64,000 nucleotides of DNA from an uncultured Eubacteriales bacterium (GCA_964541225.1 CAZIPN010000004.1:24382-88381); one strand, 5' to 3'. Shown: positions 1 through 64,000, counted from the first letter of the stretch. Notes: generated by a model not told the origin, from the letters alone. Program-made: numbers and translations.

Positions 1-443
1 AGCACGCGCGCCATGAACTCGAGATGATGCTTGCCGAGGTGGGGCGGTCGCGCTCGACCGTCACCTACGGTGAGGTCGCGCGACGCGCGATGGGCGGCCG
101 TGTGAGCGCGCGGTCCTCGGCGCTCATGGCACTGCTGGGCGAGGTCGACCGAGAAGCCGACGAGCGGCTCGGCTGCATGGTGGCGTCGCTCGTGGTTCGC
201 GCCGATACCGGCATGCCGGGCGATGGCTACTTCGGCTTCGCGGCGCAGCAACTGGGACGGCCGATCGCCGACGCGCGCGCCTTCTGGGCCGCCGAGGTCC
301 AGCGAGTCTGGGACGCGTACGCACCGCAGGATTGCCCGCCCGTGGCGTCGCAGATTGCGTTGCGCGGTGCATCAGCTGGTGAGTCGCAAGAAGCCTCTGC
401 CGAGCTGCACCCTGGCGCGGGCATCGCGGCGGCAGCGCCGTGA
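1..443 (+). CDS. hypothetical protein, C-terminal part (reading frame is open to the window edge)
   Basis: No stop codon upstream of 24 in this frame. Its stop overlaps the next start (GTGA at 440-443). No motif recognised with confidence. Confidence 0.4.
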   Translation, partial: HARHELEMMLAEVGRSRSTVTYGEVARRAMGGRVSARSSALMALLGEVDREADERLGCMVASLVVRADTGMPGDGYFGFAAQQLGRPIADARAFWAAEVQRVWDAYAPQDCPPVASQIALRGASAGESQEASAELHPGAGIAAAAP

Positions 444-1321
444 GCGGCGCCGACATGCGCGCGGCGCTGCACGGAGAGCCCACCGGCTTCGTCGCAGGGA
501 TCACGTGGCTGCCGACTGAAGTGCTCGAGGCGGTCGCCGACAGCGCGCGCAAGGCGGGCCCAGCCGAATCGCTCGCAACGATCGCGTCGGCGCTGTCCCT
601 CGACTTTGCCGTGGTGCCTTCTGCCGAGCCGTGGGCTGCAGATGCCGTTCGCGAGCTGCGCGAACAGGGCGTGGCGTCGGTGTGGAGCGTCAGCGGCGTA
701 CTCGGCCGCGTCGGTGATCGGATCGGATGGGCCGAGATGCTTCGCATGACGGTCGCCGAGCCCGGGGGACTGGCCGTGCACATGGGCGAGGTCCTGCACG
801 AAGCGATGGACTCAGTGCGCGCTGGTCTGGCCGAGGCCGTCGACGCCGTGCTCGTCGCCGACGATGTCGCAGGCGCGACGGGTCCGCTGGTCTCGCCCGA
901 TTTCGTGCTCGATGGGCTCGTGCCGTGCTATCGATCGCTCGCCGAGGTAGCGACGGCCGGCGACATCCCCGCGGTCTTCCATTCCGACGGCGACGTGCGT
1001 GCGTTCTTTCCGGCGTTGTGGCGCGTGGGGTTCTCGGCAGTGCATTTGGCGAGCCTGTCCCCGGGCCCCTTCGTGTCCTCGTACGCGGCGGCGAGAAGCG
1101 CCGGGCTTGCGGTGATGGGCGGCATCGAGACGGTGGCGCTGGGATCGGGTCCTCGGCGGCTGGGCTCGCGGGCCGCCGACGTCGCGCTTTCGTGCGGCAT
1201 GCTCATCTGCGACGACGGGGGGATCACCTCTGCCGAGGAACTCGCAGCGTACGCCTCGGCGCTCGATTCGGCGCGCGAAACGTACGCATCGGGTGGCGTC
1301 GGCGACGAAGAGGAGTTCTAG
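440..1321 (+). CDS. uroporphyrinogen-decarboxylase (URO-D)/MtaA-like family protein (tentative)
   Basis: 293 aa. The C-terminal half (AVFHSDGDVRAFFPALWRVGFSAVHL ... VMGGIETVAL) resembles the URO-D/methylcobamide methyltransferase TIM-barrel pattern. Translationally coupled to the previous ORF. Confidence 0.35.
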   Translation: MSGADMRAALHGEPTGFVAGITWLPTEVLEAVADSARKAGPAESLATIASALSLDFAVVPSAEPWAADAVRELREQGVASVWSVSGVLGRVGDRIGWAEMLRMTVAEPGGLAVHMGEVLHEAMDSVRAGLAEAVDAVLVADDVAGATGPLVSPDFVLDGLVPCYRSLAEVATAGDIPAVFHSDGDVRAFFPALWRVGFSAVHLASLSPGPFVSSYAAARSAGLAVMGGIETVALGSGPRRLGSRAADVALSCGMLICDDGGITSAEELAAYASALDSARETYASGGVGDEEEF

Positions 1322-1383
1322 CTGCCGAGCAAGCCCGCCTAGCCTGCGGAAGCGCCGAGGTGTCGGGACGCTGCGGCTGTCCG

Positions 1384-2538
1384 CTAACTGCCGAGGAGTC
1401 CCATCTTTGTGGCGGCCGTGACCGCTTCTTCGCGCGAGTGCACGCCGAGTTTCTTGTAGACGCGGCTCGCGCGCTCCTTCACCGCACCTCGCGAGATCTT
1501 GAGCTTGTCGGCGATCATGGCGAACGTGAGGTCCGTGCCGAGGTAGTGCAGAAGGCGCTTGTCGGCGGCGGTGAGGGTTGAGGTTGCCTCCATCTGGGCC
1601 GCGAACTTCTCGGTGGCACGCATCTCCTCGAGCGCCTCCATCTCCCGAATCTCGGCCTGCGCGGCGACAGTCTCGGCCTCGTCGATTGCCGCTTGCTCTT
1701 GGACTGCAGCGGCCTTGGTGATGCGCTGCGCCTCAGCGATAGTGGTCCGCTCTTCGGCTGCTGCACTCTCGGCGACGCGCTGGGTCTCGGCACGCGCCGC
1801 GTCCCGCGCGATCTCGGCCTTCACGACCTCGCGCGCGACCGCCTCGGCGCCGGTCTCCGCTGCTTCGGACGCGATGACGCCCGCTTCAACGAGTGCGTCG
1901 GTGGCTTCATTGGCGGCGGCTTCCTCGATCAGCCCGGCGGCGACCAGCGCGTCGATGGCCTCGGCAGCAGCTGCGCTGCGAATGGCGTCGGCGGCGTCGA
2001 CTGCCGCAACAGCGTCCCCGAGCGCCTGGAACGATCGCAGCCGTGCGGCGGCCTCTGCGGCGTGGGCCTCTTCGATCGCCTGCGCTGCCTCACTCGCGGC
2101 CTCTACCTCGGCGCCGATGATGACCTCGCCTTCCTCGGTGATGAAGCCCTCGGAAAGCAGCTCACCACCACAACTCTCCACTGCCGAGAACAAGCGGCCC
2201 GCCCACAAGTGCTCGACCAAGACGAGCGCCATGGCGGTTCCCGGCTCAAGAGCGCTGGCCAGTGCCTCGACTTCGTCGGGATCGATCTCTTCAGGCGTGC
2301 GAGGTGCGATTTCATCGTCGAATGCGAGGAACCCGCCGAGAATGGTTCCGTAGTCGTCGTCATCGCCTACATCAAGGATGGCCAGGTCACCGTCGTCGGT
2401 CTTGGTGACGAACAGGAAATCCAGAAGTCGCAGTACGCCCCGGCCTTCGAGGGCGTCGAGCTCGGCCATGATCCCGGGCTCCGCGCAGGCATCTGAACCA
2501 TAGCCAAACGCCATCAACTGTATTGGTCCGCCGCTCAT
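1384..2538 (-). CDS. LuxR/GerE-family transcriptional regulator with an N-terminal domain of unknown function and a long Ala/Glu-rich repeat linker
   Basis: 384 aa. C-terminal HTH LTAADKRLLHYLGTDLTFAMIADKLKISRGAVKERASRVYKKLGV. The central ~200 aa are A/E-rich helical repeats. The N-terminus (IQLMAFGYG...LRLLDFLFVTKTDDGDLAILDV) resembles a conserved actinobacterial DUF. Confidence 0.7.
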   Translation of the reverse strand: MSGGPIQLMAFGYGSDACAEPGIMAELDALEGRGVLRLLDFLFVTKTDDGDLAILDVGDDDDYGTILGGFLAFDDEIAPRTPEEIDPDEVEALASALEPGTAMALVLVEHLWAGRLFSAVESCGGELLSEGFITEEGEVIIGAEVEAASEAAQAIEEAHAAEAAARLRSFQALGDAVAAVDAADAIRSAAAAEAIDALVAAGLIEEAAANEATDALVEAGVIASEAAETGAEAVAREVVKAEIARDAARAETQRVAESAAAEERTTIAEAQRITKAAAVQEQAAIDEAETVAAQAEIREMEALEEMRATEKFAAQMEATSTLTAADKRLLHYLGTDLTFAMIADKLKISRGAVKERASRVYKKLGVHSREEAVTAATKMGLLGS

Positions 2539-2797
2539 ATCGGACTCCTTCGACTGGGGAGGTGCTTATCGACGCGAGAAGTTACTCTGGATCGGGCCGT
2601 TCGTGCGTTGTTGATTCCCTCTTGCGCGTTCCTGCGTGCGAAATAGTGCGGGCCGATCAGTGCATCGGCAGGTCGGTCACTCGTGGGGGTTGGCGGCACG
2701 AACCCGGATGTGTTGACATGTGAGACGAACGCTACCACAGTCATGTCAAGCGATCGGTGGGGTCGCGATGGCGGGGTGCTGACCGTGGGGGGTCACT

Positions 2798-3637
2798 ATG
2801 AAAAGGGGACTTTGCCTACGACGGACGTCTGGGAATGGTCGCGTTCCTGCAAGGTTTGTTCTGCTCGCACTGCTGTGCTTGACCGCCTTCGGAGTGGCTG
2901 CGTGCAAGTCGCCTGACAAGGCGTCGCAAACGCAGGTGTCTGCGGGCAAGACCGCCCCAGTCTCCAGCGTGCTGACAACAGCTGACGTCGCCGAGGTACT
3001 CGCCGGTATCGACAACCACAACTGGGATATTGCGGGTAGTGGGCGCGTCAACGTGCCGGCCTTCGCCAGGTCGATCCTTCTGCAGCTGCCGCCCATCTAC
3101 TCTGGTGTGCCCGCCAACGACACGAAAAACAAAGCCGCGCGTATCGAGCACGCCGTGACCGCCTACGAGAACGTAGCGGCCACACAAGGTGAAGTCGCGG
3201 CTTCGCGCATGTATGACAACCTCCAGTTCGTCGGCACGAATGACCAGACGAGTTCGACTCACTTGACTGCCGAGCAGGCTGCGATGCAGCCTCTTGTGAA
3301 CGGCATGGAAGCCAGCACTCTCATGTTCTCGCACGGAGACACTCCGATGTGGGATTGGAACATCGAGTCGATTTCCATCATGGGGAACTCGACTGCACGC
3401 GTGTCGTATGCGACCACCCTTCCCGCGGGGGTCGAACTTGGCGAAGCCGATCCGCTGAGATTCAAGGATCCTGCTGCGACCTACGACAAAGTCCTCACGT
3501 TCCAGCGGACGAGCAAGGGGTGGCGGCTCTCGGGGTGGGACAACTTCCTCGAATTCAAGCAAGCGATTGAGGCCAACGTCCAACCCGCATCGCTGGTTGG
3601 CGGCTACGGCTGGTGGGAGCAAGGGCCGACGCAGTAG
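2798..3637 (+). CDS. hypothetical lipoprotein
   Basis: 279 aa. Signal peptide with lipobox FGVAAC. No recognisable catalytic motif. Confidence 0.5.
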   Translation: MKRGLCLRRTSGNGRVPARFVLLALLCLTAFGVAACKSPDKASQTQVSAGKTAPVSSVLTTADVAEVLAGIDNHNWDIAGSGRVNVPAFARSILLQLPPIYSGVPANDTKNKAARIEHAVTAYENVAATQGEVAASRMYDNLQFVGTNDQTSSTHLTAEQAAMQPLVNGMEASTLMFSHGDTPMWDWNIESISIMGNSTARVSYATTLPAGVELGEADPLRFKDPAATYDKVLTFQRTSKGWRLSGWDNFLEFKQAIEANVQPASLVGGYGWWEQGPTQ

Positions 3638-3735
3638 CGGCATCGTGTGTGGCGTCTCGGCGGCATTGGGCGCTGAAGTGTCGGCGCCGATCGGTCGTGG
3701 TCGGCCGTTGCGTGCGCGCACACTCACCACGCATC

Positions 3736-3795
3736 CGGAAATCCGTTCGCAACATTGCGACATTTCTGTCGCAAGCGCTCACGGAAATGTCGCAA
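3736..3795. promoter_or_regulatory. candidate enhancer (UAS) for the sigma54 activator: repeated TGTCGCAA/TTGCGACA half-sites
   Basis: Perfect 8-4-8 palindrome TTGCGACA-tttc-TGTCGCAA (3755-3774). Further direct copy TGTCGCAA (3788-3795). Degenerate copy GTTCGCAA (3745-3752). CGGAAAT precedes two copies. The centre lies about 80 bp upstream of the -24 element. Confidence 0.45.
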
Positions 3796-3841
3796 TGACT
3801 CGGCCTTAACCCATAAAAACCGCAGGTCAGAGCCATATTAG

Positions 3842-4771
<930 letters not shown>

Positions 4772-4772
4772 C

Positions 4773-6224
4773 ATGTCGGCCTCCAACATCAATCAAACGC
4801 AGAAGATCATCGACGAGATTCTCGAGGTCTACCCCGAGAAGGCTCGCAAGGATCGCGCGAAGCACATCGCGCCCAACGATCCGAGCGGCAGCTGCTCAAG
4901 CTGCGCGGTGAAGTCCAACGTCAAGTCGCGGCCGGGTCTGATGACCGTGCGCGGCTGCGCGTACGCCGGATCGAAAGGCGTGGTGTGGGGCCCGGTCAAA
5001 GACGTCGTGCACATCAGCCACGGCCCTGTGGGATGTGGCGCGTACTCGAACTGGTCGCGCCGCAACTACTACAACGGTACGACTGGCGTCGACGCGTTCG
5101 GCACGCTGCACGTGACGAGCGACTTTCAAGAACGCGACATCGTCTACGGCGGCGACAAGAAGCTCGACAAGATCGTCGATGAGCTCGACGCGCTCTTCCC
5201 GCTGGCTCGCGGCATGTCGGTGCAGTCTGAATGCCCGGTCGGGTTGATCGGCGACGATATCGAGAGTGTGTCCAAGCGCAAGACCGAGGAAATCGGCAAG
5301 CCTGTTGTGCCGGTGCGCTGCGAGGGCTTTCGCGGCGTGTCGCAGTCGCTCGGCCACCACATCGCCAACGACTCGATCCGCGATCACGTCTTCGGCAAAG
5401 CTGAGAGCGAGATCGAGACGACGCCCTACGACATCACGATCATCGGCGACTACAACATCGGCGGGGACGCGTGGGCGTCTCGGCGAATCCTTGAGGCGAT
5501 GGGGCTGCGCGTGATCGCGCAGTGGACGGGTGACAGCACGATCGCCGAGCTGGCCAACGCGCCCAAAGCCAAGCTCAACCTCATCCACTGCTACCGGTCG
5601 ATGAACTACATCTGTCGGCACATGGAGGAGGAGTACGGCATCCCGTGGCTCGAGTACAACTTCTTTGGGCCGACGAAGATCTACGCCTCGATCCGCGAGA
5701 TCGCAGCGCAATTCGATGAGACGGTGCAGGCCAAGGCCGAAGCGCTCATCGAGGCCATGAAGCCGGAGATGGACGCCGTGATCGAGGAGTTCCGGCCGCG
5801 TCTCGAGGGCAAGACCGTGATGCTGTACGTCGGTGGTCTGCGCCCGCGCCACGTGATCGGCGCGTACGAGGATCTCGGCATGGAGGTCGTCGCGGCGGGA
5901 TACGAGTTCGGCCACGCCGACGAGTACAAGCGCACGTACCCGCTGATGGCCGAGGGCTCGATCGTCGTCGACGACGCCACCCCCTATGAGCTCGAGGAAA
6001 TCACCAAGCGCGTGAAGCCCGATCTCGTCGGCTCCGGCGTGAAGGAGAAGTACGCCTACCACAAGATGGGCGTCCCTTTCCGCCAGATGCACAGCTGGGA
6101 CTACTCGGGGCCGTACCACGGGTTCGACGGCTTCAAGGTCTTCGCGCGTGACATGGACATGACCGTCAACAGCCCCACGTGGGATCTCGTGCGCAAGCCC
6201 GCAGGCGAGCTAGCAGGAGGGTGA
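4773..6224 (+). CDS. nifD: nitrogenase molybdenum-iron protein alpha chain
   Basis: 483 aa. [33 protein letters not shown] (Gln/His at the cofactor), HCYRS (FeMo-co Cys) and [17 protein letters not shown] (FeMo-co His) are all present. Starts 1 nt after the nifH stop. Confidence 0.97.
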
Positions 6225-6228
6225 TCAG

Positions 6229-7737
6229 ATGCAGATCAAGGACCACAACGAGCTCTTTGCCGACCCTGCCTACCAGGAGCAATTCGAGGGCAAGCGCGAG
6301 TTTGAGAACGCGTACTCTCGCGAGGACATCGCCCAGGTTGCCGAGTGGACGAAGTCGCAGGAGTACCGCGAGCTGAACTTCGCCCGTGAGGCCGTCTCGA
6401 TCAACCCGTGCAAGGCGTGCCAGCCGCTCGGCGCGATCTACGCCGCGCTCGGTTTCGCCAAGACGATGCCGTTCGTGCAGGGTTCGCAGGGCTGCACCGC
6501 GTATTTCCGCAGCTACTTCTCTCGGCACTTCAAGGAGCCCATCGCTACGGTGAGTTCCTCAATGACGGAGGATGCGGCGGTCTTCGGCGGGCTGTCGAAC
6601 ATGACCGAGGGCCTGGAGAACACCAACGCCGTCTACGCTCCCGACATGATCGCGGTGTCGACCACATGCATGGCCGAGGTCATCGGCGACGACCTGCGCG
6701 CTTACATCAAGCAGGCCAAAGAGAAGGGCGCCGTGCCCGCCGAGATGCCCGTGCCGTTTGCGCACACGCCCAGTTTCCAGGGCAGTCACCTCAACGGCTA
6801 CGACGCGATGCTCAAGGGCATCCTCACCGAACTCGCGGGAGAGAAGACCGACGGCGACGATGGCTCGATCAACGTCGTTCCCGGCTTCGACACCTACCCA
6901 GGCAACCTGCGCGAGATCAAGCGGATGCTTGGCGTGATGGGCGTGAACTTCCGCATGCTTGCCGACAATAGCGATGTGGTCGACGCGCCGAACTTCGGCA
7001 CGTACGACCTGTATCCCGCTGGCGGCACGACGCGTGAGGAAGCCGCTGCGGCCACCAACGCCAAGGCGACGTTCATGCTCCAGAAGTGGGCGACGAACAA
7101 GACCGCCGAGTACATCGCTAGCGAGTGGGGCCAAGAAGTCGTTGTGGCCAACCCGATCGGGATTCGCGGTACCGATGAGTTTCTCGCTGAAGTCTCTCGC
7201 GTGACGGGCCTCGCGGTGCCCTACGAGCTGGAAGTCGAGCGCGGTCGCGCGGTCGACGCGATGGTGGACTCGCATCCCTACGTCTTCGGCAAGCGATTCG
7301 CGCTTGTCGGCGATCCGGATCAGCTGCTGGGCCTGATGTCGTTTCTGCTCGAGCTCGGCGCGCGACCGGTGCACGTCGTGTGCACCAACGGCGACAAGAA
7401 GTTCAAGAAGGCCGCCGAGGCACTGCTCGCTACCTCGCCGTTCGGCGCGGATGCGACCGTGTGGATTCGCAAGGACATGTGGCACCTGCGCTCGCTCATG
7501 TTCACCGAGCCGGTGGATCTGCTGATCGGCCCGTCCTCGGCGAAGTTCCTGGTGCGCGACACGGGCACGCCGCTCATCCGCATCGGCTTTCCGATCCACG
7601 ATCGGCACCACATGCACAAGACGCCGATCGTCGGCTATGAGGGCGCGAGCAACTTGCTTGCGATGATCGTGAACACCGTGCTCGACGAACTCGATCGCGC
7701 CTCTATCAACACGACCAGCTTCGACTTGGTGCGGTAG
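6229..7737 (+). CDS. nifK: nitrogenase molybdenum-iron protein beta chain
   Basis: 502 aa. [31 protein letters not shown] and the P-cluster Cys context [11 protein letters not shown] are present. No delta (G) subunit gene lies between D and K, so this is the Mo type. Confidence 0.96.
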
Positions 7738-7743
7738 GCAGTC

Positions 7744-10416
7744 GTGGCCATCTCACTCGACAAGCTCTTCGAAGCCGGATGCGACCCTGAGGCTCGCCAT
7801 AAGGTGTGCCGGTCGCGCGGCGGGGAGTCGTGCGCGTTTGACGGTGCGGCCATCGTGCTCATGCCGATCGCCGATGCCGCACACGTCATTCACGGCCCCA
7901 TCGTGTGCGCCGGCAACGCGTGGGAAGGTCGTGGTGTGCGCTCGACGGCTGGTGACTTTCATCGCCGAGGATTCACGACCGATCTGACCGAGCTCGACAT
8001 CATCTACGGCAGTGAAGACAAGCTTGCCGAGGCGGTGCGCGAGGTTGTCGCTCGCGAGCATCCCAAGGCGGTCTTCGTGTACGCGACGTGCGTCTCGGGA
8101 CTTACCGGTGAAGACATCGACGCGGTGTGCATGAGTCTCGCCGCCGAGCTGTCGCTACCGGTCGTGCCCGTGAACGCGCCCGGCTTCGTGGGCCCCAAGA
8201 ATCTCGGCAATCGGATTGCGGGCGAAGTGCTGCTGGAGCACGTGATCGGAACTGCCGAGCCACCCGAGAGCACGCCCTTCGACATCGCCCTCATCGGCGA
8301 GTACAACGTTGCCGGGGATCTCGATCTCATCGAGCCGCTTCTTGCCGAGGCAGGCATTCGACTGCTCTCGCGGATCACAGGCAACGCACGCTTCGAGGAG
8401 ATCCGCTGGGCGCATCGCGCGAAGCTGTCGGTGGTGTCGTGCTCGCGCGCGCTCATCAACGTCGCCGCCGGGCTGCGACGTACCCACGGCGTGCCGTACC
8501 TGGAGGTGTCGTTCTTCGGCGCTGCCGAGATCGCTCGCTCGCTTCGCGCGATCGCAGACGCTCTCGAGGCCGCGTCGCCGGAGGCAGTTGGCGTGGGCGA
8601 GCGCGTGGAGCGCGTGATCGTCACGCACGAGGCCGAGCTGGAGTGCGCGCTCGAAGCGCACCTGCCCGCGCTCAAGGGCAAGCGAGCGGTGCTGTACTCC
8701 GGCGGTGTGAAGAGCTGGTCGATCGCTTCAGCGCTTCGGGATCTGGGTGTGGAGATTCTGGCCGTCGGCACCAAGAAGTCCAGCGCCGAAGACGAGGAGA
8801 AGGTGCGCGCGGTTCTCGGCGAGGGTGTGAGGCTGATCGAGAACATCTCGCCGGCGATCATTCGGCAGATCATGAATGAGGAAGGCGGGCAGCTGCTCGT
8901 GGCCGGCGGACGCAACCGCTACCTCGCGGCAAAGGAAGGCTGGCCGTTCGTCGACGTCAACCAGGAGCGCGAGGCCGCCTACGCTGGCTACGAAGGACTC
9001 GTGAACCTCGCGGCGGACCTCGCCAACAGCGTGCGCTTCTACGAGCGCCAGGTGCGGGAGCCCGTGTGTGGGGATGTGCTCGCCGACACGCCCGTGCATG
9101 TCAGCGAGCGACACGCTGCGACCGATCCGCTCAAGAACGCGCCCAGTCTCGGTGCTGCAGTCGCTCTGCAGGGCATCGACGGTGCGCTCCCGGTGATTCA
9201 CGGGGCGCAGGGATGCACGTTCCTGGGCAAAGTGCTGGCGATTCGGCATTTCAACGAGCCGATCGCGCTGGGCACCACGAAGCTCTTCACCGAAGATGTC
9301 GTGCTCGGCGGGGATGAGACGCTGCGCACGACTGTGACCGGGCTCGCCGACTCCGCGCACCCGTCGCTGATCGCCGTCATTTCGAGTGCGGCTGCCGAGG
9401 TCAAGGGCGACGACGTCGACGCGACAGTGCGCGAACTCGAGCGCGAGGTCGACTCGGCGGTGATCGCGGTGCACGCGCCGGATTACGCCGGAGGCTTCGA
9501 GGAAGGCTACCTCGCGGCGGTGCGGGCGCTCGTGGCGCTGGCGGGCGGCTGCGACGGCGGTCCGGTGGTGTCTCGGCAGGTGACGGTGCTTGCGGGCGCA
9601 CATCTGACGCCCGCCGATGCGCGCGAGGTCCGCGACATGATGGAGGCGTTCGGGCTCAGGCCGGTGCTCGTGCCTGACGTGGGCGCGCTGGACGGCAGTC
9701 GCGAGGGGCTCTCGGCGGTGGCCAGCGGCGGGACGACGCTGGGTGAGGTGCGCTCGATTGCGGCGAGCGAGCACACGCTGGTGTTGGGGGCGTCGCTGGA
9801 GTCGGCGGCACGCGATCTCGCGGAGCGCTTCGCGACGCCGTACACGGTGCTTCAGGCCACGTGTGGACTGGCCGCCACCGACCAGCTCCTCGCGGTGCTG
9901 ACGCTGCTGTCCGGCAAGACCGCGCCGCCTCGCCTCGAGCGCGACCGCCGGGTTCTGGTCGACGCGATGCGCGACGCTCACGGCCGTATCTCCGGTCGCC
10001 GAGTCGCTCTCGCGCTCGAACCCGATGCCGCGCTCGCGATGGCCGCGTTCTTCGACGAGCTTGCGGCCCGGCCTCATGAGGTCGTCGTACCGACATCGCC
10101 GCCACATGTCCGGCGCATCGCGGCGCATCGCGTCACCGTCGGCGACTTGGCGAGCGTACCGCAGGCTATCGACTTGCTCGTCTCGAACTCGCATGCCGAG
10201 CGCATCGCGCACATGCGGGGCGTACCGCTCCTCGAATGCGGATTCCCGCGTGCCGAGACCTACGGGGCGTCTCGGCAGCTCACGGTCGGCTATCGCGGTG
10301 CTGCCGCTGTGGTCGATGCGCTCGCCAATCTCTTGGCGTCGCACTCACACTTGCCCGCACGCATTCCGGAAGACTCGCCGGACACAACCGCACAACCCGA
10401 AAGGAGCATGTCGTGA
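7744..10416 (+). CDS. nifEN: fused NifE-NifN FeMo-cofactor biosynthesis scaffold
   Basis: 890 aa in one frame. The N-terminal half has NifE motifs (SCAFDGAAIVLMPIADAAHVIHGPIVC). The C-terminal half has NifN motifs (ATDPLKNAPSLGAAVALQGIDGALPVIHGAQGCTFLGKV..RHFNEPI). GTG start 6 nt after nifK. Confidence 0.9.
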   Translation: MAISLDKLFEAGCDPEARHKVCRSRGGESCAFDGAAIVLMPIADAAHVIHGPIVCAGNAWEGRGVRSTAGDFHRRGFTTDLTELDIIYGSEDKLAEAVREVVAREHPKAVFVYATCVSGLTGEDIDAVCMSLAAELSLPVVPVNAPGFVGPKNLGNRIAGEVLLEHVIGTAEPPESTPFDIALIGEYNVAGDLDLIEPLLAEAGIRLLSRITGNARFEEIRWAHRAKLSVVSCSRALINVAAGLRRTHGVPYLEVSFFGAAEIARSLRAIADALEAASPEAVGVGERVERVIVTHEAELECALEAHLPALKGKRAVLYSGGVKSWSIASALRDLGVEILAVGTKKSSAEDEEKVRAVLGEGVRLIENISPAIIRQIMNEEGGQLLVAGGRNRYLAAKEGWPFVDVNQEREAAYAGYEGLVNLAADLANSVRFYERQVREPVCGDVLADTPVHVSERHAATDPLKNAPSLGAAVALQGIDGALPVIHGAQGCTFLGKVLAIRHFNEPIALGTTKLFTEDVVLGGDETLRTTVTGLADSAHPSLIAVISSAAAEVKGDDVDATVRELEREVDSAVIAVHAPDYAGGFEEGYLAAVRALVALAGGCDGGPVVSRQVTVLAGAHLTPADAREVRDMMEAFGLRPVLVPDVGALDGSREGLSAVASGGTTLGEVRSIAASEHTLVLGASLESAARDLAERFATPYTVLQATCGLAATDQLLAVLTLLSGKTAPPRLERDRRVLVDAMRDAHGRISGRRVALALEPDAALAMAAFFDELAARPHEVVVPTSPPHVRRIAAHRVTVGDLASVPQAIDLLVSNSHAERIAHMRGVPLLECGFPRAETYGASRQLTVGYRGAAAVVDALANLLASHSHLPARIPEDSPDTTAQPERSMS

Positions 10417-10814
10417 AAGTCGCGTTCGCAACCACTGGCGGCACTGCCGTCGACGAGCACTTTGGGCGGGCCGCAACGTTCGCGGTCTGGGACATCACGC
10501 CTGAGGGCGCCGACTTCGCCGAGCTTCGGCACGTTGCCGAAGGCGACATGGACAGCGAGGTCGTCACGACCCGCGGCATGGGTGACCTGCACGAAGAGGC
10601 AATCGCCGCCAAGATCGAGAAGCTCGCCGACTGCAAGATCGTGTACTTCGCCGAGATCGGCGGGCCCTCGGCAGCCAAGCTCGTGCGACGCGGCATCATG
10701 CCGCTGAAGGCTACGACGTCCAGTGACATCGACGGTCTGGTCGACGACTTGAAGACGGCGTTTCGCGAGCGACCCACGCCCTGGATGCGCAAGGCCCTGC
10801 AAGCAGATTCGTGA
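10413..10814 (+). CDS. nifX: NifX/NafY-type dinitrogenase FeMo-cofactor binding domain protein
   Basis: 133 aa. VAFATTGGTAVDEHFGRAATFAVWD is typical of the NifX/NifB-C domain. GTGA overlap with the nifEN stop. Confidence 0.75.
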   Translation: MKVAFATTGGTAVDEHFGRAATFAVWDITPEGADFAELRHVAEGDMDSEVVTTRGMGDLHEEAIAAKIEKLADCKIVYFAEIGGPSAAKLVRRGIMPLKATTSSDIDGLVDDLKTAFRERPTPWMRKALQADS

Positions 10815-10847
10815 TCTCACACCGTCCCGACAGAGAGAGGAAGCGAC

Positions 10848-11165
10848 ATGAAGATGGTTCGTGCGTTCATCAGGCCAGAAAAGGAGCAGGAGGTCGTCCA
10901 GGCGCTGGAAGGCGCGGGGCACGGCTCGCTCACCAAGATGCCGGTCTTTGGCCGAGGCAAGCAGAAGGGACTGCAGGTCGGTCCCATCTACTACGATGAG
11001 CTGCCCAAGACACTGCTCGTGCTCGTGGTGGAAGACGACGATGCGCCGGGCGTGATCGGCGTGATCGAAGACAAAGCCCGCACCGGGTTCATCGGCGACG
11101 GCAAGATCTTCGTCTCGGCGGTCGAGGAGGCCTACACGATCCGGACCGGCGAGGTGGGACTGTGA
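10848..11165 (+). CDS. nifI1: PII-family nitrogenase regulator NifI1
   Basis: 105 aa PII fold (MKMVRAFIRPEK...GDGKIFVSAVEEAYTIRTGE). Paired with a second PII gene inside a nif operon. Confidence 0.85.
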   Translation: MKMVRAFIRPEKEQEVVQALEGAGHGSLTKMPVFGRGKQKGLQVGPIYYDELPKTLLVLVVEDDDAPGVIGVIEDKARTGFIGDGKIFVSAVEEAYTIRTGEVGL

Positions 11166-11587
11166 AGGAGATCACCGCCATCATCCGCCGAGACAAACTG
11201 CACGTCACGAAGGAAGCACTGGCCGATCTCGGGCTACCGTCGCTGTCCATCCAGAGCGTGGAAGGTCGCGGCAAGCAGCGCGGCGACGTCGCGTGTTCGC
11301 TGCAGGACATGGACGAGGACGGCCGAACGTGCAACACGACTGTCGTCCCGCTTCTTCCGACGCCATCCGAGTACGCGCTCGAGCACACGCTGCCCAAGGT
11401 GCTTCTCTATGTGCCAAAGCGTCTGCTGACGATCATCGTCGATGACGCCGACGTGCCCCAAGTCGTTGAGACTCTCATCAAGGTGAACCAGACCGGGCAG
11501 CCGGGTGACGGCAAGATCTTCGTCTCGGCGATTGAAGAGGCCACCCGCATTCGCACCGGCGAGCTCGGCGCAGAGGCGGTGGCGTGA
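11162..11587 (+). CDS. nifI2: PII-family nitrogenase regulator NifI2 (extended T-loop)
   Basis: 141 aa PII with a ~30 aa insertion in the T-loop region. Ends GDGKIFVSAIEEATRIRTGE. GTGA overlap with nifI1. Confidence 0.85.
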   Translation: MKEITAIIRRDKLHVTKEALADLGLPSLSIQSVEGRGKQRGDVACSLQDMDEDGRTCNTTVVPLLPTPSEYALEHTLPKVLLYVPKRLLTIIVDDADVPQVVETLIKVNQTGQPGDGKIFVSAIEEATRIRTGELGAEAVA

Positions 11588-11588
11588 G

Positions 11589-11858
11589 ATGACTACCGCC
11601 CTGACCCGAGACGGCCGAGAGTGGGTTCCGGCCTATCTGCTCTCGATCGACTACGACAGCTGCATCGGCTGCGGGCGCTGCTACAAGGTATGCGGCCAGT
11701 CGGTGATGGCACCCATGGAAAAGCCGATCGACGACGATGACGACGAAGACGAGGAATGTGCCACGACGGTGATGAGTGTTGCCGACGCGGGTGCGTGCAT
11801 CGGCTGTGGCGCGTGCGCTCGCGTGTGTGCTCGCGGCGCACACAGCTACGTGGCGTAG
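11589..11858 (+). CDS. 2x[4Fe-4S] ferredoxin (nif-associated, ferredoxin III-like)
   Basis: 89 aa. CIGCGRCYKVC and CIGCGACARVC are separated by an acidic insertion (DDDDDEDEE). The ATG lies 2 nt after the nifI2 stop. Confidence 0.8.
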   Translation: MTTALTRDGREWVPAYLLSIDYDSCIGCGRCYKVCGQSVMAPMEKPIDDDDDEDEECATTVMSVADAGACIGCGACARVCARGAHSYVA

Positions 11859-11984
11859 CGCGAGCCTGTGACCAGCGGCGACGGCATTCGGACCGCTCAC
11901 AGAAACGCGCTCGCCGTTCCCGGAGCAACGCTCAACGCTACGCTCCGGAACCTGTACGCTTGTTCCAGCCGAGGAGGACGAACC

Positions 11985-12899
11985 ATGGACAGCATATCGG
12001 CCACGGCGTGCAGCTCGAAGGCCAACGAGCGCTTGGTGATGGCCACGCATCCGTGCTTCTCGGCGGACGCGCACCGCACGACCGGGCGCATTCACCTGCC
12101 GGTTGCGCCTGAGTGCAATATCCAGTGCGGCTACTGCGTGCGCAAGTACGACTGTGTGAACGAGTCGCGTCCCGGTGTTGCGAGCATCGTGCTCACGCCC
12201 GAGCAGGCGCTTGAGCGGGTGCGCGCGGTTGTCGAACGGGGCGGGACGCGGATCGCCGCGGTTGGCATCGCGGGTCCAGGCGAGCCGCTCGCCAACGAGG
12301 CGACGTTTGAGACGCTCGGTCTCGTTCGCCGAGAGTACCCCGAGGCGATTCTGTGCGTGTCCACCAACGGCCTTGCGCTTTCAGATCGCATAGCCGATCT
12401 CGTGGCCGTAGGCGTGCGCAGCCTGACCGTCACCATCAACGCCGTGATGCCCGAGACCGCCGAGGCGATCTATGCGTGGGTGGGCGGGCCTGGCGGCGAG
12501 CGACTCAAGGGCGAAGACGCGGCGCGACATCTTCTCGAGCGTCAATGGCAGGGGCTGGCTCAGGCGGTCGCCGCCGGTCTCGTGGTGAAGGTGAACTCGG
12601 TGCTGATTCCGGGCGTTAATGAGGACGAATTGCCGGCGATTGCGATGTTCGCGCACGAGCGCGGCGCGCATCTGTCCAATGTTCTCCCGCTCATCGCGCA
12701 GGGGAGGTTTCGTGCAGTGGTGCCGCCGACAGTGGCGCAAATCCACGCAATCCGCGACGCTTGTGGGGAGTACCTGCCGCAGATGACGCACTGCAATCAG
12801 TGCCGGGCGGATGCTTGCGGGTTGATCGGCAAGGATCGTGACATGGAGACAGAGACCCTTTTTGCTCGGCTCGGAGACGAATACTGCGAGGCGGTGTAG
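11985..12899 (+). CDS. nifB: radical SAM FeMo-cofactor biosynthesis protein NifB (SAM domain only)
   Basis: 304 aa from the ATG preceded by GAGGAGGAC. HPCFS, the radical-SAM motif CNIQCGYCVRKYDC and GIAGPGEPL are present. There is no C-terminal NifX-like domain. The upstream extension in the ORF track lacks an SD. Confidence 0.9.
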   Translation: MDSISATACSSKANERLVMATHPCFSADAHRTTGRIHLPVAPECNIQCGYCVRKYDCVNESRPGVASIVLTPEQALERVRAVVERGGTRIAAVGIAGPGEPLANEATFETLGLVRREYPEAILCVSTNGLALSDRIADLVAVGVRSLTVTINAVMPETAEAIYAWVGGPGGERLKGEDAARHLLERQWQGLAQAVAAGLVVKVNSVLIPGVNEDELPAIAMFAHERGAHLSNVLPLIAQGRFRAVVPPTVAQIHAIRDACGEYLPQMTHCNQCRADACGLIGKDRDMETETLFARLGDEYCEAV

Positions 12900-12901
12900 G
12901 G

Positions 12902-13741
12902 ATGAGGCGAACTGCGGGGATCGCTCGCGTCGCGCGAATGGCGATGATGCTCGGCGCGACACTCAGCGCGCTCGCGCTTGCGATGCTCGCCGCCGGGTGC
13001 GTCGCGTCGCACAACAGCACGACGGCACCGTCTCCGGCGCACGGCGCTCCCGTCGAACTCAACATCTCGGCGGCCGCCACACTCAAGAGCGTGCTCACGA
13101 GCGTCGCACCGGCGTTCGAGAGAACCAACGGCGTCAAGCTTGTCATCAACTACGGGGCTTCCGGCGTGCTCATGAAGCAGATCGAGGCGGGGGCGCCAGC
13201 CGACGTCTTCCTTTCGGCGAGTCCGGTACAGATCGACGCTCTGACTGCCGAGAGGATCATATCCGCCGACACAACCATGACGTTTGCCGGCAACGATCTC
13301 GTGATTCTCGTGGCCAAAGGCAATCCCAAGGGCATTCACGGGCCGGCGGATCTCGCGAACGCGGTCAAGCTCACGACAGGGGATCCCGCTACCGCCCCGC
13401 ATGGCACCAAGGCCAAGGAGTGGCTGACCGGTCTCGGGCTTTGGGACACACTGCTGCCGAAGTTCGTCTACGCCGCAAATGCGGCGCAGACCGACGATTT
13501 CGTGGCTCGCGGAGAAGTTGACGCAGGCATAGGCTTTGCAAGTGATGCAAAGGGGCGTTCGGACATCGAGGTTGCCTACACTGTCCCCGCAGGCCAGATC
13601 AAGCCGGTGAGGTACGTTGCGGCGCCGATCGAGGGGACCTCTCAAGCCGAGCTTGCCAGTCAGTTTGTGACGTATATGCTTTCACCTGAGGTTCAGTCAG
13701 CCCTCGTCAAGGCCGGTTTCAAGGCGGCTCCAGCGAAATAG
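12902..13741 (+). CDS. modA: molybdate ABC transporter substrate-binding lipoprotein
   Basis: 279 aa. Lipobox LAAGC. ModA-like NYGASG and GDP.TAPHG patterns. Followed by modB/modC. Confidence 0.85.
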   Translation: MRRTAGIARVARMAMMLGATLSALALAMLAAGCVASHNSTTAPSPAHGAPVELNISAAATLKSVLTSVAPAFERTNGVKLVINYGASGVLMKQIEAGAPADVFLSASPVQIDALTAERIISADTTMTFAGNDLVILVAKGNPKGIHGPADLANAVKLTTGDPATAPHGTKAKEWLTGLGLWDTLLPKFVYAANAAQTDDFVARGEVDAGIGFASDAKGRSDIEVAYTVPAGQIKPVRYVAAPIEGTSQAELASQFVTYMLSPEVQSALVKAGFKAAPAK

Positions 13742-13808
13742 GGCTGGTGCCGACGGGATCGATCCGGCATCGAATGCGGCAGTCTCGCCCAGCGAGAGGA
13801 GGTGCACC

Positions 13809-14486
13809 GTGGACATGTCGACCATAGCGTTTCCGCTGCGGCTCTCGTTGCAGGTCGCGGGCGTCTCCACGGTGTTCGTGGCGCTGATCGGCGTGCCGCT
13901 CGCGTACGTGCTTGCCACAAAGAAGTTCCCCGGCAAGCAGGTCGCCGATGTCGCGGTGATGCTGCCGATGGTCTTGCCGCCGATCGTCACCGGCTACTAC
14001 CTGCTGCTCATCATCGGCAAGAACGGCCTCTTCGGGCATTTCATGCAGGCGGTCACGGGCACAGCCGTTGGGCTGACATTCACGTGGCAAGCGGCGGCGA
14101 TCGCGTCGTTCGCGATATCGCTTCCTCTCGGCGTGACGACCGCGCGCGCGGCGATCTCGGCAGTTGATCCCGCTCACGGAGACGCGTCGCGCACGCTCGG
14201 ACGCTCGGAGATCGAGACTGCGCTGTTCGTGGTGATCCCACTTGCAGCTCGCGGCATCATCGCTGGGCTCGCGCTGTCGTTCGCTCGCGCGGTGGGTGAG
14301 TTCGGCGCCACCATCATGGTGGCTGGCAACATTCCTGGGCGCACGAATACCATGGCGCTCGAGGTCTACAACGCTGTCATCTACGGCGATTGGCGAACGG
14401 CGACCATGCTGGTTGTCGTGTTCACCGTCGTGTCCGCTGTCGTTCTGCTCGGCGCGACGAAACTCAGCGCGGCGGTCGTGCAATGA
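13809..14486 (+). CDS. modB: molybdate ABC transporter permease
   Basis: 225 aa, about 5 TM. ABC permease EAA-like loop (ASRTLGRSEIE). ATGA overlap with modC. Confidence 0.85.
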   Translation: MDMSTIAFPLRLSLQVAGVSTVFVALIGVPLAYVLATKKFPGKQVADVAVMLPMVLPPIVTGYYLLLIIGKNGLFGHFMQAVTGTAVGLTFTWQAAAIASFAISLPLGVTTARAAISAVDPAHGDASRTLGRSEIETALFVVIPLAARGIIAGLALSFARAVGEFGATIMVAGNIPGRTNTMALEVYNAVIYGDWRTATMLVVVFTVVSAVVLLGATKLSAAVVQ

Positions 14487-15271
14487 GCGCACTCTCGGTG
14501 ACATTGCGCAAGAAGCTGCCTGGTTTCGACCTCGACGTCGGATGGGCCGTGCGCGATGGCTTCACGGTGCTCTTTGGCTATTCGGGCGCGGGCAAGTCGC
14601 TGACGCTATCGATGATCGCAGGAACGCTGCGCCCGGATGAGGGCCGCGTCGTCCTCGGCGGCGAGAGTCTGTGCGACACGCGCGCTGGAGTCTGGGTGCC
14701 TGCGCAGAAGCGACGCATCGGCTACGTGTCGCAGGGCTCACAGCTCTTCCCGCACATGACGGTGGTCGGCAACGTCGAGTACGCGCTCAAGTCCACCCCA
14801 CGTAAGGAGCGTCGCCCCCGCGCGACGGAGCTGCTCGAACGGTTGCGGGTTGTCGAACTTGCCGACAAACGCCCGCACGAGCTGTCCGGCGGTCAGAAGC
14901 AGCGGTGCGCGCTCGCGCGGGCCTTGGCGCTCGAACCCCAGGCACTCTTGCTCGATGAGCCACTCTCTGCACTTGACCTGCCGATTCGCGTGGAGATGCG
15001 CGAGCTGCTGCGCGCGGTCCAGCGCGACACAGGTGTTCCCTTCGTGATGGTCACGCACGACTTGGTCGAGGCGTGCACGCTTGCCGACACGCTCGTGGTC
15101 TACTCAGGAACGGGTGCTGTTCAGGTCGGTTCGCCTGCAGAACTCGTGGGCAATCCCGCAACGCCAGAGATACGCAAGCTCCTGCACGCGATGGAAGTAC
15201 CGGAGGCCGTGTTCGATCAGGCACGCGCCCCCCGGCTCGTCACATCCCGCCGAGAGGAACACGTCGCATGA
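14483..15271 (+). CDS. modC: molybdate ABC transporter ATP-binding protein (no C-terminal TOBE/Mop domain)
   Basis: 262 aa from the ATG overlapping the modB stop. Walker A GYSGAGKS, signature LSGGQKQRCALARAL, Walker B LLLDEP. Confidence 0.85.
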   Translation: MSALSVTLRKKLPGFDLDVGWAVRDGFTVLFGYSGAGKSLTLSMIAGTLRPDEGRVVLGGESLCDTRAGVWVPAQKRRIGYVSQGSQLFPHMTVVGNVEYALKSTPRKERRPRATELLERLRVVELADKRPHELSGGQKQRCALARALALEPQALLLDEPLSALDLPIRVEMRELLRAVQRDTGVPFVMVTHDLVEACTLADTLVVYSGTGAVQVGSPAELVGNPATPEIRKLLHAMEVPEAVFDQARAPRLVTSRREEHVA

Positions 15272-15477
15272 AGCTCTCAGCCAGAAACCAGCTTGCCGGT
15301 ACGGTCGCTTCCGTAACGCGCGGTCCCGTGACCTCGCTCGTCAAGATCGACATTGGGGGCGGTCAGCACATCGGCGCGACACTCACGACCGAGGCCGCCG
15401 ACGAACTCAATCTGACCGCTGGCACATCTGTGACTGCCGTGTTCAAAGCGAGTGCGGTTATCATCGGGGTGGAGTAG
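15268..15477 (+). CDS. mop: molybdopterin-binding (Mop/TOBE, molbindin) protein
   Basis: 69 aa. MKLSARNQLAGTV...IDIGGG is the classic Mop signature. ATGA overlap with the modC stop. Confidence 0.8.
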   Translation: MKLSARNQLAGTVASVTRGPVTSLVKIDIGGGQHIGATLTTEAADELNLTAGTSVTAVFKASAVIIGVE

Positions 15478-15565
15478 GCGTCGTCTGCGGGTAGCAGCGC
15501 TTGCGCGGCCGCCGGAGGCCACTCCGTACCGCGTCGGTGTCGGCGACAATCGCAGGAGCAAGAAG

Positions 15566-16033
15566 ATGTCTGTAGCTCTCACGCCTATCGGCGTGATCCA
15601 CACCCCGTTCGCCACGAAGCAAGACGCGCCCATTCAAGGTGCGTTTCACCCCGAGCACGAAGGCACGGTCGAGGTTCTTCCCGAGTTCGAAGAGGGACTC
15701 TACGACATCGACGGATTCTCGCACCTGTTCCTCATCTATCAGTTCGATCGGGCGATTGAGGCGCAGATGCGACGGCCGACGTTTCTCAGCGACGAGGAGC
15801 ACGGGCTGTTCGCCACCCGACATCCCGCACGACCAAACCCGATCGGGCTCACGGTTGTGCGACTGCTCGCCCGCGAGGGCACGCGCTTGACCGTCGGCGG
15901 CATCGACGTGCTCGATGGGACCCCGCTCTTCGACATCAAGCCATACATCCCGCGCTTCGACTGTTTCCCCGACGCCACTGAGGGCTGGTTCGCGGGCGTG
16001 ACCAACCGGCCAAAGCCCCCCGGACGCGAGTAG
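15566..16033 (+). CDS. TsaA/TrmO-like SAM-dependent methyltransferase (UPF0066)
   Basis: 155 aa. PIGVIHTPF..., FSHLFLIYQFD, HPARPNPIGLTVVRL and DGTPLFDIKPYIP are family hallmarks. Confidence 0.75.
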   Translation: MSVALTPIGVIHTPFATKQDAPIQGAFHPEHEGTVEVLPEFEEGLYDIDGFSHLFLIYQFDRAIEAQMRRPTFLSDEEHGLFATRHPARPNPIGLTVVRLLAREGTRLTVGGIDVLDGTPLFDIKPYIPRFDCFPDATEGWFAGVTNRPKPPGRE

Positions 16034-16281
16034 TAGACACGACGAAGCCCCGCTGCGGAGGGGGTGGTCGCCTCGGGGCTCCGTTGCGAATGGGGGGCAG
16101 ATGAGACCGGTGTACATCTGCGCCAGGGGGATTGGCTAATCACATCCCATTCGCTATCGCTAGGACTTGCCCTGACCGGGCAGTGAAGAAACGCATGGCC
16201 CGTGCTATTGGACGGGAGGAGCAACATCTTCGACCAGCGGATACAATTGGTGTACGAGCGCGTGTCGGAGGGGTGGGTGCG

Positions 16282-16968
16282 ATGGCTATCGTTGACAGGC
16301 AGCACTACGCGTTGCAGACAATCTTCTCCTTTTTCTTGGGTCTGATGGTGCTTGCGTTCATCGGCGTGGGGGTGAATACCTTCTACCAATCGCCCGAGGA
16401 ACGGCTCCAGCCGCAGCAGACCAAGATCGAGCGCCAAATGGATGCGATCAACACCAAGACCGACAACCGCAGTCTCACTGCTACCGAGCAGGCGCAGATG
16501 GACACGCTGACCACGCAACAGAATCGACTGCAGGACGAGGTCGACGCCGACATGAAGACGTGGGCGCGCAATACGAGCATCGTCCTGGTGATCTTCGCGA
16601 CGCTGGTTCTCGTGATTTCTCTTATCCGAAGCGATCAGCTACGCGTTCTGTCCAACGGGCTGCTGCTGGGCGGCTTGTTCACGATGCTGTACGGCACCGG
16701 CTGGGTGATCTTCAGCGGCAACTCGGTGGCGCGGTTTGTTGTGATCGCGTTCGCGCTTGTGGTCGCGATTGGCCTGGGCTACGTGAAGTTCGTCTGGCAG
16801 CGCGCGAGCAAGGCACCTGCCGAGAGCCCCGCGAGTGCGCAGGGAGTGGCGCCTGCCCAGGAGTCGGCCGCCTATGCCGAGCTGACTGCGCGCGTGGCAG
16901 CGCTCGAGGAGCGGGCCACCGCCGCCGCGTCGGCGCTCGGTGGGGGACAGCCACCCAAGCCGCAGTAG
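16282..16968 (+). CDS. hypothetical membrane protein (4 predicted TM, Q-rich loop, C-terminal coiled coil)
   Basis: 228 aa from the ATG preceded by GGAGGGG. Hydrophobic segments are clear. No known motif. Confidence 0.5.
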   Translation: MAIVDRQHYALQTIFSFFLGLMVLAFIGVGVNTFYQSPEERLQPQQTKIERQMDAINTKTDNRSLTATEQAQMDTLTTQQNRLQDEVDADMKTWARNTSIVLVIFATLVLVISLIRSDQLRVLSNGLLLGGLFTMLYGTGWVIFSGNSVARFVVIAFALVVAIGLGYVKFVWQRASKAPAESPASAQGVAPAQESAAYAELTARVAALEERATAAASALGGGQPPKPQ

Positions 16969-16998
16969 CGTGCCGCGGCGTTGTTGGCCGTTGGCGAG

Positions 16999-18531
16999 TC
17001 AGCCGGCCTCGAGGTCGTACTTGCGCACCTTGTAGCCGAGCTGTCGAGCGGTCACGCCAAGTTCCCTCGCGGCTTTGGCTTGCACATACGCGTGTCTGCG
17101 TAGTGCGCTGACGATCCGCCGCCGCTCGAGCGCCTCGACTTCGTCTTCGAGCGACATGCCCGCAGTATCTGACTCAGGAAGATCGTGCATGAGGAGGTGC
17201 ATCGGCAGGTCACTCGGCTGGATCACGTCGTCATCCGCGAGCACGACGAGCCGCTGGATCGTGTTCTCCAGCTCGCGAATATTGCCTGGCCACGGATAGT
17301 GCAGCAGCAGCCGCAGTGTCTCTGGCGCCAGCGTCACGACGCGCCCGGCGAGCTGGCTGAAGCGCTCGAGGAAGTGCTCGACGAGCAGCACGATGTCTTC
17401 TCGGCGGTCGCGCAACGCCGGCAAGAAGACGGGCACGACGTTGAGGCGCCAGTACAGGTCCTCGCGGAAGTCGCCGGCCTTGGTCATCTGCTCGAGATCG
17501 CGGTTAGTTGCCGAGACGATGCGTGCGTCGGTGGTCAGCGTCTTGGTGCCGCCCAGTCGCTCGAATGTTCGCTCCTGCAGCACGCGCAGCAGCTTGGCCT
17601 GCAATGCCGGCGACACGTCACCTACCTCGTCGAGGAAGATGGTGCCCCCGCGGGCCAGCTCGAAGCGACCTTGCTTGCTCGCAACGGCGCCGGTGAATGC
17701 GCCTTTCTCGTAGCCGAACAGCTCAGCCTCTAGCAGGTTTTCCGGAAGTGCGGCGCAGTTGATCGCGATGAACGGTCCCTTCGCGCGCAACCCCTGGTAG
17801 TGCAGCGCGTGCGCGATCAGTTCCTTGCCGGTGCCGCTTTCTCCGCGCAATAGCACGGTGGCCTGCGACGCCGCGACCTTGGCGACGACGCGAAAGACCT
17901 CTTGCATCGCATCGGAGTCGCCAATGATGTTGGGCAGTGAGTACCGTCCGCGCAACTCTCGGCGCAGGCTCTCGCGCTTCTCGACCTCGCTCTGATACGT
18001 CCAGTAGAGCCGCACAGCATGGGCGATGATCGATGCGACGATCTCGAGCACACGCACGTCCTCGTCGAGAGCGACCTTCTCGTCGCCGAACACGCGGTCT
18101 GCCGAGAGCACGCCGAGCACCTCGCCGCGCAGCACGATTGGCACGCTGATGAAGGCGATGTCGGCGCGAGCCGGTCGCGACTCGGTGCGGTTCAGGAACA
18201 GGGGTTCCTCTCCGATGTTGGGCACGACCATCGTCTTGCCGCTGCTCACCACCCGGCCCACCACGCCCTCGCCGACGCGGTAGATGCCGCGCGCGATCTC
18301 GGCCCGGGTCAGACCGTGAGCCGCAGCAATACGCAGTTCTCGCGTCTGGGGGTGCACGAGCGCCACGGTGCCACGTTTCAGGTCGAGGCCCTCGGAGAGC
18401 ACTCGCATCGTCTTGCGCAGGTTCCTGTCTATGTCGAAGCTCGAGACCATCGTTTGGCTGACTTGCAGCAGAGCGGCAAGCTCGTCGATGCGAGGGGACG
18501 ATTCGACGTGGGATGTCTTCTTCGGCGTCAT
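16999..18531 (-). CDS. nifA: sigma54-dependent transcriptional activator, NifA-like (GAF - AAA+ - Fis-type HTH)
   Basis: 510 aa. N-terminal GAF. Walker A GESGTGKE, sigma54-contact loop EKGAFTGA, GNIRELEN. C-terminal HTH AKAARELGVTARQLGYKVRKY. Confidence 0.85.
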   Translation of the reverse strand: MTPKKTSHVESSPRIDELAALLQVSQTMVSSFDIDRNLRKTMRVLSEGLDLKRGTVALVHPQTRELRIAAAHGLTRAEIARGIYRVGEGVVGRVVSSGKTMVVPNIGEEPLFLNRTESRPARADIAFISVPIVLRGEVLGVLSADRVFGDEKVALDEDVRVLEIVASIIAHAVRLYWTYQSEVEKRESLRRELRGRYSLPNIIGDSDAMQEVFRVVAKVAASQATVLLRGESGTGKELIAHALHYQGLRAKGPFIAINCAALPENLLEAELFGYEKGAFTGAVASKQGRFELARGGTIFLDEVGDVSPALQAKLLRVLQERTFERLGGTKTLTTDARIVSATNRDLEQMTKAGDFREDLYWRLNVVPVFLPALRDRREDIVLLVEHFLERFSQLAGRVVTLAPETLRLLLHYPWPGNIRELENTIQRLVVLADDDVIQPSDLPMHLLMHDLPESDTAGMSLEDEVEALERRRIVSALRRHAYVQAKAARELGVTARQLGYKVRKYDLEAG

Positions 18532-18741
18532 GGCAATGAGTCAACCACGGTCTTGTTTCGAGTGAATGGCCAAGCCGTTTCGAGTTGGCGTTTGCCGAAG
18601 GGTGGACAGGAGCCAGCCGAATAACGCCGCATGCCCTGCCGCATGCGGACGTTCGCACACGAACTCAGCACGGCGTTCACGCCGCGTTCACGGCATCAGG
18701 CGATACCTAGGGGAGTATCCGCATCGGCATTGGAGAGAGCC

Positions 18742-19977
18742 ATGTCTGATGACACGAGGAAGACCCTCGCCTCGCCAAGGGGCACGCGGCCCCCTTCGAC
18801 TGTCCACTCGCGGCGCACATCACGGCGCGTGCGGCTTGTGGTGCTCGGCGTCGTCCTGGCAGCTATCACCGGCCTTGGAATTGCGCACCAGCAGGGAGTG
18901 CCGGTCACGGGTGTGGATGCTCTGTGTCCGTTTGGCGGGCTCGAGAGCCTATGGTCTCTGATCACTGCGGGAACGTTGGTCCAGCGTATTGCAGTGTCGA
19001 GTGTGATCCTGTTGATCGGCGTGATCGCGGTCGCCGTCGTCTTTCGCCGGGCTTTCTGCGGCTACGTGTGTCCGCTGGGCGCTCTACAGGAGTTCTTTGG
19101 GATGCTCGGGCGTCGGCTGTTTGGCAAGCAGCGTCCTCACGTTCCAGTCGCAATCGATCGCGTCGCGCGCTATCTCAAGTACGTCGTGCTCGTGGGCTTC
19201 ACGGTCTGGACCTGGCAGGCGGCCACCCTCGTCCTGCGCCCCTACGACCCCTGGGTTGCCTACATGCACCTGACATCTGCGGAACTGTTTGCCGAGTTCG
19301 CTGTCGGCGTAGCGGTGCTGGCTGTGTCGCTGGTCGGCTCGCTTGTCTACGAGCGATTCTTCTGCAAGTACGCGTGTCCCATGGGTGCGTTCCTCGGCAT
19401 CATCTCTCCTGTGTCCATCTTCAAGGTTCGGCGTGACGAGAGTGTGTGCACCTCATGCGGGTCGTGCGACGCGTCGTGCCCGGTGAACGTGAAGGTGTCC
19501 ACCGTCGCGACCGTCAACGATCCGGAGTGCATCAACTGCAACGAGTGCGTGAACGCTTGTCCCACCAAGGGAGCGTTGAGCGTCTCGGCTCCCGGTCCCG
19601 CAGCATCGCGCCGCAGCCTGAAGCCGAACGCAGTGCTGCTCGGCACGGGCGCGATACTTGGTCTGCTCATCCTGGCCACCACCGCCAGTGGCTCGTTCGC
19701 GTGGACCGTCCCAAACGCCCAGAAGGCGCTTCGCGGGGGTGTGTCGGGCACCTCGACGCAGACGATCAACGCAGAGGAGATTCGTGGCTCGATGACGTTT
19801 GCCGAGGTATCCAAGACCACCGGTATTCCGGCGTCTGCGTTCGAGAAACGCTTTGGGATCACCGACGCAGAGATGGACATGCCCATGAAGGACCTGGCTG
19901 AGGCACACGGCTTCGATGTGCACACCGACGTGCGGGAGTGGGTCGAGGGACAATTGGGCGCTCAACCAGCGAAGTAG
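18742..19977 (+). CDS. NapH/MauN-family membrane iron-sulfur protein with an extra C-terminal soluble domain
   Basis: Two CX3CP motifs (FCGYVCPLG, FCKYACPMG) and two 4Fe-4S motifs (CTSCGSCDASCP, CINCNECVNACP). Several TM segments. ATG preceded by GGAGAGAG. Confidence 0.7.
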   Translation: MSDDTRKTLASPRGTRPPSTVHSRRTSRRVRLVVLGVVLAAITGLGIAHQQGVPVTGVDALCPFGGLESLWSLITAGTLVQRIAVSSVILLIGVIAVAVVFRRAFCGYVCPLGALQEFFGMLGRRLFGKQRPHVPVAIDRVARYLKYVVLVGFTVWTWQAATLVLRPYDPWVAYMHLTSAELFAEFAVGVAVLAVSLVGSLVYERFFCKYACPMGAFLGIISPVSIFKVRRDESVCTSCGSCDASCPVNVKVSTVATVNDPECINCNECVNACPTKGALSVSAPGPAASRRSLKPNAVLLGTGAILGLLILATTASGSFAWTVPNAQKALRGGVSGTSTQTINAEEIRGSMTFAEVSKTTGIPASAFEKRFGITDAEMDMPMKDLAEAHGFDVHTDVREWVEGQLGAQPAK

Positions 19978-20035
19978 GTGCCCCTTCGATGCACGGCTTT
20001 GTGGCCGCCGCCGCTCCCCAGGACTATTCTTGTTG

Positions 20036-20060
20036 TGGCTGCACCCGTGCGAAGTGCAGC
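20036..20060. terminator. hairpin between convergent genes (candidate bidirectional terminator)
   Basis: GGCTGCAC-9 nt-GTGCAGCC, a perfect 8-bp stem. It lies between the 19977 (+) and 20121 (-) gene ends. No clear U-tract. Confidence 0.4.
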
Positions 20061-20120
20061 CGACAAGTAGGCTTCCCGGCCTGACCCCGGTGACAACCGG
20101 ATCTGAGTGCGTGACAGAAC

Positions 20121-21236
20121 TCAGCGAGTGATCGGGATTCTGAACCCCACCGTTGCGCCGCCCTCAGGGTTGCGTTCGGCGAACATCTCACCGCCATGGT
20201 CGTGGACTATCTGGCGTGAGATGGCCAGTCCCAGGCCGGCCCCGCCGGTCTCAGCGGCGCGCGAAGGGTCCCCGCGATAGAAGCGCTCGAAGATGTAGGG
20301 AAGGTCCTGCTCGGCGATTCCTTCGCCCGTGTCGCGGATCGCGACTTCGGCCAGTCCGCCGTTCTCGGCGATTGCGACGCTCACGCTGCCGACGTGCGTG
20401 TGGCGCAGTGCATTGCTCAGGAGGTTTCGCATGACCTGTGAGAGGCGGGTCTCATCTCCGAGCACGGAGAAGGAGACCGCGTCGCTGTCGGCGGTCATTC
20501 GGACCGCTACCTCCGAGGGGGCCATGGCGCTTGCGCGCGCCACTTCGCGGCGCGACAGCTCGGCAATGTCGATCTCGTGCATCTCGTAGCTGAGTCGGCC
20601 TGACTCCGCCGTGCTGAGCTCTCGGAGCTCCTCAACGAGCACCGAGAGGTGCTGCAGGTCGTCGAGGAGCGAAGCCAGGCGCTCCTCGTTGATGGGGACG
20701 ATACCGTCGACCATCCCCTCGGCCTGTGCCCGCGCGGCTGCGATGGGGTTGCGCAGTTCGTGCGAGACGTCGGCGACGAGGCGGCGTCTGAGTTCCTCGG
20801 CATTCTCAAGGGAGTCGGCCATCGAGTTGAACGCATCGCCGAGAGCAGCGACTTCCGTGGGGCCGGCGATCTCGACGCGATGAGCGAGGTCGCCGCTCGA
20901 TACCTGCTCGGCGGCGTGTTCGAGGCGACGAAGTGGGCGCGTGAGATACGCGGCCAAGAAGTAGGCCACGACGGCGGCGACCACGACCGCAATGAGGCCG
21001 CCGATGTAGACGCTCTGGTCTACGCTCTGGATGAACGTTTGCTCTGCAGCACCGAGCATTCTGTGCCCCATTCCTCGGCCCGCGCCCATTGGCGAGGAGG
21101 GGAGGCCGGCCAGGTAGGCATCGAACGCTCCCGAGAGGGCGTCACGGGCGATGAGCCCGACCGCCACTACTGTCCCGAGGGCCACGAGGAGGATTGATGC
21201 GAATACCTCGACGCCCAGACCGATTCGACCTTTCAT
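20121..21236 (-). CDS. sensor histidine kinase (2 TM, HAMP, HisKA, HATPase)
   Basis: 371 aa. H-box VSHELRNPIAA. N/G boxes LLSNALRHT, DTGEGI and GGAGLGLAI. Confidence 0.85.
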   Translation of the reverse strand: MKGRIGLGVEVFASILLVALGTVVAVGLIARDALSGAFDAYLAGLPSSPMGAGRGMGHRMLGAAEQTFIQSVDQSVYIGGLIAVVVAAVVAYFLAAYLTRPLRRLEHAAEQVSSGDLAHRVEIAGPTEVAALGDAFNSMADSLENAEELRRRLVADVSHELRNPIAAARAQAEGMVDGIVPINEERLASLLDDLQHLSVLVEELRELSTAESGRLSYEMHEIDIAELSRREVARASAMAPSEVAVRMTADSDAVSFSVLGDETRLSQVMRNLLSNALRHTHVGSVSVAIAENGGLAEVAIRDTGEGIAEQDLPYIFERFYRGDPSRAAETGGAGLGLAISRQIVHDHGGEMFAERNPEGGATVGFRIPITR

Positions 21237-21907
21237 GACGCATCCAGCTTGTATCCGACGCCAATGACCGTGCGTATGTATCTCGGTGTCTTCGGGTCGT
21301 CGCCCAGCTTGTGGCGGATGTTCTTGATGTGGGCGTCGATGGTGCGCTCGTAGCCGTCAAAGGCATCCCCCGCAGACGCCTCAAGCAGCTGAAGCCTTGA
21401 GTAGACGCGGCCGGGATGGGCAGCCATCGTCGCGAGGATGTCGAACTGTGCGCGAGTCAGCTCGATGTTGTTGCCATCAAGCGTGACCGAGCGCCTCTCG
21501 GGATCGATTGCCAGCTCACCGACGGTCAGTGTTGCCATGCCGCCGCGAGGCTCGCAGCGCCTGAGGACGGCCTTCACTCGCGCGACGACCTCCCTTGGGC
21601 TGAAGGGCTTGGTGACGTAGTCATCAGCGCCCAGCTGAAGGCCGACCAGCCGATCGACCTCGTCGCTTCGGGCTGTGACCAGGATGACAGGGATGCCGTC
21701 TGCCTGGAAACGGCGCGTAAGTTCGAGCCCATCGATCCCGGGGAGCATGATGTCTACGAGAGCCAAGTCAGGACGCGCGCTGCGGGCCGATTCGAGGGCC
21801 GCGGTTCCGTCAGTCGCAACGACCGCTGTGAATCCGTCCGCTCGCAGGTACTCGGCGAGGACGTCCACGATCTTTGGGTTGTCATCGACCACCAGTACGG
21901 TTGGCAT
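21233..21907 (-). CDS. OmpR-family response regulator
   Basis: REC (VLVVDDN...DIMLPGIDG) plus winged-helix (RVYSRLQLLE...IRTVIGVGYKL). The start is chosen at the second ATG, which has GAGGAG 6 nt upstream. Overlaps the HK start. Confidence 0.9.
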   Translation of the reverse strand: MPTVLVVDDNPKIVDVLAEYLRADGFTAVVATDGTAALESARSARPDLALVDIMLPGIDGLELTRRFQADGIPVILVTARSDEVDRLVGLQLGADDYVTKPFSPREVVARVKAVLRRCEPRGGMATLTVGELAIDPERRSVTLDGNNIELTRAQFDILATMAAHPGRVYSRLQLLEASAGDAFDGYERTIDAHIKNIRHKLGDDPKTPRYIRTVIGVGYKLDAS

Positions 21908-22007
21908 ACCGTGCTCCTCTGTTGGCACCGTCTCCTACGTTTGTACCGCACAGGCAGAAACGAGGCGGCTGCACAGCCACCTCGTTTCCGGCCGAGGAGA
22001 GCGAGAC

Positions 22008-22571
22008 TCAGTTCATGCACGATCCATCGCGGGCGCCGCCACCTTGCCCGCCACCTGAACCGCGTCCGGATCCTGCGCCAGCGCCTCTGCCACTGCCAGC
22101 TCCTGCGCCCGAGCCGCCATTGGGACCACTACCGTCGCACGCAGACGGGTCGGTCACTCGCTGGGTGACTCGGCTCTTCATTGCCGACAACGCCGTATCA
22201 GCCTGGCTTTGGCTGATCGAGCCTGCCTTGACCTTAGTTGCCAAGACCTGCTCGCGCACCTTCAGAGCCTGAGCGACGATCTGACCGGTGCTGACGTTCT
22301 TGTCGGCAGCGATCTGCGCGAACGTCTTGCCGGATGCTCGCTGCGTTGCGACTTGCGCCGGGGTCTGACCCGTCAGGTTTGCGACAACGTCGAGCATTCT
22401 GCCACCGGCAGCGCCGACCGCGCCGCCGAGTCCCGCGCCGCAACGCGCGACCGCCTGTGCGGGCGCCGAGTTAGTGACAGTCCCGGCGAACCCCGTTGAC
22501 ACGCTGCCGAGCACCAGACCGGCGACCAGGCCGCCTGCGAGGGCTGCCGCCCACTTCTTCGATCGAAACAT
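22008..22571 (-). CDS. small secreted/anchored helical protein with a Cys-flanked Gly-rich tail
   Basis: 187 aa from the ATG with a GAGGAG SD. N-terminal TM/signal MFRSKKWAAALAGGLVAGLVLG. The tail reads CDGSGPNGGSGAGAGSGRGAGAGSGRGSGGGQGGGARDGSC. Lies upstream of the RR/HK on the same strand. Confidence 0.5.
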   Translation of the reverse strand: MFRSKKWAAALAGGLVAGLVLGSVSTGFAGTVTNSAPAQAVARCGAGLGGAVGAAGGRMLDVVANLTGQTPAQVATQRASGKTFAQIAADKNVSTGQIVAQALKVREQVLATKVKAGSISQSQADTALSAMKSRVTQRVTDPSACDGSGPNGGSGAGAGSGRGAGAGSGRGSGGGQGGGARDGSCMN

Positions 22572-22812
22572 GTCGTGCTCCTCTCTCTCTGTGTGCCTAT
22601 CCTCCTGTTGAAGAAGATGGGGCCGACGTGTGAATTTCGCGTGCGCGCCGAAAGCGAATGGAGTGAACGACGCCTCAGTGCCCGGCGAGCCGACGATCTG
22701 CCCGGGCATTCCTCCATGTCGAATGCCACTGATCAGGTCCAGATTGTGCAGCGCTGGCATTAAGCTTGCGTAATGGGTCGCGGCGTCTGCCAGCCCACCA
22801 AAGGAGACCGCC

Positions 22813-23682
22813 ATGGCCAAGGCCCGAGGCATTCTCGCGACGTACTCTGCACAGCCAACACGCGACGGGGCGGGGGTGCACCTGCGACGGGCTTTCGGTT
22901 CAACTCACTCGCCGCTCTTCGATCCCTTCTTGATGTTGGATGACTATCGGTCTTCAGAGCCGGCTAGGTATCGGAGGGGCTTCCCGTGGCACCCTCACCG
23001 TGGGATCGAAACGGTGACATACCTGCTGCGTGGTGACATTGAGCACTCGGATTCCTCGGGGAATCAGGGGGTCCTCGGCTCGGGATGCGCTCAGTGGATG
23101 ACTGCCGGCCGAGGCATAGTGCACCAAGAGATGCCGATTGGCGATGTCGACGGTGTCCTTGAGGGCTTTCAACTGTGGGTGAATCTGCCTGCAACGCACA
23201 AGATGACCGAACCGTCCTACCAACACGCTTCGTGCGAAGCGATTCCGCTGATAGTGACGATGGATGGCGTTGCCGTGCGTGTCATATCGGGCACCGTAGA
23301 TGGCGTCACGGGTCCCGTACAGGGGCTTGCCACAAACCCCGAGTTTCTCGACATCACCGTTCCTCCGCAGTCGCGTTACGTGCACCCCACTCCCTCTGCG
23401 CACACGGTGTGTGCCTACGTGATTGCAGGATCCGGATCGTTCGCGAGTCACATTCGCGCAGAGGAGCGGGTCTTTGACGGCAGCGCGATTCTGTTTGGCG
23501 AAGGCGACCTGGTCACCGCTGTCACTCGCGAGGACCCGCTGCGGTTCTTGCTGTGCGCCGGGCGACCTCTCCGTGAGCCCGTGGCGTGGTCCGGTCCCAT
23601 CGTCATGAACACCCAGCAGGAACTCGAAAGTGCGTTCGACGAACTGCAGCACGGGACGTTTCTTCACCGTGGAGCTGCCTGA
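22813..23682 (+). CDS. pirin-family protein
   Basis: 289 aa. GFPWHPHRGIETVTYLL and a bicupin layout. Confidence 0.85.
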   Translation: MAKARGILATYSAQPTRDGAGVHLRRAFGSTHSPLFDPFLMLDDYRSSEPARYRRGFPWHPHRGIETVTYLLRGDIEHSDSSGNQGVLGSGCAQWMTAGRGIVHQEMPIGDVDGVLEGFQLWVNLPATHKMTEPSYQHASCEAIPLIVTMDGVAVRVISGTVDGVTGPVQGLATNPEFLDITVPPQSRYVHPTPSAHTVCAYVIAGSGSFASHIRAEERVFDGSAILFGEGDLVTAVTREDPLRFLLCAGRPLREPVAWSGPIVMNTQQELESAFDELQHGTFLHRGAA

Positions 23683-23697
23683 CGGCCAAGGGCGCCC

Positions 23698-23735
23698 GCG
23701 CGCCCGGGTTCTTGTATCCGCAAGAGCGGGCGCGC
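23698..23735. terminator. hairpin between convergent genes
   Basis: GCGCGCCCG...CGGGCGCGC (9-bp stem) with an inner CTTG/CAAG stem. Lies between the pirin stop and the 23739 (-) gene end. Confidence 0.45.
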
Positions 23736-23738
23736 AGC

Positions 23739-25439
23739 CTACGGCTTCTTGGTCCATACGTCGAAATCGGCGACCGTCTCAACTCTCGTGTAGCGCGTCA
23801 GCAGCTGTTCAATGAACGGATTGTCACGCGCTGCGTTCTCGTAGGGCAGCAGATGGAGCCTCCTCATTGAGAACAGATCGACGAAGATCACATCGGGCAT
23901 CGCCTCGTGCTCCTCGAAGTAGTCCAGGGCATACCCGTCCGAGCGTGACGGGTAGAGCCACACAGCGTTGGTGTAGATCTGTCCGCCCACTGCCAGATAC
24001 CCTTGCCGTTCTCCGTAGAACGTGACTCGGGATGTCGGCCTCACCAACCGTTTGCCGGTTGCCTCGAGGGCGAGGATCTCCCGTTGGCGCTCAGGGGTGG
24101 TGTGCATTCCCGCATACATGCCCCCACTGACAACCGCCGTCATGTTCTGAGGCCGTCCGTTGTCGACCGACTCCGACCACACGGTGCCCACAGCGATGGC
24201 GAGGATCGCCACCGACGCCACTGCGAGAACGCGCTCTCCGGACAACGTCTCAAGGGCACTGCCCCATGTGGCGATGACGGCGATCGCAGCCGGAACGATT
24301 CCGATGACGGCGACCCCGCGCATCCACGGGGCATCCGTCGAGTACGCGACGGCAGCAAACCCGACCGCTGAGGCTGGGAGCGTGAGGACGAGCAGCGAGA
24401 GCAGGTCGCGGCGCTTCTCCGAGGTGGCCCACACGGCTGTGGGCGCGATGGCAGCGAGCGCGAACGTGATGAGCCAAGCGCTCGCGGTCATGCCGAACAC
24501 GCGCTGGCTCAGGACAATGGCCTGAACGGTGGGCGGCAGTGCGAGTATCGGTAGTGAGAACAGCAGCCAGGCGCGAACGTTGCGTGAAAACCGAGGCACG
24601 CATGCGAGTGCTGCCGCGACCCACATTGGCCACAAGAGCGGTTGTCCCAAGGACCCGGAGAGCCGCGTGGCCGCGCGCTGCAGCTTCTCGGCAGGGGAGC
24701 GGAAGCTCTCGACGTTGGAGGATGCGTAGCGCAGACCCCGAGTGATCTCGGTGATGGACACGAACGCCAACAGGCTGCCGACGAAGACCAGGCTGGTCAC
24801 TGCGGCCGTGATCAGGAGCGGCAGAACGATCCGCCGGTCACGCGTGCGAACGATCAAGACGAAGGCGAGGGTCGCGGCTGCAATCGCCAATGGCGGGTAG
24901 GTGACCGATGCGAATACGAGGGCGACGCCGGTTCCAGCCGCCGCGAGCGGGCTGCGGTCGTGTTCGGCGCGATACGCAAGGGCAACAGCCAGCACAAAAC
25001 CGATGGTGGTCATCTGGTTGTAGCCGGGGGCGAACAGGTTGAACGGTGGGCACAGAAGCGGAACGCTTACGGCGAGTGCGGCGACGAGCGGATGCAACGA
25101 TCGTCGGAGCTGGACGTAGGCGACAAAGGCCACTCCCGCTGCGAGGGCTACGTAGAACAGACGGAATGCGGCTACCAACCCGAACGTGCCGAAGAGGTGA
25201 ATCCACACCCACACGAAGCCTGCTGCCGGCAGGAAGCCGAGTGATTGCACCGACATCTCGTCGGCGAATGGTCGCGCGCCCTCGGCAAGACGAAGCGCCA
25301 CGGTGACGTAGTGGCTGTCGTCGTAGAAGGAGACACCGAACGTCGAGCGCAGCGCGGTGAGTGCGAGGACGATGAGAGCCGCCATCGCGATCGCAATGCG
25401 TTCGGCTCCCCATCCCTGTCGGTTGGTAGGCGCTGGCAT
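23739..25439 (-). CDS. polytopic membrane protein, putative GT-C-type glycosyltransferase
   Basis: About 566 aa from MPAPTNRQGW. At least 12 hydrophobic segments. Acidic first-loop motif FYDDSHY. C-terminal soluble domain. The family assignment is tentative. Confidence 0.45.
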   Translation of the reverse strand: MPAPTNRQGWGAERIAIAMAALIVLALTALRSTFGVSFYDDSHYVTVALRLAEGARPFADEMSVQSLGFLPAAGFVWVWIHLFGTFGLVAAFRLFYVALAAGVAFVAYVQLRRSLHPLVAALAVSVPLLCPPFNLFAPGYNQMTTIGFVLAVALAYRAEHDRSPLAAAGTGVALVFASVTYPPLAIAAATLAFVLIVRTRDRRIVLPLLITAAVTSLVFVGSLLAFVSITEITRGLRYASSNVESFRSPAEKLQRAATRLSGSLGQPLLWPMWVAAALACVPRFSRNVRAWLLFSLPILALPPTVQAIVLSQRVFGMTASAWLITFALAAIAPTAVWATSEKRRDLLSLLVLTLPASAVGFAAVAYSTDAPWMRGVAVIGIVPAAIAVIATWGSALETLSGERVLAVASVAILAIAVGTVWSESVDNGRPQNMTAVVSGGMYAGMHTTPERQREILALEATGKRLVRPTSRVTFYGERQGYLAVGGQIYTNAVWLYPSRSDGYALDYFEEHEAMPDVIFVDLFSMRRLHLLPYENAARDNPFIEQLLTRYTRVETVADFDVWTKKP

Positions 25440-25635
25440 GCGCGAAGGATACGGCGGCACGGGTTCGTCAGCAAGCAGCGGGACGGGGCGCGGCGCAGGG
25501 GACGGGGCGGCCCGGGTTCCTCGGCAGGCATGAGTGGGCGGGGCGCCGTGGGAAGCCACAAGCGGGGAGAATCGAGACACAGAGCGCGACAGGGGGATAT
25601 TCAACGGAGTCTACGAGCCGAAAGGAGCAGCTGCT

Positions 25636-26040
25636 ATGAGCGACTTCATCGAGCTGACGAGTACTGAGGGTCTTGAACCTGGGATGATGCGCCGTGTTGC
25701 CCTCGAGGACCATGAGTTTCTTGTGGCTAGGATCGGCGATGAGTACTACGTGACTGACGGGCGCTGTGCACATCTCGGCGGAGATCTGAGCCGAGGAGTG
25801 CTCGACGGAACGGTGGTTACATGTCCGCTTCATCACTCGCAGTATGACCTGAGGGATGGTCGGGTCTTGCGGTGGACGGACTGGTCGGGCGTCGTTCTGT
25901 CGGTCGCCGAGCTCCTGAGGCACCCGCGGCCGATTCGCGCTTATGAGAGCAAGGTGGAGGAGGGCAGAGTGTTCGTGGGGCCGCAGAAGCCATGTCCGCC
26001 GGTGGATATCGCGAGCCAGGAGTCGTCTCCCCCCGTGTAG
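25636..26040 (+). CDS. Rieske [2Fe-2S] domain protein
   Basis: 134 aa. CAHLGG ... CPLHHSQY. ATG preceded by AAAGGAG. Confidence 0.8.
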   Translation: MSDFIELTSTEGLEPGMMRRVALEDHEFLVARIGDEYYVTDGRCAHLGGDLSRGVLDGTVVTCPLHHSQYDLRDGRVLRWTDWSGVVLSVAELLRHPRPIRAYESKVEEGRVFVGPQKPCPPVDIASQESSPPV

Positions 26041-26250
26041 CCGCTGGTCGAGGGCCGCGCACGGTGTTGCGACCAGATATTCGCGCTGGCTCTCTCAATG
26101 TGGAGGCAACCGGCATTTTGCACTTCATGGCGATTGGCAGAACGCCGATACTAATTGACAAAGGGATGACAGGTCCGCGCAGCGCGCATTCGCTATGCAT
26201 GGCGGGCGGCGTCGCCAAGGATCGCGCGGACCCGTTTCGAGGAGGAAACC

Positions 26251-26997
26251 GTGGCACTCGAGGGCAACCTCAAGGACTTCTCACTTGCCGACATGTTTCG
26301 GCTGCTGGACAAGGGCTCGAAATCGGGCACTTTGCACGTGACGACCAGGGACTCCGAAGGCATCGTGTGCTTCAGGGGTGGCCAGATCTTCTACGCCTCG
26401 GCGAGCACGCAGCGTGAGCCCACCGGCAAGCGGTTGACGCGGGCCGGCATCATCACCGAGAAGCAGCTTAGGCAAGCGCAGGGTCTGATGAAGATCCAGA
26501 AGCGCGACAAGGCTGACCGCAGACTCGGCCAGATCTTGGTCGACGAGGGGTATGTCGAGCCGGGCATTCTCGAGAATCTGGTCTCCGAGCAAGTCGCTGA
26601 CGCGCTCTTCGTGATGCTGCGATGGGACGACGGCGAGCTTCGCTTCGAGCCCGACGAGCATCGAGCCGATGTGGACCTTGGCTTCACCCTGCCGGTTGAC
26701 CAAGCTGTCACTGACGCCGAGAAGCGCCTGGATGCATGGGAGCGTATTCGGGAGAAGGTGCCATCACTGGACACCCGCTTCGAGATGTCTGCTATGCCGG
26801 GGCAGAAACCGACCGAGATTCATCTGAAACCGCGCGAATGGATGCTGCTGTGCTTCATGCACGGCGCCAAGAGCGTGTCCGAACTGGCCCAACTCACCGG
26901 CTACAACGATTTCGACACCGCGAGAACCCTATATGGGATGTTCACCGGGGGCCTCATCGAGAAGGTCGAGTCAGCCGGGGAGAGTTCGTCGGGCTAG
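26251..26997 (+). CDS. PATAN/DUF4388 domain protein (stand-alone)
   Basis: 248 aa. N-terminus LEGNLKDFSLADMFRLLDKGSKSGTLHV...GIVCFRGGQIFYA is the DUF4388 signature. GTG start with a GAGGAGG SD. First gene of the che operon. Confidence 0.75.
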   Translation: MALEGNLKDFSLADMFRLLDKGSKSGTLHVTTRDSEGIVCFRGGQIFYASASTQREPTGKRLTRAGIITEKQLRQAQGLMKIQKRDKADRRLGQILVDEGYVEPGILENLVSEQVADALFVMLRWDDGELRFEPDEHRADVDLGFTLPVDQAVTDAEKRLDAWERIREKVPSLDTRFEMSAMPGQKPTEIHLKPREWMLLCFMHGAKSVSELAQLTGYNDFDTARTLYGMFTGGLIEKVESAGESSSG

Positions 26998-27000
26998 CCC

Positions 27001-28611
27001 ATGGCGGCCTCCGAAGAGAACCTCAAGAAGGATCTGACCGCCGAGGAATTCGGTCGCTTCCGTGACTGGATTCACAAGCATTCCGGGATCTACCTCGAAG
27101 ACAACAAGCTTGATTCCTTGAGGATATCTCTGGTTTCGCGCGCGACTCGATTCGGGTTCGTCGACTACGGCGAGTACTACCGGATGCTTGTGTCCAGTGA
27201 CGATGAGTTCAAAGAGCTCATGAATCTTGTCACGATCAACGAGACGTCGTTCTTTCGTTTTCCCGCCCAGTTCGAGGCGTTGCGCGACCACGTGATCCCG
27301 GAGATTCTTCAGAGCAAGTCAAAGGTGAGCCGGTCGTTTCGGATATGGTCGGCGGGCTGCTCTACCGGCGAGGAGCCCTACACGCTTGCGATGACGTTGC
27401 TTGACTCAGCCGTTGGAGGTGCTGGGCTTCGGCCCGAAGTGCTTGGGACGGACGTGTCGACTTCGGCACTTGAGCGAGCTCGCAAGGCCGTGTACCCGGC
27501 GCGCGCGCTCGCAAGTGTGTCCCAGACCGTGGTGCAGCGCTGGTTCGAGCCCGTAGCCGGAGGGCACCGTCCGATCAAGCGCGTGCGTGATCTCGTCGAA
27601 TTCTCCTATCACAATTTGGTGAAAGAGCCCTATCCGATAGCGTTGCTATCGAGCTGGGATGTCATCTTCTGCAGGAACGTCACGATCTACTTTCGCCTGG
27701 AGTCGACAAAGCGCGTGGTGAGCAACTTCTTCGACTCTCTCAACCCGGGTGGCTATCTCTTCATCGGCCACTCAGAAACCCTGTCAGCAATTTCTGATCG
27801 TTTCGAGGCGGTGGAGGTCGGTGGCGTGTTCCTCTATCGCAAGCCCCTTCAGCAGCACTTCTTCTCCTTCGACACCATGACGAGGGGGGCCGACGGGGAG
27901 GCTTCGGTGAGTCGTCGGCGCAGTGCCAGCCACTCATCCCGGCCGGGGATCTTTTCCAAGTCGTCGGCGGTGCGGCGGGAATCGGCGGTGCGGCGGGAGT
28001 CGGCCGCGCGTCCGAAGCGGCCGAAAGCCGCAGGGGCTTCGGCAAGCGGCGCGAATCCAGCGCAGACGCGAGCATCCGAAGAGACTGATGTCGCGGCTCA
28101 GAGTGCCGAGGCTGCTATTGCCGAGGCGCACGCACTCCTGGAATCGGCTCGCCCGGCCGAGGCGCGCGAGGCGGCCGACAAGGCTCTCGCGGCCCAACCA
28201 CGCAACGTCCAGGCGATGCTGGTGCGCGCGTATGCCAACGCGGACAGCGGTGACTTTGAATCTGCAACCGCGGACGCGAACGCGGCGCTCGCCATTGACC
28301 CGCTTCTGGCACCCGCGCGCTACGTGCTAGGGATTATCTATCAACGGGCTGGCGACGAGCGTGCGGCGCTCGGGGAATTCAAGCGCACCATCTACATCGA
28401 TCATGAGTTCGTGCTCGCACATTTCAACGCCGCAAACATCTACCGGGGCCGCGGGGCGATGGAAGATGCCTGCCGAGAATACGAGAACGCGCTGACAACG
28501 TTGCATGCGAACCCAGATGGATCGTGGACGGTCTTTCTCGGCGGTTTCAAGCCTGATTTGCTGGCAAAGACCTGCGAACGCAGTCTGCTAGAGTGTCGGA
28601 AGGGGTCGTAG
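27001..28611 (+). CDS. cheR: chemotaxis protein methyltransferase CheR fused to C-terminal TPR repeats
   Basis: 536 aa. INETSFFR, RIWSAGCSTGEEPY and FCRNVTIYF. A Ser/Arg/Ala-rich linker precedes the TPR-like repeats. Confidence 0.9.
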   Translation: MAASEENLKKDLTAEEFGRFRDWIHKHSGIYLEDNKLDSLRISLVSRATRFGFVDYGEYYRMLVSSDDEFKELMNLVTINETSFFRFPAQFEALRDHVIPEILQSKSKVSRSFRIWSAGCSTGEEPYTLAMTLLDSAVGGAGLRPEVLGTDVSTSALERARKAVYPARALASVSQTVVQRWFEPVAGGHRPIKRVRDLVEFSYHNLVKEPYPIALLSSWDVIFCRNVTIYFRLESTKRVVSNFFDSLNPGGYLFIGHSETLSAISDRFEAVEVGGVFLYRKPLQQHFFSFDTMTRGADGEASVSRRRSASHSSRPGIFSKSSAVRRESAVRRESAARPKRPKAAGASASGANPAQTRASEETDVAAQSAEAAIAEAHALLESARPAEAREAADKALAAQPRNVQAMLVRAYANADSGDFESATADANAALAIDPLLAPARYVLGIIYQRAGDERAALGEFKRTIYIDHEFVLAHFNAANIYRGRGAMEDACREYENALTTLHANPDGSWTVFLGGFKPDLLAKTCERSLLECRKGS

Positions 28612-28685
28612 TCTGGCCTAAAGACGCCCGCACTTTGGGGCGATAACTGGTAAGACATGCCCAATCGGAGGGGAGCACAGTAGAG

Positions 28686-29066
28686 ATGCCGAACGCGCGA
28701 ATTCTCGCGGTCGACGACAGCCCGACGATCCTTGAGATGATCAAGGCGATCCTGCAGTCGGGTGGCTACGAAGTGATCACAGCCACGGACGGGGCTGAGG
28801 CGCTCGAGACCGCACGTGCCGAGATTCCCGATCTCATCTTGCTCGACGTCATGCTTCCCAAGCTCGATGGCTATCGAGTGTGTCGGCTCCTGAAGTTCGA
28901 CCAGAAATACAAGAACATCCCCATCATCATGCTGACGGCCAAGACCGAGGAGCAGGCGATGGCGACGGGTATTCGGACGGGCGCGAACCAGTACTTGACG
29001 AAGCCGATTGAGCCCGAAAAGCTGCTCTCGGCCGTGGCCGACGAGCTGTCCAAGATCTCGGGCTGA
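28686..29066 (+). CDS. cheY: single-domain response regulator (CheY-like)
   Basis: 126 aa. ILAVDDS, LLDVMLPKLDG, MLTAK, YLTKP. Confidence 0.9.
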   Translation: MPNARILAVDDSPTILEMIKAILQSGGYEVITATDGAEALETARAEIPDLILLDVMLPKLDGYRVCRLLKFDQKYKNIPIIMLTAKTEEQAMATGIRTGANQYLTKPIEPEKLLSAVADELSKISG

Positions 29067-29074
29067 CGGATGTC

Positions 29075-31084
29075 ATGACGATGTCCGAAACGACTTCAAT
29101 TGCCGGACGCGTACTCGACGGGCTGGTGTCGGCGGGGATTCTGTCCGCCGATCAAGAAGCCAGCGCGCGAGACGGTGCGGCATCCGATGCAGACGCCGGC
29201 CGTTCTCTGGTCTCCCTCGGGGCCATCAACTCAGCTCAGATCGCGACCGTGCTCGAAGAAGGCATGGGCGTTCCGCGGGTTGACCTGGCGAGCTACGCGC
29301 CCGATGATGACGCGCTTGTGCGTGTTCCCGCAGACATCGCGCGGGCTCATCATGTGCTCCCGCTCTTTGAGATCGAAGGAATGCTGACGGTTGCCATCGG
29401 CGATCCACAAGACGTGTTCGGGCTCGACTCCCTAGGATCCGAGCTCTCGCTTGAAGTGGAGATGGTGCTTGCCGACGCTCCGGCGGTCACCTCTTCGATC
29501 GCGCAATACTATGGCGCACCTGCAGCCGAGCAGGAACAGCTTGAGGTCGCAGAGCCCCTGGGCGCTGCGGAGCCGGTTGCCGAGTCCGTCACTGAGCCGG
29601 TTGCGCAGGTTCCCGAGATGTCAGAGATCGTTGAGCCAGTAGCTGAGTTCGGGGCCCCAGCCGGCCAACCTGGCGGTCAGGTGCCGGACGAGGGCGTGTA
29701 CTTCGATGGCGTGCCGGTTGTGGCGGACGCTGACGAGCTTGAGATGTCGGCGACGGACTTCTTCGAAGTGAGCGAGGACGTTCCGGTCGTTGTGGACGCG
29801 CCCGAGGCCGTGCACGAGGAACTTGAGAGTGCCGAGGCCAATACCGTGCAGACGGTTGAGGAGGTCGTCTCGGCGACCCCGGAATCCACGTCAGGCATTG
29901 ACCTCGACGTGCTTGCGGTCGCGGACGATCGCAAGGTCAGCGTGCTGGTCTCAGACATCCTCGACCAGGCTGTGGCGCGCGGTGCAAACCGCATCCACCT
30001 GCTGCCGTATAAGAACGACTTCTTCCTGGTCTTTCGCATCCAGGGACGGCTCGAGAAGATCGCGAGCGCTCCGCTCTCAATGCAGGGGCCGCTTATCGAG
30101 GGTTTCAAGAACTACGCGAAGCTGGGTGCCGTGCCCGCCGACTTGCCCGCGCTCGGCAGACTCCATGCCGACATCGGCGGCAAGGGGCTGGTGCTCACCG
30201 TTTCGTCGGTACCGACCGTGGCGGGACAACGCCTTGTTGTGTCGATTGCCCCAGCTCGTCCTCAGCCGCGGGATTTCCTCGAACTCGGCATGACAGAAGC
30301 TGAGTCCAAGGCGCTCCAGGCAATGGTTGAGCGCGGACGCGGCATTCTGCTGGTCTCAGCACCCGTCGCCGGTGGGCGTTCCAGCACGTACTACGCTCTG
30401 CTGCAGCACGCTGCTCAGGCCGGAAAGACGGTGTATTCGGTCGAACGATCCATCGAGTATGAGATCCCCGCGGTCGCTCAGGTCCTTGTGAATCCGGGCT
30501 CGCCCGTTGGTGCGGCGTCCTACTTCGCCGCTGGCATGCGGCAAGACACGGACATGCTGGCGATCGACTCGATTCAATCGGTCGAGGACGTTCACCTGGC
30601 GATCGAGGCCGCCGGTCTCGGCAAGCTCGTGATCGCGACGTTTGCGGGAGCCGACATCGTTACGGCCGTGCGCAGGATGCTGGATCTGGGCGCCGAGCCG
30701 GTTTCGCTGGCCAGCGCGCTTACGCTTGGAATCGGGCAGCGCGTTGTGCGGACCAACTGTCCGAGCTGCACGGTCGAGGAGGAGAGTCCGCTGGCCGCCA
30801 AGATTCCGGGAGCCAGCGCGGGCATGACCGCCAGGCGCGGGGCCGGGTGTGCGGCGTGCGCCAACACCGGATTCGCTGGGGCAACCGGGATCTTCGAAGT
30901 GCTGCCCTTCACCGAATCCATGCGCGCTGAGATCGCGCGCGGCGCAACTGCCGAGCAACTCCTGGCCGCCGCACGTGCTGCCGGCATGCGCCCGATGATC
31001 GCGTCGGGTCTCGCGAAGGTGCGTGAGGGCGTGATCAGCGCCGAGGAACTCGATCGCGTACTGCGTTTCTCGGTGTCGAGGTGA
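29075..31084 (+). CDS. PilB/GspE-family protein with degenerate ATPase motifs (predicted pseudo-ATPase). It has an N-terminal T2SSE_N/MshEN-like domain and retains the CxxC...CxxC motif.
   Basis: 669 aa. T2SSE_N pattern (VPRVDL...ARAHHVLPLFEIEGMLTVAIGDPQD). The Walker A position reads APVAGGRSST, Walker B reads DTDMLAIDSIQS and the His box reads GKLVIATFAGA. NCPSC...GCAAC is retained. Confidence 0.8.
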   Translation: MTMSETTSIAGRVLDGLVSAGILSADQEASARDGAASDADAGRSLVSLGAINSAQIATVLEEGMGVPRVDLASYAPDDDALVRVPADIARAHHVLPLFEIEGMLTVAIGDPQDVFGLDSLGSELSLEVEMVLADAPAVTSSIAQYYGAPAAEQEQLEVAEPLGAAEPVAESVTEPVAQVPEMSEIVEPVAEFGAPAGQPGGQVPDEGVYFDGVPVVADADELEMSATDFFEVSEDVPVVVDAPEAVHEELESAEANTVQTVEEVVSATPESTSGIDLDVLAVADDRKVSVLVSDILDQAVARGANRIHLLPYKNDFFLVFRIQGRLEKIASAPLSMQGPLIEGFKNYAKLGAVPADLPALGRLHADIGGKGLVLTVSSVPTVAGQRLVVSIAPARPQPRDFLELGMTEAESKALQAMVERGRGILLVSAPVAGGRSSTYYALLQHAAQAGKTVYSVERSIEYEIPAVAQVLVNPGSPVGAASYFAAGMRQDTDMLAIDSIQSVEDVHLAIEAAGLGKLVIATFAGADIVTAVRRMLDLGAEPVSLASALTLGIGQRVVRTNCPSCTVEEESPLAAKIPGASAGMTARRGAGCAACANTGFAGATGIFEVLPFTESMRAEIARGATAEQLLAAARAAGMRPMIASGLAKVREGVISAEELDRVLRFSVSR

Positions 31085-31578
31085 GTGCGTTGGCCAAGAC
31101 CAACATCCCAGATCGTTCTGAGGTCGCGGCACAGGCGGACACCGGCGAGATCGAACGAGTCGTCGCGTTTCATCTGAGTGGCCAACGCTACGCATTGCCC
31201 ATCGGGCGGGTTCGTGAGATCCAGCAGATCGTGGCACTTTCCGATGTTCCCGAGGGCGTCAACGGCGTTGTCGGGATGGTCAATCTCCGGGGCCAGGTCA
31301 TTCCAGCGGTCGACATGCGCCGGTTGGTTGGGCTCGAAGTGCGCGAGTATACGCTGGAGACGCCGATGGTGATCACCGAGATTCATGGCCGGGTTGTGGC
31401 GCTGCTCGTTGACGAGGTCGAGGACGTGCTTGAGGTGCCCGAAGGCGCGATGCAAGAGGCGCCGCCCCTGCACCAGCTGTCCGGAAGCATGATCGGCGTC
31501 GTTCGGCTTGCCGATGGTCTTGTCTACGTCCTCGATCCCGATCGGCTTGTCGGGATGGACCTTCTTGAGCGGGCCTGA
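31081..31578 (+). CDS. cheW: CheW-like coupling protein 1
   Basis: 165 aa. VVAFHLSGQRYALPIGRVREI...GMVNLRGQVIPAVDMR. GTGA overlap with the previous gene. Confidence 0.85.
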   Translation: MSALAKTNIPDRSEVAAQADTGEIERVVAFHLSGQRYALPIGRVREIQQIVALSDVPEGVNGVVGMVNLRGQVIPAVDMRRLVGLEVREYTLETPMVITEIHGRVVALLVDEVEDVLEVPEGAMQEAPPLHQLSGSMIGVVRLADGLVYVLDPDRLVGMDLLERA

Positions 31579-31580
31579 TC

Positions 31581-32132
31581 GTGAGCGCCGAGAACTCCTC
31601 CCGGGACACGAGCACGGCCGCTGAGGACATCCTCGCTCGTCGAGCCGAATCGCTGGCCATGGAGTCGGTCGAGGAGGAAGTGTCGGATCGCATTTCGATG
31701 CTGCGGTTTCGCATCGGAGATGAGTGGTATGCGGTGCGAGTCGCGGACGTGCGCGAGATCTTCCAGGAATACGACGTCACGGGAGTGCCGGGTACTCCGC
31801 CCTACGTTCTCGGCGTGACCAACGTGCGAGGTGAGATTCTGTCGGTGACAGATCCAGCGCTCTTGGTTGGATTGGGCAAGATCGTCGGAACGGGCGAGGG
31901 GCAACCCCCGGCTATCGTCGTGAAGAATGGTGTGGTGACAACAGCGCTGGTTGTCGATGAGATAGGTGACATCGTTGAAGTTGCGAACGAACTGCTGGAA
32001 CCGCCGGTCGGCTTGATGGATCGCGCACAAGCTGAGTTCGTAGCTGGATCGGTGTTTGTGAACGGTACCATGATCGGTTTGCTCGACGTAGGAAGAGTGC
32101 TTGAGCCGGTGGATACGTCCAACCGACGCTAG
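31581..32132 (+). CDS. cheW: CheW-like coupling protein 2
   Basis: 183 aa. MLRFRIGDEWYAVRVADVREI...GVTNVRGEILSVTD. Confidence 0.85.
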   Translation: MSAENSSRDTSTAAEDILARRAESLAMESVEEEVSDRISMLRFRIGDEWYAVRVADVREIFQEYDVTGVPGTPPYVLGVTNVRGEILSVTDPALLVGLGKIVGTGEGQPPAIVVKNGVVTTALVVDEIGDIVEVANELLEPPVGLMDRAQAEFVAGSVFVNGTMIGLLDVGRVLEPVDTSNRR

Positions 32133-32153
32133 ACCGGGAGGTCGACGGTAGCA

Positions 32154-33380
32154 ATGCAGATCTGGAAGAAGCTCAACAGTCGGATTCTGTATCGGCTCAC
32201 GCTCACGACGGTGGTGATGCAGATCGCCTACGTCGTGATCCAGCTGCTGCTCATTGACGTGTTCTTCAGCAAGCAGATCGCGGCTGACCCGCGGATCATG
32301 CAGAGCCTCGCGCTAGTCATCGGTGCGTCCGTGGTGGTGCTCGTGGTCTGGGCGTTTGCGGTGTACGCCGTTGCCAGGCGGTCGCTTGGGCCGCTGTCGG
32401 CCATCGTTACAAGTGTTCAGGCGGCATGCCAAGGCGACATCGGGCACAAGGTCGAAGTCAACACTGCCGACGAGATCGGGACGCTCGCGACTTCTTACAA
32501 CCAGATGCTCGACCTGATCGTCTACCTCATCCGGCAGACGCAAGAATCCTCGAAGCGTTTGGCAGGTTCGAGCAACGACATCCTCTCGGCGACTGAGGAG
32601 CAGGCTTCTGGAGCCGCTCAGCAGGCCGCTTCCATCAGCGAAACGACTGCGACGATGGAGGAGCTGGCGAGCACCTATCGGCAGATCGCCGAGAACGCCG
32701 ATCACGTTGTGACGATGGCCGAGGCCTCGCTCGGCAGCGCCGAGAATGGGCAGCAGGCCGTCGCGAATACGCTCTCGGCGATGGAAGAGATCAAGACCCG
32801 TACGCAAGCCAGCGCGAACAAGATTCTGGCGCTCGGCGAGCGCAGTCAACAGATCGGGCAGGTGCTCTCAATCATCAACGGGATTGCCGACCAGACCAAG
32901 ATCCTCGCGCTCAACGCCGCCATCGAGGCCGCTCGAGCTGGCGAGGCGGGGAAGGGCTTCTCGGTCGTTGCCATCGAAATCCGCAAGCTCGCCGAGTCGG
33001 TTGTCGATTCGACCGGAGAGATCAGCGGCATCATGACCGAGATCCAGAGTTCGGCCAACGATCTGGTGATCTCGACAGAGCAAGAGCTGCGTCACGTGCA
33101 GGTGGGCGTCGACCTGGCCCACACCACGGGCGAGAGCCTGGACAGCATCCTGGAACTCATCGAGCAGACCACCGTGGCGGCCAAGGAGATCTCGGCGGCC
33201 ACGCAGCAACAGAAGAGCGCGACCGACCAGGTCGTCAAGGCGATGCGCGAGGTTGCGGCGGTTGCACAGCAGACCGCAGCGGGTTCTCGGCAGGTGGCTT
33301 CGGCTGCTGAGGCGCTATCCGGCATGGCGAAGGAGTCGAGCCAGGTTGGCTCGGCGTTCCAGATCGTCGAGGGCGCCTAG
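32154..33380 (+). CDS. methyl-accepting chemotaxis protein without an obvious ligand-binding domain (2 TM, HAMP, short signalling domain)
   Basis: 408 aa. Hairpin tip IADQTKILALNAAIEAARAGEAGKGFSVVAIEIRKLAE. Only a short loop lies between the two TM segments. Confidence 0.9.
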   Translation: MQIWKKLNSRILYRLTLTTVVMQIAYVVIQLLLIDVFFSKQIAADPRIMQSLALVIGASVVVLVVWAFAVYAVARRSLGPLSAIVTSVQAACQGDIGHKVEVNTADEIGTLATSYNQMLDLIVYLIRQTQESSKRLAGSSNDILSATEEQASGAAQQAASISETTATMEELASTYRQIAENADHVVTMAEASLGSAENGQQAVANTLSAMEEIKTRTQASANKILALGERSQQIGQVLSIINGIADQTKILALNAAIEAARAGEAGKGFSVVAIEIRKLAESVVDSTGEISGIMTEIQSSANDLVISTEQELRHVQVGVDLAHTTGESLDSILELIEQTTVAAKEISAATQQQKSATDQVVKAMREVAAVAQQTAAGSRQVASAAEALSGMAKESSQVGSAFQIVEGA

Positions 33381-33419
33381 TCCCGCAACGCGTGACTCCC
33401 GGCAAGGAGCGGAAGGCCG

Positions 33420-35810
33420 ATGGTCGAGTTTGACCGCAGCGCGTTCATATCGAAGTTCCAAGAAGAGGCGCAGGACCTTCTGCAGCGCCTCAACGAGGGC
33501 GTTATCACACTGGAGTCGGAGCCGGCCAACCGCGAACTCATCGACCAGATGCTACGCGACGCCCACACACTCAAGGGTTCGTCGCGCATGGTCGGCCTCA
33601 TCGAGATCTCCGACGTGGCCCATTCGCTCGAAGACATCATGGTCAAGGTTCGCGAGAAGGAGATCGAGTACACCGCCGACATGACCGACTCGTTCTTCGA
33701 GGCGCTCGACGCGATCGTCTACCTGACTGAAAACGCTGGCGTCAACGTGGACGATGCGATCGACCTCGGCGTCATCAGAGAGCGGCTGAACTCGGCTGCG
33801 GGCATCGTCGAAGAAGAAGAGGGCACGCAGGAGTCCAACGAGTCAGCGCCCGCTCCGGCAGCGCCCAAGAAGCGAACCCGGCGCAAGAAGGCGTTGAGTG
33901 CGTCTTCAGAGGCCGCTGGCCAGCCGGGGCGTGAGTCCGACGAAGAGGCACCCGCCGAGGACCAGACCGCCGAAGACCAGACCGCCGAAGACACCGGCTC
34001 CGAGACAGAGGGCGAGGAACTCGCCGAGGGCGGGCACACTCACACCGTCCAGCGCGAGGGCGAACTCAAGTCCAAGTCCCAGCAAACCATCCGCGTCCGC
34101 ACCCACCAGGTCGATGAGCTCCTCAACGTGATCAGCGAAGTTGTGATCGGCCAGATCAAGACCGAGCAACGCACGCTGGATGTGCGGGGAGTCCAGTCTC
34201 ATGCCAACGATGCGTGGCAAGCATGGGTTCGCGTGAAATCGGCGCTCTCATCGATGGGCAGCCTCGAACTTGTGGAGGCGCTGTCAGACGATCTCAACGC
34301 GCTCGACGTGGCGCTTGCGGAGTCCAAGCGTGAGCTAGCGGAGTTCTTGAAGCAGTACAGCGATGACACATCTCGGACCTCGGTGGTCGTCAATGACTTG
34401 CAGGAACTCGGCATGGGGCTTCGCATGCTTCCGGCCAACACGATCTTCCAGGCGTTTCCGCGCGCGGTGAGAGACCTTGCGAAGCAGTTCCACAAGGACA
34501 TTGAGTTGGTCATCGAAGGCGGTACGACCGAACTCGACAAGAAGGTGCTCGAGGAGATCAACGATCCGCTCGTGCATATCATGCGCAACGCTGTCGACCA
34601 CGGAATTGAGTCTCCCGCCGAGCGGGTTGCTGCCGGGAAGCCAGCGACCGGAACGATCACGCTGGCCGCTCGGCAAGAGGGCGACCGTATCGTCATCGAG
34701 ATCGGCGACGATGGGGCGGGCATCGACCCAGTCAAGATTCGCGAAAACGCCGTTCGCAAGGGCTACGTGACTGAAGCCGAGGCCAAGGGCATGTCTGACC
34801 GCGAGGCACAGTACATGATCTTCGAGGCTGGGTTCTCCACCGCGCCGATCATCACCGAGATATCTGGACGAGGCGTCGGCATGGACGTCGTTCGTGAGTT
34901 CGTGGTGGAGAAACTGAAAGGCTCGCTCGATCTTGACTCCGCGAGGGGCAAGGGCACGACGTTTCGCCTCACCATTCCGCTCACGCTCGCGATCATCCGT
35001 GCCCTGCTGCTTCGTGTCGGCGAGCACATCTACGCGCTGCCTACCGGCTCGATCGAAGAGACCATGCGCGTGTCGCCGAGCGAAATCATCAAGGTCGAGG
35101 GGCGTGAGGTCATCCGGCGTCAGCGCAGAACGATTCCACTTGTGCGCCTCGCCGACATCCTCGGCGTTGCTTCCGATCCGCCGTCTAGCAAGGTGCCGAT
35201 AGCGACGATTGGGTACTCGGGCCACCGCATGGGCTTCATCGTCGACTCATTCGTCGGCGAGCAGCAGATTGTGATCAAGACGCTCGGGTCGCACCTGATC
35301 AAAGTCGACAACGTCGCGGGCGTGACGATTCTTGGCGCGGGCGAGGTCGTCCCAATCCTGAATGTTCCAGATCTCATGAACAACGCGCGCACGCGAAGCG
35401 GTCAGCGGGTCGGGAGGATCGAGAAGCAGGAGAGGGCTGGTTCTCGGCGCATTCTGATCTGCGAAGACTCGTTTACCACGAGGGAACTCGAGCGATCGAT
35501 CTTCGAGGCGGCCGGCTATGAAGTTGAGACCGCCAACGATGGCGCTCAAGGGCTCGGCAGGCTGAAGGAAGGGCTGAAGATCGACGCGGTGGTGACCGAC
35601 GTCCAGATGCCCAACATGACGGGTTTCGAGCTCACGCGAGCGATCAAGAGCGATGCGAACCTGGAATCCATTCCTGTCGTCATCGTGACCTCGCTGGAAC
35701 GCGATGAAGAGAAGGCCGAGGGCGTCGAGGCCGGTGCGGATGCCTATATCACGAAGTCAGTGTTCAACCAGGACACGCTGCTCGACACGGTCGAGCGCCT
35801 GATCCGCTAA
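33420..35810 (+). CDS. cheA: hybrid CheA histidine kinase with C-terminal receiver (Hpt - acidic linker - dimerisation - HATPase - CheW - REC)
   Basis: 796 aa. Hpt HTLKGSSRMVG. N box HIMRNAVDHGIE. G boxes DDGAGID and GRGVGMDVV. CheW-like domain. REC ILICEDS...DVQMPNMTG. Confidence 0.93.
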   Translation: MVEFDRSAFISKFQEEAQDLLQRLNEGVITLESEPANRELIDQMLRDAHTLKGSSRMVGLIEISDVAHSLEDIMVKVREKEIEYTADMTDSFFEALDAIVYLTENAGVNVDDAIDLGVIRERLNSAAGIVEEEEGTQESNESAPAPAAPKKRTRRKKALSASSEAAGQPGRESDEEAPAEDQTAEDQTAEDTGSETEGEELAEGGHTHTVQREGELKSKSQQTIRVRTHQVDELLNVISEVVIGQIKTEQRTLDVRGVQSHANDAWQAWVRVKSALSSMGSLELVEALSDDLNALDVALAESKRELAEFLKQYSDDTSRTSVVVNDLQELGMGLRMLPANTIFQAFPRAVRDLAKQFHKDIELVIEGGTTELDKKVLEEINDPLVHIMRNAVDHGIESPAERVAAGKPATGTITLAARQEGDRIVIEIGDDGAGIDPVKIRENAVRKGYVTEAEAKGMSDREAQYMIFEAGFSTAPIITEISGRGVGMDVVREFVVEKLKGSLDLDSARGKGTTFRLTIPLTLAIIRALLLRVGEHIYALPTGSIEETMRVSPSEIIKVEGREVIRRQRRTIPLVRLADILGVASDPPSSKVPIATIGYSGHRMGFIVDSFVGEQQIVIKTLGSHLIKVDNVAGVTILGAGEVVPILNVPDLMNNARTRSGQRVGRIEKQERAGSRRILICEDSFTTRELERSIFEAAGYEVETANDGAQGLGRLKEGLKIDAVVTDVQMPNMTGFELTRAIKSDANLESIPVVIVTSLERDEEKAEGVEAGADAYITKSVFNQDTLLDTVERLIR

Positions 35811-35827
35811 GCGCGAAGGCGGCACAC

Positions 35828-36874
35828 ATGCCTCCAGCAGGCAGCAAGGTACGCGTGGTCATTGCGGACGACTCTCTTGTCGCCCGAGAGATGCTGTCCA
35901 CGATTCTCTCATCCGACCCCGACATCGAAGTTGTGGGTCTCGCATCGGATGGTGCCGAGGCGGTCGAGCTTGTCGAGCGGCTGCGCCCGGATCTCGTGAC
36001 CATGGACATCCACATGCCCAAGATGAACGGCCTGGAAGCCACGGAACGCATCATGGCCTTTCATCCCACTCCCATTCTTGTGGTGTCCTCGTCGGTGCAC
36101 GGAGAGGGCATTGGGCTGGCGTTCGACGCGCTTACGCTCGGCGCACTTGAGGTGATCAAGAAGCCGGAACCGCGCGATTGGGCGGACCTGGAGCGCATTG
36201 GCAGCGAGGTGCTGCGCAAGGTCAAGATTCTGGCACGCGTCAAGGTGATTACGCATATCAGGGGGCGACGCGACCGCTCGGGTGAAGTGAGGCCCCAGAG
36301 CCACGCCGAGGTTCCGGCTCGCGGGGTCGTCGCAATCGGATCCTCAACTGGCGGGCCTTCGGCGTTGCTGACGGTCTTTCAGCAGTTGCCAGCATCGCTT
36401 CCCGTGCCGATTCTCGTGGCGCAACACATCGCCGACGGCTTCATCCCCGGGCTCGTGAGCTGGTTGGACGCGAGCGTTCACGTGCGCGTTGTGGCCGCCG
36501 AGAAGGACGCGTTGCCAGAACCTGGGGTGGTCTACATCGCACCGACGGGGACCAACATGGTCCTTGAGGGCAAGCGCATAGCGTTTCGTCCACCTGGCCC
36601 CGGTCAGCTCTACATCCCGAGCGCAGACAGCCTGTTCGAGTCTGTCGGGCGCTCGTATGGCAAGCATGCAGTCGGCGTGATCCTCACCGGAATGGGGGCC
36701 GACGGAGCGTCGGGCTTGAAATCGATGCACGACCGTGGCGCCACAACCATCGCTCAGGACGAAGCCACCTGCACGGTCTTTGGCATGCCCAAGGCGGCGA
36801 TCGATCTTGGCGCGGCCGATCAGATCTTGCCGATGGAGAGCATTGGCTCGGCAATCGTCGAGCTCGTAGGGTAG
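35828..36874 (+). CDS. cheB: chemotaxis response regulator protein-glutamate methylesterase
   Basis: 348 aa. REC VVIADDS...DIHMPKMNG. Esterase motifs IGSSTGGP, VAQHI and GMGADG. Confidence 0.92.
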   Translation: MPPAGSKVRVVIADDSLVAREMLSTILSSDPDIEVVGLASDGAEAVELVERLRPDLVTMDIHMPKMNGLEATERIMAFHPTPILVVSSSVHGEGIGLAFDALTLGALEVIKKPEPRDWADLERIGSEVLRKVKILARVKVITHIRGRRDRSGEVRPQSHAEVPARGVVAIGSSTGGPSALLTVFQQLPASLPVPILVAQHIADGFIPGLVSWLDASVHVRVVAAEKDALPEPGVVYIAPTGTNMVLEGKRIAFRPPGPGQLYIPSADSLFESVGRSYGKHAVGVILTGMGADGASGLKSMHDRGATTIAQDEATCTVFGMPKAAIDLGAADQILPMESIGSAIVELVG

Positions 36875-36961
36875 CGCTGCCGCTCCCTCAAGCCCGCAGG
36901 TCGCTCGTCCGTCGCGTGCGCTCGGCCTGCCCGAGTGCGACTACACCGAGCGTAGGGGCGG

Positions 36962-36967
36962 TATACT
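36962..36967 (+). promoter_or_regulatory. candidate -10 box (TATACT) placed for a leaderless murI transcript
   Basis: TATACT ends 7 nt before the murI ATG (36975) and no SD lies in between. Leaderless mRNAs are common in Actinomycetota. Confidence 0.35.
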
Positions 36968-36974
36968 CGCACGT

Positions 36975-37901
36975 ATGGAATCAGCTGCCATCGGCATCTT
37001 CGACAGCGGGCTTGGCGGACTCACGGTTGCGCGGGAGATCGCTCGTGCGCTGCCCGATGAGTCCCTCATCTACCTCGGCGATACGGCGCGTTGGCCGTAT
37101 GGGCCGCGCGACTTCTCTGAAGTCCGGCGATTCGTGCTTGAGATCGGCTGCTGGCTTCAGTCTCACGACGTCAAGTTCATCGTCGTGGCGTGCAACACGG
37201 CGACCGCCGCCGGTCTCATGCTCGCGCAGCGCGCGTTCTCCGTGCCTGTGATCGGCGTCATCGAGCCAGGAGCCCGAGCAGCTGTCATGGCCACGCGCAA
37301 CCGCAGTGTCGGAGTTATCGGCACAGTCGGCACGATCGAATCGGGCGCCTACAGCCGAGCGGTTCGCGCACTGGACGCTGGCGTGACGGTCTTCTCGATC
37401 GCAACACCGCGCTTCGTCGACATCGCCGAGGAGGGTCTGCGCCTCGACGTCGGGCCCGTCGAGGGCCTGCTTGCTGACTCGGCGGACGTCTTCGTACGGC
37501 CGTCCTTCCATGAGATCGCACGCGACTACCTCGATCCTCTCAAGCGAAACGGCATCGACACCCTCGTGCTGGGCTGCACGCACTACCCGCTTCTGTCCAC
37601 GGCGATCCAGCAGGTGGTCGGTGCTCGCGTGCAGCTCATCAGCTCGGCACATGAGACAGCCATCGAAATCGCCGAGACCCTTGCTCGCCGAGGGCAGCTC
37701 GCGCCAACCGGCGCGACACCGCACCACCGCTTCGCGACCACGGGGGACGCTATCGAGTTCCGGCGTCTTGGCTCGCGGGTCTTTGGCTCGCCGATTCCGC
37801 GTGCCGAAACGGTGCCGGTGGCCGCGCTCACGGGCCTACCGAACGGCGAGCTACTCGCGCTTATGGACGATCGAGCGACGTGGGAGGCTTCATGCGCGTG
37901 A
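36975..37901 (+). CDS. murI: glutamate racemase
   Basis: 308 aa. IGIFDSGLGGLTV, VVACNTA and LGCTHYPLL (both catalytic Cys contexts). Confidence 0.92.
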   Translation: MESAAIGIFDSGLGGLTVAREIARALPDESLIYLGDTARWPYGPRDFSEVRRFVLEIGCWLQSHDVKFIVVACNTATAAGLMLAQRAFSVPVIGVIEPGARAAVMATRNRSVGVIGTVGTIESGAYSRAVRALDAGVTVFSIATPRFVDIAEEGLRLDVGPVEGLLADSADVFVRPSFHEIARDYLDPLKRNGIDTLVLGCTHYPLLSTAIQQVVGARVQLISSAHETAIEIAETLARRGQLAPTGATPHHRFATTGDAIEFRRLGSRVFGSPIPRAETVPVAALTGLPNGELLALMDDRATWEASCA

Positions 37902-38659
37902 CAGTTCTTGGCTCCTCGGCGAGCTACTCCGGACCGCAGCGAGCGTGTGCCGGGCACTTCTTGGAGGCTGCGGGCGCCCGGCTTCTCCTTGACTGTGGGA
38001 ATGGCGTGATTGCCAATCTCGCGCAGATCCAGAACCCGGAAGACATCGACGCGGTGTTCATCACGCACAATCACCCCGATCACTACGCCGATATCTACGT
38101 GCTGCACGCCGCATTGCGCTACGCGCCGAGCGGTCCGCGTCCACCGCTGCCGCTCTACCTGCCGAAAGGTCTGTGGGAGCGGCTGCCATGTCTGCTCTCC
38201 GAGCGAGGTGCTGCCGACTTCGCCGAGGCGTTCATTCCGGTTGAACTCGAGCCCGCCACTGCAATCATCATTGGCGGTGTGAAGATCACGCCAATCCCGG
38301 TTGAGCACACCGAGCCCACGTTTGCGTTGGTCGTGGAGGCGGACGGTGAGCGATTCGCCTACACGTCGGACACCGCCATGTGTCCAGGAGTGCGTGAGGC
38401 AGCCCACGATGTCGACCTGTTGCTTGCGGAGGCGACACTTCCGGAGCGATACGCCGACCAGGCGCCGCATCTCACGGCGTCCCAGGCAGGGACGCTTGCG
38501 CGCAAAGCTGGTGCGCGGGCGCTCGCGCTCGTTCACGTATGGCCGACGAACGATCGCGTCGAGATGGCTCGGCAGGCAAGCGAGGCATTTGGCTCGGCGG
38601 TATTTGTCGCCGAGGAATTCGATGTCTTTGACATCGACACACGAGATGGAGATGACTGA
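37892..38659 (+). CDS. MBL-fold metallo-hydrolase (position equivalent to the mycobacterial gene between murI and rph)
   Basis: MRVTVLGSSAS...FITHNHPDHYAD (HxHxDH). ATG preceded by GGGAGG. Overlaps the murI stop. Confidence 0.8.
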   Translation: MRVTVLGSSASYSGPQRACAGHFLEAAGARLLLDCGNGVIANLAQIQNPEDIDAVFITHNHPDHYADIYVLHAALRYAPSGPRPPLPLYLPKGLWERLPCLLSERGAADFAEAFIPVELEPATAIIIGGVKITPIPVEHTEPTFALVVEADGERFAYTSDTAMCPGVREAAHDVDLLLAEATLPERYADQAPHLTASQAGTLARKAGARALALVHVWPTNDRVEMARQASEAFGSAVFVAEEFDVFDIDTRDGDD

Positions 38660-39406
38660 ATGGGCCTTCGAGCCTCCGGCCGCGCCAACGATGCTCTGCG
38701 ACCCGTTCGCGTGACTCGGCGCTACCTCAAGCACGCGATGGGCAGCTGCATCTTCGAGCTCGGCGACACCCGCGTGCTGTGTGCCGCCAACGTCGACGAG
38801 GGCGTCTCGGCGTGGAGGCGCGGTAGCGGGCTTGGGTGGGTGACTGCCGAGTACGCCATGCTGCCGGCGGCGACGCACACCCGTTCCCGCCGAGAGAGCA
38901 CCAGCGGTGGCCCCAAGGGCCGCACGCAGGAGATCCAGCGACTTGTCGGCAGGTCGCTTCGTAGCGTTGTCGATCTGGCGGGTCTCGGCGGTGAGGTGAC
39001 CGTCACGGTTGACTGCGACGTCTTGCAGGCCGATGGCGGGACGCGCACCGCGGCAATCACGGGCGCCTACATCGCGCTGCGCGACGCGCTTGGCGTGTGG
39101 ATGGCGGCTGGCAAGATCGCGAGCCTGCCGCTGATCGAGCAGATCGCAGCGACGAGTGTGGGGATGGTCGACGGCGAGCTGCTGCTGGACCTGGAGTACG
39201 CCGAGGACTCCATCGCCGAGGTGGACATGAACGTCGTGATGGACGGGCGCGGGCGATTCATCGAGGTGCAGGGTACCGGCGAGCGGACACCGTTCGAGCG
39301 CGAGCGTCTCGACGCGCTGCTCGATCTGGCTGCCGGTGGGATCGATCGCCTCGTCGCGATTCAGAACGAGATTGTGAAGGGCGATATCGATGTCTTCGAA
39401 TCCTGA
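38660..39406 (+). CDS. rph: ribonuclease PH
   Basis: 248 aa. RANDALRPVRVTRRYLKHAMGSCIFELGDTRVLC, GWVTAEYAMLPAATH and DCDVLQADGGTRTA. Confidence 0.93.
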   Translation: MGLRASGRANDALRPVRVTRRYLKHAMGSCIFELGDTRVLCAANVDEGVSAWRRGSGLGWVTAEYAMLPAATHTRSRRESTSGGPKGRTQEIQRLVGRSLRSVVDLAGLGGEVTVTVDCDVLQADGGTRTAAITGAYIALRDALGVWMAAGKIASLPLIEQIAATSVGMVDGELLLDLEYAEDSIAEVDMNVVMDGRGRFIEVQGTGERTPFERERLDALLDLAAGGIDRLVAIQNEIVKGDIDVFES

Positions 39407-40010
39407 CGAGGGAATCGACGTCGTTGTTGCGAGCTCCAATCACGGCAAGCTCGCCGAGATTCGCTCCGCTTTGGATTTCCCCGGCTGGCGTTTCAAGTCC
39501 GCTTCCGAACTCGACGAGGAATGGCCGAGTCCCGAAGAGACGGGGGACACGTTTGAGGCCAACGCGCGCATCAAGGCCAGGGCGGCCTATGAGCGCTTCG
39601 GGCTGGCCGCGCTCGCCGACGACTCGGGACTTGAGGTCGACGCGCTCGACGGCGAGCCGGGCGTCTACAGCTCGCGCTACGCAGGTCCCTGCGCGACCGA
39701 CGCCGAGAACAACAGCCGACTGCTGCTCGCGCTCAAAGACGTGGTCTCGTCCGATCGGCGCACGGCTCGCTTCCGCTGCACCATCGTATTCGTGGCACCG
39801 GACGGGACCGAGATCGTCGGCACGGGTACCTGCGAGGGCCGGATTGGCTTCGCGCCTCGCGGCGATGGCGGCTTCGGCTACGACCCGCTGTTCGAGCCCG
39901 ACGCCACGCGTGGACGCACGATGGCCGAGCTCTCCCTTGCCGAGAAGAACGCGATCAGCCATCGGGCAGCGGCACTCGCCGACGTGCGTGCCAGACTGAG
40001 GGGAGCGTAG
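39390..40010 (+). CDS. rdgB: non-canonical purine NTP pyrophosphatase (RdgB/HAM1)
   Basis: 206 aa. VVASSNHGKLAEI, ADDSGLEVDAL.GEPGVYSSRY and GFGYDPLF. Confidence 0.9.
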   Translation: MSSNPDEGIDVVVASSNHGKLAEIRSALDFPGWRFKSASELDEEWPSPEETGDTFEANARIKARAAYERFGLAALADDSGLEVDALDGEPGVYSSRYAGPCATDAENNSRLLLALKDVVSSDRRTARFRCTIVFVAPDGTEIVGTGTCEGRIGFAPRGDGGFGYDPLFEPDATRGRTMAELSLAEKNAISHRAAALADVRARLRGA

Positions 40011-40067
40011 GCGATGGGTGTTCAGTGCGATTCGTTCGCGGAGGGCCATTCGACAGGCCGAAGGCTC

Positions 40068-40343
40068 ATGTTCGGACTGCTGGCGGTGATGCTATGTGCG
40101 ACCGTTGCTCTTGCGGCGTGCGCTCCCAGCAAGGAGAAAGTCGCCGAGCAACAGCGCCAGGAGTGCTTCGCGAATGAGCAGAAGATCAAGACCGCGATGG
40201 ACCTCGAGCACGCTGACAGTGGCTTCTATCCCGACGTCAACGCGGTGGCCAAGGCTCTCGGAGCGAAATGTCCGGCGGGCGGCACCTACGTCTTCGACCC
40301 GAACACCGACACGGTCTCATGCACTGTCCACGGCCATCCGTAG
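40068..40343 (+). CDS. small lipoprotein whose mature part resembles the globular head of GspG/ComGC-type (pseudo)pilins
   Basis: 91 aa. Lipobox LAAC. ECFANEQKIKTAMDLEHADSGFYP...KCPAGGTYVFD...VSCTVHG matches the C..N...I..A...Y....G.YP...CP.GG.Y....C..H pattern. The hydrophobic pilin N-helix and prepilin cleavage site are missing. Confidence 0.45.
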   Translation: MFGLLAVMLCATVALAACAPSKEKVAEQQRQECFANEQKIKTAMDLEHADSGFYPDVNAVAKALGAKCPAGGTYVFDPNTDTVSCTVHGHP

Positions 40344-40440
40344 GCAAAGGCCCCGTCCAGCCTCGCCGCCGTGCGGCTTGCCCGAGTTGAGGTGAGCCGA
40401 TACAGACGATCGGGGTTCGGGCGAGTCGAGGCGCAGCCGC

Positions 40441-40965
40441 CTACGCGCCGGAAACGACCTCGCGCAGCGCGCGCTTGTCGGCAAGCACGACCGACGTCTC
40501 AACCTGGCGTGTCGGGATGTCCCAGTACGCCTGCAGCAGCCGGTCCTTCTCGGCGGGGGAGACGAGCGAGAAGCCGTTCTTCTCGTAGAAGCGCACAGCC
40601 CATGTCGCGGCCGCCCACGTGCCGATAAGGACGGGTCGCGTGGCGTGCGACACCAAGTGGGCGAGCAGTGCCGAGCCGACGCCGTGGCGCTGCGCGGAGG
40701 TGCGCACGTACGCGTGGCGGATCAAGGTCACGTCAGCGACGTCCTGAAGACCCATCACGCCGAGCACCTCGCTGTCCGATCCGTCGGCGGCGGCCTCAAA
40801 GGCGAAGAACTCAACGCCCGCGTCCATCTCGTGGTCGAGGCAGGCGCGGTCCATGTACGGCTGATGCCAGCAGTCGGCAGGAATCGCCTGCCGGTAGGCG
40901 AGCGCGGCATCGTTGATGATGGCGAGCGCGAGATCGCGCTCGTTGTCGGCGAGCGGACGAATCAT
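40441..40965 (-). CDS. GNAT-family N-acetyltransferase
   Basis: 174 aa. Acetyl-CoA motif TSAQRHGVGSALLAHL. Confidence 0.8.
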   Translation of the reverse strand: MIRPLADNERDLALAIINDAALAYRQAIPADCWHQPYMDRACLDHEMDAGVEFFAFEAAADGSDSEVLGVMGLQDVADVTLIRHAYVRTSAQRHGVGSALLAHLVSHATRPVLIGTWAAATWAVRFYEKNGFSLVSPAEKDRLLQAYWDIPTRQVETSVVLADKRALREVVSGA

Positions 40966-41471
40966 GGCGCGTCCTCTGCGGGTTGCTGTGCTTCGGCGTG
41001 GCTCTGAAGCATATCGGCAGCGTTGCCGATCATGCGGTTCAACAACTCCGCGAGTTGCGAGAACTCCTCCTGCGACAAGCCGCGCGTGGCGCCAGCGGTC
41101 CAGCCGCGCAGGATCGCTCGGATCGCAGGTTCTTCTCGGCGGGCGCGCTCTGTGAGCAGTACGCGATAGGCTCGCTCGTCGGTGGGGTGCTGCTCGCGAG
41201 TGACGTAGCCGTCGTCCTCGAGCTTCTTCATCGCGCGAGCCATTGCGCCCTTGTCGACGTGAAGCTCGCGGCCGATTTCGTGCTGCGATAGGCCGTCACC
41301 TTCGAACAGCACGATCAATATCTGCACCAGTGTGAAGTTGAGACCGAACGGCGCAACGCAGGGGTCGACGTAGGCTCGCGCCATGCGGGCGAGTGACGTG
41401 ATGTTCTTGCCGACGTGTCGTTCGCGTGGTCGTTCGGCGGGCGGCGGCGTCATGTTGTCGTTGCTGGACAT
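40962..41471 (-). CDS. MarR-family transcriptional regulator
   Basis: 169 aa from MSSNDN. Winged-helix LSQHEIGRELHVDKGAMARAMKKLEDDGYVTREQHPTDERAY. The longer N-terminal extension in the ORF track was rejected. Confidence 0.85.
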   Translation of the reverse strand: MSSNDNMTPPPAERPRERHVGKNITSLARMARAYVDPCVAPFGLNFTLVQILIVLFEGDGLSQHEIGRELHVDKGAMARAMKKLEDDGYVTREQHPTDERAYRVLLTERARREEPAIRAILRGWTAGATRGLSQEEFSQLAELLNRMIGNAADMLQSHAEAQQPAEDAP

Positions 41472-41486
41472 GGCATGAGTCTCGCA

Positions 41487-41507
41487 TGATATAGTTGCCG
41501 AAGCAAC
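41487..41507. promoter_or_regulatory. extended -10 (TGaTATAGT) overlapping the palindrome GTTGC-cgaa-GCAAC: candidate MarR operator/promoter for the MFS gene
   Basis: Lies in the 104-bp divergent region between the MarR gene (-) and the MFS gene (+). The palindrome is at 41494-41507. Confidence 0.35.
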
Positions 41508-41575
41508 CAATTGCGCACGCGCCAGCCGCGAGGTGGAGCGCGTGCGTTTCGTTCCCAGGAACCGAGAAGGAGAGC

Positions 41576-43321
41576 ATGTCAGCCACCAAGCAAACCCCGG
41601 CCAAGCGCGACCCAATCGCCTACAAGTACACGGCGCTCGGCAACACCACGCTCGGAGTCTTCATGGCAGTACTCACGGGATCAGTGATCATGATCTCGAT
41701 GCCCGACATCTTCCGTGGGCTGAAGCTCGATCCGCTTGCTCCGGCCAACTTCCAGTACCTGCTTTGGATGCTGATGGGCTATGGCCTCGTGACAGCGGTG
41801 CTCGTGGTGACCCTCGGCCGAATCGGCGACATCTTTGGCCGCGTGAGGATGTACAACCTCGGCTTCGTGGTCTTCACCCTCTCGTCCATCGCGCTCTCGG
41901 CGATATGGATGACCGGTCCAGCTGGCGCCATCCAGATCATCGTCATCCGCATGATTCAGGCGGTAGGCGGGGCGATGCTCATGGCCAACTCGGCGGCGAT
42001 CATCACCGATGTCTTTCCTGCCGAGGAACGCGGCATGGCGCTCGGCATCAATCAGATCGCGGCGCTGGCGGGCTCGTTTCTGGGGCTCGTGGTGGGCGGC
42101 ATCCTTTCGGCCGTCAACTGGCACATGGTGTTTCTGGTCAACGTGCCGTTCGGCATCGTCGGCACGATCTGGGCGTATGCGAAGCTCAAGGACACCGGCG
42201 AGCGCCATCCCGCGCGCATCGACTGGATCGGCATGGCGCTGTTTGCGGCTGGTCTGTGGTTCGTGCTGTTTGGCGTGACGAGCGGCATCACGCCGTATGG
42301 CGGTTCGCCCATGGGCTGGAGCGACCCGATGGTGTGGCTGCAGATCGTCGGCGGTGTGGCGTTGCTCGGCGTCTTCGCGTTCGTGGAGACCCGCGTCAAG
42401 GATCCGATGTTCGACCTGACGCTCTTCCGAATCCGCGCGTTTGCCATGGGCAATCTCGCAGTGTTGCTTTCGCAGGTCGCCAACGGCGGCATGATGTTCA
42501 TGTTCATCATGTGGCTGCAAGGAATCTGGCTGCCCCTGCACGGGTTCAGCTTCGAGTCGACGCCCGTCTGGGCGGGGATTGCGATGTTGCCGCTGACGCT
42601 GGGCTTCATGGTCTCTGGGCCGACCTTCGGCAAGCTCTCCGACAAGTACGGCGCGCGCATGTTCACGAGCGGCGGCATGCTGCTTGCGGCGGCCGTGTTC
42701 GCGACGATGATGCTGCTGCCCGCCGACTTCGCGTACTGGCAGTTCGCGGCGTTGCTCTTCCTCGACGGGATCGCGTTTGGCATGTTCGGCGCGCCAAATA
42801 CTGCCGCTGTCATGAACAGCGTGCCGGCCAAGACTCGCGGCGCGGCCTCCGGCATGCGCTCCACCGCGCAGATGACTGGCCAGCCGCTGTCCATGGGCAT
42901 CTTCTTCTCGCTTATGGTCGCCGGACTTGTCGCGAGTGTGCCCGTGACGATGACTGCGGGGCTGACCGCGCACCACGTTCCGGCTGTCGTCGCCGGCAAG
43001 CTCGCGCAGATGCCGCCGACGGGCTACTTGTTCGCGGCCTTCCTCGGCTACAACCCGCTCAAAGAGCTGCTCGGCCCGGTGCTCGCGCATCTTCCGGCCG
43101 CCGACGTGACGGCACTCGTCGGCAAGCATTTCTTCCCGACGCTGATCGCAGCGCCGTTTGAGCACGCGCTGCGGCTCGTGCTGATCTTCTCGGCGTTGAT
43201 GTGCTTGATCGCGGCGGGGGCGTCGTGGATGCGTGGCGGTCACTTCGTGCATGCCGAGGAGGAGCCGGAAACGCACGCGCACCTCGAATTCGTGCCGGAG
43301 CCAGCCGAAGCCGAGTTGTAG
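41576..43321 (+). CDS. MFS transporter, DHA2 (EmrB/QacA-like, 14 TM) family
   Basis: 581 aa from the ATG with a GAAGGAGAG SD. GRIGDIFGR motif. About 14 hydrophobic segments. Confidence 0.85.
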   Translation: MSATKQTPAKRDPIAYKYTALGNTTLGVFMAVLTGSVIMISMPDIFRGLKLDPLAPANFQYLLWMLMGYGLVTAVLVVTLGRIGDIFGRVRMYNLGFVVFTLSSIALSAIWMTGPAGAIQIIVIRMIQAVGGAMLMANSAAIITDVFPAEERGMALGINQIAALAGSFLGLVVGGILSAVNWHMVFLVNVPFGIVGTIWAYAKLKDTGERHPARIDWIGMALFAAGLWFVLFGVTSGITPYGGSPMGWSDPMVWLQIVGGVALLGVFAFVETRVKDPMFDLTLFRIRAFAMGNLAVLLSQVANGGMMFMFIMWLQGIWLPLHGFSFESTPVWAGIAMLPLTLGFMVSGPTFGKLSDKYGARMFTSGGMLLAAAVFATMMLLPADFAYWQFAALLFLDGIAFGMFGAPNTAAVMNSVPAKTRGAASGMRSTAQMTGQPLSMGIFFSLMVAGLVASVPVTMTAGLTAHHVPAVVAGKLAQMPPTGYLFAAFLGYNPLKELLGPVLAHLPAADVTALVGKHFFPTLIAAPFEHALRLVLIFSALMCLIAAGASWMRGGHFVHAEEEPETHAHLEFVPEPAEAEL

Positions 43322-43466
43322 GCGAGGCGCGCGGTGCAGGTGCCGGTCGGGTGCCACTGGGCCAGGGCAGCGATTGCGCGCACCGGCGCATTGCCCGAGT
43401 GCGTGGCCCCGGCTACACTGTTGGTCGCTCGTTTCCGCCTTGCTGGCGGGCGCGGACGAACAGTGT

Positions 43467-43543
43467 CGGGCCGTAGCGCAGCTTGGTAGCGCATCTGCTT
43501 TGGGAGCAGAGGGTCGCAGGTTCGAATCCTGTCGGCCCGACCA
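43467..43543 (+). tRNA. tRNA-Pro (anticodon TGG), CCA encoded
   Basis: Manual cloverleaf: acceptor CGGGCCG/CGGCCCG, anticodon arm TCTGC-TTTGGGA-GCAGA, T-loop GCAGG-TTCGAAT-CCTGT. Confidence 0.9.
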
Positions 43544-43572
43544 TTGACGACACGGTGGAGGGCTTGCCTCGG

Positions 43573-44718
43573 CTAGAGGGGCGAGCCCTCACCTTGTTGC
43601 TGGGGGCTCTCGGCGGAGGTCTTTGGCTGCAGCACCCAATCGAGCAGCGTGTTCTTGAGGCTTGAGTTTCGGCTGCACGCGGGGCACAGCCCCTCAGTGA
43701 GGTAGCTCGCTGTCTTCCCGCACTGTGTGCAGACGCCGCGCTCAAAGACGCGCAACGTCCTCGCGTCTCGGCCCGGCTCTTCGGCCTGGCTGGAGATGGC
43801 GTCTTGCGGACAGACGAAACTGCATTGGCCGCAGTCAACGCAGATCTCGGGCTTGAAGATGAACTCCACTTTCGTGTCCGTCTCGACGCGGCTCAGTGCT
43901 CCCGAGGGACAGAAGCGACTGCACAACGAATGCGCCTCTTGGCAGTCGTCACAGGCGTCGCTGATAGCGAGTCGAGGGAAGACAACGGGGTCTGTGTCAA
44001 GCACCGAGGCAAGGAGGAGTTCTCGGCGGGCGGGGATCTTTGCGGGGAGTGGACGCGGTCCCCATTCCTTCTCCTCGGCGGCCGGAGGATCGCTCACGGC
44101 GTCTCGGGCGCGCTCCACGATACCCATGAGGAACGCTCGGCGGTCAAGGGTCTCCTCCTTCGGAGGGACGAGCTCGTCGAGAGTCTGGGCGAAAGAGGCG
44201 TCAGGGATGCTGTGCTCCTCGTGCATCTCAACGGCCAGACGACCAGGCCACCGCTTGCGCACTCGCTCGATCGTGCTACCGATGATGTCGCGGGCGTGAA
44301 GCACGCAGGCTTCGCCATCGCCCGTTCGCAGAACGAGCGTTTTGACTCCCTTGCCAGCCAAGGCAAGAAGCAGGTCGTCATCGAGCATTCCGAGGCAGGG
44401 GAGCACACGAGACGAACTTGCGGATGGGTCGCATCCTTGTGCCGAGGTGCACGCGCAGCTCAGCGTGAGGGTGTCTCCATCTCGGCCAACCCCGTTGTCG
44501 AGGAGCGCTGCGAGATCGAGGCCGCGCACCGAGAATACCGAAGTCGGGCACGCAGAGAGGCATAGTCCGCAGCCAATACACAGAGCCTGGTCGACGATCA
44601 CGCGTCCGCCATCCAACGTGATAGCGGACGCGGGGCACACATCTTGACATCGCCTGCACTCAGAGTGCGAGTGCAGCCGCACGAGACACGAGGTCGACTC
44701 TGTCTCGATGACAGGCAT
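43573..44718 (-). CDS. multi-cluster 4Fe-4S ferredoxin-domain protein (NapF-like, cytoplasmic). Last gene of the oxidoreductase operon.
   Basis: 381 aa. CRRCQDVCP, CIGCGLCLSACP, CDDCQEAHSLCSRFCP, CVDCGQCSFVCP and C-terminal CTQCG...CPAC. No signal peptide. Confidence 0.7.
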   Translation of the reverse strand: MPVIETESTSCLVRLHSHSECRRCQDVCPASAITLDGGRVIVDQALCIGCGLCLSACPTSVFSVRGLDLAALLDNGVGRDGDTLTLSCACTSAQGCDPSASSSRVLPCLGMLDDDLLLALAGKGVKTLVLRTGDGEACVLHARDIIGSTIERVRKRWPGRLAVEMHEEHSIPDASFAQTLDELVPPKEETLDRRAFLMGIVERARDAVSDPPAAEEKEWGPRPLPAKIPARRELLLASVLDTDPVVFPRLAISDACDDCQEAHSLCSRFCPSGALSRVETDTKVEFIFKPEICVDCGQCSFVCPQDAISSQAEEPGRDARTLRVFERGVCTQCGKTASYLTEGLCPACSRNSSLKNTLLDWVLQPKTSAESPQQQGEGSPL

Positions 44719-45368
44719 CAGGTACCTGGCAGCGGACGTGGGCGCAGGATCTTGGCGGACGTGCTCGCCTTGGGTGCGCTATCAGCGAGCAGCGCTTCTT
44801 CCATCGAGAGGAAGTCGCCGAGAAGCTTGCCGAAAGCGCGATACAGGTCGAGCTTCGCGGCGCGCTGGATGTCTGCGGCGAACTTTGGCATCCAAGTGAG
44901 CAGGTGATTGGTCAGGAACGTCTTCTGGGCAGGCATTGTGTCGGTTTGGTCATCCTCTTCAGCCATGCGAATGACAAACGCCATGAACTCGAGTTCCGCT
45001 CCAGCGTAGTCGGCGAACTCATTGTCGACCTCAAGACCCCACTGCCTGTACGTGTGGGCCGCCGCTGCCGTCGCATTGCCCACGAGCGTCTTCTCGCGGT
45101 ACGCAGACTCGTACGGCGGACACGGAACATGCGGGTAGTTGTTCACGAACAACCCAGTGTGCTCGCCCTGCAGGTTGTCCAAAGGCACTGTCTCCAGGTC
45201 ATCGAGACCAGCGGCGAGGTCATCGAGCTCCTTCGCCAGAGGTCCAGAATCCTCGCCCGCCGACAAGACCTCGACCAACTGACGGAACTCGTCCGCAAAG
45301 GTCGGATGCGGGTAGACAAGCCCTTGGGCCAGAAGGATGTAGCACGCGGCCCTTGACTCTTCGTTCAT
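44718..45368 (-). CDS. TorD/DmsD-family molybdoenzyme maturation chaperone
   Basis: 216 aa. YILLAQGLVYP...HTGLFVNNYPHVPCPPYESAY, typical of the TorD-like family. Sits within a molybdopterin oxidoreductase operon. Confidence 0.75.
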   Translation of the reverse strand: MNEESRAACYILLAQGLVYPHPTFADEFRQLVEVLSAGEDSGPLAKELDDLAAGLDDLETVPLDNLQGEHTGLFVNNYPHVPCPPYESAYREKTLVGNATAAAAHTYRQWGLEVDNEFADYAGAELEFMAFVIRMAEEDDQTDTMPAQKTFLTNHLLTWMPKFAADIQRAAKLDLYRAFGKLLGDFLSMEEALLADSAPKASTSAKILRPRPLPGT

Positions 45369-45395
45369 GCGACTTCCTAGGTTGTCTCCTCCGGA

Positions 45396-46307
45396 CTACC
45401 AGGGGAACTGGTAGTACCCGCCCAGCAGCATGAACCGCCGCAGCAAGTAGCCGCCGATCAAGATGAAGACGCTGACCAAGGGGAGCAAACGGGCAGCCAT
45501 GCGCGAAGCCTCAGACTCTCCATCTGACATGATCTCGAAAAGCTCGATCGCCAGCGGAACGATGAGGCCAAGTGCAAGGAACCCGACAACGAACACCCAG
45601 TTGCCGAGCAGCGAGTTCACCGAGTACCAGGCGGCACCGGAGTGGATGGCTGAGTTGTAGAGCGCGAACAGAACAACAACCTCGGCGCCGATGAGTGCCG
45701 CATCAAGCTTGGCGATTCCGTTGAAGAGGTTGTGCAGCTCATGACGCCTGGACCACAGTGCCAGCATCAAGAATGCGCATCCCGTCGAGAACGCCGAGAT
45801 TGTGAAGAGCACGGGAAGTCCCGCATTGTGCCACAGCGGAATTCCCTGGGCTGCGGAGAGAAGGAAGCCGGTGTAGACCGTCACGAACGTCCCGAGGGCG
45901 ATGCTCACGATGCCAGTAACGTTCTGCCACTCCTGAAGTTTGGGGAAGGTGTCGGCGATCGGTCGCAGGAACGGAGAGTCCTTCGCGCAGGCGACGGAGT
46001 ACAACACACTGCTCACCAGGTAGCCGCTAAGGGACAGAATGCCCCAGAAGATCCATGAGCCCGGGTTGCGCCAGAAGAAGATGGCGTTGAACGGGTTGAG
46101 CAGATCCAAGACCAGCAGTCCGCTTCCGACAGCGAGGAAGACGAATCCCCACATGGCCGACAGGAGCCCGATCCGGCCGTCCTTGTTCACGAACCGCTCG
46201 ATTCCAATACCCAACGCTCCAACCGCACCGCCGAGACCTCCTAGAAAAAGGTAGGCTGCGATCTGCCATCCCCATGCGGACTGTTGTACGTAACTTGAGG
46301 CGATCAT
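45396..46307 (-). CDS. NrfD/PsrC-family integral membrane quinol-interacting subunit
   Basis: 303 aa, about 8 TM. N-terminus WGWQIAAYLFLGGLGG is typical of NrfD/PsrC. Confidence 0.8.
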   Translation of the reverse strand: MIASSYVQQSAWGWQIAAYLFLGGLGGAVGALGIGIERFVNKDGRIGLLSAMWGFVFLAVGSGLLVLDLLNPFNAIFFWRNPGSWIFWGILSLSGYLVSSVLYSVACAKDSPFLRPIADTFPKLQEWQNVTGIVSIALGTFVTVYTGFLLSAAQGIPLWHNAGLPVLFTISAFSTGCAFLMLALWSRRHELHNLFNGIAKLDAALIGAEVVVLFALYNSAIHSGAAWYSVNSLLGNWVFVVGFLALGLIVPLAIELFEIMSDGESEASRMAARLLPLVSVFILIGGYLLRRFMLLGGYYQFPW

Positions 46308-46319
46308 CGTTCCCTCCCT

Positions 46320-46913
46320 CTAACGGACGTAGTAGGTCTTCGGCTGGGGACCGGGGTCCCCAATGGGCTGTGCCTTGCCGGATTCAACGAGCTTGGAGAC
46401 TTCGGAGTTCGGGTCGTCCAAGTCGCCAAAGACCCGTGCGTGCGCAGGGCAGACGGCCACGCACGCAGGTTCGCGGCCTTCCTTGACCCTGTGTACGCAG
46501 TAGGTGCATTTGTCCACATGGGGGGCCTGATGTCCGGCGTCTTTGCCAAAGATCTCGTTGGCTTTGTTCACGGCTTCTTTCTCGTAGCGATAGCGAGCGC
46601 CGAAGGGGCATGCGGCGATGCAATACCCGCACCCCATACACTTGTCGGCGTCCACGAGCACGATTCCATCGGCGGTCTTGTAGCTGGCTCCCGTGGGGCA
46701 GACGCGGACGCACGGGGCGTTCTCGCAGTGCATGCACAGCCGAGGGATGATCGCGCGTCCGCTATCGGGGAACGACCCGAAGCTGACGTCTTCGACGTGT
46801 GTCCTATACAGCCCATCCCAATAGGGGGTCTCATTCTCAGTGGTGCAGGCCGCGACACACGCGTTGCAGCCCACGCAGGTCGTCAAATCAACTACGAATC
46901 CATAGCGCGCCAT
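46320..46913 (-). CDS. 4x[4Fe-4S] electron-transfer subunit (PsrB/DmsB-like)
   Basis: 197 aa. CVGCNACVAAC, CMHCENAPCVRVCP, CMGCGYCIAACP and CTYCVHR. Confidence 0.88.
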   Translation of the reverse strand: MARYGFVVDLTTCVGCNACVAACTTENETPYWDGLYRTHVEDVSFGSFPDSGRAIIPRLCMHCENAPCVRVCPTGASYKTADGIVLVDADKCMGCGYCIAACPFGARYRYEKEAVNKANEIFGKDAGHQAPHVDKCTYCVHRVKEGREPACVAVCPAHARVFGDLDDPNSEVSKLVESGKAQPIGDPGPQPKTYYVR

Positions 46914-46916
46914 TGC

Positions 46917-49676
46917 TTAGCCCTTCCCCTCTGCCGCTTTGCTCACTTTGACGGTGAACTGGCTAGCCATAGTCCCGGCGGCTATCGGTTCGATCTGGCG
47001 AGGTACCAGTTTGTTGTATGCGGCGCCGAGCCCAACTGCCGACGTCTGCGCCTTGTTTTCAGCGCCGAAGGGCGCCGGGAAGAAGAGCGTGTCCGGACGA
47101 ATGAGGTCGGTGACGAATATCGGACTCTCCACTTGCAGGTCGGCTCGCGTGTTCTTGAGAACGACCGTGTCGTTGTCCTTCAAGCCCAGCTTGGCCGCAC
47201 GCTTGGTGTTCATCCAGACGCGCATGTACAGGTCCGGCTTCTGTTCGGTCACGGCGACCAGCAGATCGTTGTCGGATGTCGATGTGTGGGTCATGGTCGG
47301 GATGTGACCATAGGTCATGTAGAACTCGTCACTGCCCAGACTCTCTCCGGCCGCAAGTCCGTCCCTGAAGACCGTGTCGGTGTACATCAGCAGCGGATCC
47401 ATGTGCGGATCGTACTCGCCGCCTGCTAGCGTCGTCAGATCGGCGAACAGCATGGAGTACAGCTCGATGCGACCCGACGGGGTGGGTGCCGGGTACTTGC
47501 GAGGAACCCCGCTCTCGGCGACGATCTCGTCCTTCGTCTTCAGAGTGATGGCTCCCTTTTCGAGATCCTTGCCCATCTTCTCGGCAGTGAGCCCGAACCC
47601 GGGCGCCTCATGCGCAACCGCCATCTCGCGAAGCGCCGGAACAACCGAGCGCCCATTCTGACGCAGGTCGTTAAATGTCTTGAGCGTCGCGTTGGGATCC
47701 GCGCCCAAATTGGTGGCAAGCGTCTTGACGTACGGCTCATAGGAGCCCATACGTTGTGAAAAGTCGAGGAAGATGTCGAGCAAGTGCTTGCCGTCCACGA
47801 CGGGTGGCACTGCTGGAGTCCTCGAAGCGAACGTCATGTCCGCCGACTGCGAATCCATCAGGACCTCAGGCCTCTCAAGGTAGGTCAGGTCCGGGAGGAT
47901 GACGTCCGCATAGGCTGCGGTGTCAGTCGGCAAGACATCGATATCGACGATGATCTTGATGTTCTCGTTGGAGAACAGGGCCTTCTGATCTTCCGAGCTG
48001 AAGAAGCTCCGCACGGGGTTCGTGGCTGCGATGCCGATTGCTCGGGTCTGGTAGGGCTTCCCCTTGTATTGGAGCTTACCCTCTACGGATTCGGAGAGCC
48101 CAAGGTCAGTGAAGAGGTTGAAGGGGACCGACGGCTTGCCCTTCGCGCGCTGGTTCTCATTCCAGACTTCGCTGATTCCGGGGAACCCGTGCATCCACTG
48201 GCTGGGGTCGTTGAAGATCGCCTGCCTGATGAGGGGAAGTCGGACCCCGGGAGTATCGGGCTCCAACGTGGGCTCACCCTTGGCCATGTTGTCCCAGTAG
48301 TCCTTGATCAGTTCGTGCTGCTTGCCGGTGTAGTACCACCCACCGGGTCGGTCGATTCCGCCGATGAGCGCCTGGATCATTGCGGCGGTCTTCCAGGTCA
48401 TCGGCGACGTGTCATATCGGCCGTCGGCCCAGCCTGAGTAGACCATCGCGGGATTGGTCTGCGAGAACTGCTTGGCGACCGAGTCGATCGTTTTGGTGTC
48501 AATGCCTGTGATCTCCGAGGCCCACTCGGCCGTGAATCCCGCCGTGCGCTCCCTGAGGAAGGAGAAGACGCTCTTGACCGGTTTGCCGTTCCACGATGCC
48601 GTGGCGTCGAGAGCCGGGCTCACCGATGATCCGTCCACGGCTTTGTCATTGCGGTTGCTCACGCCAGGAACTGCCACGACCTTGCCCGTGTTTTTGTCGA
48701 CCACGTAGAACCGGCCGGGGGTTCCGTTTGGCCCGGCGTCCATTGCGAGCCTGAGCATCTTCCCATCCATGTACGCCAGGAAAGGAGCGTTGGTATGGGT
48801 TGCCAGGAACTCCGCATCGTACGTTCCGGAGGTCAGAATCTCGTGCATGACCGCAAGCAGGAAAGCGCCATCCGTGCCCGGCTTGATGGAAAGCCACATC
48901 TCTCCAGGCCGTGCAGCTTCGGTGAGTCTCGGATCCAGCGTAACAACGGTGGCTCCGTTGGCCAGGCCCTCGGTGTAGGAAACGATGCGTCCGGTCGACG
49001 CGGTTAGCGCTGCGTTGGACCTGAAGTTCAGTCCAAACTTGGCGCGTGCGTAGTCAGAGGAAACCTCGTCGTGGGCGTTAAATGTTCCGAGTGCCGAGTC
49101 AAGGCCAAGAACCTGGCCATACATGCAGCGCTGGATGGTCGATCCGACCAAGTTGGGGATCTGACTCGCTCGCATGAATGGCAGGAGGTAGGAGCCATAC
49201 AACGAGCACACTAGCCAGCCGCCCATTGCCGTCATTTCCCACGGCATGATCTTGTTGTCCTGCGCGACTTGCATGACGTGCTTGTAGGCCTCGTCCCACG
49301 AGACGGCCTTGAAGTTCCATTCGCCGCGCTTCGAGCCCTTGACTCGGATCAGGGGCTTCTTGATGCGGTCGGGGCTATACAGGAGTCGCAGTCCCGATTG
49401 TCCGCGCGCGCACGTGTGACCTTGATTGAAGGAGTGGCCCGGATCGCCCTCGATCTTGACCGCTCGCTTCTGTCCGTCAACCTCTTTGACCGCAACTTGA
49501 ATACCGCAGAAACTTGGGCAGAGGTTGCAGACGTTTGGCTTCCACTCGATCTCACCGGCGGTGGCCTGGGCGAGAGTTTCAGTCGCAGACGTTCCCACGT
49601 ACTTCAGGAACATCAGGCCCGCTCCGGCGGCAGCGCCCGCCTTGATGAAGGTACGGCGGCTCAGACCCGCCTTCAT
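46917..49676 (-). CDS. Tat-exported molybdopterin (bis-MGD) oxidoreductase catalytic subunit, Psr/Phs/Ttr/Arr-like. Substrate unknown.
   Basis: 919 aa from MKAGLSRRTFIKAG (twin-arginine motif, SD GAGGG upstream). FS0 motif CNLCPSFCG...CARG. The MopB domain order is typical of the DMSO reductase family. Confidence 0.88.
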   Translation of the reverse strand: MKAGLSRRTFIKAGAAAGAGLMFLKYVGTSATETLAQATAGEIEWKPNVCNLCPSFCGIQVAVKEVDGQKRAVKIEGDPGHSFNQGHTCARGQSGLRLLYSPDRIKKPLIRVKGSKRGEWNFKAVSWDEAYKHVMQVAQDNKIMPWEMTAMGGWLVCSLYGSYLLPFMRASQIPNLVGSTIQRCMYGQVLGLDSALGTFNAHDEVSSDYARAKFGLNFRSNAALTASTGRIVSYTEGLANGATVVTLDPRLTEAARPGEMWLSIKPGTDGAFLLAVMHEILTSGTYDAEFLATHTNAPFLAYMDGKMLRLAMDAGPNGTPGRFYVVDKNTGKVVAVPGVSNRNDKAVDGSSVSPALDATASWNGKPVKSVFSFLRERTAGFTAEWASEITGIDTKTIDSVAKQFSQTNPAMVYSGWADGRYDTSPMTWKTAAMIQALIGGIDRPGGWYYTGKQHELIKDYWDNMAKGEPTLEPDTPGVRLPLIRQAIFNDPSQWMHGFPGISEVWNENQRAKGKPSVPFNLFTDLGLSESVEGKLQYKGKPYQTRAIGIAATNPVRSFFSSEDQKALFSNENIKIIVDIDVLPTDTAAYADVILPDLTYLERPEVLMDSQSADMTFASRTPAVPPVVDGKHLLDIFLDFSQRMGSYEPYVKTLATNLGADPNATLKTFNDLRQNGRSVVPALREMAVAHEAPGFGLTAEKMGKDLEKGAITLKTKDEIVAESGVPRKYPAPTPSGRIELYSMLFADLTTLAGGEYDPHMDPLLMYTDTVFRDGLAAGESLGSDEFYMTYGHIPTMTHTSTSDNDLLVAVTEQKPDLYMRVWMNTKRAAKLGLKDNDTVVLKNTRADLQVESPIFVTDLIRPDTLFFPAPFGAENKAQTSAVGLGAAYNKLVPRQIEPIAAGTMASQFTVKVSKAAEGKG

Positions 49677-50118
49677 GACGCTGCCCTCGTGCCGAGTGAG
49701 GCGCCGAATGAGTCTGAGTCTGATGCGCGCTTCAGGCGGCATCCTGGACGAGAGACATCGCGGCATAGGAACTGTGCATGGCGTTGCATGCCTTACCCCC
49801 TTGCTTCTCTTTTGCGGCTTCCGGCGAGCCGCCATCGGCAACGGTGCGGATGCCGACGATTGACTCGAAGGAAACCGATGCTTTCCCGCCTACCGGGACG
49901 GGTCGTACGGTGTGCGGTGCTAAAGCGTACACACCTATCCTGTAACACAGCATCGCACATTTTGGATTGGAATTGGAGTTACGTTTCCGGCGGCCGGTCA
50001 AATCAAGGCCGTGAGAGGCCACGTCCATCTGCGCAGCATATCGCTGCCATTCGAGTGCCGTATTAGATTTCGGCCGAAATGGGTACGGGTCCTGCCGCAG
50101 CCCGGCGCGTGCGGTGGC

Positions 50119-50149
50119 TTGACCGCGCGCGAGCGTGTGACTGTATAGT
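50119..50149 (+). promoter_or_regulatory. candidate sigma70-type promoter for the tRNA cluster
   Basis: TTGACC (50119-24) and TATAGT (50144-49). The spacer is 19 nt, which is longer than optimal. Lies about 70 nt upstream of tRNA-Gly. Confidence 0.3.
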
Positions 50150-50220
50150 GTCCAAGCGACTTGGCAGGGGGTCAGCGACGAGCGCAGGGCAGTCCTGTCA
50201 GTGGCGATGAACTCGCGGTG

Positions 50221-50296
50221 TGCGGCCGTAGTTCAATTGGTAGAGCATCAGCCTTCCAAGCTGATTGTTGCGGGTTCGAGTCCCGTCGGCCGCTCC
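50221..50296 (+). tRNA. tRNA-Gly (anticodon TCC), CCA encoded
   Basis: Acceptor GCGGCCG/CGGCCGC, anticodon arm TCAGC-CTTCCAA-GCTGA, T-loop GCGGG-TTCGAGT-CCCGT. Confidence 0.9.
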
Positions 50297-50366
50297 ATTG
50301 ACAACCTACGTCGTCGCAGGTACCGTACCGCTTCGCGGCACGGTCCTCGAGGGCGAAGCATGTTCT

Positions 50367-50443
50367 GCGCCCGTAGCTCAGCTGGATAGAGCGGGAGACT
50401 TCTAATCTCTAGGTCGGGGGTTCGAATCCCTCCGGGCGTGCCA
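50367..50443 (+). tRNA. tRNA-Arg (anticodon TCT), CCA encoded
   Basis: GCGCCCGTAGCTCAGCTGGATAGAGC..., anticodon loop CTTCTAA, T-loop GGGGG-TTCGAAT-CCCTC. Confidence 0.88.
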
Positions 50444-50453
50444 CGCCACTCAT

Positions 50454-50531
50454 GGTGGGTGTAGCTCAGTTGGTTAGAGCGTCGGACTGTGGCTCCGAAG
50501 GTCGCGGGTTCGAGTCCCGTCTCCCACCCCA
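50454..50531 (+). tRNA. tRNA-His (anticodon GTG) with encoded G-1, CCA encoded
   Basis: Extra 5' G opposite discriminator C. Anticodon arm TCGGA-CTGTGGC-TCCGA. One U-U mismatch in the acceptor stem. Confidence 0.85.
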
Positions 50532-50577
50532 TGAGTTGAAAACGCGCTGTGCCGCCGCGTCGACAAGCGCTGCAAAT

Positions 50578-50653
<76 letters not shown>

Positions 50654-50665
50654 TCATTCACTCAG

Positions 50666-50695
50666 CGAGGGTGTCCGGGACAGCGGACACCCTCG
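50666..50695. terminator. strong hairpin: bidirectional terminator between the tRNA cluster and the convergent gene
   Basis: CGAGGGTGTCCG-ggacag-CGGACACCCTCG, a perfect 12-bp stem. Confidence 0.65.
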
Positions 50696-50698
50696 TCG

Positions 50699-51169
50699 CT
50701 AGCGCCACTTCAGCTTGCGCTTGCACTCCTCGAGCGTCTTGTAGTGCCCGAATGCGCGCCAGTACTTCTTAGGCAGGTGGCCGACCTTGGTGATGCGCAC
50801 CTTGCCGAGCCCCGGAAGCGCGATTCGTTTGGCACCACCCCACGCGATATCCACTTTCCGGTGCGTCGACTTCGCGGGACCGTAGTCGAGGTTGCAGTAG
50901 ATGCCCGAGTACCACTTGCCGTGACGCCGATAGCTGATCTTCCACAAGTCGCCGAAGTGGCGCGTGCGCAAAGCGATGACGTTCCGCCCGTATGAGAGGT
51001 GTCCAGCATGCGGAGCGGCGATTGTGCTGCCGCAGTGATCGTGCGGTCCCCCATACATGGACGCGCGAACCGTTTTGCCGACGGCTGGCGATGCGAACCA
51101 TCCCACCGCCATGACCGCAAGGGCGATGATCCCTAGCGTTCTTGTACGACGTGCACGTGTGCCTGGCAT
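50699..51169 (-). CDS. secreted protein with an RlpA-like/3D-type double-psi beta-barrel pattern (possible cell-wall-acting protein)
   Basis: 156 aa from the ATG with a GAGGAGG SD. Signal peptide. ASMYGG...IALRTRHFGDLW...LDYGP...VDIAWGGAKRIAL pattern. The assignment is tentative. Confidence 0.4.
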   Translation of the reverse strand: MPGTRARRTRTLGIIALAVMAVGWFASPAVGKTVRASMYGGPHDHCGSTIAAPHAGHLSYGRNVIALRTRHFGDLWKISYRRHGKWYSGIYCNLDYGPAKSTHRKVDIAWGGAKRIALPGLGKVRITKVGHLPKKYWRAFGHYKTLEECKRKLKWR

Positions 51170-51681
51170 GTTGTTCCTCCTCGTTGTGCGAGCGTTGTGC
51201 CTGACGAGTCCTTGTGGTGCGCCACGGCGAACAAACGCAAGGCGACGGTTGTGGGCCACACCAATGGCGACCTATGGGTGCGACAACGGATTGAGCGGGT
51301 GCGGCGCTTGCGAAGCTGCCGCCCACGGATTCGAAGTGCGGTCAGGCGGTGACCACCTGGCTGGCTGGATGACGCCGCGCTGGATTCCGATCGTCTGCAT
51401 GTGGACGGAGTGGGCAGAGTGAGGCGGAAGCGTCGATGAGCATCCCTTGTGACGGTGCCGGATGTTTCGGCACGGTCGGGCATCTCGGCAAGCCGCGTCG
51501 GGCGAAGATCACCTCGGACCACGACACCTCTGCAAGGACCTGGCCATGTGCGCAGGGAGTCCGTTCCTCACCACGACGGACTGCCGAGGAGGGGGGCTTG
51601 GGCCGCAGGCGCTCTCGCCGGCCGAGTTTGTGCTCTTCAACGACCCGAAATCACTTGTCAACGCGGGCCTATGCGACCTCG

Positions 51682-52815
51682 ATGGACTCGACTAGCATGG
51701 TGTCGGCCGCCCCCTCAGTTATCGGAGAGCGCTTGTCACACGGATCACACGACGAAGAAAGCCGCTACAAGGCATTCTCCAACGCCTTCAAGACGGCTTG
51801 GGTGCTCGCGCTCACTCGGTCGACGGCGCTGTTCGTCAGCGTGTACTCCCTCGTCAACAGTGTGGCTCAGGCGCGCAGTGGCAAGGCAACCCAGGATCTC
51901 TGGTGGATCCACATGGGCTTCCTGCCTAGTTCAGTCGCACTTGGCCTGGGCGCAGGGGCCTCGGCGATTCTGCTCGCGTATGTGTTCGCGCCGAAGATGT
52001 CCAGATGGCGGCGTGTGCTCACGCTTGCCGCATGCGCGATGTTCGCGGTGATCGCGCTGGAAAATGCCGCCGAATTCTACCAGGCGTGGGGTGCGGGTCT
52101 GTTTCGGCCGAGCTTCGCGATTCCGTTCTCAGTCGTGGTCGCAGCGGTGTTTGTACTGCTCGGCTGGGGTGTGTGGATGATCCGTTCGAAGAAGCTGCTT
52201 GCTGCCGATCACATCGCGATGCTCCTCGGAGTCGCGGTTCTGATGATCCTGTTCCCACTGGCGCAGATAGCGTTCTTCGGAACGTCGGACTATCGCGCCA
52301 AAGCCGATGCGGCGGTCGTGTTTGGCGCGCGCGTGTTCGACAATGGCTCGCTGTCGCCGTCGCTGCGCGATCGCGTTGCCACGGCGGTTGACTTGTACCA
52401 GTCCGGTCTGGTCAAGCAGCTGGTGATGTCAGGTGGCGTCGAGCCAAACGGAACCGATGAGTCGATTGCGATGCGCAATGCCGCCGAGAGGGCTGGTGTT
52501 CCAGCGTCGGCGATTCTGCTCGACCCGCTAGGGATGGACACCGATGCGACGGTGCGCAACACCATCACGATCTTCAAGCGCGAGGGCGTCCATCACGCAC
52601 TTGCCGTAAGCCAGGGCTATCACCTGCCGAGAATCAAGCTCGCGTTCCTTGCTGCTGGCTGGGATGTACGAACCGTTCCCGCGCAGCAGCTTGAGCCGAT
52701 CTGGGGCACACCTGCATTCGTTGCTCGCGAGGTTCCCGCTTTCTGGGAGTATTGGGCTCGCGCGGCACTGAGACAGATAAGCGGCGGTGACCTGGTTCTC
52801 GTGAAGGGCGACTGA
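51682..52815 (+). CDS. membrane protein with a C-terminal DUF218 (YdcF/SanA-like) domain
   Basis: TM-rich N-terminal half. DUF218 core AVVFGARV...LVMSGG...ESIAMRNAAERAGVPASAILLD. The start is uncertain (51682 or 51697). The upstream extension is Arg/Ser-rich and was rejected. Confidence 0.65.
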   Translation: MDSTSMVSAAPSVIGERLSHGSHDEESRYKAFSNAFKTAWVLALTRSTALFVSVYSLVNSVAQARSGKATQDLWWIHMGFLPSSVALGLGAGASAILLAYVFAPKMSRWRRVLTLAACAMFAVIALENAAEFYQAWGAGLFRPSFAIPFSVVVAAVFVLLGWGVWMIRSKKLLAADHIAMLLGVAVLMILFPLAQIAFFGTSDYRAKADAAVVFGARVFDNGSLSPSLRDRVATAVDLYQSGLVKQLVMSGGVEPNGTDESIAMRNAAERAGVPASAILLDPLGMDTDATVRNTITIFKREGVHHALAVSQGYHLPRIKLAFLAAGWDVRTVPAQQLEPIWGTPAFVAREVPAFWEYWARAALRQISGGDLVLVKGD

Positions 52816-52992
52816 CGCGGTGTTTCGCACTCGACGGCTCGGATGGCCACGATCATGCAGACACGGGCATCGATCGCGTGCAGACTGCGCCGTCGGCGAT
52901 TCCGCGTGTTCGGCTGCCATCCCTGCCGCAAATTGTGCGCTTGAAGTGCGGAATAGCCGGTGTGCTTTTGCTATCATGGGTGACCGTGTCAT

Positions 52993-53077
52993 GCGGGCGT
53001 GGCGGAACTGGCAGACGCGCCGGATTTAGGTTCCGGTGAGGAAACTCGTGGAGGTTCGAGTCCTCTCGCCCGCACCA
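52993..53077 (+). tRNA. tRNA-Leu (anticodon TAG), long variable arm, CCA encoded
   Basis: Acceptor GCGGGCG/CGCCCGC, anticodon arm CCGGA-TTTAGGT-TCCGG, variable stem-loop, T-loop GGAGG-TTCGAGT-CCTCT. Confidence 0.9.
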
Positions 53078-53132
53078 GTCGACTGAACTCGCCGGACGGC
53101 TCCGGCATCACATCACGCGAAGGGATCCATCT

Positions 53133-54536
53133 GTGCTGACCACATCCGTCGAGCCCCTCGAGGGTTCGAACGCCAAGCTGACCGTGACCGTGCCGGCTCA
53201 GGGCGTCGACGCTTCGATCGCCGAAGCCTACAGTCGCATCAGCTCGAAGCTGCGCGTCCCCGGGTTCAGGAAGGGCAAAGTCCCTCGGCCGGTCGTCGAC
53301 AACTACGTCGGCAGAACGCATGTGCTCGCCGAGGCGACCGAAGGGCTCGTCAACGACTGGTACCCTCGCGCGGTCGACGCCGAGAACCTGCGGCCCATCG
53401 AGTCTCCGGAGATTGACGAACTCGACACCGTAGAGCCGGGCAAGGACTACACGTTCACACTCGAAGTCGCGCTTCGGCCCGAACTCGAGGTCGAGTCCTA
53501 CGATGACATCACTGTCGAGGTGCCTCGCCGAGAAGTCACCGACGCTGACATCGACGCCCAGCTCGGCGAGCTACGCGAGCGGTTTGCCTCGCTTGTGCCG
53601 GTGGAGGATCGAGGCATCGAAGCCGATGACTTCGTGCTCCTGTCCTTTGTCGGCTACGTTGATGGCGACACCTATGAGGGCAACACCGTCGACAAGTACC
53701 TCTACGAGACTGGCCGCGGCCTCATGCCCACCGAGTTCGACGAGGGTTTGATGGGGCTCAGGCCCGGCGCAGAAACCCACATTGAGTTTCCGATTCCGGA
53801 GGCGTCGTCTAACCAGGAGTACGTCGGCAAGACGGCCCAGTTCGACGTCGAGATTCACGAGATCAAGGCGAAGCAGCTGCCGGAAGTCGATGACGACTTC
53901 GCCGCCGAGATGGGCTTCGACACCGCAGAGGCCATGCGCGAAGACACGCGTAGCCGCCTGGACATGCAGCGCCTTCTTGCCTACAACCGCGAGAAGGAGA
54001 AGGCCGCCCGCGAAGTGTTGGCATCGCGCACGCCGGGTGTCATACCCGATCCCATGATCAAGAGTCGTGCGCAAAGCCTCGAGACCGATTTCAACACGCG
54101 CCTGCAGGAGCAGGGTCTCACGCTGGAGGCTTACGCAAACATGACCGGGATGACGCGCGAGGACTTCGAGGCGAACATCCTGAACGACGCCGAGCAGGCC
54201 GTGCGCGAGGATCTCGCCCTCGAGTCGCTCTTCCGCGCACTGGGCTTTGAAGTCACCGAGGACGACATCAACAAGGAGCTCGAGGATCTGGCGACAGCAT
54301 CCAAGATCACGGCGGAAGAAGCGCGCAAGAAGTGGGAGTCGATGGGTTTGATGGCCATCATCGGCGAGGGAGTCATGCATCGTCGGGCCGTCAGCTGGCT
54401 GATGGAGAACGTGAAGACCGTCGAAGTCAGCGACGAAGATGAGAACGCATCCAGAGCCGCCGAGGGTACGAAAGAGACATCCACAAAGCGCGCGTCGAAG
54501 AAGAAGGAAGCGGCGAGCGAGGCTTCCGAGCAGTGA
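53133..54536 (+). CDS. tig: trigger factor
   Basis: 467 aa. N-terminus [17 protein letters not shown]...[19 protein letters not shown]-like middle domain. Acidic/Lys-rich tail. GTG start. Confidence 0.93.
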
Positions 54537-54561
54537 TTCACCCCGAGACGAGGAGACTTAC

Positions 54562-55184
54562 GTGATCCCAGATATCAAAGCACTCGTGCCCATCGTCATC
54601 GAGCAGACCAGCCGAGGCGAACGAAGCTTCGACATTTACTCCCGGTTGCTCAACGAGCGCATTGTCTTTCTCGGCACCGAGATCGACGATCATATCGCCA
54701 ACCTTGTGATCGCTCAGCTCCTGCACCTCGACTCGGCAGATCCGGGCAAGGACATCAACTTGTACGTGAACTCGCCGGGTGGCTCGGTCACCTCGGGCTT
54801 GGCGATCTACGACACGATGCAGTACATCAAGTCGGATGTCTCAACGGTATGCGTGGGCCAGTGCGCATCGATGGCGGCCGTTCTGCTCGCTTCGGGCGCT
54901 CCGGGCAAACGCTATGCGCTTCCGCATTCGCGCGTGCTCATTCACCAGCCGTGGGGCGGCACACAAGGCCAGGTCACGGACATCGAGATCCAGGCCAAAG
55001 AGATGCTTCGTATGCGAGATGAGCTCGACGGCATCCTGTCGCATCACACGGGTCAGACGAAGGAAACCATCCACGCAGACACGGAACGCGATAACATCAT
55101 GGAAGCTGAGGAAGCCAGGGAGTACGGGCTGGTCGATTCCGTCGTCGCGAGCCGCAAGGCCGTGGAGGAGGAGAAGTCAGAGGA

Positions 55185-55188
<4 letters not shown>
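54562..55188 (+). CDS. clpP: ATP-dependent Clp protease proteolytic subunit
   Basis: 208 aa from the GTG with an [26 protein letters not shown], catalytic [13 protein letters not shown]. Confidence 0.93.
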
Positions 55189-56456
<1,268 letters not shown>

Positions 56457-56604
56457 AAGCGAGCCCTCAAGTTCTCGCGCGCAAGAGGGCACCACGTGCC
56501 ACGTTCGCGTATCGGTGCCGAGTGCCTTGGCAGTGATACGCGGAAGCGCACCGAGCGCGGCAAATGCGTGACCGGGCAAGCCTACCGCCTGCGGAGGTCG
56601 AGGC

Positions 56605-57231
56605 GTGTACGGAATACCGATTGTTGCAGCGCTGGCTTTCGTGGTCGCCGCCACGTTCAGCCCGGGGCCCAACAACATAATGAGCGCGACGCTCGGCCTC
56701 ATGCAGGGCTATCGAAAAACGCTGCCGTTCCTCTTCGGCATCGTTGGTGGGTTCTCGACGCTTCTGCTCGCCTCCGCTGCGGCTTCGTCCGCACTGCTCG
56801 GGGCCGTACCAGCTATCGAATCGATCATGCGCTGGGTCGGGGCAACCTACATCTTGTGGCTGGCCTGGATGACGTGGGTGAGGCGAAGGTCGTTTGGGGC
56901 GAGCACGAGCGACGAGGTCCCGCCGTCGCACGGGTTTGTCGGCGGGTTCGCGCTGCAGTTCGTAAATGCGAAGGCGCTGGTCTTCGCGATCATGATGTTC
57001 ACGACGTTCCTGGCAGGCATTGCTCGCCAGCCATTCGCTCTGGCGGTGAGCGTGGGAGTTCTGGCGGCGCTAACATTCACGTCGACCTCGCTGTGGGCGC
57101 TCGGTGGAATGGCGATCCGCTTGTGGCTGAAGAAGCCGCGCGACCAGGCGATCCTGGCCGCCGTGCTCGCACTCACGCTCGTCTACACGGCCATCGAACT
57201 GGTGGTGTCAGGCGTTGGCAGGTGGCCCTAG
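56605..57231 (+). CDS. LysE/RhtB-family amino-acid exporter
   Basis: 208 aa. FSPGPNN motif, about 6 TM. Confidence 0.8.
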   Translation: MYGIPIVAALAFVVAATFSPGPNNIMSATLGLMQGYRKTLPFLFGIVGGFSTLLLASAAASSALLGAVPAIESIMRWVGATYILWLAWMTWVRRRSFGASTSDEVPPSHGFVGGFALQFVNAKALVFAIMMFTTFLAGIARQPFALAVSVGVLAALTFTSTSLWALGGMAIRLWLKKPRDQAILAAVLALTLVYTAIELVVSGVGRWP

Positions 57232-57255
57232 CGGTGGAGCCCGGACCGGTTCGTC

Positions 57256-57264
57256 TGGTATACT
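57256..57264 (+). promoter_or_regulatory. candidate extended -10 promoter (TGGTATACT) upstream of the KamA-family gene
   Basis: TGnTATACT lies 55 nt upstream of the first in-frame ATG (57319). Confidence 0.35.
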
Positions 57265-57318
57265 GTCGGCACCGAATCGGATAGTTCATAGGGGTTCGCG
57301 GCCACGGTCGCGAAGGTC

Positions 57319-58596
57319 ATGTGGATAGTCGGGCCGCTATCCGAAGTCGGCTATCCAGGCACATGCTCGGCGAAAGCGGATGACAAGCCTGGAAGAGACG
57401 GAGCGCCCATGCGGGACACTTCCGCCAAGCTTGGCCACGGCCTGAACGCGACACCTCCGCGCGCATCGCGGTGCTTGCTCGATGTAACTGAGGTTGGGGT
57501 CAACGGCAAAGCACATTCAGCAGACTCAGCGACCCAGTTCGCGTTCAGGGCGACCGATTACTACACGGCGCTCATCGACTGGAGTGATCCCGAAGATCCG
57601 ATTCGTCGGCTGATCATCCCAGGCTCCGACGAGGCACTCGAGTTCGGAAGCCTTGATGCGTCCAACGAAGCTTCCAACACCGTCGTTCCCGGCCTGCAGC
57701 ACAAGTACCGTGACACCGCGCTGCTGCTGCTGACTGATCAGTGCGCCGGATTCTGCCGGTATTGCTTCCGGAAGCGCATGTTCTTGGGCCGCACGCGCGA
57801 GACGCTGCGCGACTGGCGTCCGGCAGTCGCCTACATTGCGAGGCATTCCGAGGTCACGGACGTTCTGCTCAGCGGTGGGGACCCGCTCACCGTTGCGACG
57901 CCTATCTTGCGGGAGCTCATAGACGCGCTGCTTGCGATTCCACACGTGCGCAATATCCGTTTGGGATCGAAAGTCCCAGCGTTTAATCCCAGTCGAATCA
58001 CGCATGATCTGAGCCTTCGGCAACTCGTAGGTGAGGTCGTGGCCACCGGCCGGTCGTTCCATGTGATGACGCACTTTGACCATCCGCGTGAACTCACGGC
58101 TCGAGCGGCGCATGCCGTTGGTGTTCTGAGGGAAGCTGGCGCGCTGTGCCTTAACCAGTGTCCGGTGACCGTGGGCATCAACGATGATCCGATGGTGCTC
58201 GCCGAGCTCTTCGAGCGGTGTACCGAAGTGGGCTGCCCGCAGTACTACGTCTTCCAATGTCGGCCGACCATCGGCAACGCATCATTCGAGATGCCGATTC
58301 AGCGCGCATTTGAGATCGTGGAGGAGGCCCGCGCCATGGTTTCGGGGCTTTCTCGGCGTGCACGCTTCTGCATCTCGCACGAGTCCGGCAAGATAGAGGT
58401 TGTCGGTACCGACAACCAGCACATCTATGCGCGTTATCATCGTGCCAAAGATCCCAACAACTCCGGCCGCATGCTTGTGTATCGGCGAAACGACGAGGCG
58501 TATTGGCTCGACCAGCTCGTTCCTGCGGACATGATGGGGCCTGCGGTGATGGGGCCAGGGATCGTCGAGCTGGACTCCGAGCGCGAGGCGGGGTAG
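57319..58596 (+). CDS. KamA-family radical SAM aminomutase (lysine 2,3-aminomutase-like)
   Basis: TDYYTALIDWSDPEDPIRRLIIP, GLQHKYRDTALLLLTDQCAGFCRYCFRK (CxxxCxxC) and LLSGGDPL. An alternative start at 57409 is possible. Confidence 0.8.
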   Translation: MWIVGPLSEVGYPGTCSAKADDKPGRDGAPMRDTSAKLGHGLNATPPRASRCLLDVTEVGVNGKAHSADSATQFAFRATDYYTALIDWSDPEDPIRRLIIPGSDEALEFGSLDASNEASNTVVPGLQHKYRDTALLLLTDQCAGFCRYCFRKRMFLGRTRETLRDWRPAVAYIARHSEVTDVLLSGGDPLTVATPILRELIDALLAIPHVRNIRLGSKVPAFNPSRITHDLSLRQLVGEVVATGRSFHVMTHFDHPRELTARAAHAVGVLREAGALCLNQCPVTVGINDDPMVLAELFERCTEVGCPQYYVFQCRPTIGNASFEMPIQRAFEIVEEARAMVSGLSRRARFCISHESGKIEVVGTDNQHIYARYHRAKDPNNSGRMLVYRRNDEAYWLDQLVPADMMGPAVMGPGIVELDSEREAG

Positions 58597-58769
58597 TCCA
58601 CGTCCGGATCGCAGCGAGGTTGCAGATTCTGCGTAGGTGGGCCCGAGTTAACTACTTGCGAGGCATTCGGTCCCATTTGTGAGGTAGACTGTGCGCAGGG
58701 GCTGGCCTTTTCCGTGTCCACTTTCGGCTGGCTGGCCGGCCGAATCGATCGGGCCACTGGGGATCCTGG

Positions 58770-60095
58770 ATGACTGAAGAATCCGTCGACATGGCGGCGG
58801 ACGATACGTCCGCGTCGCGTAGCACTGTTCCGGACGGGCCGCTGCATGCTGCCCTTGAGTCGGTGATCGCTGTGTCCGGAGAGGCGTCAGATGCCGCAGG
58901 GGCCACTCAAGCCATCGTTGACAGACTCGTAGTCGATCTTGAACTCGCCCGCGCTCGGCTCTTCATGCTCACGAGCGAGGAAACGGGTCCCGAACACACC
59001 CATCTCGAAACGGTCGCCGCAGCGGGTTCGCACGCGACGTTCACCAAGGAGATGCCCTCCGTGCCGCTCGACGGCTCGACCGACGTAGCCCGCGTTGGCG
59101 AATCTGGCGAAGCGGAGTTTCATGGCGACGTGCACGGGTTGGGCGAGGAGCCCGAGGGAGGCCATACCGGCTTGGGGCGCTGGCGCGCGGGTGTGACGAC
59201 GCAGTCCAGCGCGGCGCTCCCGCTGTCGGTTCGTGGGAGGATGCTCGGCGTCCTCGCACTTGAATGGTCAGCGCCGAGGGATTTCGAGGCGCCGGAGCGA
59301 GCCGACCTCGACGCCACAGCCACCGCAGCCGCGCTCGTCCTCGACTCGTTCCTTGCCGAGGAACGCTCGTCAGTACCGCGACTGCCGAGTATCGGCATCA
59401 CCCCAAGTCCGACGGCCGAGCTTGCGGTCACCGCCGATGGCCTCGTGATGCCAGTCGGCATTCCCGGAGCGTGGGCGTCTTCCCCGGCGCTTGCTCTGCA
59501 CGTTGCAGCAAATGCGTCGGGAGCTCACAACGAGGAGGTCTTCTGGGACGTCGTCGGATTGCCTGGTGGGCTGGTCGTGCTCACCCTCGGCATGGCGCTC
59601 ACCTCGAAAGGAGCCGCCTCGGAGGTTGCCGAGACTGCCCGTCACATGTTGAGAGCATCGGCGCTACAAGGTGCCGCCCCGGCCCGCAGTCTCGAGCTGC
59701 TCGCCGGGTGGATTGCTGCTTCAGGGCCGGGGACAGCGTGGGTCTCGGCGATTACGATTGAGATGCACGTGCAGCGGTCGACGGCAGTGTGGTGCGCAGC
59801 TGGATCGGTGGCACTGGTGTCGAGGCTTGCAGACGGCCGCATGGATGTTCTCGCTGCGAAACAGCCGCCTCTCGGCAGCACGGCCTCACCCGATCTCGAG
59901 GAGCAAGAAGCGCTGCTGCTCAAAGGCGATCGGATTGCGCTGGCGTGCGGCGAGGTCGCTGCCTTGGGGACGGAGTCTGCCAAGAAGGATGTCAAATCCT
60001 CGCTGGCCGAGGGCGCGAGGCCGGAGACGCTGGTCGAACTCGTGCGTACCCCGTCGTCTGTCGCGGGCGCGATCGTTGTCGAGGTCGGCCCGTAG
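58770..60095 (+). CDS. GAF domain - PP2C/SpoIIE-like domain protein. The PP2C metal-binding Asp positions appear substituted.
   Basis: 441 aa. GAF-like LPLSVRGRMLGVLALEWS. PPM-like core CAAGSVALVSRLADGRMDVLAAKQPPLGS. GDVSGHG is replaced by GMALTSKG and TDG by ACGE. Confidence 0.6.
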   Translation: MTEESVDMAADDTSASRSTVPDGPLHAALESVIAVSGEASDAAGATQAIVDRLVVDLELARARLFMLTSEETGPEHTHLETVAAAGSHATFTKEMPSVPLDGSTDVARVGESGEAEFHGDVHGLGEEPEGGHTGLGRWRAGVTTQSSAALPLSVRGRMLGVLALEWSAPRDFEAPERADLDATATAAALVLDSFLAEERSSVPRLPSIGITPSPTAELAVTADGLVMPVGIPGAWASSPALALHVAANASGAHNEEVFWDVVGLPGGLVVLTLGMALTSKGAASEVAETARHMLRASALQGAAPARSLELLAGWIAASGPGTAWVSAITIEMHVQRSTAVWCAAGSVALVSRLADGRMDVLAAKQPPLGSTASPDLEEQEALLLKGDRIALACGEVAALGTESAKKDVKSSLAEGARPETLVELVRTPSSVAGAIVVEVGP

Positions 60096-60243
60096 CAAGC
60101 AGACCCGACGGGTCCCGGGGACGCTCACGGGACTGCGCTGTGCTGCGTGCGCACGGTGGTCTCCTCCCACATCGCATGCACCGGCCTGCACCTTCGCCTA
60201 CAATCGGCACCACACTCCCGCCGAGCGAAAGGTGTTACACAAC

Positions 60244-62955
60244 GTGAGCGAGATGCCCAAGGCCTATGACCCCAAGACCGTCGAGGGACTGGTGTTCTCG
60301 GCATGGCAGGAGGGCGGGTATTTCGGCGCCGAGATCGTTGAAGGCGTCGAGCCGTACTCGGTCGTGATTCCGCCGCCCAACGTCACGGGCTCGCTGCACA
60401 TGGGGCATGCGCTCAACAACACCATTCAGGATGTCGTCATTCGGCGACAGAGAATGACGGGTCGACCAACGCTGTGGGTTGTCGGCACCGACCATGCGGG
60501 GATCGCCACGCAGAACAAGGTCGAGCAGAAGCTACACGCCGAAGGCAAGAGCCGTCACGACCTTGGCCGCGAAGCGTTCGTGGAGGCATGCTGGGAATGG
60601 CGTCGCAAGTACGGCGGCACGATCATCGAGCAACTCAAGGCGATGGGGTGCTCGTGCGACTATGAGCACGAGCATTTCACGATGGACCCCGGCTATATGC
60701 ATGCGGTGCGCACGGTGTTCGTCGACTGGTTCAACGCCGGTCTCATCTACCGCGGCAATCGCATCATCAACTGGTGTCCGCGCTGCTCAACCGCGCTTTC
60801 CGATATCGAGGTCGAGCACGACGACGTCGACAGCCACCTGTGGCATCTGCGCTACCCGCTGAAGGTGCCGGTCGGGGACGTCGACCACGTCATCGTCGCC
60901 ACGACGCGACCGGAGACGATGCTCGGCGACACGTGCGTGGCGGTGCACCCAGATGACGAGCGCTACAAGGCGCTTGTCGGCGCGACGGTCGTGCTGCCTC
61001 TGATGGGCCGCGAGATTCCGATCGTCGCCGACGAATACGTCGACCCGGCGTTTGGCTCCGGCGCCGTGAAGGTCACGCCGGCCCACGATCCCAATGACTT
61101 CGAGATCGGCGAGCGTCATGGCTGCGCGAAGATCAACATCATGAACGCCGACGCCACCATATCTGAAGAGGGCGGGACGTACGCGGGGCTCGATCGCTAC
61201 GAGGCACGCAAGCGCGTGCTCGCGGATCTGGACGCCGCGGGCGCGCTCATCAAGACCGACGAGCATGTTCACTCGGTCGGACACTGCTACCGCTGCCACA
61301 CCGTGATCGAGCCGTGGCTCTCTGACCAGTGGTTCGTCGACATGAAGCCGCTGGCGAAGCCGGCGATCGAAGCCGTCAAGGACGGGCGAGTCAGCTTCCA
61401 CCCGAAGCGCTGGGAGAACGTCTACTTCCACTGGATGGATAACATCCGGGACTGGTGTATTTCTCGGCAATTGTGGTGGGGGCATCGGATCCCGGTGTTT
61501 TACTGCGATGAGTGTGGCGAGATGGTCGCGAGCATGGAGGATCTCGCCAACTGCCCGAAGTGCGGCGCGGGCGTTCGCCAGGACGAGGACGTGCTCGATA
61601 CGTGGTTCTCTTCGCAACTGTGGCCGTTCGCCACGCTCGGCTGGCCAGAAGAGACGCCGGAACTCGCGTACTTCTACCCTACCAACGTGCTCTCGACTGC
61701 GAGGGACATCCTGTTTCTGTGGGTCGCACGTATGGTCATGAGCGGCCTGTACTTTGTGCCAAAGAAGCCGGAAGCCGACGCGACAACGGATGCAGCGCCG
61801 AGTGGCAACGCCGCACGCCACGGTGAGATCCCCTTCGATGACGTGATCATTCATCCGACCGTCTTCAACGCCGAGGGCAGGCGGATGAGCAAGTCGCTCG
61901 GCACAGGCGTCGATCCGCTCGATCTGATGGAGCACTACGGCGCGGACGGCATGCGTTTTGGGCTGATGCTGCAGGTCACCGGCAACCAGGACATCAAGTT
62001 TGCCGAGGAGAAACTGCTCTCCAGCCGCAACTTCGCGAACAAGATCTGGAACGCCAGCCGCTTCGTGACGATGAATCTCGAGGGCTACGAGCCTGGCGAG
62101 CCGGTCGCTCACACTGTCGCTGACCGCTGGATTCTCTCACGCCTGGCGGATCTCTCGGCTCGCGTTGACGAGGGACTCGATACCTACGAGTTTGGGGAGA
62201 CTGCCCGCGCACTCTACGACTTCTTCTGGAGCGAGTACTGCGACTGGTACATCGAGCTGGCGAAGGGCCGACTTGCCGAGGGAGGCGAGCAGCGCCTCGC
62301 GGTGCAACGCATTCTGGTGTTCGTGCTCGACCAGGCGCTGCGTCTACTCCATCCGATGATGCCGTTTGTGACAGAGGCGATCTGGGGCAACCTGCCGCGC
62401 GCTCAGAGCGATGCCGCCGCCTCCCTCATGATCGCGAGCTGGCCCGACTCGGCGGACCTCGCTCGATTCGCCGACGAAGCCGCCGAGACGTCAATCACTC
62501 GCCTGATCGAGATTGTGGTGGGCATTCGCGGCGTGCGCGCGCGCTACAAGATTCCGCACAAGCAGCGGCTTGCGATCAGCATCAAGACACGCGGTGACGC
62601 CGAGAACGAATGGGTGAGCAACGAGTTCGGGCGCATGCATGCTCTTGCCGGAGTTGCCGAGTTCTCGGCCGGAGTCGACGCGGACAAGCCGCCTCACTCC
62701 GCGACCGTTCTTGCCGCAGGCATGGAGATATACGTCCCGCTCGAAGGGCTCGTCGACTTCGATGCCGAGGCTGCAAGGCTTGCCAACGAGCGCGCCAAGC
62801 ACGTCACAGAACTCGAACGACTCGAAAGAAAGCTCGCCAACGAAGGTTTCCTCGCCAAAGCGGCGCCGGAGATCATCGAGAAGGATCGTGCGCGCGCGAC
62901 CGAACTCTCGGAGGCGATTGCGCTCATCGAGGCGCAACTCGCCGAGTTGGCCTGA
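60244..62955 (+). CDS. valS: valine--tRNA ligase
   Basis: PPPNVTGSLHMGHALN (HIGH), RMSKSLG (KMSKS) and a C-terminal coiled coil. Start at the GTG 60244 (SD GAAAGG 10 nt upstream) or the ATG 60253. The long upstream extension overlaps the previous gene and was rejected. Confidence 0.95.
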   Translation: MSEMPKAYDPKTVEGLVFSAWQEGGYFGAEIVEGVEPYSVVIPPPNVTGSLHMGHALNNTIQDVVIRRQRMTGRPTLWVVGTDHAGIATQNKVEQKLHAEGKSRHDLGREAFVEACWEWRRKYGGTIIEQLKAMGCSCDYEHEHFTMDPGYMHAVRTVFVDWFNAGLIYRGNRIINWCPRCSTALSDIEVEHDDVDSHLWHLRYPLKVPVGDVDHVIVATTRPETMLGDTCVAVHPDDERYKALVGATVVLPLMGREIPIVADEYVDPAFGSGAVKVTPAHDPNDFEIGERHGCAKINIMNADATISEEGGTYAGLDRYEARKRVLADLDAAGALIKTDEHVHSVGHCYRCHTVIEPWLSDQWFVDMKPLAKPAIEAVKDGRVSFHPKRWENVYFHWMDNIRDWCISRQLWWGHRIPVFYCDECGEMVASMEDLANCPKCGAGVRQDEDVLDTWFSSQLWPFATLGWPEETPELAYFYPTNVLSTARDILFLWVARMVMSGLYFVPKKPEADATTDAAPSGNAARHGEIPFDDVIIHPTVFNAEGRRMSKSLGTGVDPLDLMEHYGADGMRFGLMLQVTGNQDIKFAEEKLLSSRNFANKIWNASRFVTMNLEGYEPGEPVAHTVADRWILSRLADLSARVDEGLDTYEFGETARALYDFFWSEYCDWYIELAKGRLAEGGEQRLAVQRILVFVLDQALRLLHPMMPFVTEAIWGNLPRAQSDAAASLMIASWPDSADLARFADEAAETSITRLIEIVVGIRGVRARYKIPHKQRLAISIKTRGDAENEWVSNEFGRMHALAGVAEFSAGVDADKPPHSATVLAAGMEIYVPLEGLVDFDAEAARLANERAKHVTELERLERKLANEGFLAKAAPEIIEKDRARATELSEAIALIEAQLAELA

Positions 62956-62979
62956 GAGGCTGGCGGCGTGGGCGAGACG

Positions 62980-64000
62980 ATGACGTTTCCCGAGGCGGTC
63001 GATGTGCTCGGGCGGGCTTTGCGTTTTGGAATCAACCCGACACTTGAGGGAACGGTCGAGCTGCTCGACGCCCTTGGTCGACCCCACGATGCGTTCGCCT
63101 CTGTGCAGATCACGGGCACGAACGGCAAGACGTCGACCGCGCGCATCACCGCCGCGCTGCTTGCCGCTGAAGGCAAGCGAGTGGGGTTGTTCACCAGCCC
63201 GCACCTCCAGCGCTATTCAGAGCGCATCGAGATCGACGGCGCGCCAGTAGGTGAGGCGGAATTCGCTCGCGGCATCGAGGCGGCGGTTGGTGCCGCGGAG
63301 GCGCTGCGCGGGGAGGGTAGCGTCGGCACGGCCGAGGGCTTCACCGAGTTCGAGCTGCTCACGGGTGCCGCGCTTTGGCTCTTCCGCGAGCGGAGCGTGG
63401 AGGTCGCCGTTCTGGAGGTTGGGCTGGGCGGACGGTGGGATGCCACGAGCGTCGTGTCGCCCAGCGTGGCCGTCATCACCGGCATAGGACTGGACCACAC
63501 GGGGATTCTCGGCGAGAGCGTTGAGGAAATCGCGGCCGACAAAGCCACCATCATCAAGCCAGGATGTGTTCCGGTGCTCGGTCCAGGCACTGCTGGCCTC
63601 GATGCCGTCTTCTTGGCGCGCACCGATGGGCTGGGCCTGCGTCCACGAGCCGTCCGAGCCGACGTCGACTTCTCGCCGGTCGCCGAGGAACTCACGGTCC
63701 GCTACCGCGTTGAGGGTCGGCCCAACTATCTCGGCGACCAGACCCTCATCGATGTTGACGGCATCTACTCACGCTACAACGCTCTTGCTGTCGCCGCGCC
63801 GAGCTACCAGGCGGCCAACGTCGCTACCGCAGTCGCCACCACGGAAGCCGTGCTCGCAGGCCCACTTCGACCCGAGCGCATGCGCTCGGCGCTCGCGAGC
63901 CTCACGCTTCCGGCGCGCTTCGAAGTCGTGCGGCGCGACCCGCTGGTGATCGTGGACGGCTCGCACAATCCACAGGCCGCTGGCGTGCTGGCAAGCGCGA
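62980..64000 (+). CDS. folC: bifunctional folylpolyglutamate synthase/dihydrofolate synthase (3' end outside the window)
   Basis: Own translation of frame 1: MTFPEAVDVLG...VQITGTNGKTSTARI...LFTSPHLQRYSERIEIDG...EVGLGGRWDATS...DGSHNPQAAG. It runs off the window, so it is absent from the ORF track. Confidence 0.9.
   Translation, partial: MTFPEAVDVLGRALRFGINPTLEGTVELLDALGRPHDAFASVQITGTNGKTSTARITAALLAAEGKRVGLFTSPHLQRYSERIEIDGAPVGEAEFARGIEAAVGAAEALRGEGSVGTAEGFTEFELLTGAALWLFRERSVEVAVLEVGLGGRWDATSVVSPSVAVITGIGLDHTGILGESVEEIAADKATIIKPGCVPVLGPGTAGLDAVFLARTDGLGLRPRAVRADVDFSPVAEELTVRYRVEGRPNYLGDQTLIDVDGIYSRYNALAVAAPSYQAANVATAVATTEAVLAGPLRPERMRSALASLTLPARFEVVRRDPLVIVDGSHNPQAAGVLASA

Follow-up and report, generated by a model that had tools for sequence, protein, structure and literature searches.

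With moderate confidence, the operon described here, from an uncultured, anaerobic actinobacterium, is best taken to encode a chemosensory pathway of Frz/ACF type that most likely acts on type IV pilus (T4P) machinery whose genes lie in another part of the genome. The truly unusual part is narrower than first claimed and appears, from its motifs, to be an ATPase-dead PilB paralogue kept by selection, here called psiPilB. Since the best reading is control of type IV pili, the output is probably not new; the putative adaptor, psiPilB, is undescribed.

Nine co-directional ORFs on the + strand span positions 26251-36874 of the window, the whole 64-kb stretch of DNA that was analysed. The first-pass annotation had counted ten genes, its own gene list giving nine, and Pfam agrees with the order PATAN, CheR-TPR, CheY, PilB-like, CheW, CheW, MCP, CheA-REC, CheB that it proposed. 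The first gene (26251..26997) encodes a stand-alone PATAN (DUF4388) protein of 248 aa (Pfam PF14332, 108 bits). It is followed by a CheR methyltransferase with C-terminal TPR repeats in a FrzF-like architecture (27001..28611; CheR_N, CheR, TPR_2/16/17), the single-domain response regulator CheY (28686..29066; Response_reg) and psiPilB, a PilB/GspE-family paralogue of 669 aa (29075..31084; MshEN and T2SSE). Two CheW adaptors (31081..31578, CheW at 105 bits, and 31581..32132, CheW at 98 bits) precede a membrane-anchored MCP with a 40-heptad signalling domain (32154..33380; HAMP and MCPsignal), a hybrid CheA, CheA-REC (33420..35810; Hpt, H-kinase_dim, HATPase_c, CheW and Response_reg), and a CheB methylesterase with its receiver at the N-terminus (35828..36874; Response_reg and CheB_methylest). 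The intergenic gaps, 5' to 3', are 3, 74, 8, -4, 2, 21, 39 and 17 bp, and no terminator-like site was found on the + strand inside the operon. The psiPilB and cheW genes overlap by 4 bp, which suggests that the two are translationally coupled.

The signalling core consists of the MCP, two CheW and CheA-REC, with methylation-based adaptation by CheR-TPR and CheB. By hydropathy the MCP has two TM helices, one at roughly residues 15-39 and the other at roughly 49-74, with only about 10 residues of loop between them; it therefore lacks a periplasmic sensor domain, as the first-pass annotation had stated. Relative to Tsr (36H) the MCP has two symmetric 14-residue insertions, and its alignment with the Pseudomonas aromatic acid chemoreceptor (6s18), which we take to be a 40H receptor, is nearly gapless. 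These features put the MCP in the 40H length class, and 40H receptors go with the ACF, Tfp and F6 classes. CheA has one Hpt (P1), with the phospho-histidine motif HTLKGS, followed by P3, P4, P5 (one CheW domain) and a C-terminal receiver; no P2 domain was detected with Pfam. NCBIfam gives only generic CheA matches, below their cut-offs, and CheB scores 348 bits on its CheB subfamily model, above the cut-off of 342. The classes in which CheA-REC hybrids mainly occur are F3, F5, ACF and Tfp; several Hpt domains are the rule in CheAs of the Tfp class, and two CheW domains mark those of F5 (PMC10782961). A receiver at the C-terminus, a missing P2 and one CheW domain are typical of ACF. Because the single Hpt disagrees with Tfp and the one CheW domain with F5, ACF is left, and the predicted domain set fits that class by elimination. 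CheC, CheD, CheZ, CheV and CheX were not found in the cluster by Pfam, and their absence, with that of flagellar genes, from operon and window is a further ACF feature. Structural genes for flagella, pili or secretion were not detected anywhere in the 64 kb by Pfam (a scan of the likely genes picked from all ORFs by a GC3-based heuristic), a pilin-motif regex or tblastn with canonical PilB, and the window contains no dual-REC gene. The first-pass annotation had likewise listed CheC/D/Z and these structural genes as absent, and its view of a Frz/ACF-like rather than flagellar component set is upheld by the Pfam content, the 40H MCP and the CheA-REC without P2.

The presence of PATAN and degenerate PilB genes inside a che operon is likewise borne out by Pfam and motif alignment, and a neighbourhood check of this co-occurrence found the same order in 132 fetched loci. 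Such recurrence means that the gene order is not due to chance. All 78 loci long enough for judgement contain all eight gene types, and a true rearrangement is seen in none of them (0/78). The 132 loci take in about 80 genomes of Anaerosomatales/Coriobacteriia (OPB41). With the PilB-like protein as query, 80/80 genome loci are Coriobacteriia, Anaerosomatales or Actinomycetota MAGs, which supports the actinobacterial affiliation predicted earlier for the host. The cassette also occurs on contigs of 32-43 % GC, where psiPilB identity is only about 30 %, and it is ancient and reaches past this actinobacterial lineage. In two low-GC versions a small Ras/Arf-like GTPase gene directly follows PATAN; PATAN genes are known to neighbour MglA/MglB-type modules, which are also known targets of Frz (PMC4316618). 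The literature searched yielded no account of such a gene order, in a model organism or otherwise.

In psiPilB an N1/MshEN-fold domain is followed by a linker that is acidic and variable, and then by N2 and a C-terminal ATPase fold (T2SSE 213 bits, MshEN 60 bits); the protein matches PilB in the PDB with E = 1e-68. It has the T2SSE fold, the N1/MshEN domain and a conserved Cys4 zinc motif (CxxC...CxxC) of the PilB/GspE family; the catalytic motifs are lost: the Walker A lysine and Walker B glutamate are gone, as are the Asp box and both histidines of the His box. Aligned to Geobacter PilB (5zfr/5tsg), GPTGSGKT has become APVAGGRS, EDP has become ERS, GEIRD has become DSIQS and GH..H has become GK..A, so that psiPilB reads APVAGGRS, VERSIE, AIDSIQS and GKLVIATFAGAD where the canonical motifs are GPTGSGKT, EDP.E, VGEIRD and GHLV.STLHTN. 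Its scores on the NCBIfam equivalogs for PilB (281 bits, cut-off 676) and GspE (266, cut-off 630) are far too low for either, and a relaxed MshEN 24-residue pattern has no match in its N-terminus. The degenerate motifs are nearly invariant in 120 homologues and are also present in relatives down to 29 % identity, across which 48 alignment columns are invariant. As these motifs are themselves conserved, psiPilB appears to be a selectively maintained pseudo-ATPase, catalytically dead by motif. Its mean Kimura distance, 0.50, is near that of the housekeeping RdgB, 0.48. Residual co-evolution of psiPilB, an exploratory measure over 20 taxa, is 0.79-0.83 with CheR, CheA and CheW2 and 0.47 with PATAN; these values are no less compatible with a role at the array or on the input side than with one in the output.

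The PF14332/DUF4388 match of the PATAN protein covers residues 4-164 and the whole 122-position model, at 108 bits (cut-off 25), and includes the alpha-helical insertion of the domain. In an AF2 model (pLDDT 81.7) a beta core carries inserted helices at 58-122, and the C-terminus forms a three-helix, wHTH-like domain. The insertion contains an MshEN-type 24-residue motif at aa 91-114, RLGQILVDEGYVEPGILENLVSEQ, which fits the published MshEN pattern and is kept in 61/71 orthologues. The reference domain has two tandem [RKPN]hGxxhhxx[GAS]hhxxxxhxxxhxx[QNKRYWST] motifs of 24 residues each, about 5 residues apart. Here motif II is perfect (aa 91-114); motif I, judged by eye, is degenerate, and the spacer, also by eye, is about 10 residues. 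NCBIfam NF053729 scores 36.3 bits (cut-off 38). A Foldseek search of the PDB with the model gave no significant match (best E = 0.15), and the C-terminal domain has a local, non-significant likeness to the EutK C-terminal domain (TMt 0.72) and MarR. Since this domain is wHTH-like in the model, there may be room for a transcriptional output. PATAN and REC are separate genes (248 aa and 126 aa) with cheR between them. PATAN domains are known to bind the PilB N-terminal domain and PilC.

CheY, a single REC of 126 aa, is the operon's only dedicated phospho-acceptor and has D10/D11, D54, T84 and K106. Its gene is also conserved more strongly than any other in the operon, with a median identity of 88 % over 78 genome loci and a mean Kimura distance of 0.12 compared with 0.34 for Rph. 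REC genes 50-63 % identical to CheY lie directly upstream of an intact pilB-pilC-pilin set in at least 16 metagenome loci, which belong to other metagenomic lineages.

The first-pass annotation had concluded from the lack of nearby motility genes that the output is unknown and may be new. That conclusion is countered by a relative, EMTCatB1, which carries the operon (L061), with its genes transcribed at TPM 80-394. Away from the operon, EMTCatB1 has a complete T4P cluster, pilM...pulO-pulF-pilT-pulE (equivalent to pilM...pilD-pilC-pilT-pilB: 1c0227 pilM, 1c0232 pulO, 1c0233 pulF, 1c0234 pilT, 1c0235 pulE), and a second pilT (1d0891). The search beyond the window thus yielded pilus loci, seen in this one relative through its supplementary gene table, and no 'flagell*' annotation among the gene-table rows listed. 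Cultured Anaerosomatales are non-swimming rods (scored in liquid) that bear pili-like appendages, in one strain only with ferrihydrite (PMC9686372). The EMTCatB1 cluster, these piliated relatives and the binding of PATAN to PilB and PilC make T4P the obvious candidate output. T4P genes adjoin the cassette in none of the 132 carrier loci, nor in the 64-kb window, so there is no direct neighbourhood link between cassette and pilus.

A mechanism can be proposed in which CheA would phosphorylate CheY, and CheY~P would work with the PATAN protein as a "split" PatA-type regulator. [quoted passage not shown] There it may compete with the real PilB, or dock beside it, on the PilC/PilM platform, and so gate pilus extension or select the pole of extension. 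In this way a signal from the membrane or cytoplasm could lead the cell to shift its piliation, adhesion or twitching, and the MshEN-type motif in the PATAN insertion might add a c-di-GMP input.

An ordinary flagellar chemotaxis operon, with its flagellar regulon elsewhere in the genome, would account for the full set of core che genes, CheR and CheB included, and the CheA core has its top NCBIfam score on an archaeal F1-type CheA model (396 bits). This reading is nevertheless very improbable and close to refuted: the cultured relatives are non-motile, with flagella not described (PMC9686372), the listed EMTCatB1 rows lack a 'flagell*' entry, CheC, CheD, CheV, CheX and CheZ are all absent, CheA is a REC hybrid without P2, the 40H MCP has no sensor domain, and PATAN and psiPilB belong to the operon as integral and conserved parts. 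It is scarcely credible, too, that psiPilB is a functionless, decaying pseudogene-like remnant in a relic operon. Every ATPase motif is lost, and the MCP, CheA and CheB region looks fragmented in one relative (L082, 70.7 % GC), but the psiPilB ORF is intact in 132 loci, its dead motifs are nearly invariant, its evolutionary rate is comparable to that of housekeeping genes, the gene is kept across lineages at about 30 % identity, and the EMTCatB1 orthologue is transcribed (TPM 262).

The remaining alternatives concern the output. Control of a non-pilus process is unlikely; candidates would be cell polarity or division by way of a GTPase module, development, or transcription via the wHTH-like C-terminus of the PATAN protein, with psiPilB as a repurposed scaffold that has nothing to do with a pilus. 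ACF-class systems have diverse outputs (PMC10782961), remote cassettes carry the Ras-like GTPase, pilus genes adjoin no cassette, and the wHTH likeness of the PATAN C-terminus is joined by a weak HTH_27 match in the L087 orthologue. The Foldseek matches are non-significant, however, psiPilB keeps the PilB-specific N1 domain and zinc motif, and PATAN in the literature is mainly concerned with T4P regulation, save for PatA in heterocyst patterning. It is distinctly improbable that psiPilB and PATAN instead form the input, with psiPilB seated at the pilus base, or binding a nucleotide or c-di-GMP, and pilus or envelope state signalled to the array of MCP, CheW and CheA; in that case CheY~P would act on something else, for example biofilm formation, exopolysaccharide or extracellular electron transfer. 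Since the MCP itself lacks a ligand-binding domain, the pathway needs input from elsewhere; psiPilB overlaps cheW, and by residual distances it is closer to CheR, CheA and CheW2 than to PATAN. A precedent is M. xanthus PilB, which signals upstream of the Dif chemosensory pathway in the control of EPS (PMC5544727). Against an input role, the operon has no alternative output domain (neither GGDEF nor a DNA-binding response regulator), its only output is a single-domain CheY that needs a protein target, the CheY subfamily lies directly upstream of real pilB genes, and experiments show PATAN to be an output domain that acts on PilB and PilC.

Several known systems share parts of this design. The cyanobacterial Tax/Pil systems, with the PATAN-REC regulators PixG, PilG and PixE, also use PATAN as a chemosensory effector module, and have in common a second, plain CheY and MshEN-like "alpha-clip" repeats in the PATAN insertion. 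Here, in contrast, PATAN is stand-alone and not fused to REC, the operon holds a dedicated ATPase-dead PilB paralogue, and CheA has a single Hpt. CheR and CheB, present here, are to our knowledge lacking from cyanobacterial Tax operons. Pil-Chp (Tfp) of Pseudomonas aeruginosa polarises T4P extension through single-domain response regulators and shares the CheA-REC hybrid and CheR/CheB. It has an antagonistic CheY pair, PilG and PilH, whereas there is one CheY here, it has no PATAN protein or PilB paralogue, and ChpA has many Hpt domains (PMC10782961) compared with one; the multi-Hpt CheA, PATAN-REC fusion and PilG/PilH pair of the Tfp class are all absent from this operon. TfpB (Acinetobacter), PilB2 (Synechocystis) and PilU resemble psiPilB as extra PilB/PilT-family paralogues that aid or modulate a primary motor. 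They are described as working ATPases in the multiple-PilB-homologue section of PMC11656802, a section that makes no mention of an ATPase-dead or che-operon PilB paralogue, whereas psiPilB has lost its catalytic motifs.

FrgA and SgnC of M. xanthus are likewise stand-alone, non-REC PATAN/MshEN-motif proteins, and they influence swarming, social motility and aggregation. SgnC, a PATAN protein, is needed for social gliding, and a PATAN domain was reportedly noted in FrgA by Makarova et al. in 2006. We know of no che operon with a PilB paralogue around either gene. FrgA, called a "frz-related gene", has been described as MshEN plus an uncharacterised domain (PMC5013675).

Frz from M. xanthus (FrzA, FrzB, FrzCD, FrzE, FrzF, FrzG, FrzZ) is also among the closest known systems. 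The receptor here is membrane-anchored, with two TM helices and HAMP, whereas FrzCD is a cytoplasmic receptor without TM helices; the output is a single-domain CheY and not the dual-REC FrzZ; cheR lies upstream and not after cheA. The Frz operon has no PilB paralogue or PATAN gene, and the host here is an actinobacterium. The component set of two CheW, CheA-REC, CheR-TPR and CheB is nevertheless shared, as is the local order cheW-cheW-mcp-cheA, and Prokka labels the EMTCatB1 orthologues of CheR-TPR (1d0154) and the MCP 'frzF' and 'frzCD'. Frz is non-flagellar and sets pilus or gliding polarity through a small GTPase module, and remote versions of the present cassette carry a Ras-like GTPase.

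The chemosensory operon at 26251-36874 on the + strand consists of nine co-directional ORFs separated, in order, by 3, 74, 8, -4, 2, 21, 39 and 17 bp. No terminator-like sites were found on the + strand within it. The first-pass annotation had counted ten genes while listing nine; nine is the number found, and the tight packing it described stands, with one 4-bp overlap. Pfam assigns the products, all encoded on the + strand, as a DUF4388/PATAN protein (248 aa, 108 bits), a CheR_N-CheR-TPR protein (536 aa), a receiver-only CheY (126 aa), a PilB/GspE-family protein with MshEN and T2SSE domains (669 aa), two CheW proteins (165 and 183 aa), an MCP with HAMP and MCPsignal domains (408 aa), a hybrid CheA with Hpt, dimerisation, HATPase, CheW and REC domains (796 aa) and a REC-CheB (348 aa). 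In CheY, CheA, the CheA receiver and CheB, the residues needed for catalysis or phosphate acceptance read as intact. The MCP has two hydrophobic helices (~15-39 and ~49-74) and, because a loop of only ~10 residues separates them, has no periplasmic sensor domain. The operon encodes a complete methylation-adapting chemosensory core, alongside a single CheY, a single PATAN protein and a dead paralogue of PilB.

This paralogue, psiPilB, aligns to Geobacter PilB structures with E = 1e-68, and the alignment shows that its ATPase motifs are lost. Walker A reads APVAGGRS where canonical PilB has GPTGSGKT, the Asp box ERSIE for EDPVE, Walker B IDSIQS for IGEIRD, and the His box GKLVIATFAGAD for GHLVLSTLHTND. 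The Cys4 zinc motif and an arginine of the 'GR' finger are retained. psiPilB scores 281 against a cut-off of 676 for the NCBIfam PilB equivalog and 266 against 630 for the GspE equivalog; the label 'PilB/GspE ATPase' given by annotation pipelines is misleading. The degenerate motifs are near-invariant in 120 homologues (>=59 % identity). In a search space of 1.84 billion representative proteins, relatives at 29-49 % identity form a graded family, all without the His box and Asp box, some still with the Walker A GK[ST] and Walker B Glu, and canonical PilBs come after them at ~250 bits. The mean Kimura distance is 0.50 for psiPilB, 0.48 for RdgB and 0.66 for the neighbouring MBL gene, so that psiPilB evolves at about the rate of its housekeeping neighbours. 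Near-invariant dead motifs and a housekeeping-like rate argue that psiPilB is maintained as a non-catalytic protein and is not decaying.

When one genome per GTDB species was scanned, 80 psiPilB loci were found. All 80 are labelled Coriobacteriia, Anaerosomatales, Actinomycetota or alike, or are evidently mislabelled bins, and the order PATAN-CheR-CheY-psiPilB-CheW-CheW-MCP-CheA-CheB is found in every one long enough to judge. CheY is the most conserved gene of this cassette, with a median identity of 88 %. Contigs of 32-43 % GC (L085, L087, L090, L092) carry more remote psiPilBs within this cassette too, and further metagenome contigs with it span ~32-58 % GC (L093-L096, L134, L144). The psiPilB loci total 132, and all eight gene types are present in 78/78 of those long enough. 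Seven apparent gene-order exceptions proved to be extra or split tblastn matches, with no rearrangement. The cassette genes are tightly packed and co-inherited. The cassette is characteristic of Anaerosomatales (OPB41); it is conserved and predates its host lineage.

The low-GC (32-36 %) version of the cassette in L085 and L087 has an additional small GTPase-like gene of 170 aa between PATAN and CheR (L085:7529-8044 and L087:7526-8038), the L085 copy scoring above the Pfam Arf and Ras cut-offs. No GTPase gene is present in the actinobacterial operon. This suggests that an MglA-like polarity switch may have been part of an ancestral or alternative form of the module. MglA and MglB genes recur beside PATAN genes, and Frz works through MglA (PMC4316618), both of which fit the GTPase of the remote cassettes. 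In the L090/L092 low-GC subclade both CheW are merged in one protein of 317-329 aa, and a baeRF_family10 (bacterial eRF1-like) gene lies immediately before the PATAN gene (L090:6248-7300, L092:6146-7084). At L082:13000-18600, in a relative of 70.7 % GC whose psiPilB is 44 % identical, the stretch with mcp, cheA and cheB is seemingly fragmented or fused to murI, reflecting either real pathway decay or long-read frameshift errors.

The AF2 model of the PATAN protein (mean pLDDT 81.7) consists of a beta-sheet core, a helical insertion (58-122) and a C-terminal three-helix bundle (194-232). Foldseek gave no significant fold match to the PDB. The C-terminal bundle has a local, non-significant similarity to wHTH domains; weak matches to CheF and PilM do not allow interpretation. 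Residues 91-114 of the insertion, RLGQILVDEGYVEPGILENLVSEQ, are an exact fit to the 24-residue c-di-GMP-binding MshEN pattern published by Wang et al. 2016, and the copy before it is degenerate. With the NCBIfam MshE-motif model the score is 36.3, just under the cut-off of 38. The motif is conserved in 61/71 orthologues, low-GC ones among them; a search with the 24-residue pattern found no match in the psiPilB N-terminus. The literature already notes the likeness of PATAN insertions to the N1 'alpha-clip' repeats found in PilB-type ATPases, the binding of the PATAN module to the PilB N-terminal domain and its sufficiency for phototaxis reversal. Oceanithermus PilF-like proteins (P0303-P0312, 883-886 aa) carry PF14332 in precomputed Pfam lists. 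A PATAN-PilB fusion there was rejected as Rosetta-stone evidence, since on rescanning the score was a sum over MshEN repeats with no single significant stretch. Database co-occurrences of 'PATAN + GspE_N' may therefore be partly artefacts, stemming perhaps from the helical-insertion part of the DUF4388 model.

Directly downstream of cheB are murI, an MBL-fold hydrolase gene, rph and rdgB (36975-40010, +). murI starts 101 bp past cheB and so may be transcribed together with the che operon. About 42-44 of the 80 genome loci have the same four genes after cheB, and the hydrolase has an Anti-Pycsar Apyc1-like Pfam match in relatives. Farther away are tig, clpX and valS. Directly upstream, a divergent gene (23739-25604, -) encodes a 621-aa polytopic membrane protein of no Pfam family, absent at the corresponding position in L001, the one relative inspected. 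Pfam also identifies a molybdopterin oxidoreductase operon of the DMSO-reductase family (43573-49841, -) encoding a 974-aa catalytic subunit, a 4Fe-4S subunit, an NrfD-type membrane subunit, a TorD/NarJ-like chaperone and an extra ferredoxin-like protein; its likely role is the respiratory reduction of sulfur or other oxyanion compounds.

At the other side of the window, a nitrogenase cluster on the + strand comprises nifH (3923-4771), nifD (4773-6224), nifK (6229-7737), a fused nifE-nifN-like gene with two Oxidored_nitro domains (7744-10416), two P-II genes (10848-11587), a radical-SAM NifB-like gene (11868-12899) and molybdate-type ABC transporter genes (12902-14486). Near this cluster a GAF-sigma54-AAA-HTH_8 (NifA-like) activator is encoded at 16999-18531 (-). 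Nitrogen fixation and regulation through sigma-54 are both unusual in Actinomycetota. The activator was dropped as a sign of non-actinobacterial origin, since homologue taxonomy shows the lineage to be actinobacterial and to carry this gene beside the nif genes; the close homologues of NifD are by name from Coriobacteriia and Actinobacteria MAGs. The Anaerosomatales description paper makes no mention of nitrogenase (PMC9686372).

The relative EMTCatB1 ('Coriobacteriaceae sp.') has the cassette as genes 1d0154-1d0160 (L061), transcribed at TPM 80-394 in a published metatranscriptome table (PMC7943316 supplement). Its type IV pilus (T4P) cluster contains 1c0227 pilM, 1c0232 prepilin peptidase, 1c0233 pilC, 1c0234 pilT and 1c0235 pilB (PMC7943316), with a second pilT at 1d0891, and no 'flagell*' is found among the table entries listed (PMC7943316 supplement). 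The look for pilus and flagellar loci proposed earlier gave, within the table entries listed, a pilus locus in this one relative. Both Anaerosomatales in culture are rods that do not move and that bear many pili-like appendages, which in Parvivirga appear only with ferrihydrite; the describing paper has no discussion of che or pilus genes (PMC9686372).

A metagenome scan queried with N1-domain motifs of remote psiPilBs found cassettes and, in at least 16 loci, a stand-alone REC of ~125 aa immediately 5' of pilB-pilC-orf-pilin. This REC is 50-63 % identical to the window CheY, which is only 31-37 % identical to other receivers in the fetched loci (e.g. the CheA receiver), and the adjoining pilB has intact motifs. 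It looks like a PilB-associated single-domain response-regulator subfamily. REC-pilB-pilC-orf141-pilin loci occur at L123:9609-14192 and in L101, L102, L105, L107, L109-L112, L119, L125, L126, L128, L131, L147 and L168, on contigs of 40-61 % GC that also encode SLH-domain proteins. A conserved N-terminal domain fused to this REC, which would have made it a PatA-type regulator, was rejected: the tblastn signal comes from hflX, encoded on the other strand and translated antisense.

In the proposed mechanism the MCP would sense a membrane or cytoplasmic cue and CheA would phosphorylate CheY. CheY~P and the PATAN protein, together a functional split PatA-type regulator, would engage psiPilB, with PATAN possibly modulated by c-di-GMP. 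Having kept the PilB docking domains and lost extension power, psiPilB would act by occupying or organising the PilC/PilM platform, or real PilB, and so gate the place and timing of pilus extension. The whole route, from MCP through CheA and CheY~P/PATAN to psiPilB at the pilus platform, is slightly more likely than not. A stronger version makes the ATPase-dead PilB the dedicated effector of an ancient, unclassified PATAN-(GTPase)-CheR-CheY-psiPilB-CheW-CheW-MCP-CheA-CheB cassette, in which CheY~P and c-di-GMP-responsive PATAN would toggle the pseudo-motor on and off the PilC/PilM platform and competition between dead and live hexamers would gate pilus extension. It is put forward tentatively and with more doubt than belief. 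If true, such competition would be a new principle of T4P control, and the pathway would be the first behavioural (twitching/adhesion taxis) one in strictly anaerobic, non-flagellated deep-subsurface Actinomycetota.

Several other readings were weighed against pilus gating through psiPilB. The output might be polarity, development or transcription. The first-pass annotation had suggested a possibly new output, and was borne out in seeing no flagellar, pilus or secretion structural gene in the 64 kb: Pfam finds none among likely genes called by a GC3-based heuristic, and a pilin-motif regex and canonical-PilB tblastn on the window were both negative. The T4P cluster of EMTCatB1, the piliated isolates and the known binding of PATAN domains to PilB and PilC weaken the suggestion of a new output, and a non-pilus output is unlikely. 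Somewhat less likely still, psiPilB and PATAN could form the input side, as in the M. xanthus route from PilB through Dif to EPS. Compatible with this, psiPilB, which shares its history with the operon, has tighter residual co-evolution with CheR, CheA and CheW2 than with PATAN in exploratory mirror-tree partial correlations; based on 20 taxa and non-independent pairs, these do not single out a binding partner. Functionless decay is close to excluded by the maintenance of psiPilB. So is flagellar chemotaxis, with non-motile isolates and the receptor and CheA features described below.

A handful of Gram-negative models (Pseudomonas, Myxococcus, cyanobacteria) account for what is understood of chemosensory T4P control, and even there the signal route to the pilus motor is debated. 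Such control is already known, as are Frz/ACF architectures and the role of PATAN as an effector that binds PilB and PilC. No description was found of a catalytically dead PilB as a fixed che-operon member, or of the split PATAN and CheY arrangement, in the openly searchable literature (mostly outside subscription journals) or a 2024 PilB cofactor review. The same literature gave no description of the cassette as a unit common to Anaerosomatales and unrelated low-GC lineages, no characterised system with this gene order, which the first-pass annotation had wished checked, and no prior description of chemotaxis or pili in OPB41. Here one tightly coupled operon unites a signalling core, a PATAN module and a PilB copy with docking domains but without catalysis, which leads to the prediction of a pseudo-ATPase adaptor between CheY/PATAN and the pilus platform. 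The psiPilB adaptor is a real, testable oddity. The actinobacterial order Anaerosomatales is found in the subsurface worldwide and has two recent isolates; since one strain forms pili on insoluble Fe(III), attachment to mineral electron acceptors may be under the control of this pathway. The Ras-like GTPase added in unrelated low-GC lineages links the cassette to the MglA-type polarity paradigm.

The heptad class of the MCP was obtained by alignment, as first proposed. Relative to E. coli Tsr (36H) it has two symmetric insertions of 14 residues each, and its alignment to the Pseudomonas aromatic acid chemoreceptor 6s18 is nearly gapless. With the HAMP end at ~122, the hairpin tip at ~263 and the C-terminus at 408, these make it a 40H receptor. 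CheV, the companion of F3 systems, is absent from this pathway. CheA-REC hybrids belong mainly to the F3, F5, ACF and Tfp classes; in Tfp most CheAs have several Hpt domains, and those of F5 carry two CheW domains (PMC10782961). Since these features of Tfp, F5 and F3 are missing, the pathway is by elimination a probable ACF member. Tfp systems differ in having a multi-Hpt CheA and a fused PATAN-REC regulator, and Frz in its cytoplasmic receptor and dual-REC FrzZ, none of which is present here. The EMTCatB1 orthologues carry the Prokka labels frzF and frzCD. The component set is Frz/ACF-like, as had been read from the sequence at the outset: with its hybrid CheA-REC, the operon shares with Frz the CheR-TPR, the two CheW and the local order cheW-cheW-mcp-cheA.

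Follow-up and report, generated by a model that had tools for sequence, protein, structure and literature searches.

A predicted PilB/GspE-family pseudo-ATPase encoded within a Frz-like, PATAN-associated chemosensory operon

The stretch of DNA analysed here, a window of 64 kb, carries an operon of nine genes in the order PATAN, CheR-TPR, CheY, PilB*, CheW, CheW, MCP, CheA-REC and CheB, where PilB* denotes the PilB/GspE-family protein that is the subject of this study (Table 1). The core chemosensory set of MCP, CheA, CheW, CheR, CheB and CheY is present in this one cluster, together with the Frz-like traits of a CheR fused to TPR repeats, a CheA-REC hybrid kinase and two CheW proteins, and the orthologues of CheR-TPR and of the MCP in the genome EMTCatB1 have been automatically named 'frzF' and 'frzCD', respectively. 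The phosphorylation residues of CheY (DD10-11, D54, T84 and K106) are present, and the GTG start codon of the first CheW gene overlaps the TGA stop codon of the PilB* gene (GTGA). Judged from its N-terminal sequence and Pfam, the MCP is devoid of an extracytoplasmic sensor domain and consists of two hydrophobic segments at the N-terminus, with about 12 residues between them, followed by HAMP and the signalling domain. DifA, the MCP of the Dif system of M. xanthus, likewise has no sizeable periplasmic domain. Beyond the operon, a 618-aa ORF on the minus strand (37583-39439) was rejected as spurious, as it overlaps plus-strand genes for racemase-like, Lactamase_B and RNase PH proteins.

Table 1 Features of the che operon and of the PilB* gene, with coordinates in the 64 kb window.
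Feature	Coordinates	Strand	Size or residues	Remarks
Polytopic membrane protein	23739-25604	-	621 aa	real ORF
Stand-alone PATAN (PatA_N/DUF4388), operon gene 1	26251..26997	+	248 aa	PF14332 E=3.2e-31
CheR + TPR repeats (FrzF-like)	27001..28611	+	536 aa	CheR 3e-56, CheR_N, TPR_2/16/17 (Pfam)
Single-domain CheY receiver	28686..29066	+	126 aa	Response_reg 3.9e-31 (Pfam)
PilB* (PilB/GspE-family predicted pseudo-ATPase)	29075..31084	+	669 aa	probable true start 29081
N-terminal domain of PilB*	29096..29524	+	aa 8-150	four-helix N1 bundle + GSPII/MshEN alpha-beta subdomain
Acidic disordered linker	29525..29884	+	aa 151-270	25.8% D/E, 0 K/R
Degenerate N2-domain motif PADLPALGRL	30134..30163	+		replaces E[RK]R[LV]PQDGR[IF]
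Degenerate Walker A APVAGGRSST	30359..30388	+	aa 429-438	GPTGSGKT to APVAGGRS, Lys to Arg
Degenerate Asp box SVERSIE	30437..30457	+		EDP to ERS (Asp to Arg, Pro to Ser)
Altered Walker B DTDMLAIDSIQS	30545..30580	+	aa 491-502	VGEIRD to IDSIQS
Degenerate His box GKLVIATFAGA	30620..30652	+	aa 516-526	GHLVLSTLHTN replaced, two His gone
Tetracysteine (Zn) motif	30758..30859	+	C562, C565, C592, C595	4 Cys invariant
CheW 1	31081..31578	+	165 aa	Pfam CheW 2.2e-30
CheW 2	31581..32132	+	183 aa	Pfam CheW 3.4e-28
MCP	32154..33380	+	408 aa	MCPsignal 5.6e-45, HAMP 7.3e-10 (Pfam)
CheA-CheW-REC hybrid kinase (FrzE-like)	33420..35810	+	796 aa	Hpt, H-kinase_dim, HATPase_c, CheW, Response_reg (Pfam)
CheB methylesterase + receiver	35828..36874	+	348 aa	CheB_methylest 1.6e-58, Response_reg (Pfam)

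The 669-aa plus-strand ORF that an earlier note on this DNA had placed at 29075-31084 is real, and all motif coordinates given there agree with the ORF arithmetic. Translation probably starts at the ATG at 29081 (Met3) instead of at 29075; Met3 is conserved at 90% or above, and the family consensus starts at the Met1 position, two residues upstream of Met3. The proposed membership in the PilB/GspE family was supported over the full length of the protein by Pfam (T2SSE PF00437 at aa 283-661, 212.8 bits, E=7.7e-63; MshEN PF05157 at aa 64-150, 59.7 bits, E=2.8e-16), by HMMER against PilB chains in the PDB (E about 1e-68) and by Foldseek, and the homology of the core to the N2D and CTD of PilB/GspE is evident in both sequence and fold. 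PilB* shares with Geobacter PilB (5tsh/5zfr), Vibrio EpsE (1p9r) and Thermus PilF (5oiu) the domain order of an N1/GSPII N-domain, a linker, the N2D and a CTD with a Cys4 Zn site, at about 30% core identity. However, its scores with the NCBIfam equivalogs for PilB/GspE lie below half the respective cut-offs (281.2 bits against 675.65 for the PilB equivalog TIGR02538 and 265.6 bits against 630.25 for TIGR02533) and, unlike these proteins, it is encoded in a che operon and not beside pilC, pilT or pilM.

In the AlphaFold model, the N-terminal domain, which matches the N-domain of MshE (5htl, E=2.5e-7, HMMER), has a pLDDT of about 95. This domain is retained as had been claimed, with the T2SSE_N sequence ARAHHVLPLFEIEGMLTVAIGDPQD located at aa 89-113. 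The linker, previously estimated at about 130 aa, measures 120 aa; residues 152-257 have a pLDDT below 50 and are predicted to be disordered. Across the family, its length varies from 49 to 175 aa, and it is acidic in every case. The pLDDT of the core is mostly 80-96 with two low-confidence loops, and the P-loop is its least confident part (pLDDT below 50 at 432-434). The best Foldseek matches of the model are PilB (5tsh), EpsE (1p9w) and PilF (5oiu) with E-values of about 1e-31 to 1e-30, the match to 5tsh_E having an E-value of 7.9e-32 and a TM(target) of 0.66.

The catalytic motifs were registered by HMMER alignment to the Geobacter PilB chains 5zfr, 5tsg and 6olj, and the outcome was identical to the by-eye registration made earlier. 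The paired segments are lvtgptgsgktvslys and lvsapvaggrsstyya for Walker A, taedpve and sversie for the Asp box, lrqdpdiimigeirdfe and mrqdtdmlaidsiqsve for Walker B, and ghlvlstlhtnd and gklviatfagad for the His box. In Walker B (MLAIDSIQS), Gly is changed to Asp, the catalytic Glu to Ser and Arg to Gln. PilB* thus departs from all of the signatures that define the PilB/GspE enzymes, i.e. the Walker A GxxGxGK[ST], the Asp box ExDPxE, the atypical hhhhGE Walker B with its catalytic Glu and following IRD, and the His box GHLVxSTLHTN, and neither an intact GxxxxGK[ST] nor a catalytic Glu was detected elsewhere in its core. The statement that every ATPase motif is degenerate applied to these four motifs and had overlooked a fifth change, in which RRLPQDGR of the N2-domain is replaced by ADLPALGR. 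Similarly, the reported loss of the first Gly of Walker A is correct for PilB*, but this residue is kept in some family members (AGPVGGGRS). Alongside the four replaced catalytic signatures, PilB* has kept its N-domain and its tetracysteine motif, with C562, C565, C592 and C595 all invariant. Since it carries other residues in place of the Lys of Walker A, the Asp box, the catalytic Glu, both histidines of the His box and the first Arg of the N2D of PilB/GspE, PilB* is, as far as can be told from its sequence, most likely a catalytically dead PilB/GspE paralogue, i.e. a pseudo-ATPase.

The loss of all catalytic motifs would also be expected of a decaying pseudogene or an annotation artefact, but this explanation is refuted by the conservation data. 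The ORF is intact in 81 loci, nearly all of which come from distinct species-level genomes, and PilB* is encoded in 111 genomes. In an alignment of 39 sequences, G434, R435, S436, E457, D498 and the four Cys as well as R362 of the N2D are invariant, and R458 is conserved at 90% or above. Motif variants were counted in 120 homologues: the 12 commonest Walker A variants, which account for 94 of the 120, are all GGRS, and SVER[SA], AIDSxQS and GKLVIATFAG recur throughout. The mean identity is 79% for the N2D plus CTD compared to 59% for the N-domain, so that the catalytically dead core is the best-conserved part of the protein. Because conservation among close homologues extends to the replacement residues and is highest in the core, PilB* is not decaying, as the earlier note had stated, and is under purifying selection. 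The gene has a GC3 of 0.74, similar to that of the neighbouring genes, and is transcribed in EMTCatB1 (gene 1d0156) with a TPM of 262 compared to 260 for the other pulE. It therefore combines the hallmarks of a pseudo-enzyme, namely lost catalytic residues, purifying selection and expression.

A further proposal was that the N-domain senses c-di-GMP in the manner of MshEN domains. The two copies of an LVxxG(I/A)(L/I)xxxQ pattern on which it was based, GLVSAGILSADQ (aa 16-27) and SLVSLGAINSAQ (aa 44-55), are real, but they are helical hairpins of a generic kind within the N1 bundle. The c-di-GMP-binding MshEN domain is defined by a tandem 24-residue motif, RLGxx(L/V/I)(L/V/I)xxG(L/V/I)(L/V/I)xxxxLxxxLxxQ, with a 5-residue spacing (PMC5013675). 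PilB* has the GSPII/MshEN domain and lacks the tandem motif; the strict motif was found in none of the 120 family members, the relaxed version, also published, was absent in 119 of the 120, and the required tandem pair occurred in none of them. At key positions, conserved residues that the motif does not permit are found: in motif 1, Gly is changed to Leu and the second Leu to Arg (both conserved) and Gln to Ala/Ser, and in motif 2, Arg is changed to Ala/Glu/Asp and Gln to Glu/Asp. In addition, PilB* scores 16 bits with NF053729 (NCBIfam c-di-GMP_motif), for which the cut-off is 38. The alignment of the N-domain with MshE 5htl and its two hairpins with LVxxG(I/L) patterns speak for a c-di-GMP receptor, as do GGDEF/EAL genes near the operon in two loci (L001 and L084). 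Nevertheless, PilB* fails the strict, the relaxed and the NCBIfam motif tests alike, and we regard such a function as highly improbable.

The linkage of the gene to che genes, in contrast, was corroborated. CheY, PilB* and CheW genes are adjacent in 81 of 81 loci wherever the contig allows, the PATAN gene lies upstream in 69 of these, i.e. in every locus whose contig reaches that far, and the operon of locus L001 is identical to that of the window. The hosts comprise subsurface actinobacteria and distant low-GC lineages. Relatives of PilB* with 27-43% identity, four of them from organisms of 33-43% GC, keep the same operon and are also without Asp box and His box. CheY is the most conserved product of the operon. 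A match was obtained in 79 loci, and 78 of these show 79-93% identity; the sole exception (L049) is a 35% match that is not the operon CheY. In the distant loci, CheY has 63-78% identity where PilB* has 27-43%. Distant versions of the operon were found to contain additional genes, namely one for a Ras-like small GTPase (L086) and, at the equivalent position in L085, a 170-aa gene without family match.

In a neighbour-joining tree of 141 representatives, which was midpoint-rooted and computed without support values so that its deep branching order is provisional, the non-canonical copies nearest to PilB* form one clade, in agreement with the phylogeny and context check suggested earlier. All non-canonical relatives with readable context lie beside receiver and/or CheW genes, and contigs of sufficient length all show the same type of operon. 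The residue at the Walker A Lys position across this che-embedded clade is K, R, S, A or V, and four deep relatives (P0140, P0170, P0133 and P0291) have kept the Walker A GK[ST] and the Asp-Glu of Walker B, which suggests that the ancestral che-embedded protein may have bound ATP. Natural fusions of a canonical PilB to a receiver domain (P0359 type) also exist. Apparent PilB-PATAN fusions of 883 aa from Oceanithermus, flagged by PF14332, were dismissed after a re-scan gave a marginal score of 30.5 bits and no passing single stretch; these proteins look PilF-type, have three MshEN domains and are encoded beside pilT. PATAN and PilB N1 domains have an alpha-clip repeat in common (Han et al.), which probably explains the match.

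Given its conserved GGRS P-loop and hhhhD Walker B, PilB* may still bind nucleotides to some extent or even hydrolyse them slowly. It could be a nucleotide-gated switch or a slow, atypical ATPase in which the P-loop, Walker B and the new basic residues make up a functional nucleotide site whose state gates partner binding. The invariance of G434, R435, S436 and D498 and the retention of R362 in the N2D are consistent with this possibility, as are the GPVGGGRS P-loop of some members, which differs from Walker A only by Lys to Arg, and the deep relatives with GK[ST] and the Asp-Glu pair. P-loop mutants with Lys changed to Arg often retain nucleotide binding. On the other hand, the catalytic Glu, the two His and the Asp of the Asp box are absent, model confidence within the core is lowest at the P-loop, and the variability of the Walker A Lys position implies that the clade has no conserved need for nucleotide chemistry. 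We consider a nucleotide switch unlikely; in the connector role discussed below, the GGRS P-loop, together with the newly gained basic residues R458 and K517, may still accommodate a nucleotide or phosphate that acts structurally or allosterically and is not turned over.

With regard to a target, neither pilC/gspF, pilT, pilM nor other type IV pilus (T4P) genes are present in the window, neither a T4P gene nor a second PilB/PilT-like gene was found in about 1.5 Mb of sequence (90 loci plus the window), and no pilus gene adjoins the operon in any locus. Apparent double PilB matches turned out to be the N-domain and the core of one gene, split by the linker. In EMTCatB1, according to the published annotation of this one genome, the operon co-occurs with a separate, transcribed T4P locus with pilM, pilD, pilC, pilT and pilB, which spans 1c0227 (pilM) to 1c0235 (pulE) plus pilT. 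Cultured Anaerosomatales are non-motile in liquid and have many pili-like appendages (PMC9686372). In Synechocystis, the PATAN domain binds to the N-terminal domain of PilB1 and to PilC-NTD, and Tfp-class che loci are led by PATAN-REC genes (bioRxiv 10.1101/2021.06.11.447907).

As the residues needed to burn ATP are lost, yet the protein is tightly conserved between the CheY and CheW genes, PilB* most likely connects the signalling pathway to the pilus machine without catalytic activity of its own. More specifically, we assign a probability of roughly 0.55 to the reading that this dead paralogue is a fixed, co-inherited part of a Frz-like, PATAN-associated che module and serves as an interaction hub for the pilus motor. 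We infer the direction and the partners of the adaptor, the latter from gene order, the cyanobacterial analogy and the fusion proteins. PilB* would power nothing; the PATAN protein and/or phospho-CheY would bind to its N-domain, the complex would either take the place of the genuine PilB by docking at the pilus platform (PilC/PilM) or co-assemble with PilB, and kinase activity of the Che array would turn pilus extension on or off or shift it from one cell pole to the other. Binding of CheY is the weaker half of this model, because single-domain CheY-type regulators of Synechocystis did not bind pilus proteins in yeast two-hybrid assays (bioRxiv 10.1101/2021.06.11.447907).

Signals could also run in the opposite direction, with PilB* informing the chemoreceptor array about how the pilus machine or the cellular nucleotide pool stands. 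The short spacing of the hydrophobic segments of the MCP and its lack of a sensor domain, which means that the input must be membrane-borne or cytoplasmic, fit such a transducer, and so does the translational coupling of PilB* to the array component CheW. Furthermore, M. xanthus PilB that lacks ATPase activity still sustains EPS signalling at a point upstream of Dif, and the active signalling state was proposed to be the one free of nucleotide (PMC5544727). Since CheY is encoded directly upstream and PATAN, a PilB-binding output domain, belongs to the operon, an output role fits better, and we think an input role less likely. Even less probable is a scaffold for arrays or polarity unrelated to pili, in which a hexameric PilB-like ring would organise or localise the chemosensory array or work with polarity modules of PATAN and small GTPases, and in which the pathway would have an output other than T4P. 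It could account for the lack of adjacent pilus genes at all loci and for the small GTPase gene in L086 and the familyless gene in L085, and it would agree with reports that most CheR-TPR clusters belong to the ACF ('alternative cellular function') type (PMC3447774) and that genes for prokaryotic MglA-type GTPases sometimes lie close to those for PATAN proteins (PMC4316618). The only experimentally known partners of PATAN domains and of PilB N-domains, however, are pilus motor components, and EMTCatB1 does have a T4P locus.

Individual features of the connector proposed here are found in known systems. M. xanthus PilB resembles PilB* in that a PilB-type protein signals with a chemosensory pathway without ATP hydrolysis; there, a single catalytic PilB, encoded in the pil cluster and carrying c-di-GMP motifs, has two jobs, whereas PilB* is a dedicated dead paralogue without such motifs in a che operon (PMC5544727). 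The cyanobacterial Tfp-class loci, whose products PixG, PixE and LsiR bind PilB1 and PilC, also start with a PATAN gene and have a separate CheY, and their PATAN output acts on the N-terminal domain of PilB (bioRxiv 10.1101/2021.06.11.447907), but here the PATAN protein stands alone without REC, the operon has its own PilB-like protein, CheR is fused to TPR and CheA is a REC hybrid. The Frz cluster of M. xanthus (the CheW proteins FrzA/B, the MCP FrzCD, the CheA-REC FrzE, the CheR-TPR FrzF and the CheB FrzG) has two CheW, CheA-REC, CheR-TPR and CheB in common with the operon; the operon differs by its PilB* gene and by the two hydrophobic N-terminal segments of its MCP. The Frz cluster is not known to include a gene for a PilB-like or PATAN protein; FrzCD is a cytoplasmic protein, and the Frz output proceeds via FrzZ/FrzX to MglA/MglB. 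PilZ/FimX and the PilB-REC fusions provide a precedent for regulators or receivers acting directly on PilB (PMC11656802; P0359-type fusions), in these cases on an active PilB, while here the PilB-like partner itself is predicted to be inactive. No description of a pseudo-ATPase PilB, of a PilB-like gene in che clusters or of DUF4388 in connection with chemotaxis was found in the literature covered, in which subscription journals were thinly represented.

For non-flagellar chemosensory pathways, the route to the targets is largely unresolved, and the known links between che systems and T4P are indirect or species-specific: in Pseudomonas, they consist of PilG/PilH together with FimX and FimL, in cyanobacteria of PATAN-REC regulators, and in Myxococcus of Frz and MglA. 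In the present case, the operon itself encodes the presumed target-side component, a predicted non-hydrolysing PilB look-alike flanked by CheY and CheW with PATAN upstream. The protein set is small and defined, pairwise interactions are directly testable, and cultured, piliated Anaerosomatales exist. The clade series from a Walker A Lys with the Asp-Glu pair to fully degenerate motifs could help to tell the features of a secretion ATPase that serve its chemistry from those that serve scaffolding. As genes of the PilB* type carry the database labels GspE, PilB or TadA ATPase, conclusions on secretion or pilus assembly drawn from them are wrong. Tentatively, and with clearly less confidence than in the hub itself, PATAN, CheY and pseudo-PilB could be an ancient output cassette that moves across phyla as a unit, in which the dead subunit acts as a signal-controlled decoy or poison subunit of the extension motor and, on instruction by the Che array, competes with the PilB hexamer at PilC/PilM or is built into it. 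If true, this would be the first described pseudo-enzyme regulator of a bacterial pilus motor and would provide a direct molecular route by which non-flagellar che systems of the Gram-positive, Frz-like kind reach the pilus motor.

The gene under study encodes a PilB/GspE-family protein of 669 residues predicted to be a pseudo-ATPase (pseudo-PilB in the following) and is the fourth of nine co-directional, closely packed genes of a chemosensory (che) operon. The end of cheY and the ATG of this gene are separated by 8 nt, and its TGA overlaps with the GTG of the following cheW as GTGA. All phosphorylation residues are present in the operon CheY. Since the two N-terminal hydrophobic segments of the MCP lie only about 12 residues apart, this receptor lacks an external sensor domain. 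No pilus or secretion genes were found elsewhere in the 64-kb window, the other content of which comprises a nif cluster, regulators, a molybdopterin oxidoreductase, trigger factor, ClpX and ValRS. The nif cluster lies in an apparent actinobacterium of the Anaerosomatales/Coriobacteriia type; to our knowledge, nitrogen fixation is not usually a trait of the class Coriobacteriia. Just upstream of the operon, between a pirin and a Rieske-domain gene, lies a gene for a protein rich in hydrophobic segments, for which Pfam gave no match; as it was matched in only one of the other loci (L044, 25% identity), this flank is variable. The molybdopterin oxidoreductase and its accessory proteins form a predicted respiratory complex of the polysulfide/thiosulfate/tetrathionate reductase type.

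Features of the window discussed in the text (positions in nt).
Feature	Position	Strand	Remark
nif cluster	3923-13741		
nifH	3923-4771		nif cluster
Two Oxidored_nitro genes	4773-7737		nif cluster; nifD/K type
890-aa protein	7744-10416		nif cluster; two Oxidored_nitro domains, fused nifE/N-like
Two P-II genes	10848-11587		nif cluster
Radical-SAM gene	11868-12899		nif cluster
Periplasmic binding protein	12902-13741		nif cluster
Pirin gene	22813-23682		
621-aa protein	23739-25604	-	
Rieske-domain gene	25534-26040		
PATAN/DUF4388	26251-26997	+	operon gene 1
CheR-TPR	27001-28611	+	operon gene 2
CheY	28686-29066	+	operon gene 3
pseudo-PilB	29075-31084	+	operon gene 4; intact 669-codon ORF
CheW	31081-31578	+	operon gene 5
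CheW	31581-32132	+	operon gene 6
MCP with HAMP	32154-33380	+	operon gene 7
CheA-CheW-REC	33420-35810	+	operon gene 8
CheB	35828-36874	+	operon gene 9
Molybdopterin oxidoreductase locus	43573-49841	-	TAT-exported oxidoreductase (974 aa), 4Fe-4S subunit, NrfD-type membrane subunit, NarJ-like chaperone, further Fe-S protein

The GC3 of the pseudo-PilB gene (0.74) is similar to that of its neighbours. The Pfam T2SSE core of the protein is complete (aa 283-661, 212.8 bits, E = 7.7e-63), a MshEN/GSPII domain is recognized at aa 64-150 (E = 2.8e-16), and PilB/PilF of Geobacter, Myxococcus and Thermus as well as GspE of Vibrio were matched by phmmer among all PDB sequences (1e-69 to 1e-49). The NCBIfam PilB and GspE equivalogs align end to end, with 281 and 266 bits at curated cut-offs of 676 and 630; the protein is thus a family member by homology and not an orthologue by score. 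In an AlphaFold2 model made from a 39-sequence family alignment, the N-domain (aa 9-150) was predicted with confidence (pLDDT ~95), as was most of N2D plus CTD (aa ~270-667, mostly 80-96), while residues 152-257 were disordered and confidence was low for two loops, the P-loop (432-434) and one at 467-478. The first Foldseek matches in the PDB were PilB (5tsh), EpsE (1p9w) and PilF (5oiu), with E values of ~1e-31 to 1e-30 and 30% identity. The annotated ATG at 29075 yields MTMSE..., and the family consensus starts at the position of this Met1, two residues before Met3; as Met3 is at least 90% conserved, the true start may be 29081. No strong Shine-Dalgarno sequence was obvious upstream of either ATG.

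An earlier note had aligned the ATPase motifs by eye and read all of them as degenerate, and a residue-by-residue HMMER alignment to three PilB chains reproduced this registration exactly. In the pseudo-PilB, Walker A reads APVAGGRS for canonical GPTGSGKT, the Asp box VERSIE for AEDPVE, Walker B with the catalytic Glu DTDMLAIDSIQS for DPDIIMIGEIRD, and the His box GKLVIATFAGAD for GHLVLSTLHTND. A fifth motif, in the N2-domain, is altered from E[RK]R[LV]PQDGR[IF] in canonical representatives to xxD[LV]PALGR[LM]. The Gly-Glu of Walker B is replaced by Asp-Ser, the strand now ending in a classical hhhhD, and three substitutions (K435R, D458R and H517K) bring in or keep a positive charge; on the strength of these changes, the pocket would appear to be remodelled rather than merely broken.

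In a homologue search over 5.8 billion proteins, 451 matches were obtained at E <= 1e-10, the best 120 of which (59-88% identical) were analysed. Among these 120, the 12 commonest Walker A strings, covering 94 sequences, all contain GGRS, and the other boxes recur as SVER[SA] (Asp box), AIDSxQS (Walker B) and G[KR]LVIATFAG (His box). G434, R435, S436, E457, D498 and R362 are invariant in the 39-sequence alignment, and so are the four Zn-site cysteines, the retention of which had been proposed before. Mean identity to the query is highest in N2D and CTD (0.79 each), followed by the N-domain (0.59) and the linker (0.41), and the 'dead' core is therefore the most constrained region of the protein. 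The recurrence of the replacement residues in the best 120 of 451 homologues and this core identity bear out the claim that the gene is not decaying. Given the invariant GGRS and hhhhD, residual nucleotide binding by this sub-family is plausible, as judged from the motifs. Linker length ranges between 49 and 175 residues in the family, whereas the acidic character is constant (median 25% D/E); the linker of the window protein has 120 residues, 25.8% D/E and no Lys or Arg.

In order to follow the operon in relatives, one genome per GTDB species was scanned, which gave 111 pseudo-PilB relatives, and 80 loci were fetched. Their sources are MAGs that carry the labels Coriobacteriia, Anaerosomatales or Actinomycetota, plus Coriobacteriaceae bacterium EMTCatB1; some labels, among them 'Eubacteriales' and 'Aeromicrobium', are probably binning or naming artefacts. 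On the 2.5 Mb chromosome GCA_942493275.1, the nine genes occur in identical order. By tblastn with the window proteins, CheY was found directly upstream and CheW directly downstream of the pseudo-PilB wherever the contig extends, and the complete operon wherever it leaves room. Matches in the 81 loci searched numbered 79 for CheY, 76 for the first CheW, 70 each for CheR and MCP, 69 for PATAN, 61 for CheA and 58 for CheB, the shortfalls lying at contig ends. CheY is the most conserved gene of the operon, with 79-93% identity in 78 of its 79 matches (the remaining one, at 35% in L049, is not the operon CheY) compared to 51-75% for the pseudo-PilB, and such conservation implies that CheY has to bind many partners at the same time.

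When 1.84 billion cluster representatives were searched exhaustively with HMMER, 30,219 T2SSE-type matches were obtained. After the close family rank intermediates at 32-50% identity, in all of which the Asp and His boxes are missing as in the pseudo-PilB, and then, at ~30%, canonical PilBs with every motif intact. The Walker A Lys position is occupied by Lys in the representatives P0133, P0140, P0170, P0271, P0277, P0283, P0284 and P0291, by Arg in the pseudo-PilB family, P0131, P0132 and P0136, by Ser in P0290, P0294, P0295 and P0297, by Ala in P0121, P0123, P0125 and P0134, and by Val in P0127; as this position is too variable, nucleotide binding is not a clade-wide requirement. The Walker B Gly position is Asp in most intermediates, and Asp-Glu is kept in the deepest ones. 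In a neighbour-joining tree of the PilB core, calculated without support values, the pseudo-PilB and 12 relatives form one clade of 13 representatives, and P0133 and the trio P0136/P0140/P0170 branch beside the root on the other side. Together with a che context in every readable contig, this answers positively, for the degenerate copies closest to the pseudo-PilB, whether they form a clade linked to che operons. As far as the contigs extend, the order PATAN, CheR-TPR, REC, pseudo-PilB, CheW was found for P0123 (L084), P0136 (L086), P0140 (L085), P0170 (L088, L089) and P0291 (L090); two very short contigs cover one flank each, with a receiver gene preceding P0133 (L082) and CheW-like ORFs following P0131 (L083).

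Four of the distant operon loci have a GC content of 33-43% compared to 63% in the window, and since the operon persists in them, the che module is old and crosses major lineages. In these loci, CheY is still 63-71% identical and the pseudo-PilB 27-29%; pseudo-PilB, CheW and CheR together span 24-39%. The pseudo-PilB is thus, with the CheWs, among the fastest-evolving parts of the module. Two distant low-GC operons carry an extra gene of ~170 aa between PATAN and CheR (L086:7529-8044, L085:7526-8038). The L086 product, with scores over cut-off for both Arf (30.7 bits) and Ras (22.3 bits), is a small GTPase of the Ras-like kind and recalls the MglA/PATAN association noted in PMC4316618; the L085 product matched no Pfam family. 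In L084 (contig_14219, 525 kb), the Walker A of P0123 reads GSGAE, and the genes downstream of both cheW were called as short or odd fragments (13113-18592), although MCP, CheA and CheB matched by tblastn at 72%, 48% and 44%; either the long-read assembly contains frameshift errors here or the operon is truly eroding. The simplest history is a single loss of the Asp and His boxes when the che-embedded clade arose, followed by independent losses of the P-loop Lys and catalytic Glu in sub-lineages.

The earlier note had also compared a repeated LVxxG(I/A)(L/I)xxxQ pattern in the N-terminus to c-di-GMP-binding MshEN domains. The pattern is real but stems from helical hairpins in the N1 bundle: among the best 120 of 451 homologues, the strict MshEN motif was found in none and the relaxed form, [RKPN]hGxxhhxx[GAS]hhxxxxhxxxhxx[QNKRYWST] (PMC5013675), was absent from 119, with two copies in none. 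In the first repeat of the family, a conserved Leu takes the place of the Gly that hydrogen-bonds guanine, a conserved Arg that of the second Leu in LxxxL, and Ala or Ser that of the Gln; in the second repeat, Ala, Glu or Asp replaces the stacking Arg, and Glu or Asp the Gln. With the NCBIfam c-di-GMP motif model, the score was 16 bits at a cut-off of 38. The motif is likewise missing from 71 of 119 canonical PilB representatives. Two genomes carry genes for c-di-GMP turnover (PAS-GGDEF-EAL; GAF-HAMP-GGDEF) less than 10 kb away from the operon, at L001:3211-4875 and L084:21329-21977, so these organisms use c-di-GMP even though the pseudo-PilB lacks the binding motif.

No second PilB/PilT-type gene was found in the ~1.5 Mb of fetched sequence (90 loci plus the window). 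Co-occurrence of pseudo-PilB and type IV pilus genes was followed in one genome, EMTCatB1, which carries the operon (L066) and for which genes and transcript levels have been published (PMC7943316, supplementary file 2). The che operon is listed there as 1d0153 (hypothetical), 1d0154 (cheR, 'frzF'), 1d0155 (receiver), 1d0156 (pulE), 1d0158 (cheW), 1d0159 ('frzCD') and 1d0160 (cheA). Separate from it, and on the opposite strand, lie 1c0227 (pilM), four hypotheticals, 1c0232 (prepilin peptidase), 1c0233 (pulF), 1c0234 (pilT) and 1c0235 (pulE/PilB, catalytically intact by annotation only), and a second pilT is 1d0891. Transcripts were recorded for all of these che and pil genes, with TPM values of 262 for 1d0156 and 260 for 1c0235. 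Two cultured Anaerosomatales are non-motile rods with pili-like appendages all over, which in one of the strains are induced by ferrihydrite (PMC9686372).

Taken together, these comparisons establish the pseudo-PilB as a predicted non-catalytic PilB paralogue and an apparently obligate part of the chemosensory module. In Synechocystis, Tfp-class che loci are led by genes for PatA-type regulators, in which PATAN serves as output domain and binds the N-terminal domain of PilB1 (bioRxiv 10.1101/2021.06.11.447907); the window locus is likewise led by PATAN, with a PilB N-domain protein three genes downstream. Natural fusions of a canonical PilB with a receiver domain also exist: P0359 (REC E = 4.5e-29), P0362, P0363 and P0370, of ~765-776 aa, have all catalytic motifs intact and a C-terminal receiver, and would, by this architecture, be direct phospho-control modules on the pilus motor ATPase. 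We dropped a reading of the proteins P0272-P0312 from Oceanithermus and relatives (L091; 883-887 aa, PilF-like, three MshEN domains, next to pilT) as PATAN fusions; their PATAN (PF14332) signal is marginal (30.5 bits, no single passing stretch) and probably stems from the alpha-clip repeat common to PATAN and PilB N1 domains. In M. xanthus, the Dif chemosensory pathway receives a signal from PilB for which ATP hydrolysis is not required (PMC5544727). Because of these three precedents (PATAN-PilB1, PilB-REC fusions and PilB-Dif), we favour, by analogy, a role as adaptor, in which the PATAN protein and/or phospho-CheY would bind the pseudo-PilB, which would then act on the platform of the pilus or on the genuine PilB, with modulation of extension as the result. 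The pseudo-PilB might instead act on the input side and report the state of the pilus or of nucleotides to the sensor-less MCP, as the architecture of this receptor and the translational coupling to CheW would favour; we consider this less likely.

We found no description of the pseudo-PilB in the searchable literature, a body that most subscription-journal papers lie outside. It is homologous to PilB/GspE by sequence but differs from the active enzymes in five sequence-level defining features, in scoring below the curated cut-offs and in its genomic association, and should for these reasons not be filed as a PilB/GspE ATPase; it is a new, coherent and conserved che-embedded pseudo-PilB.
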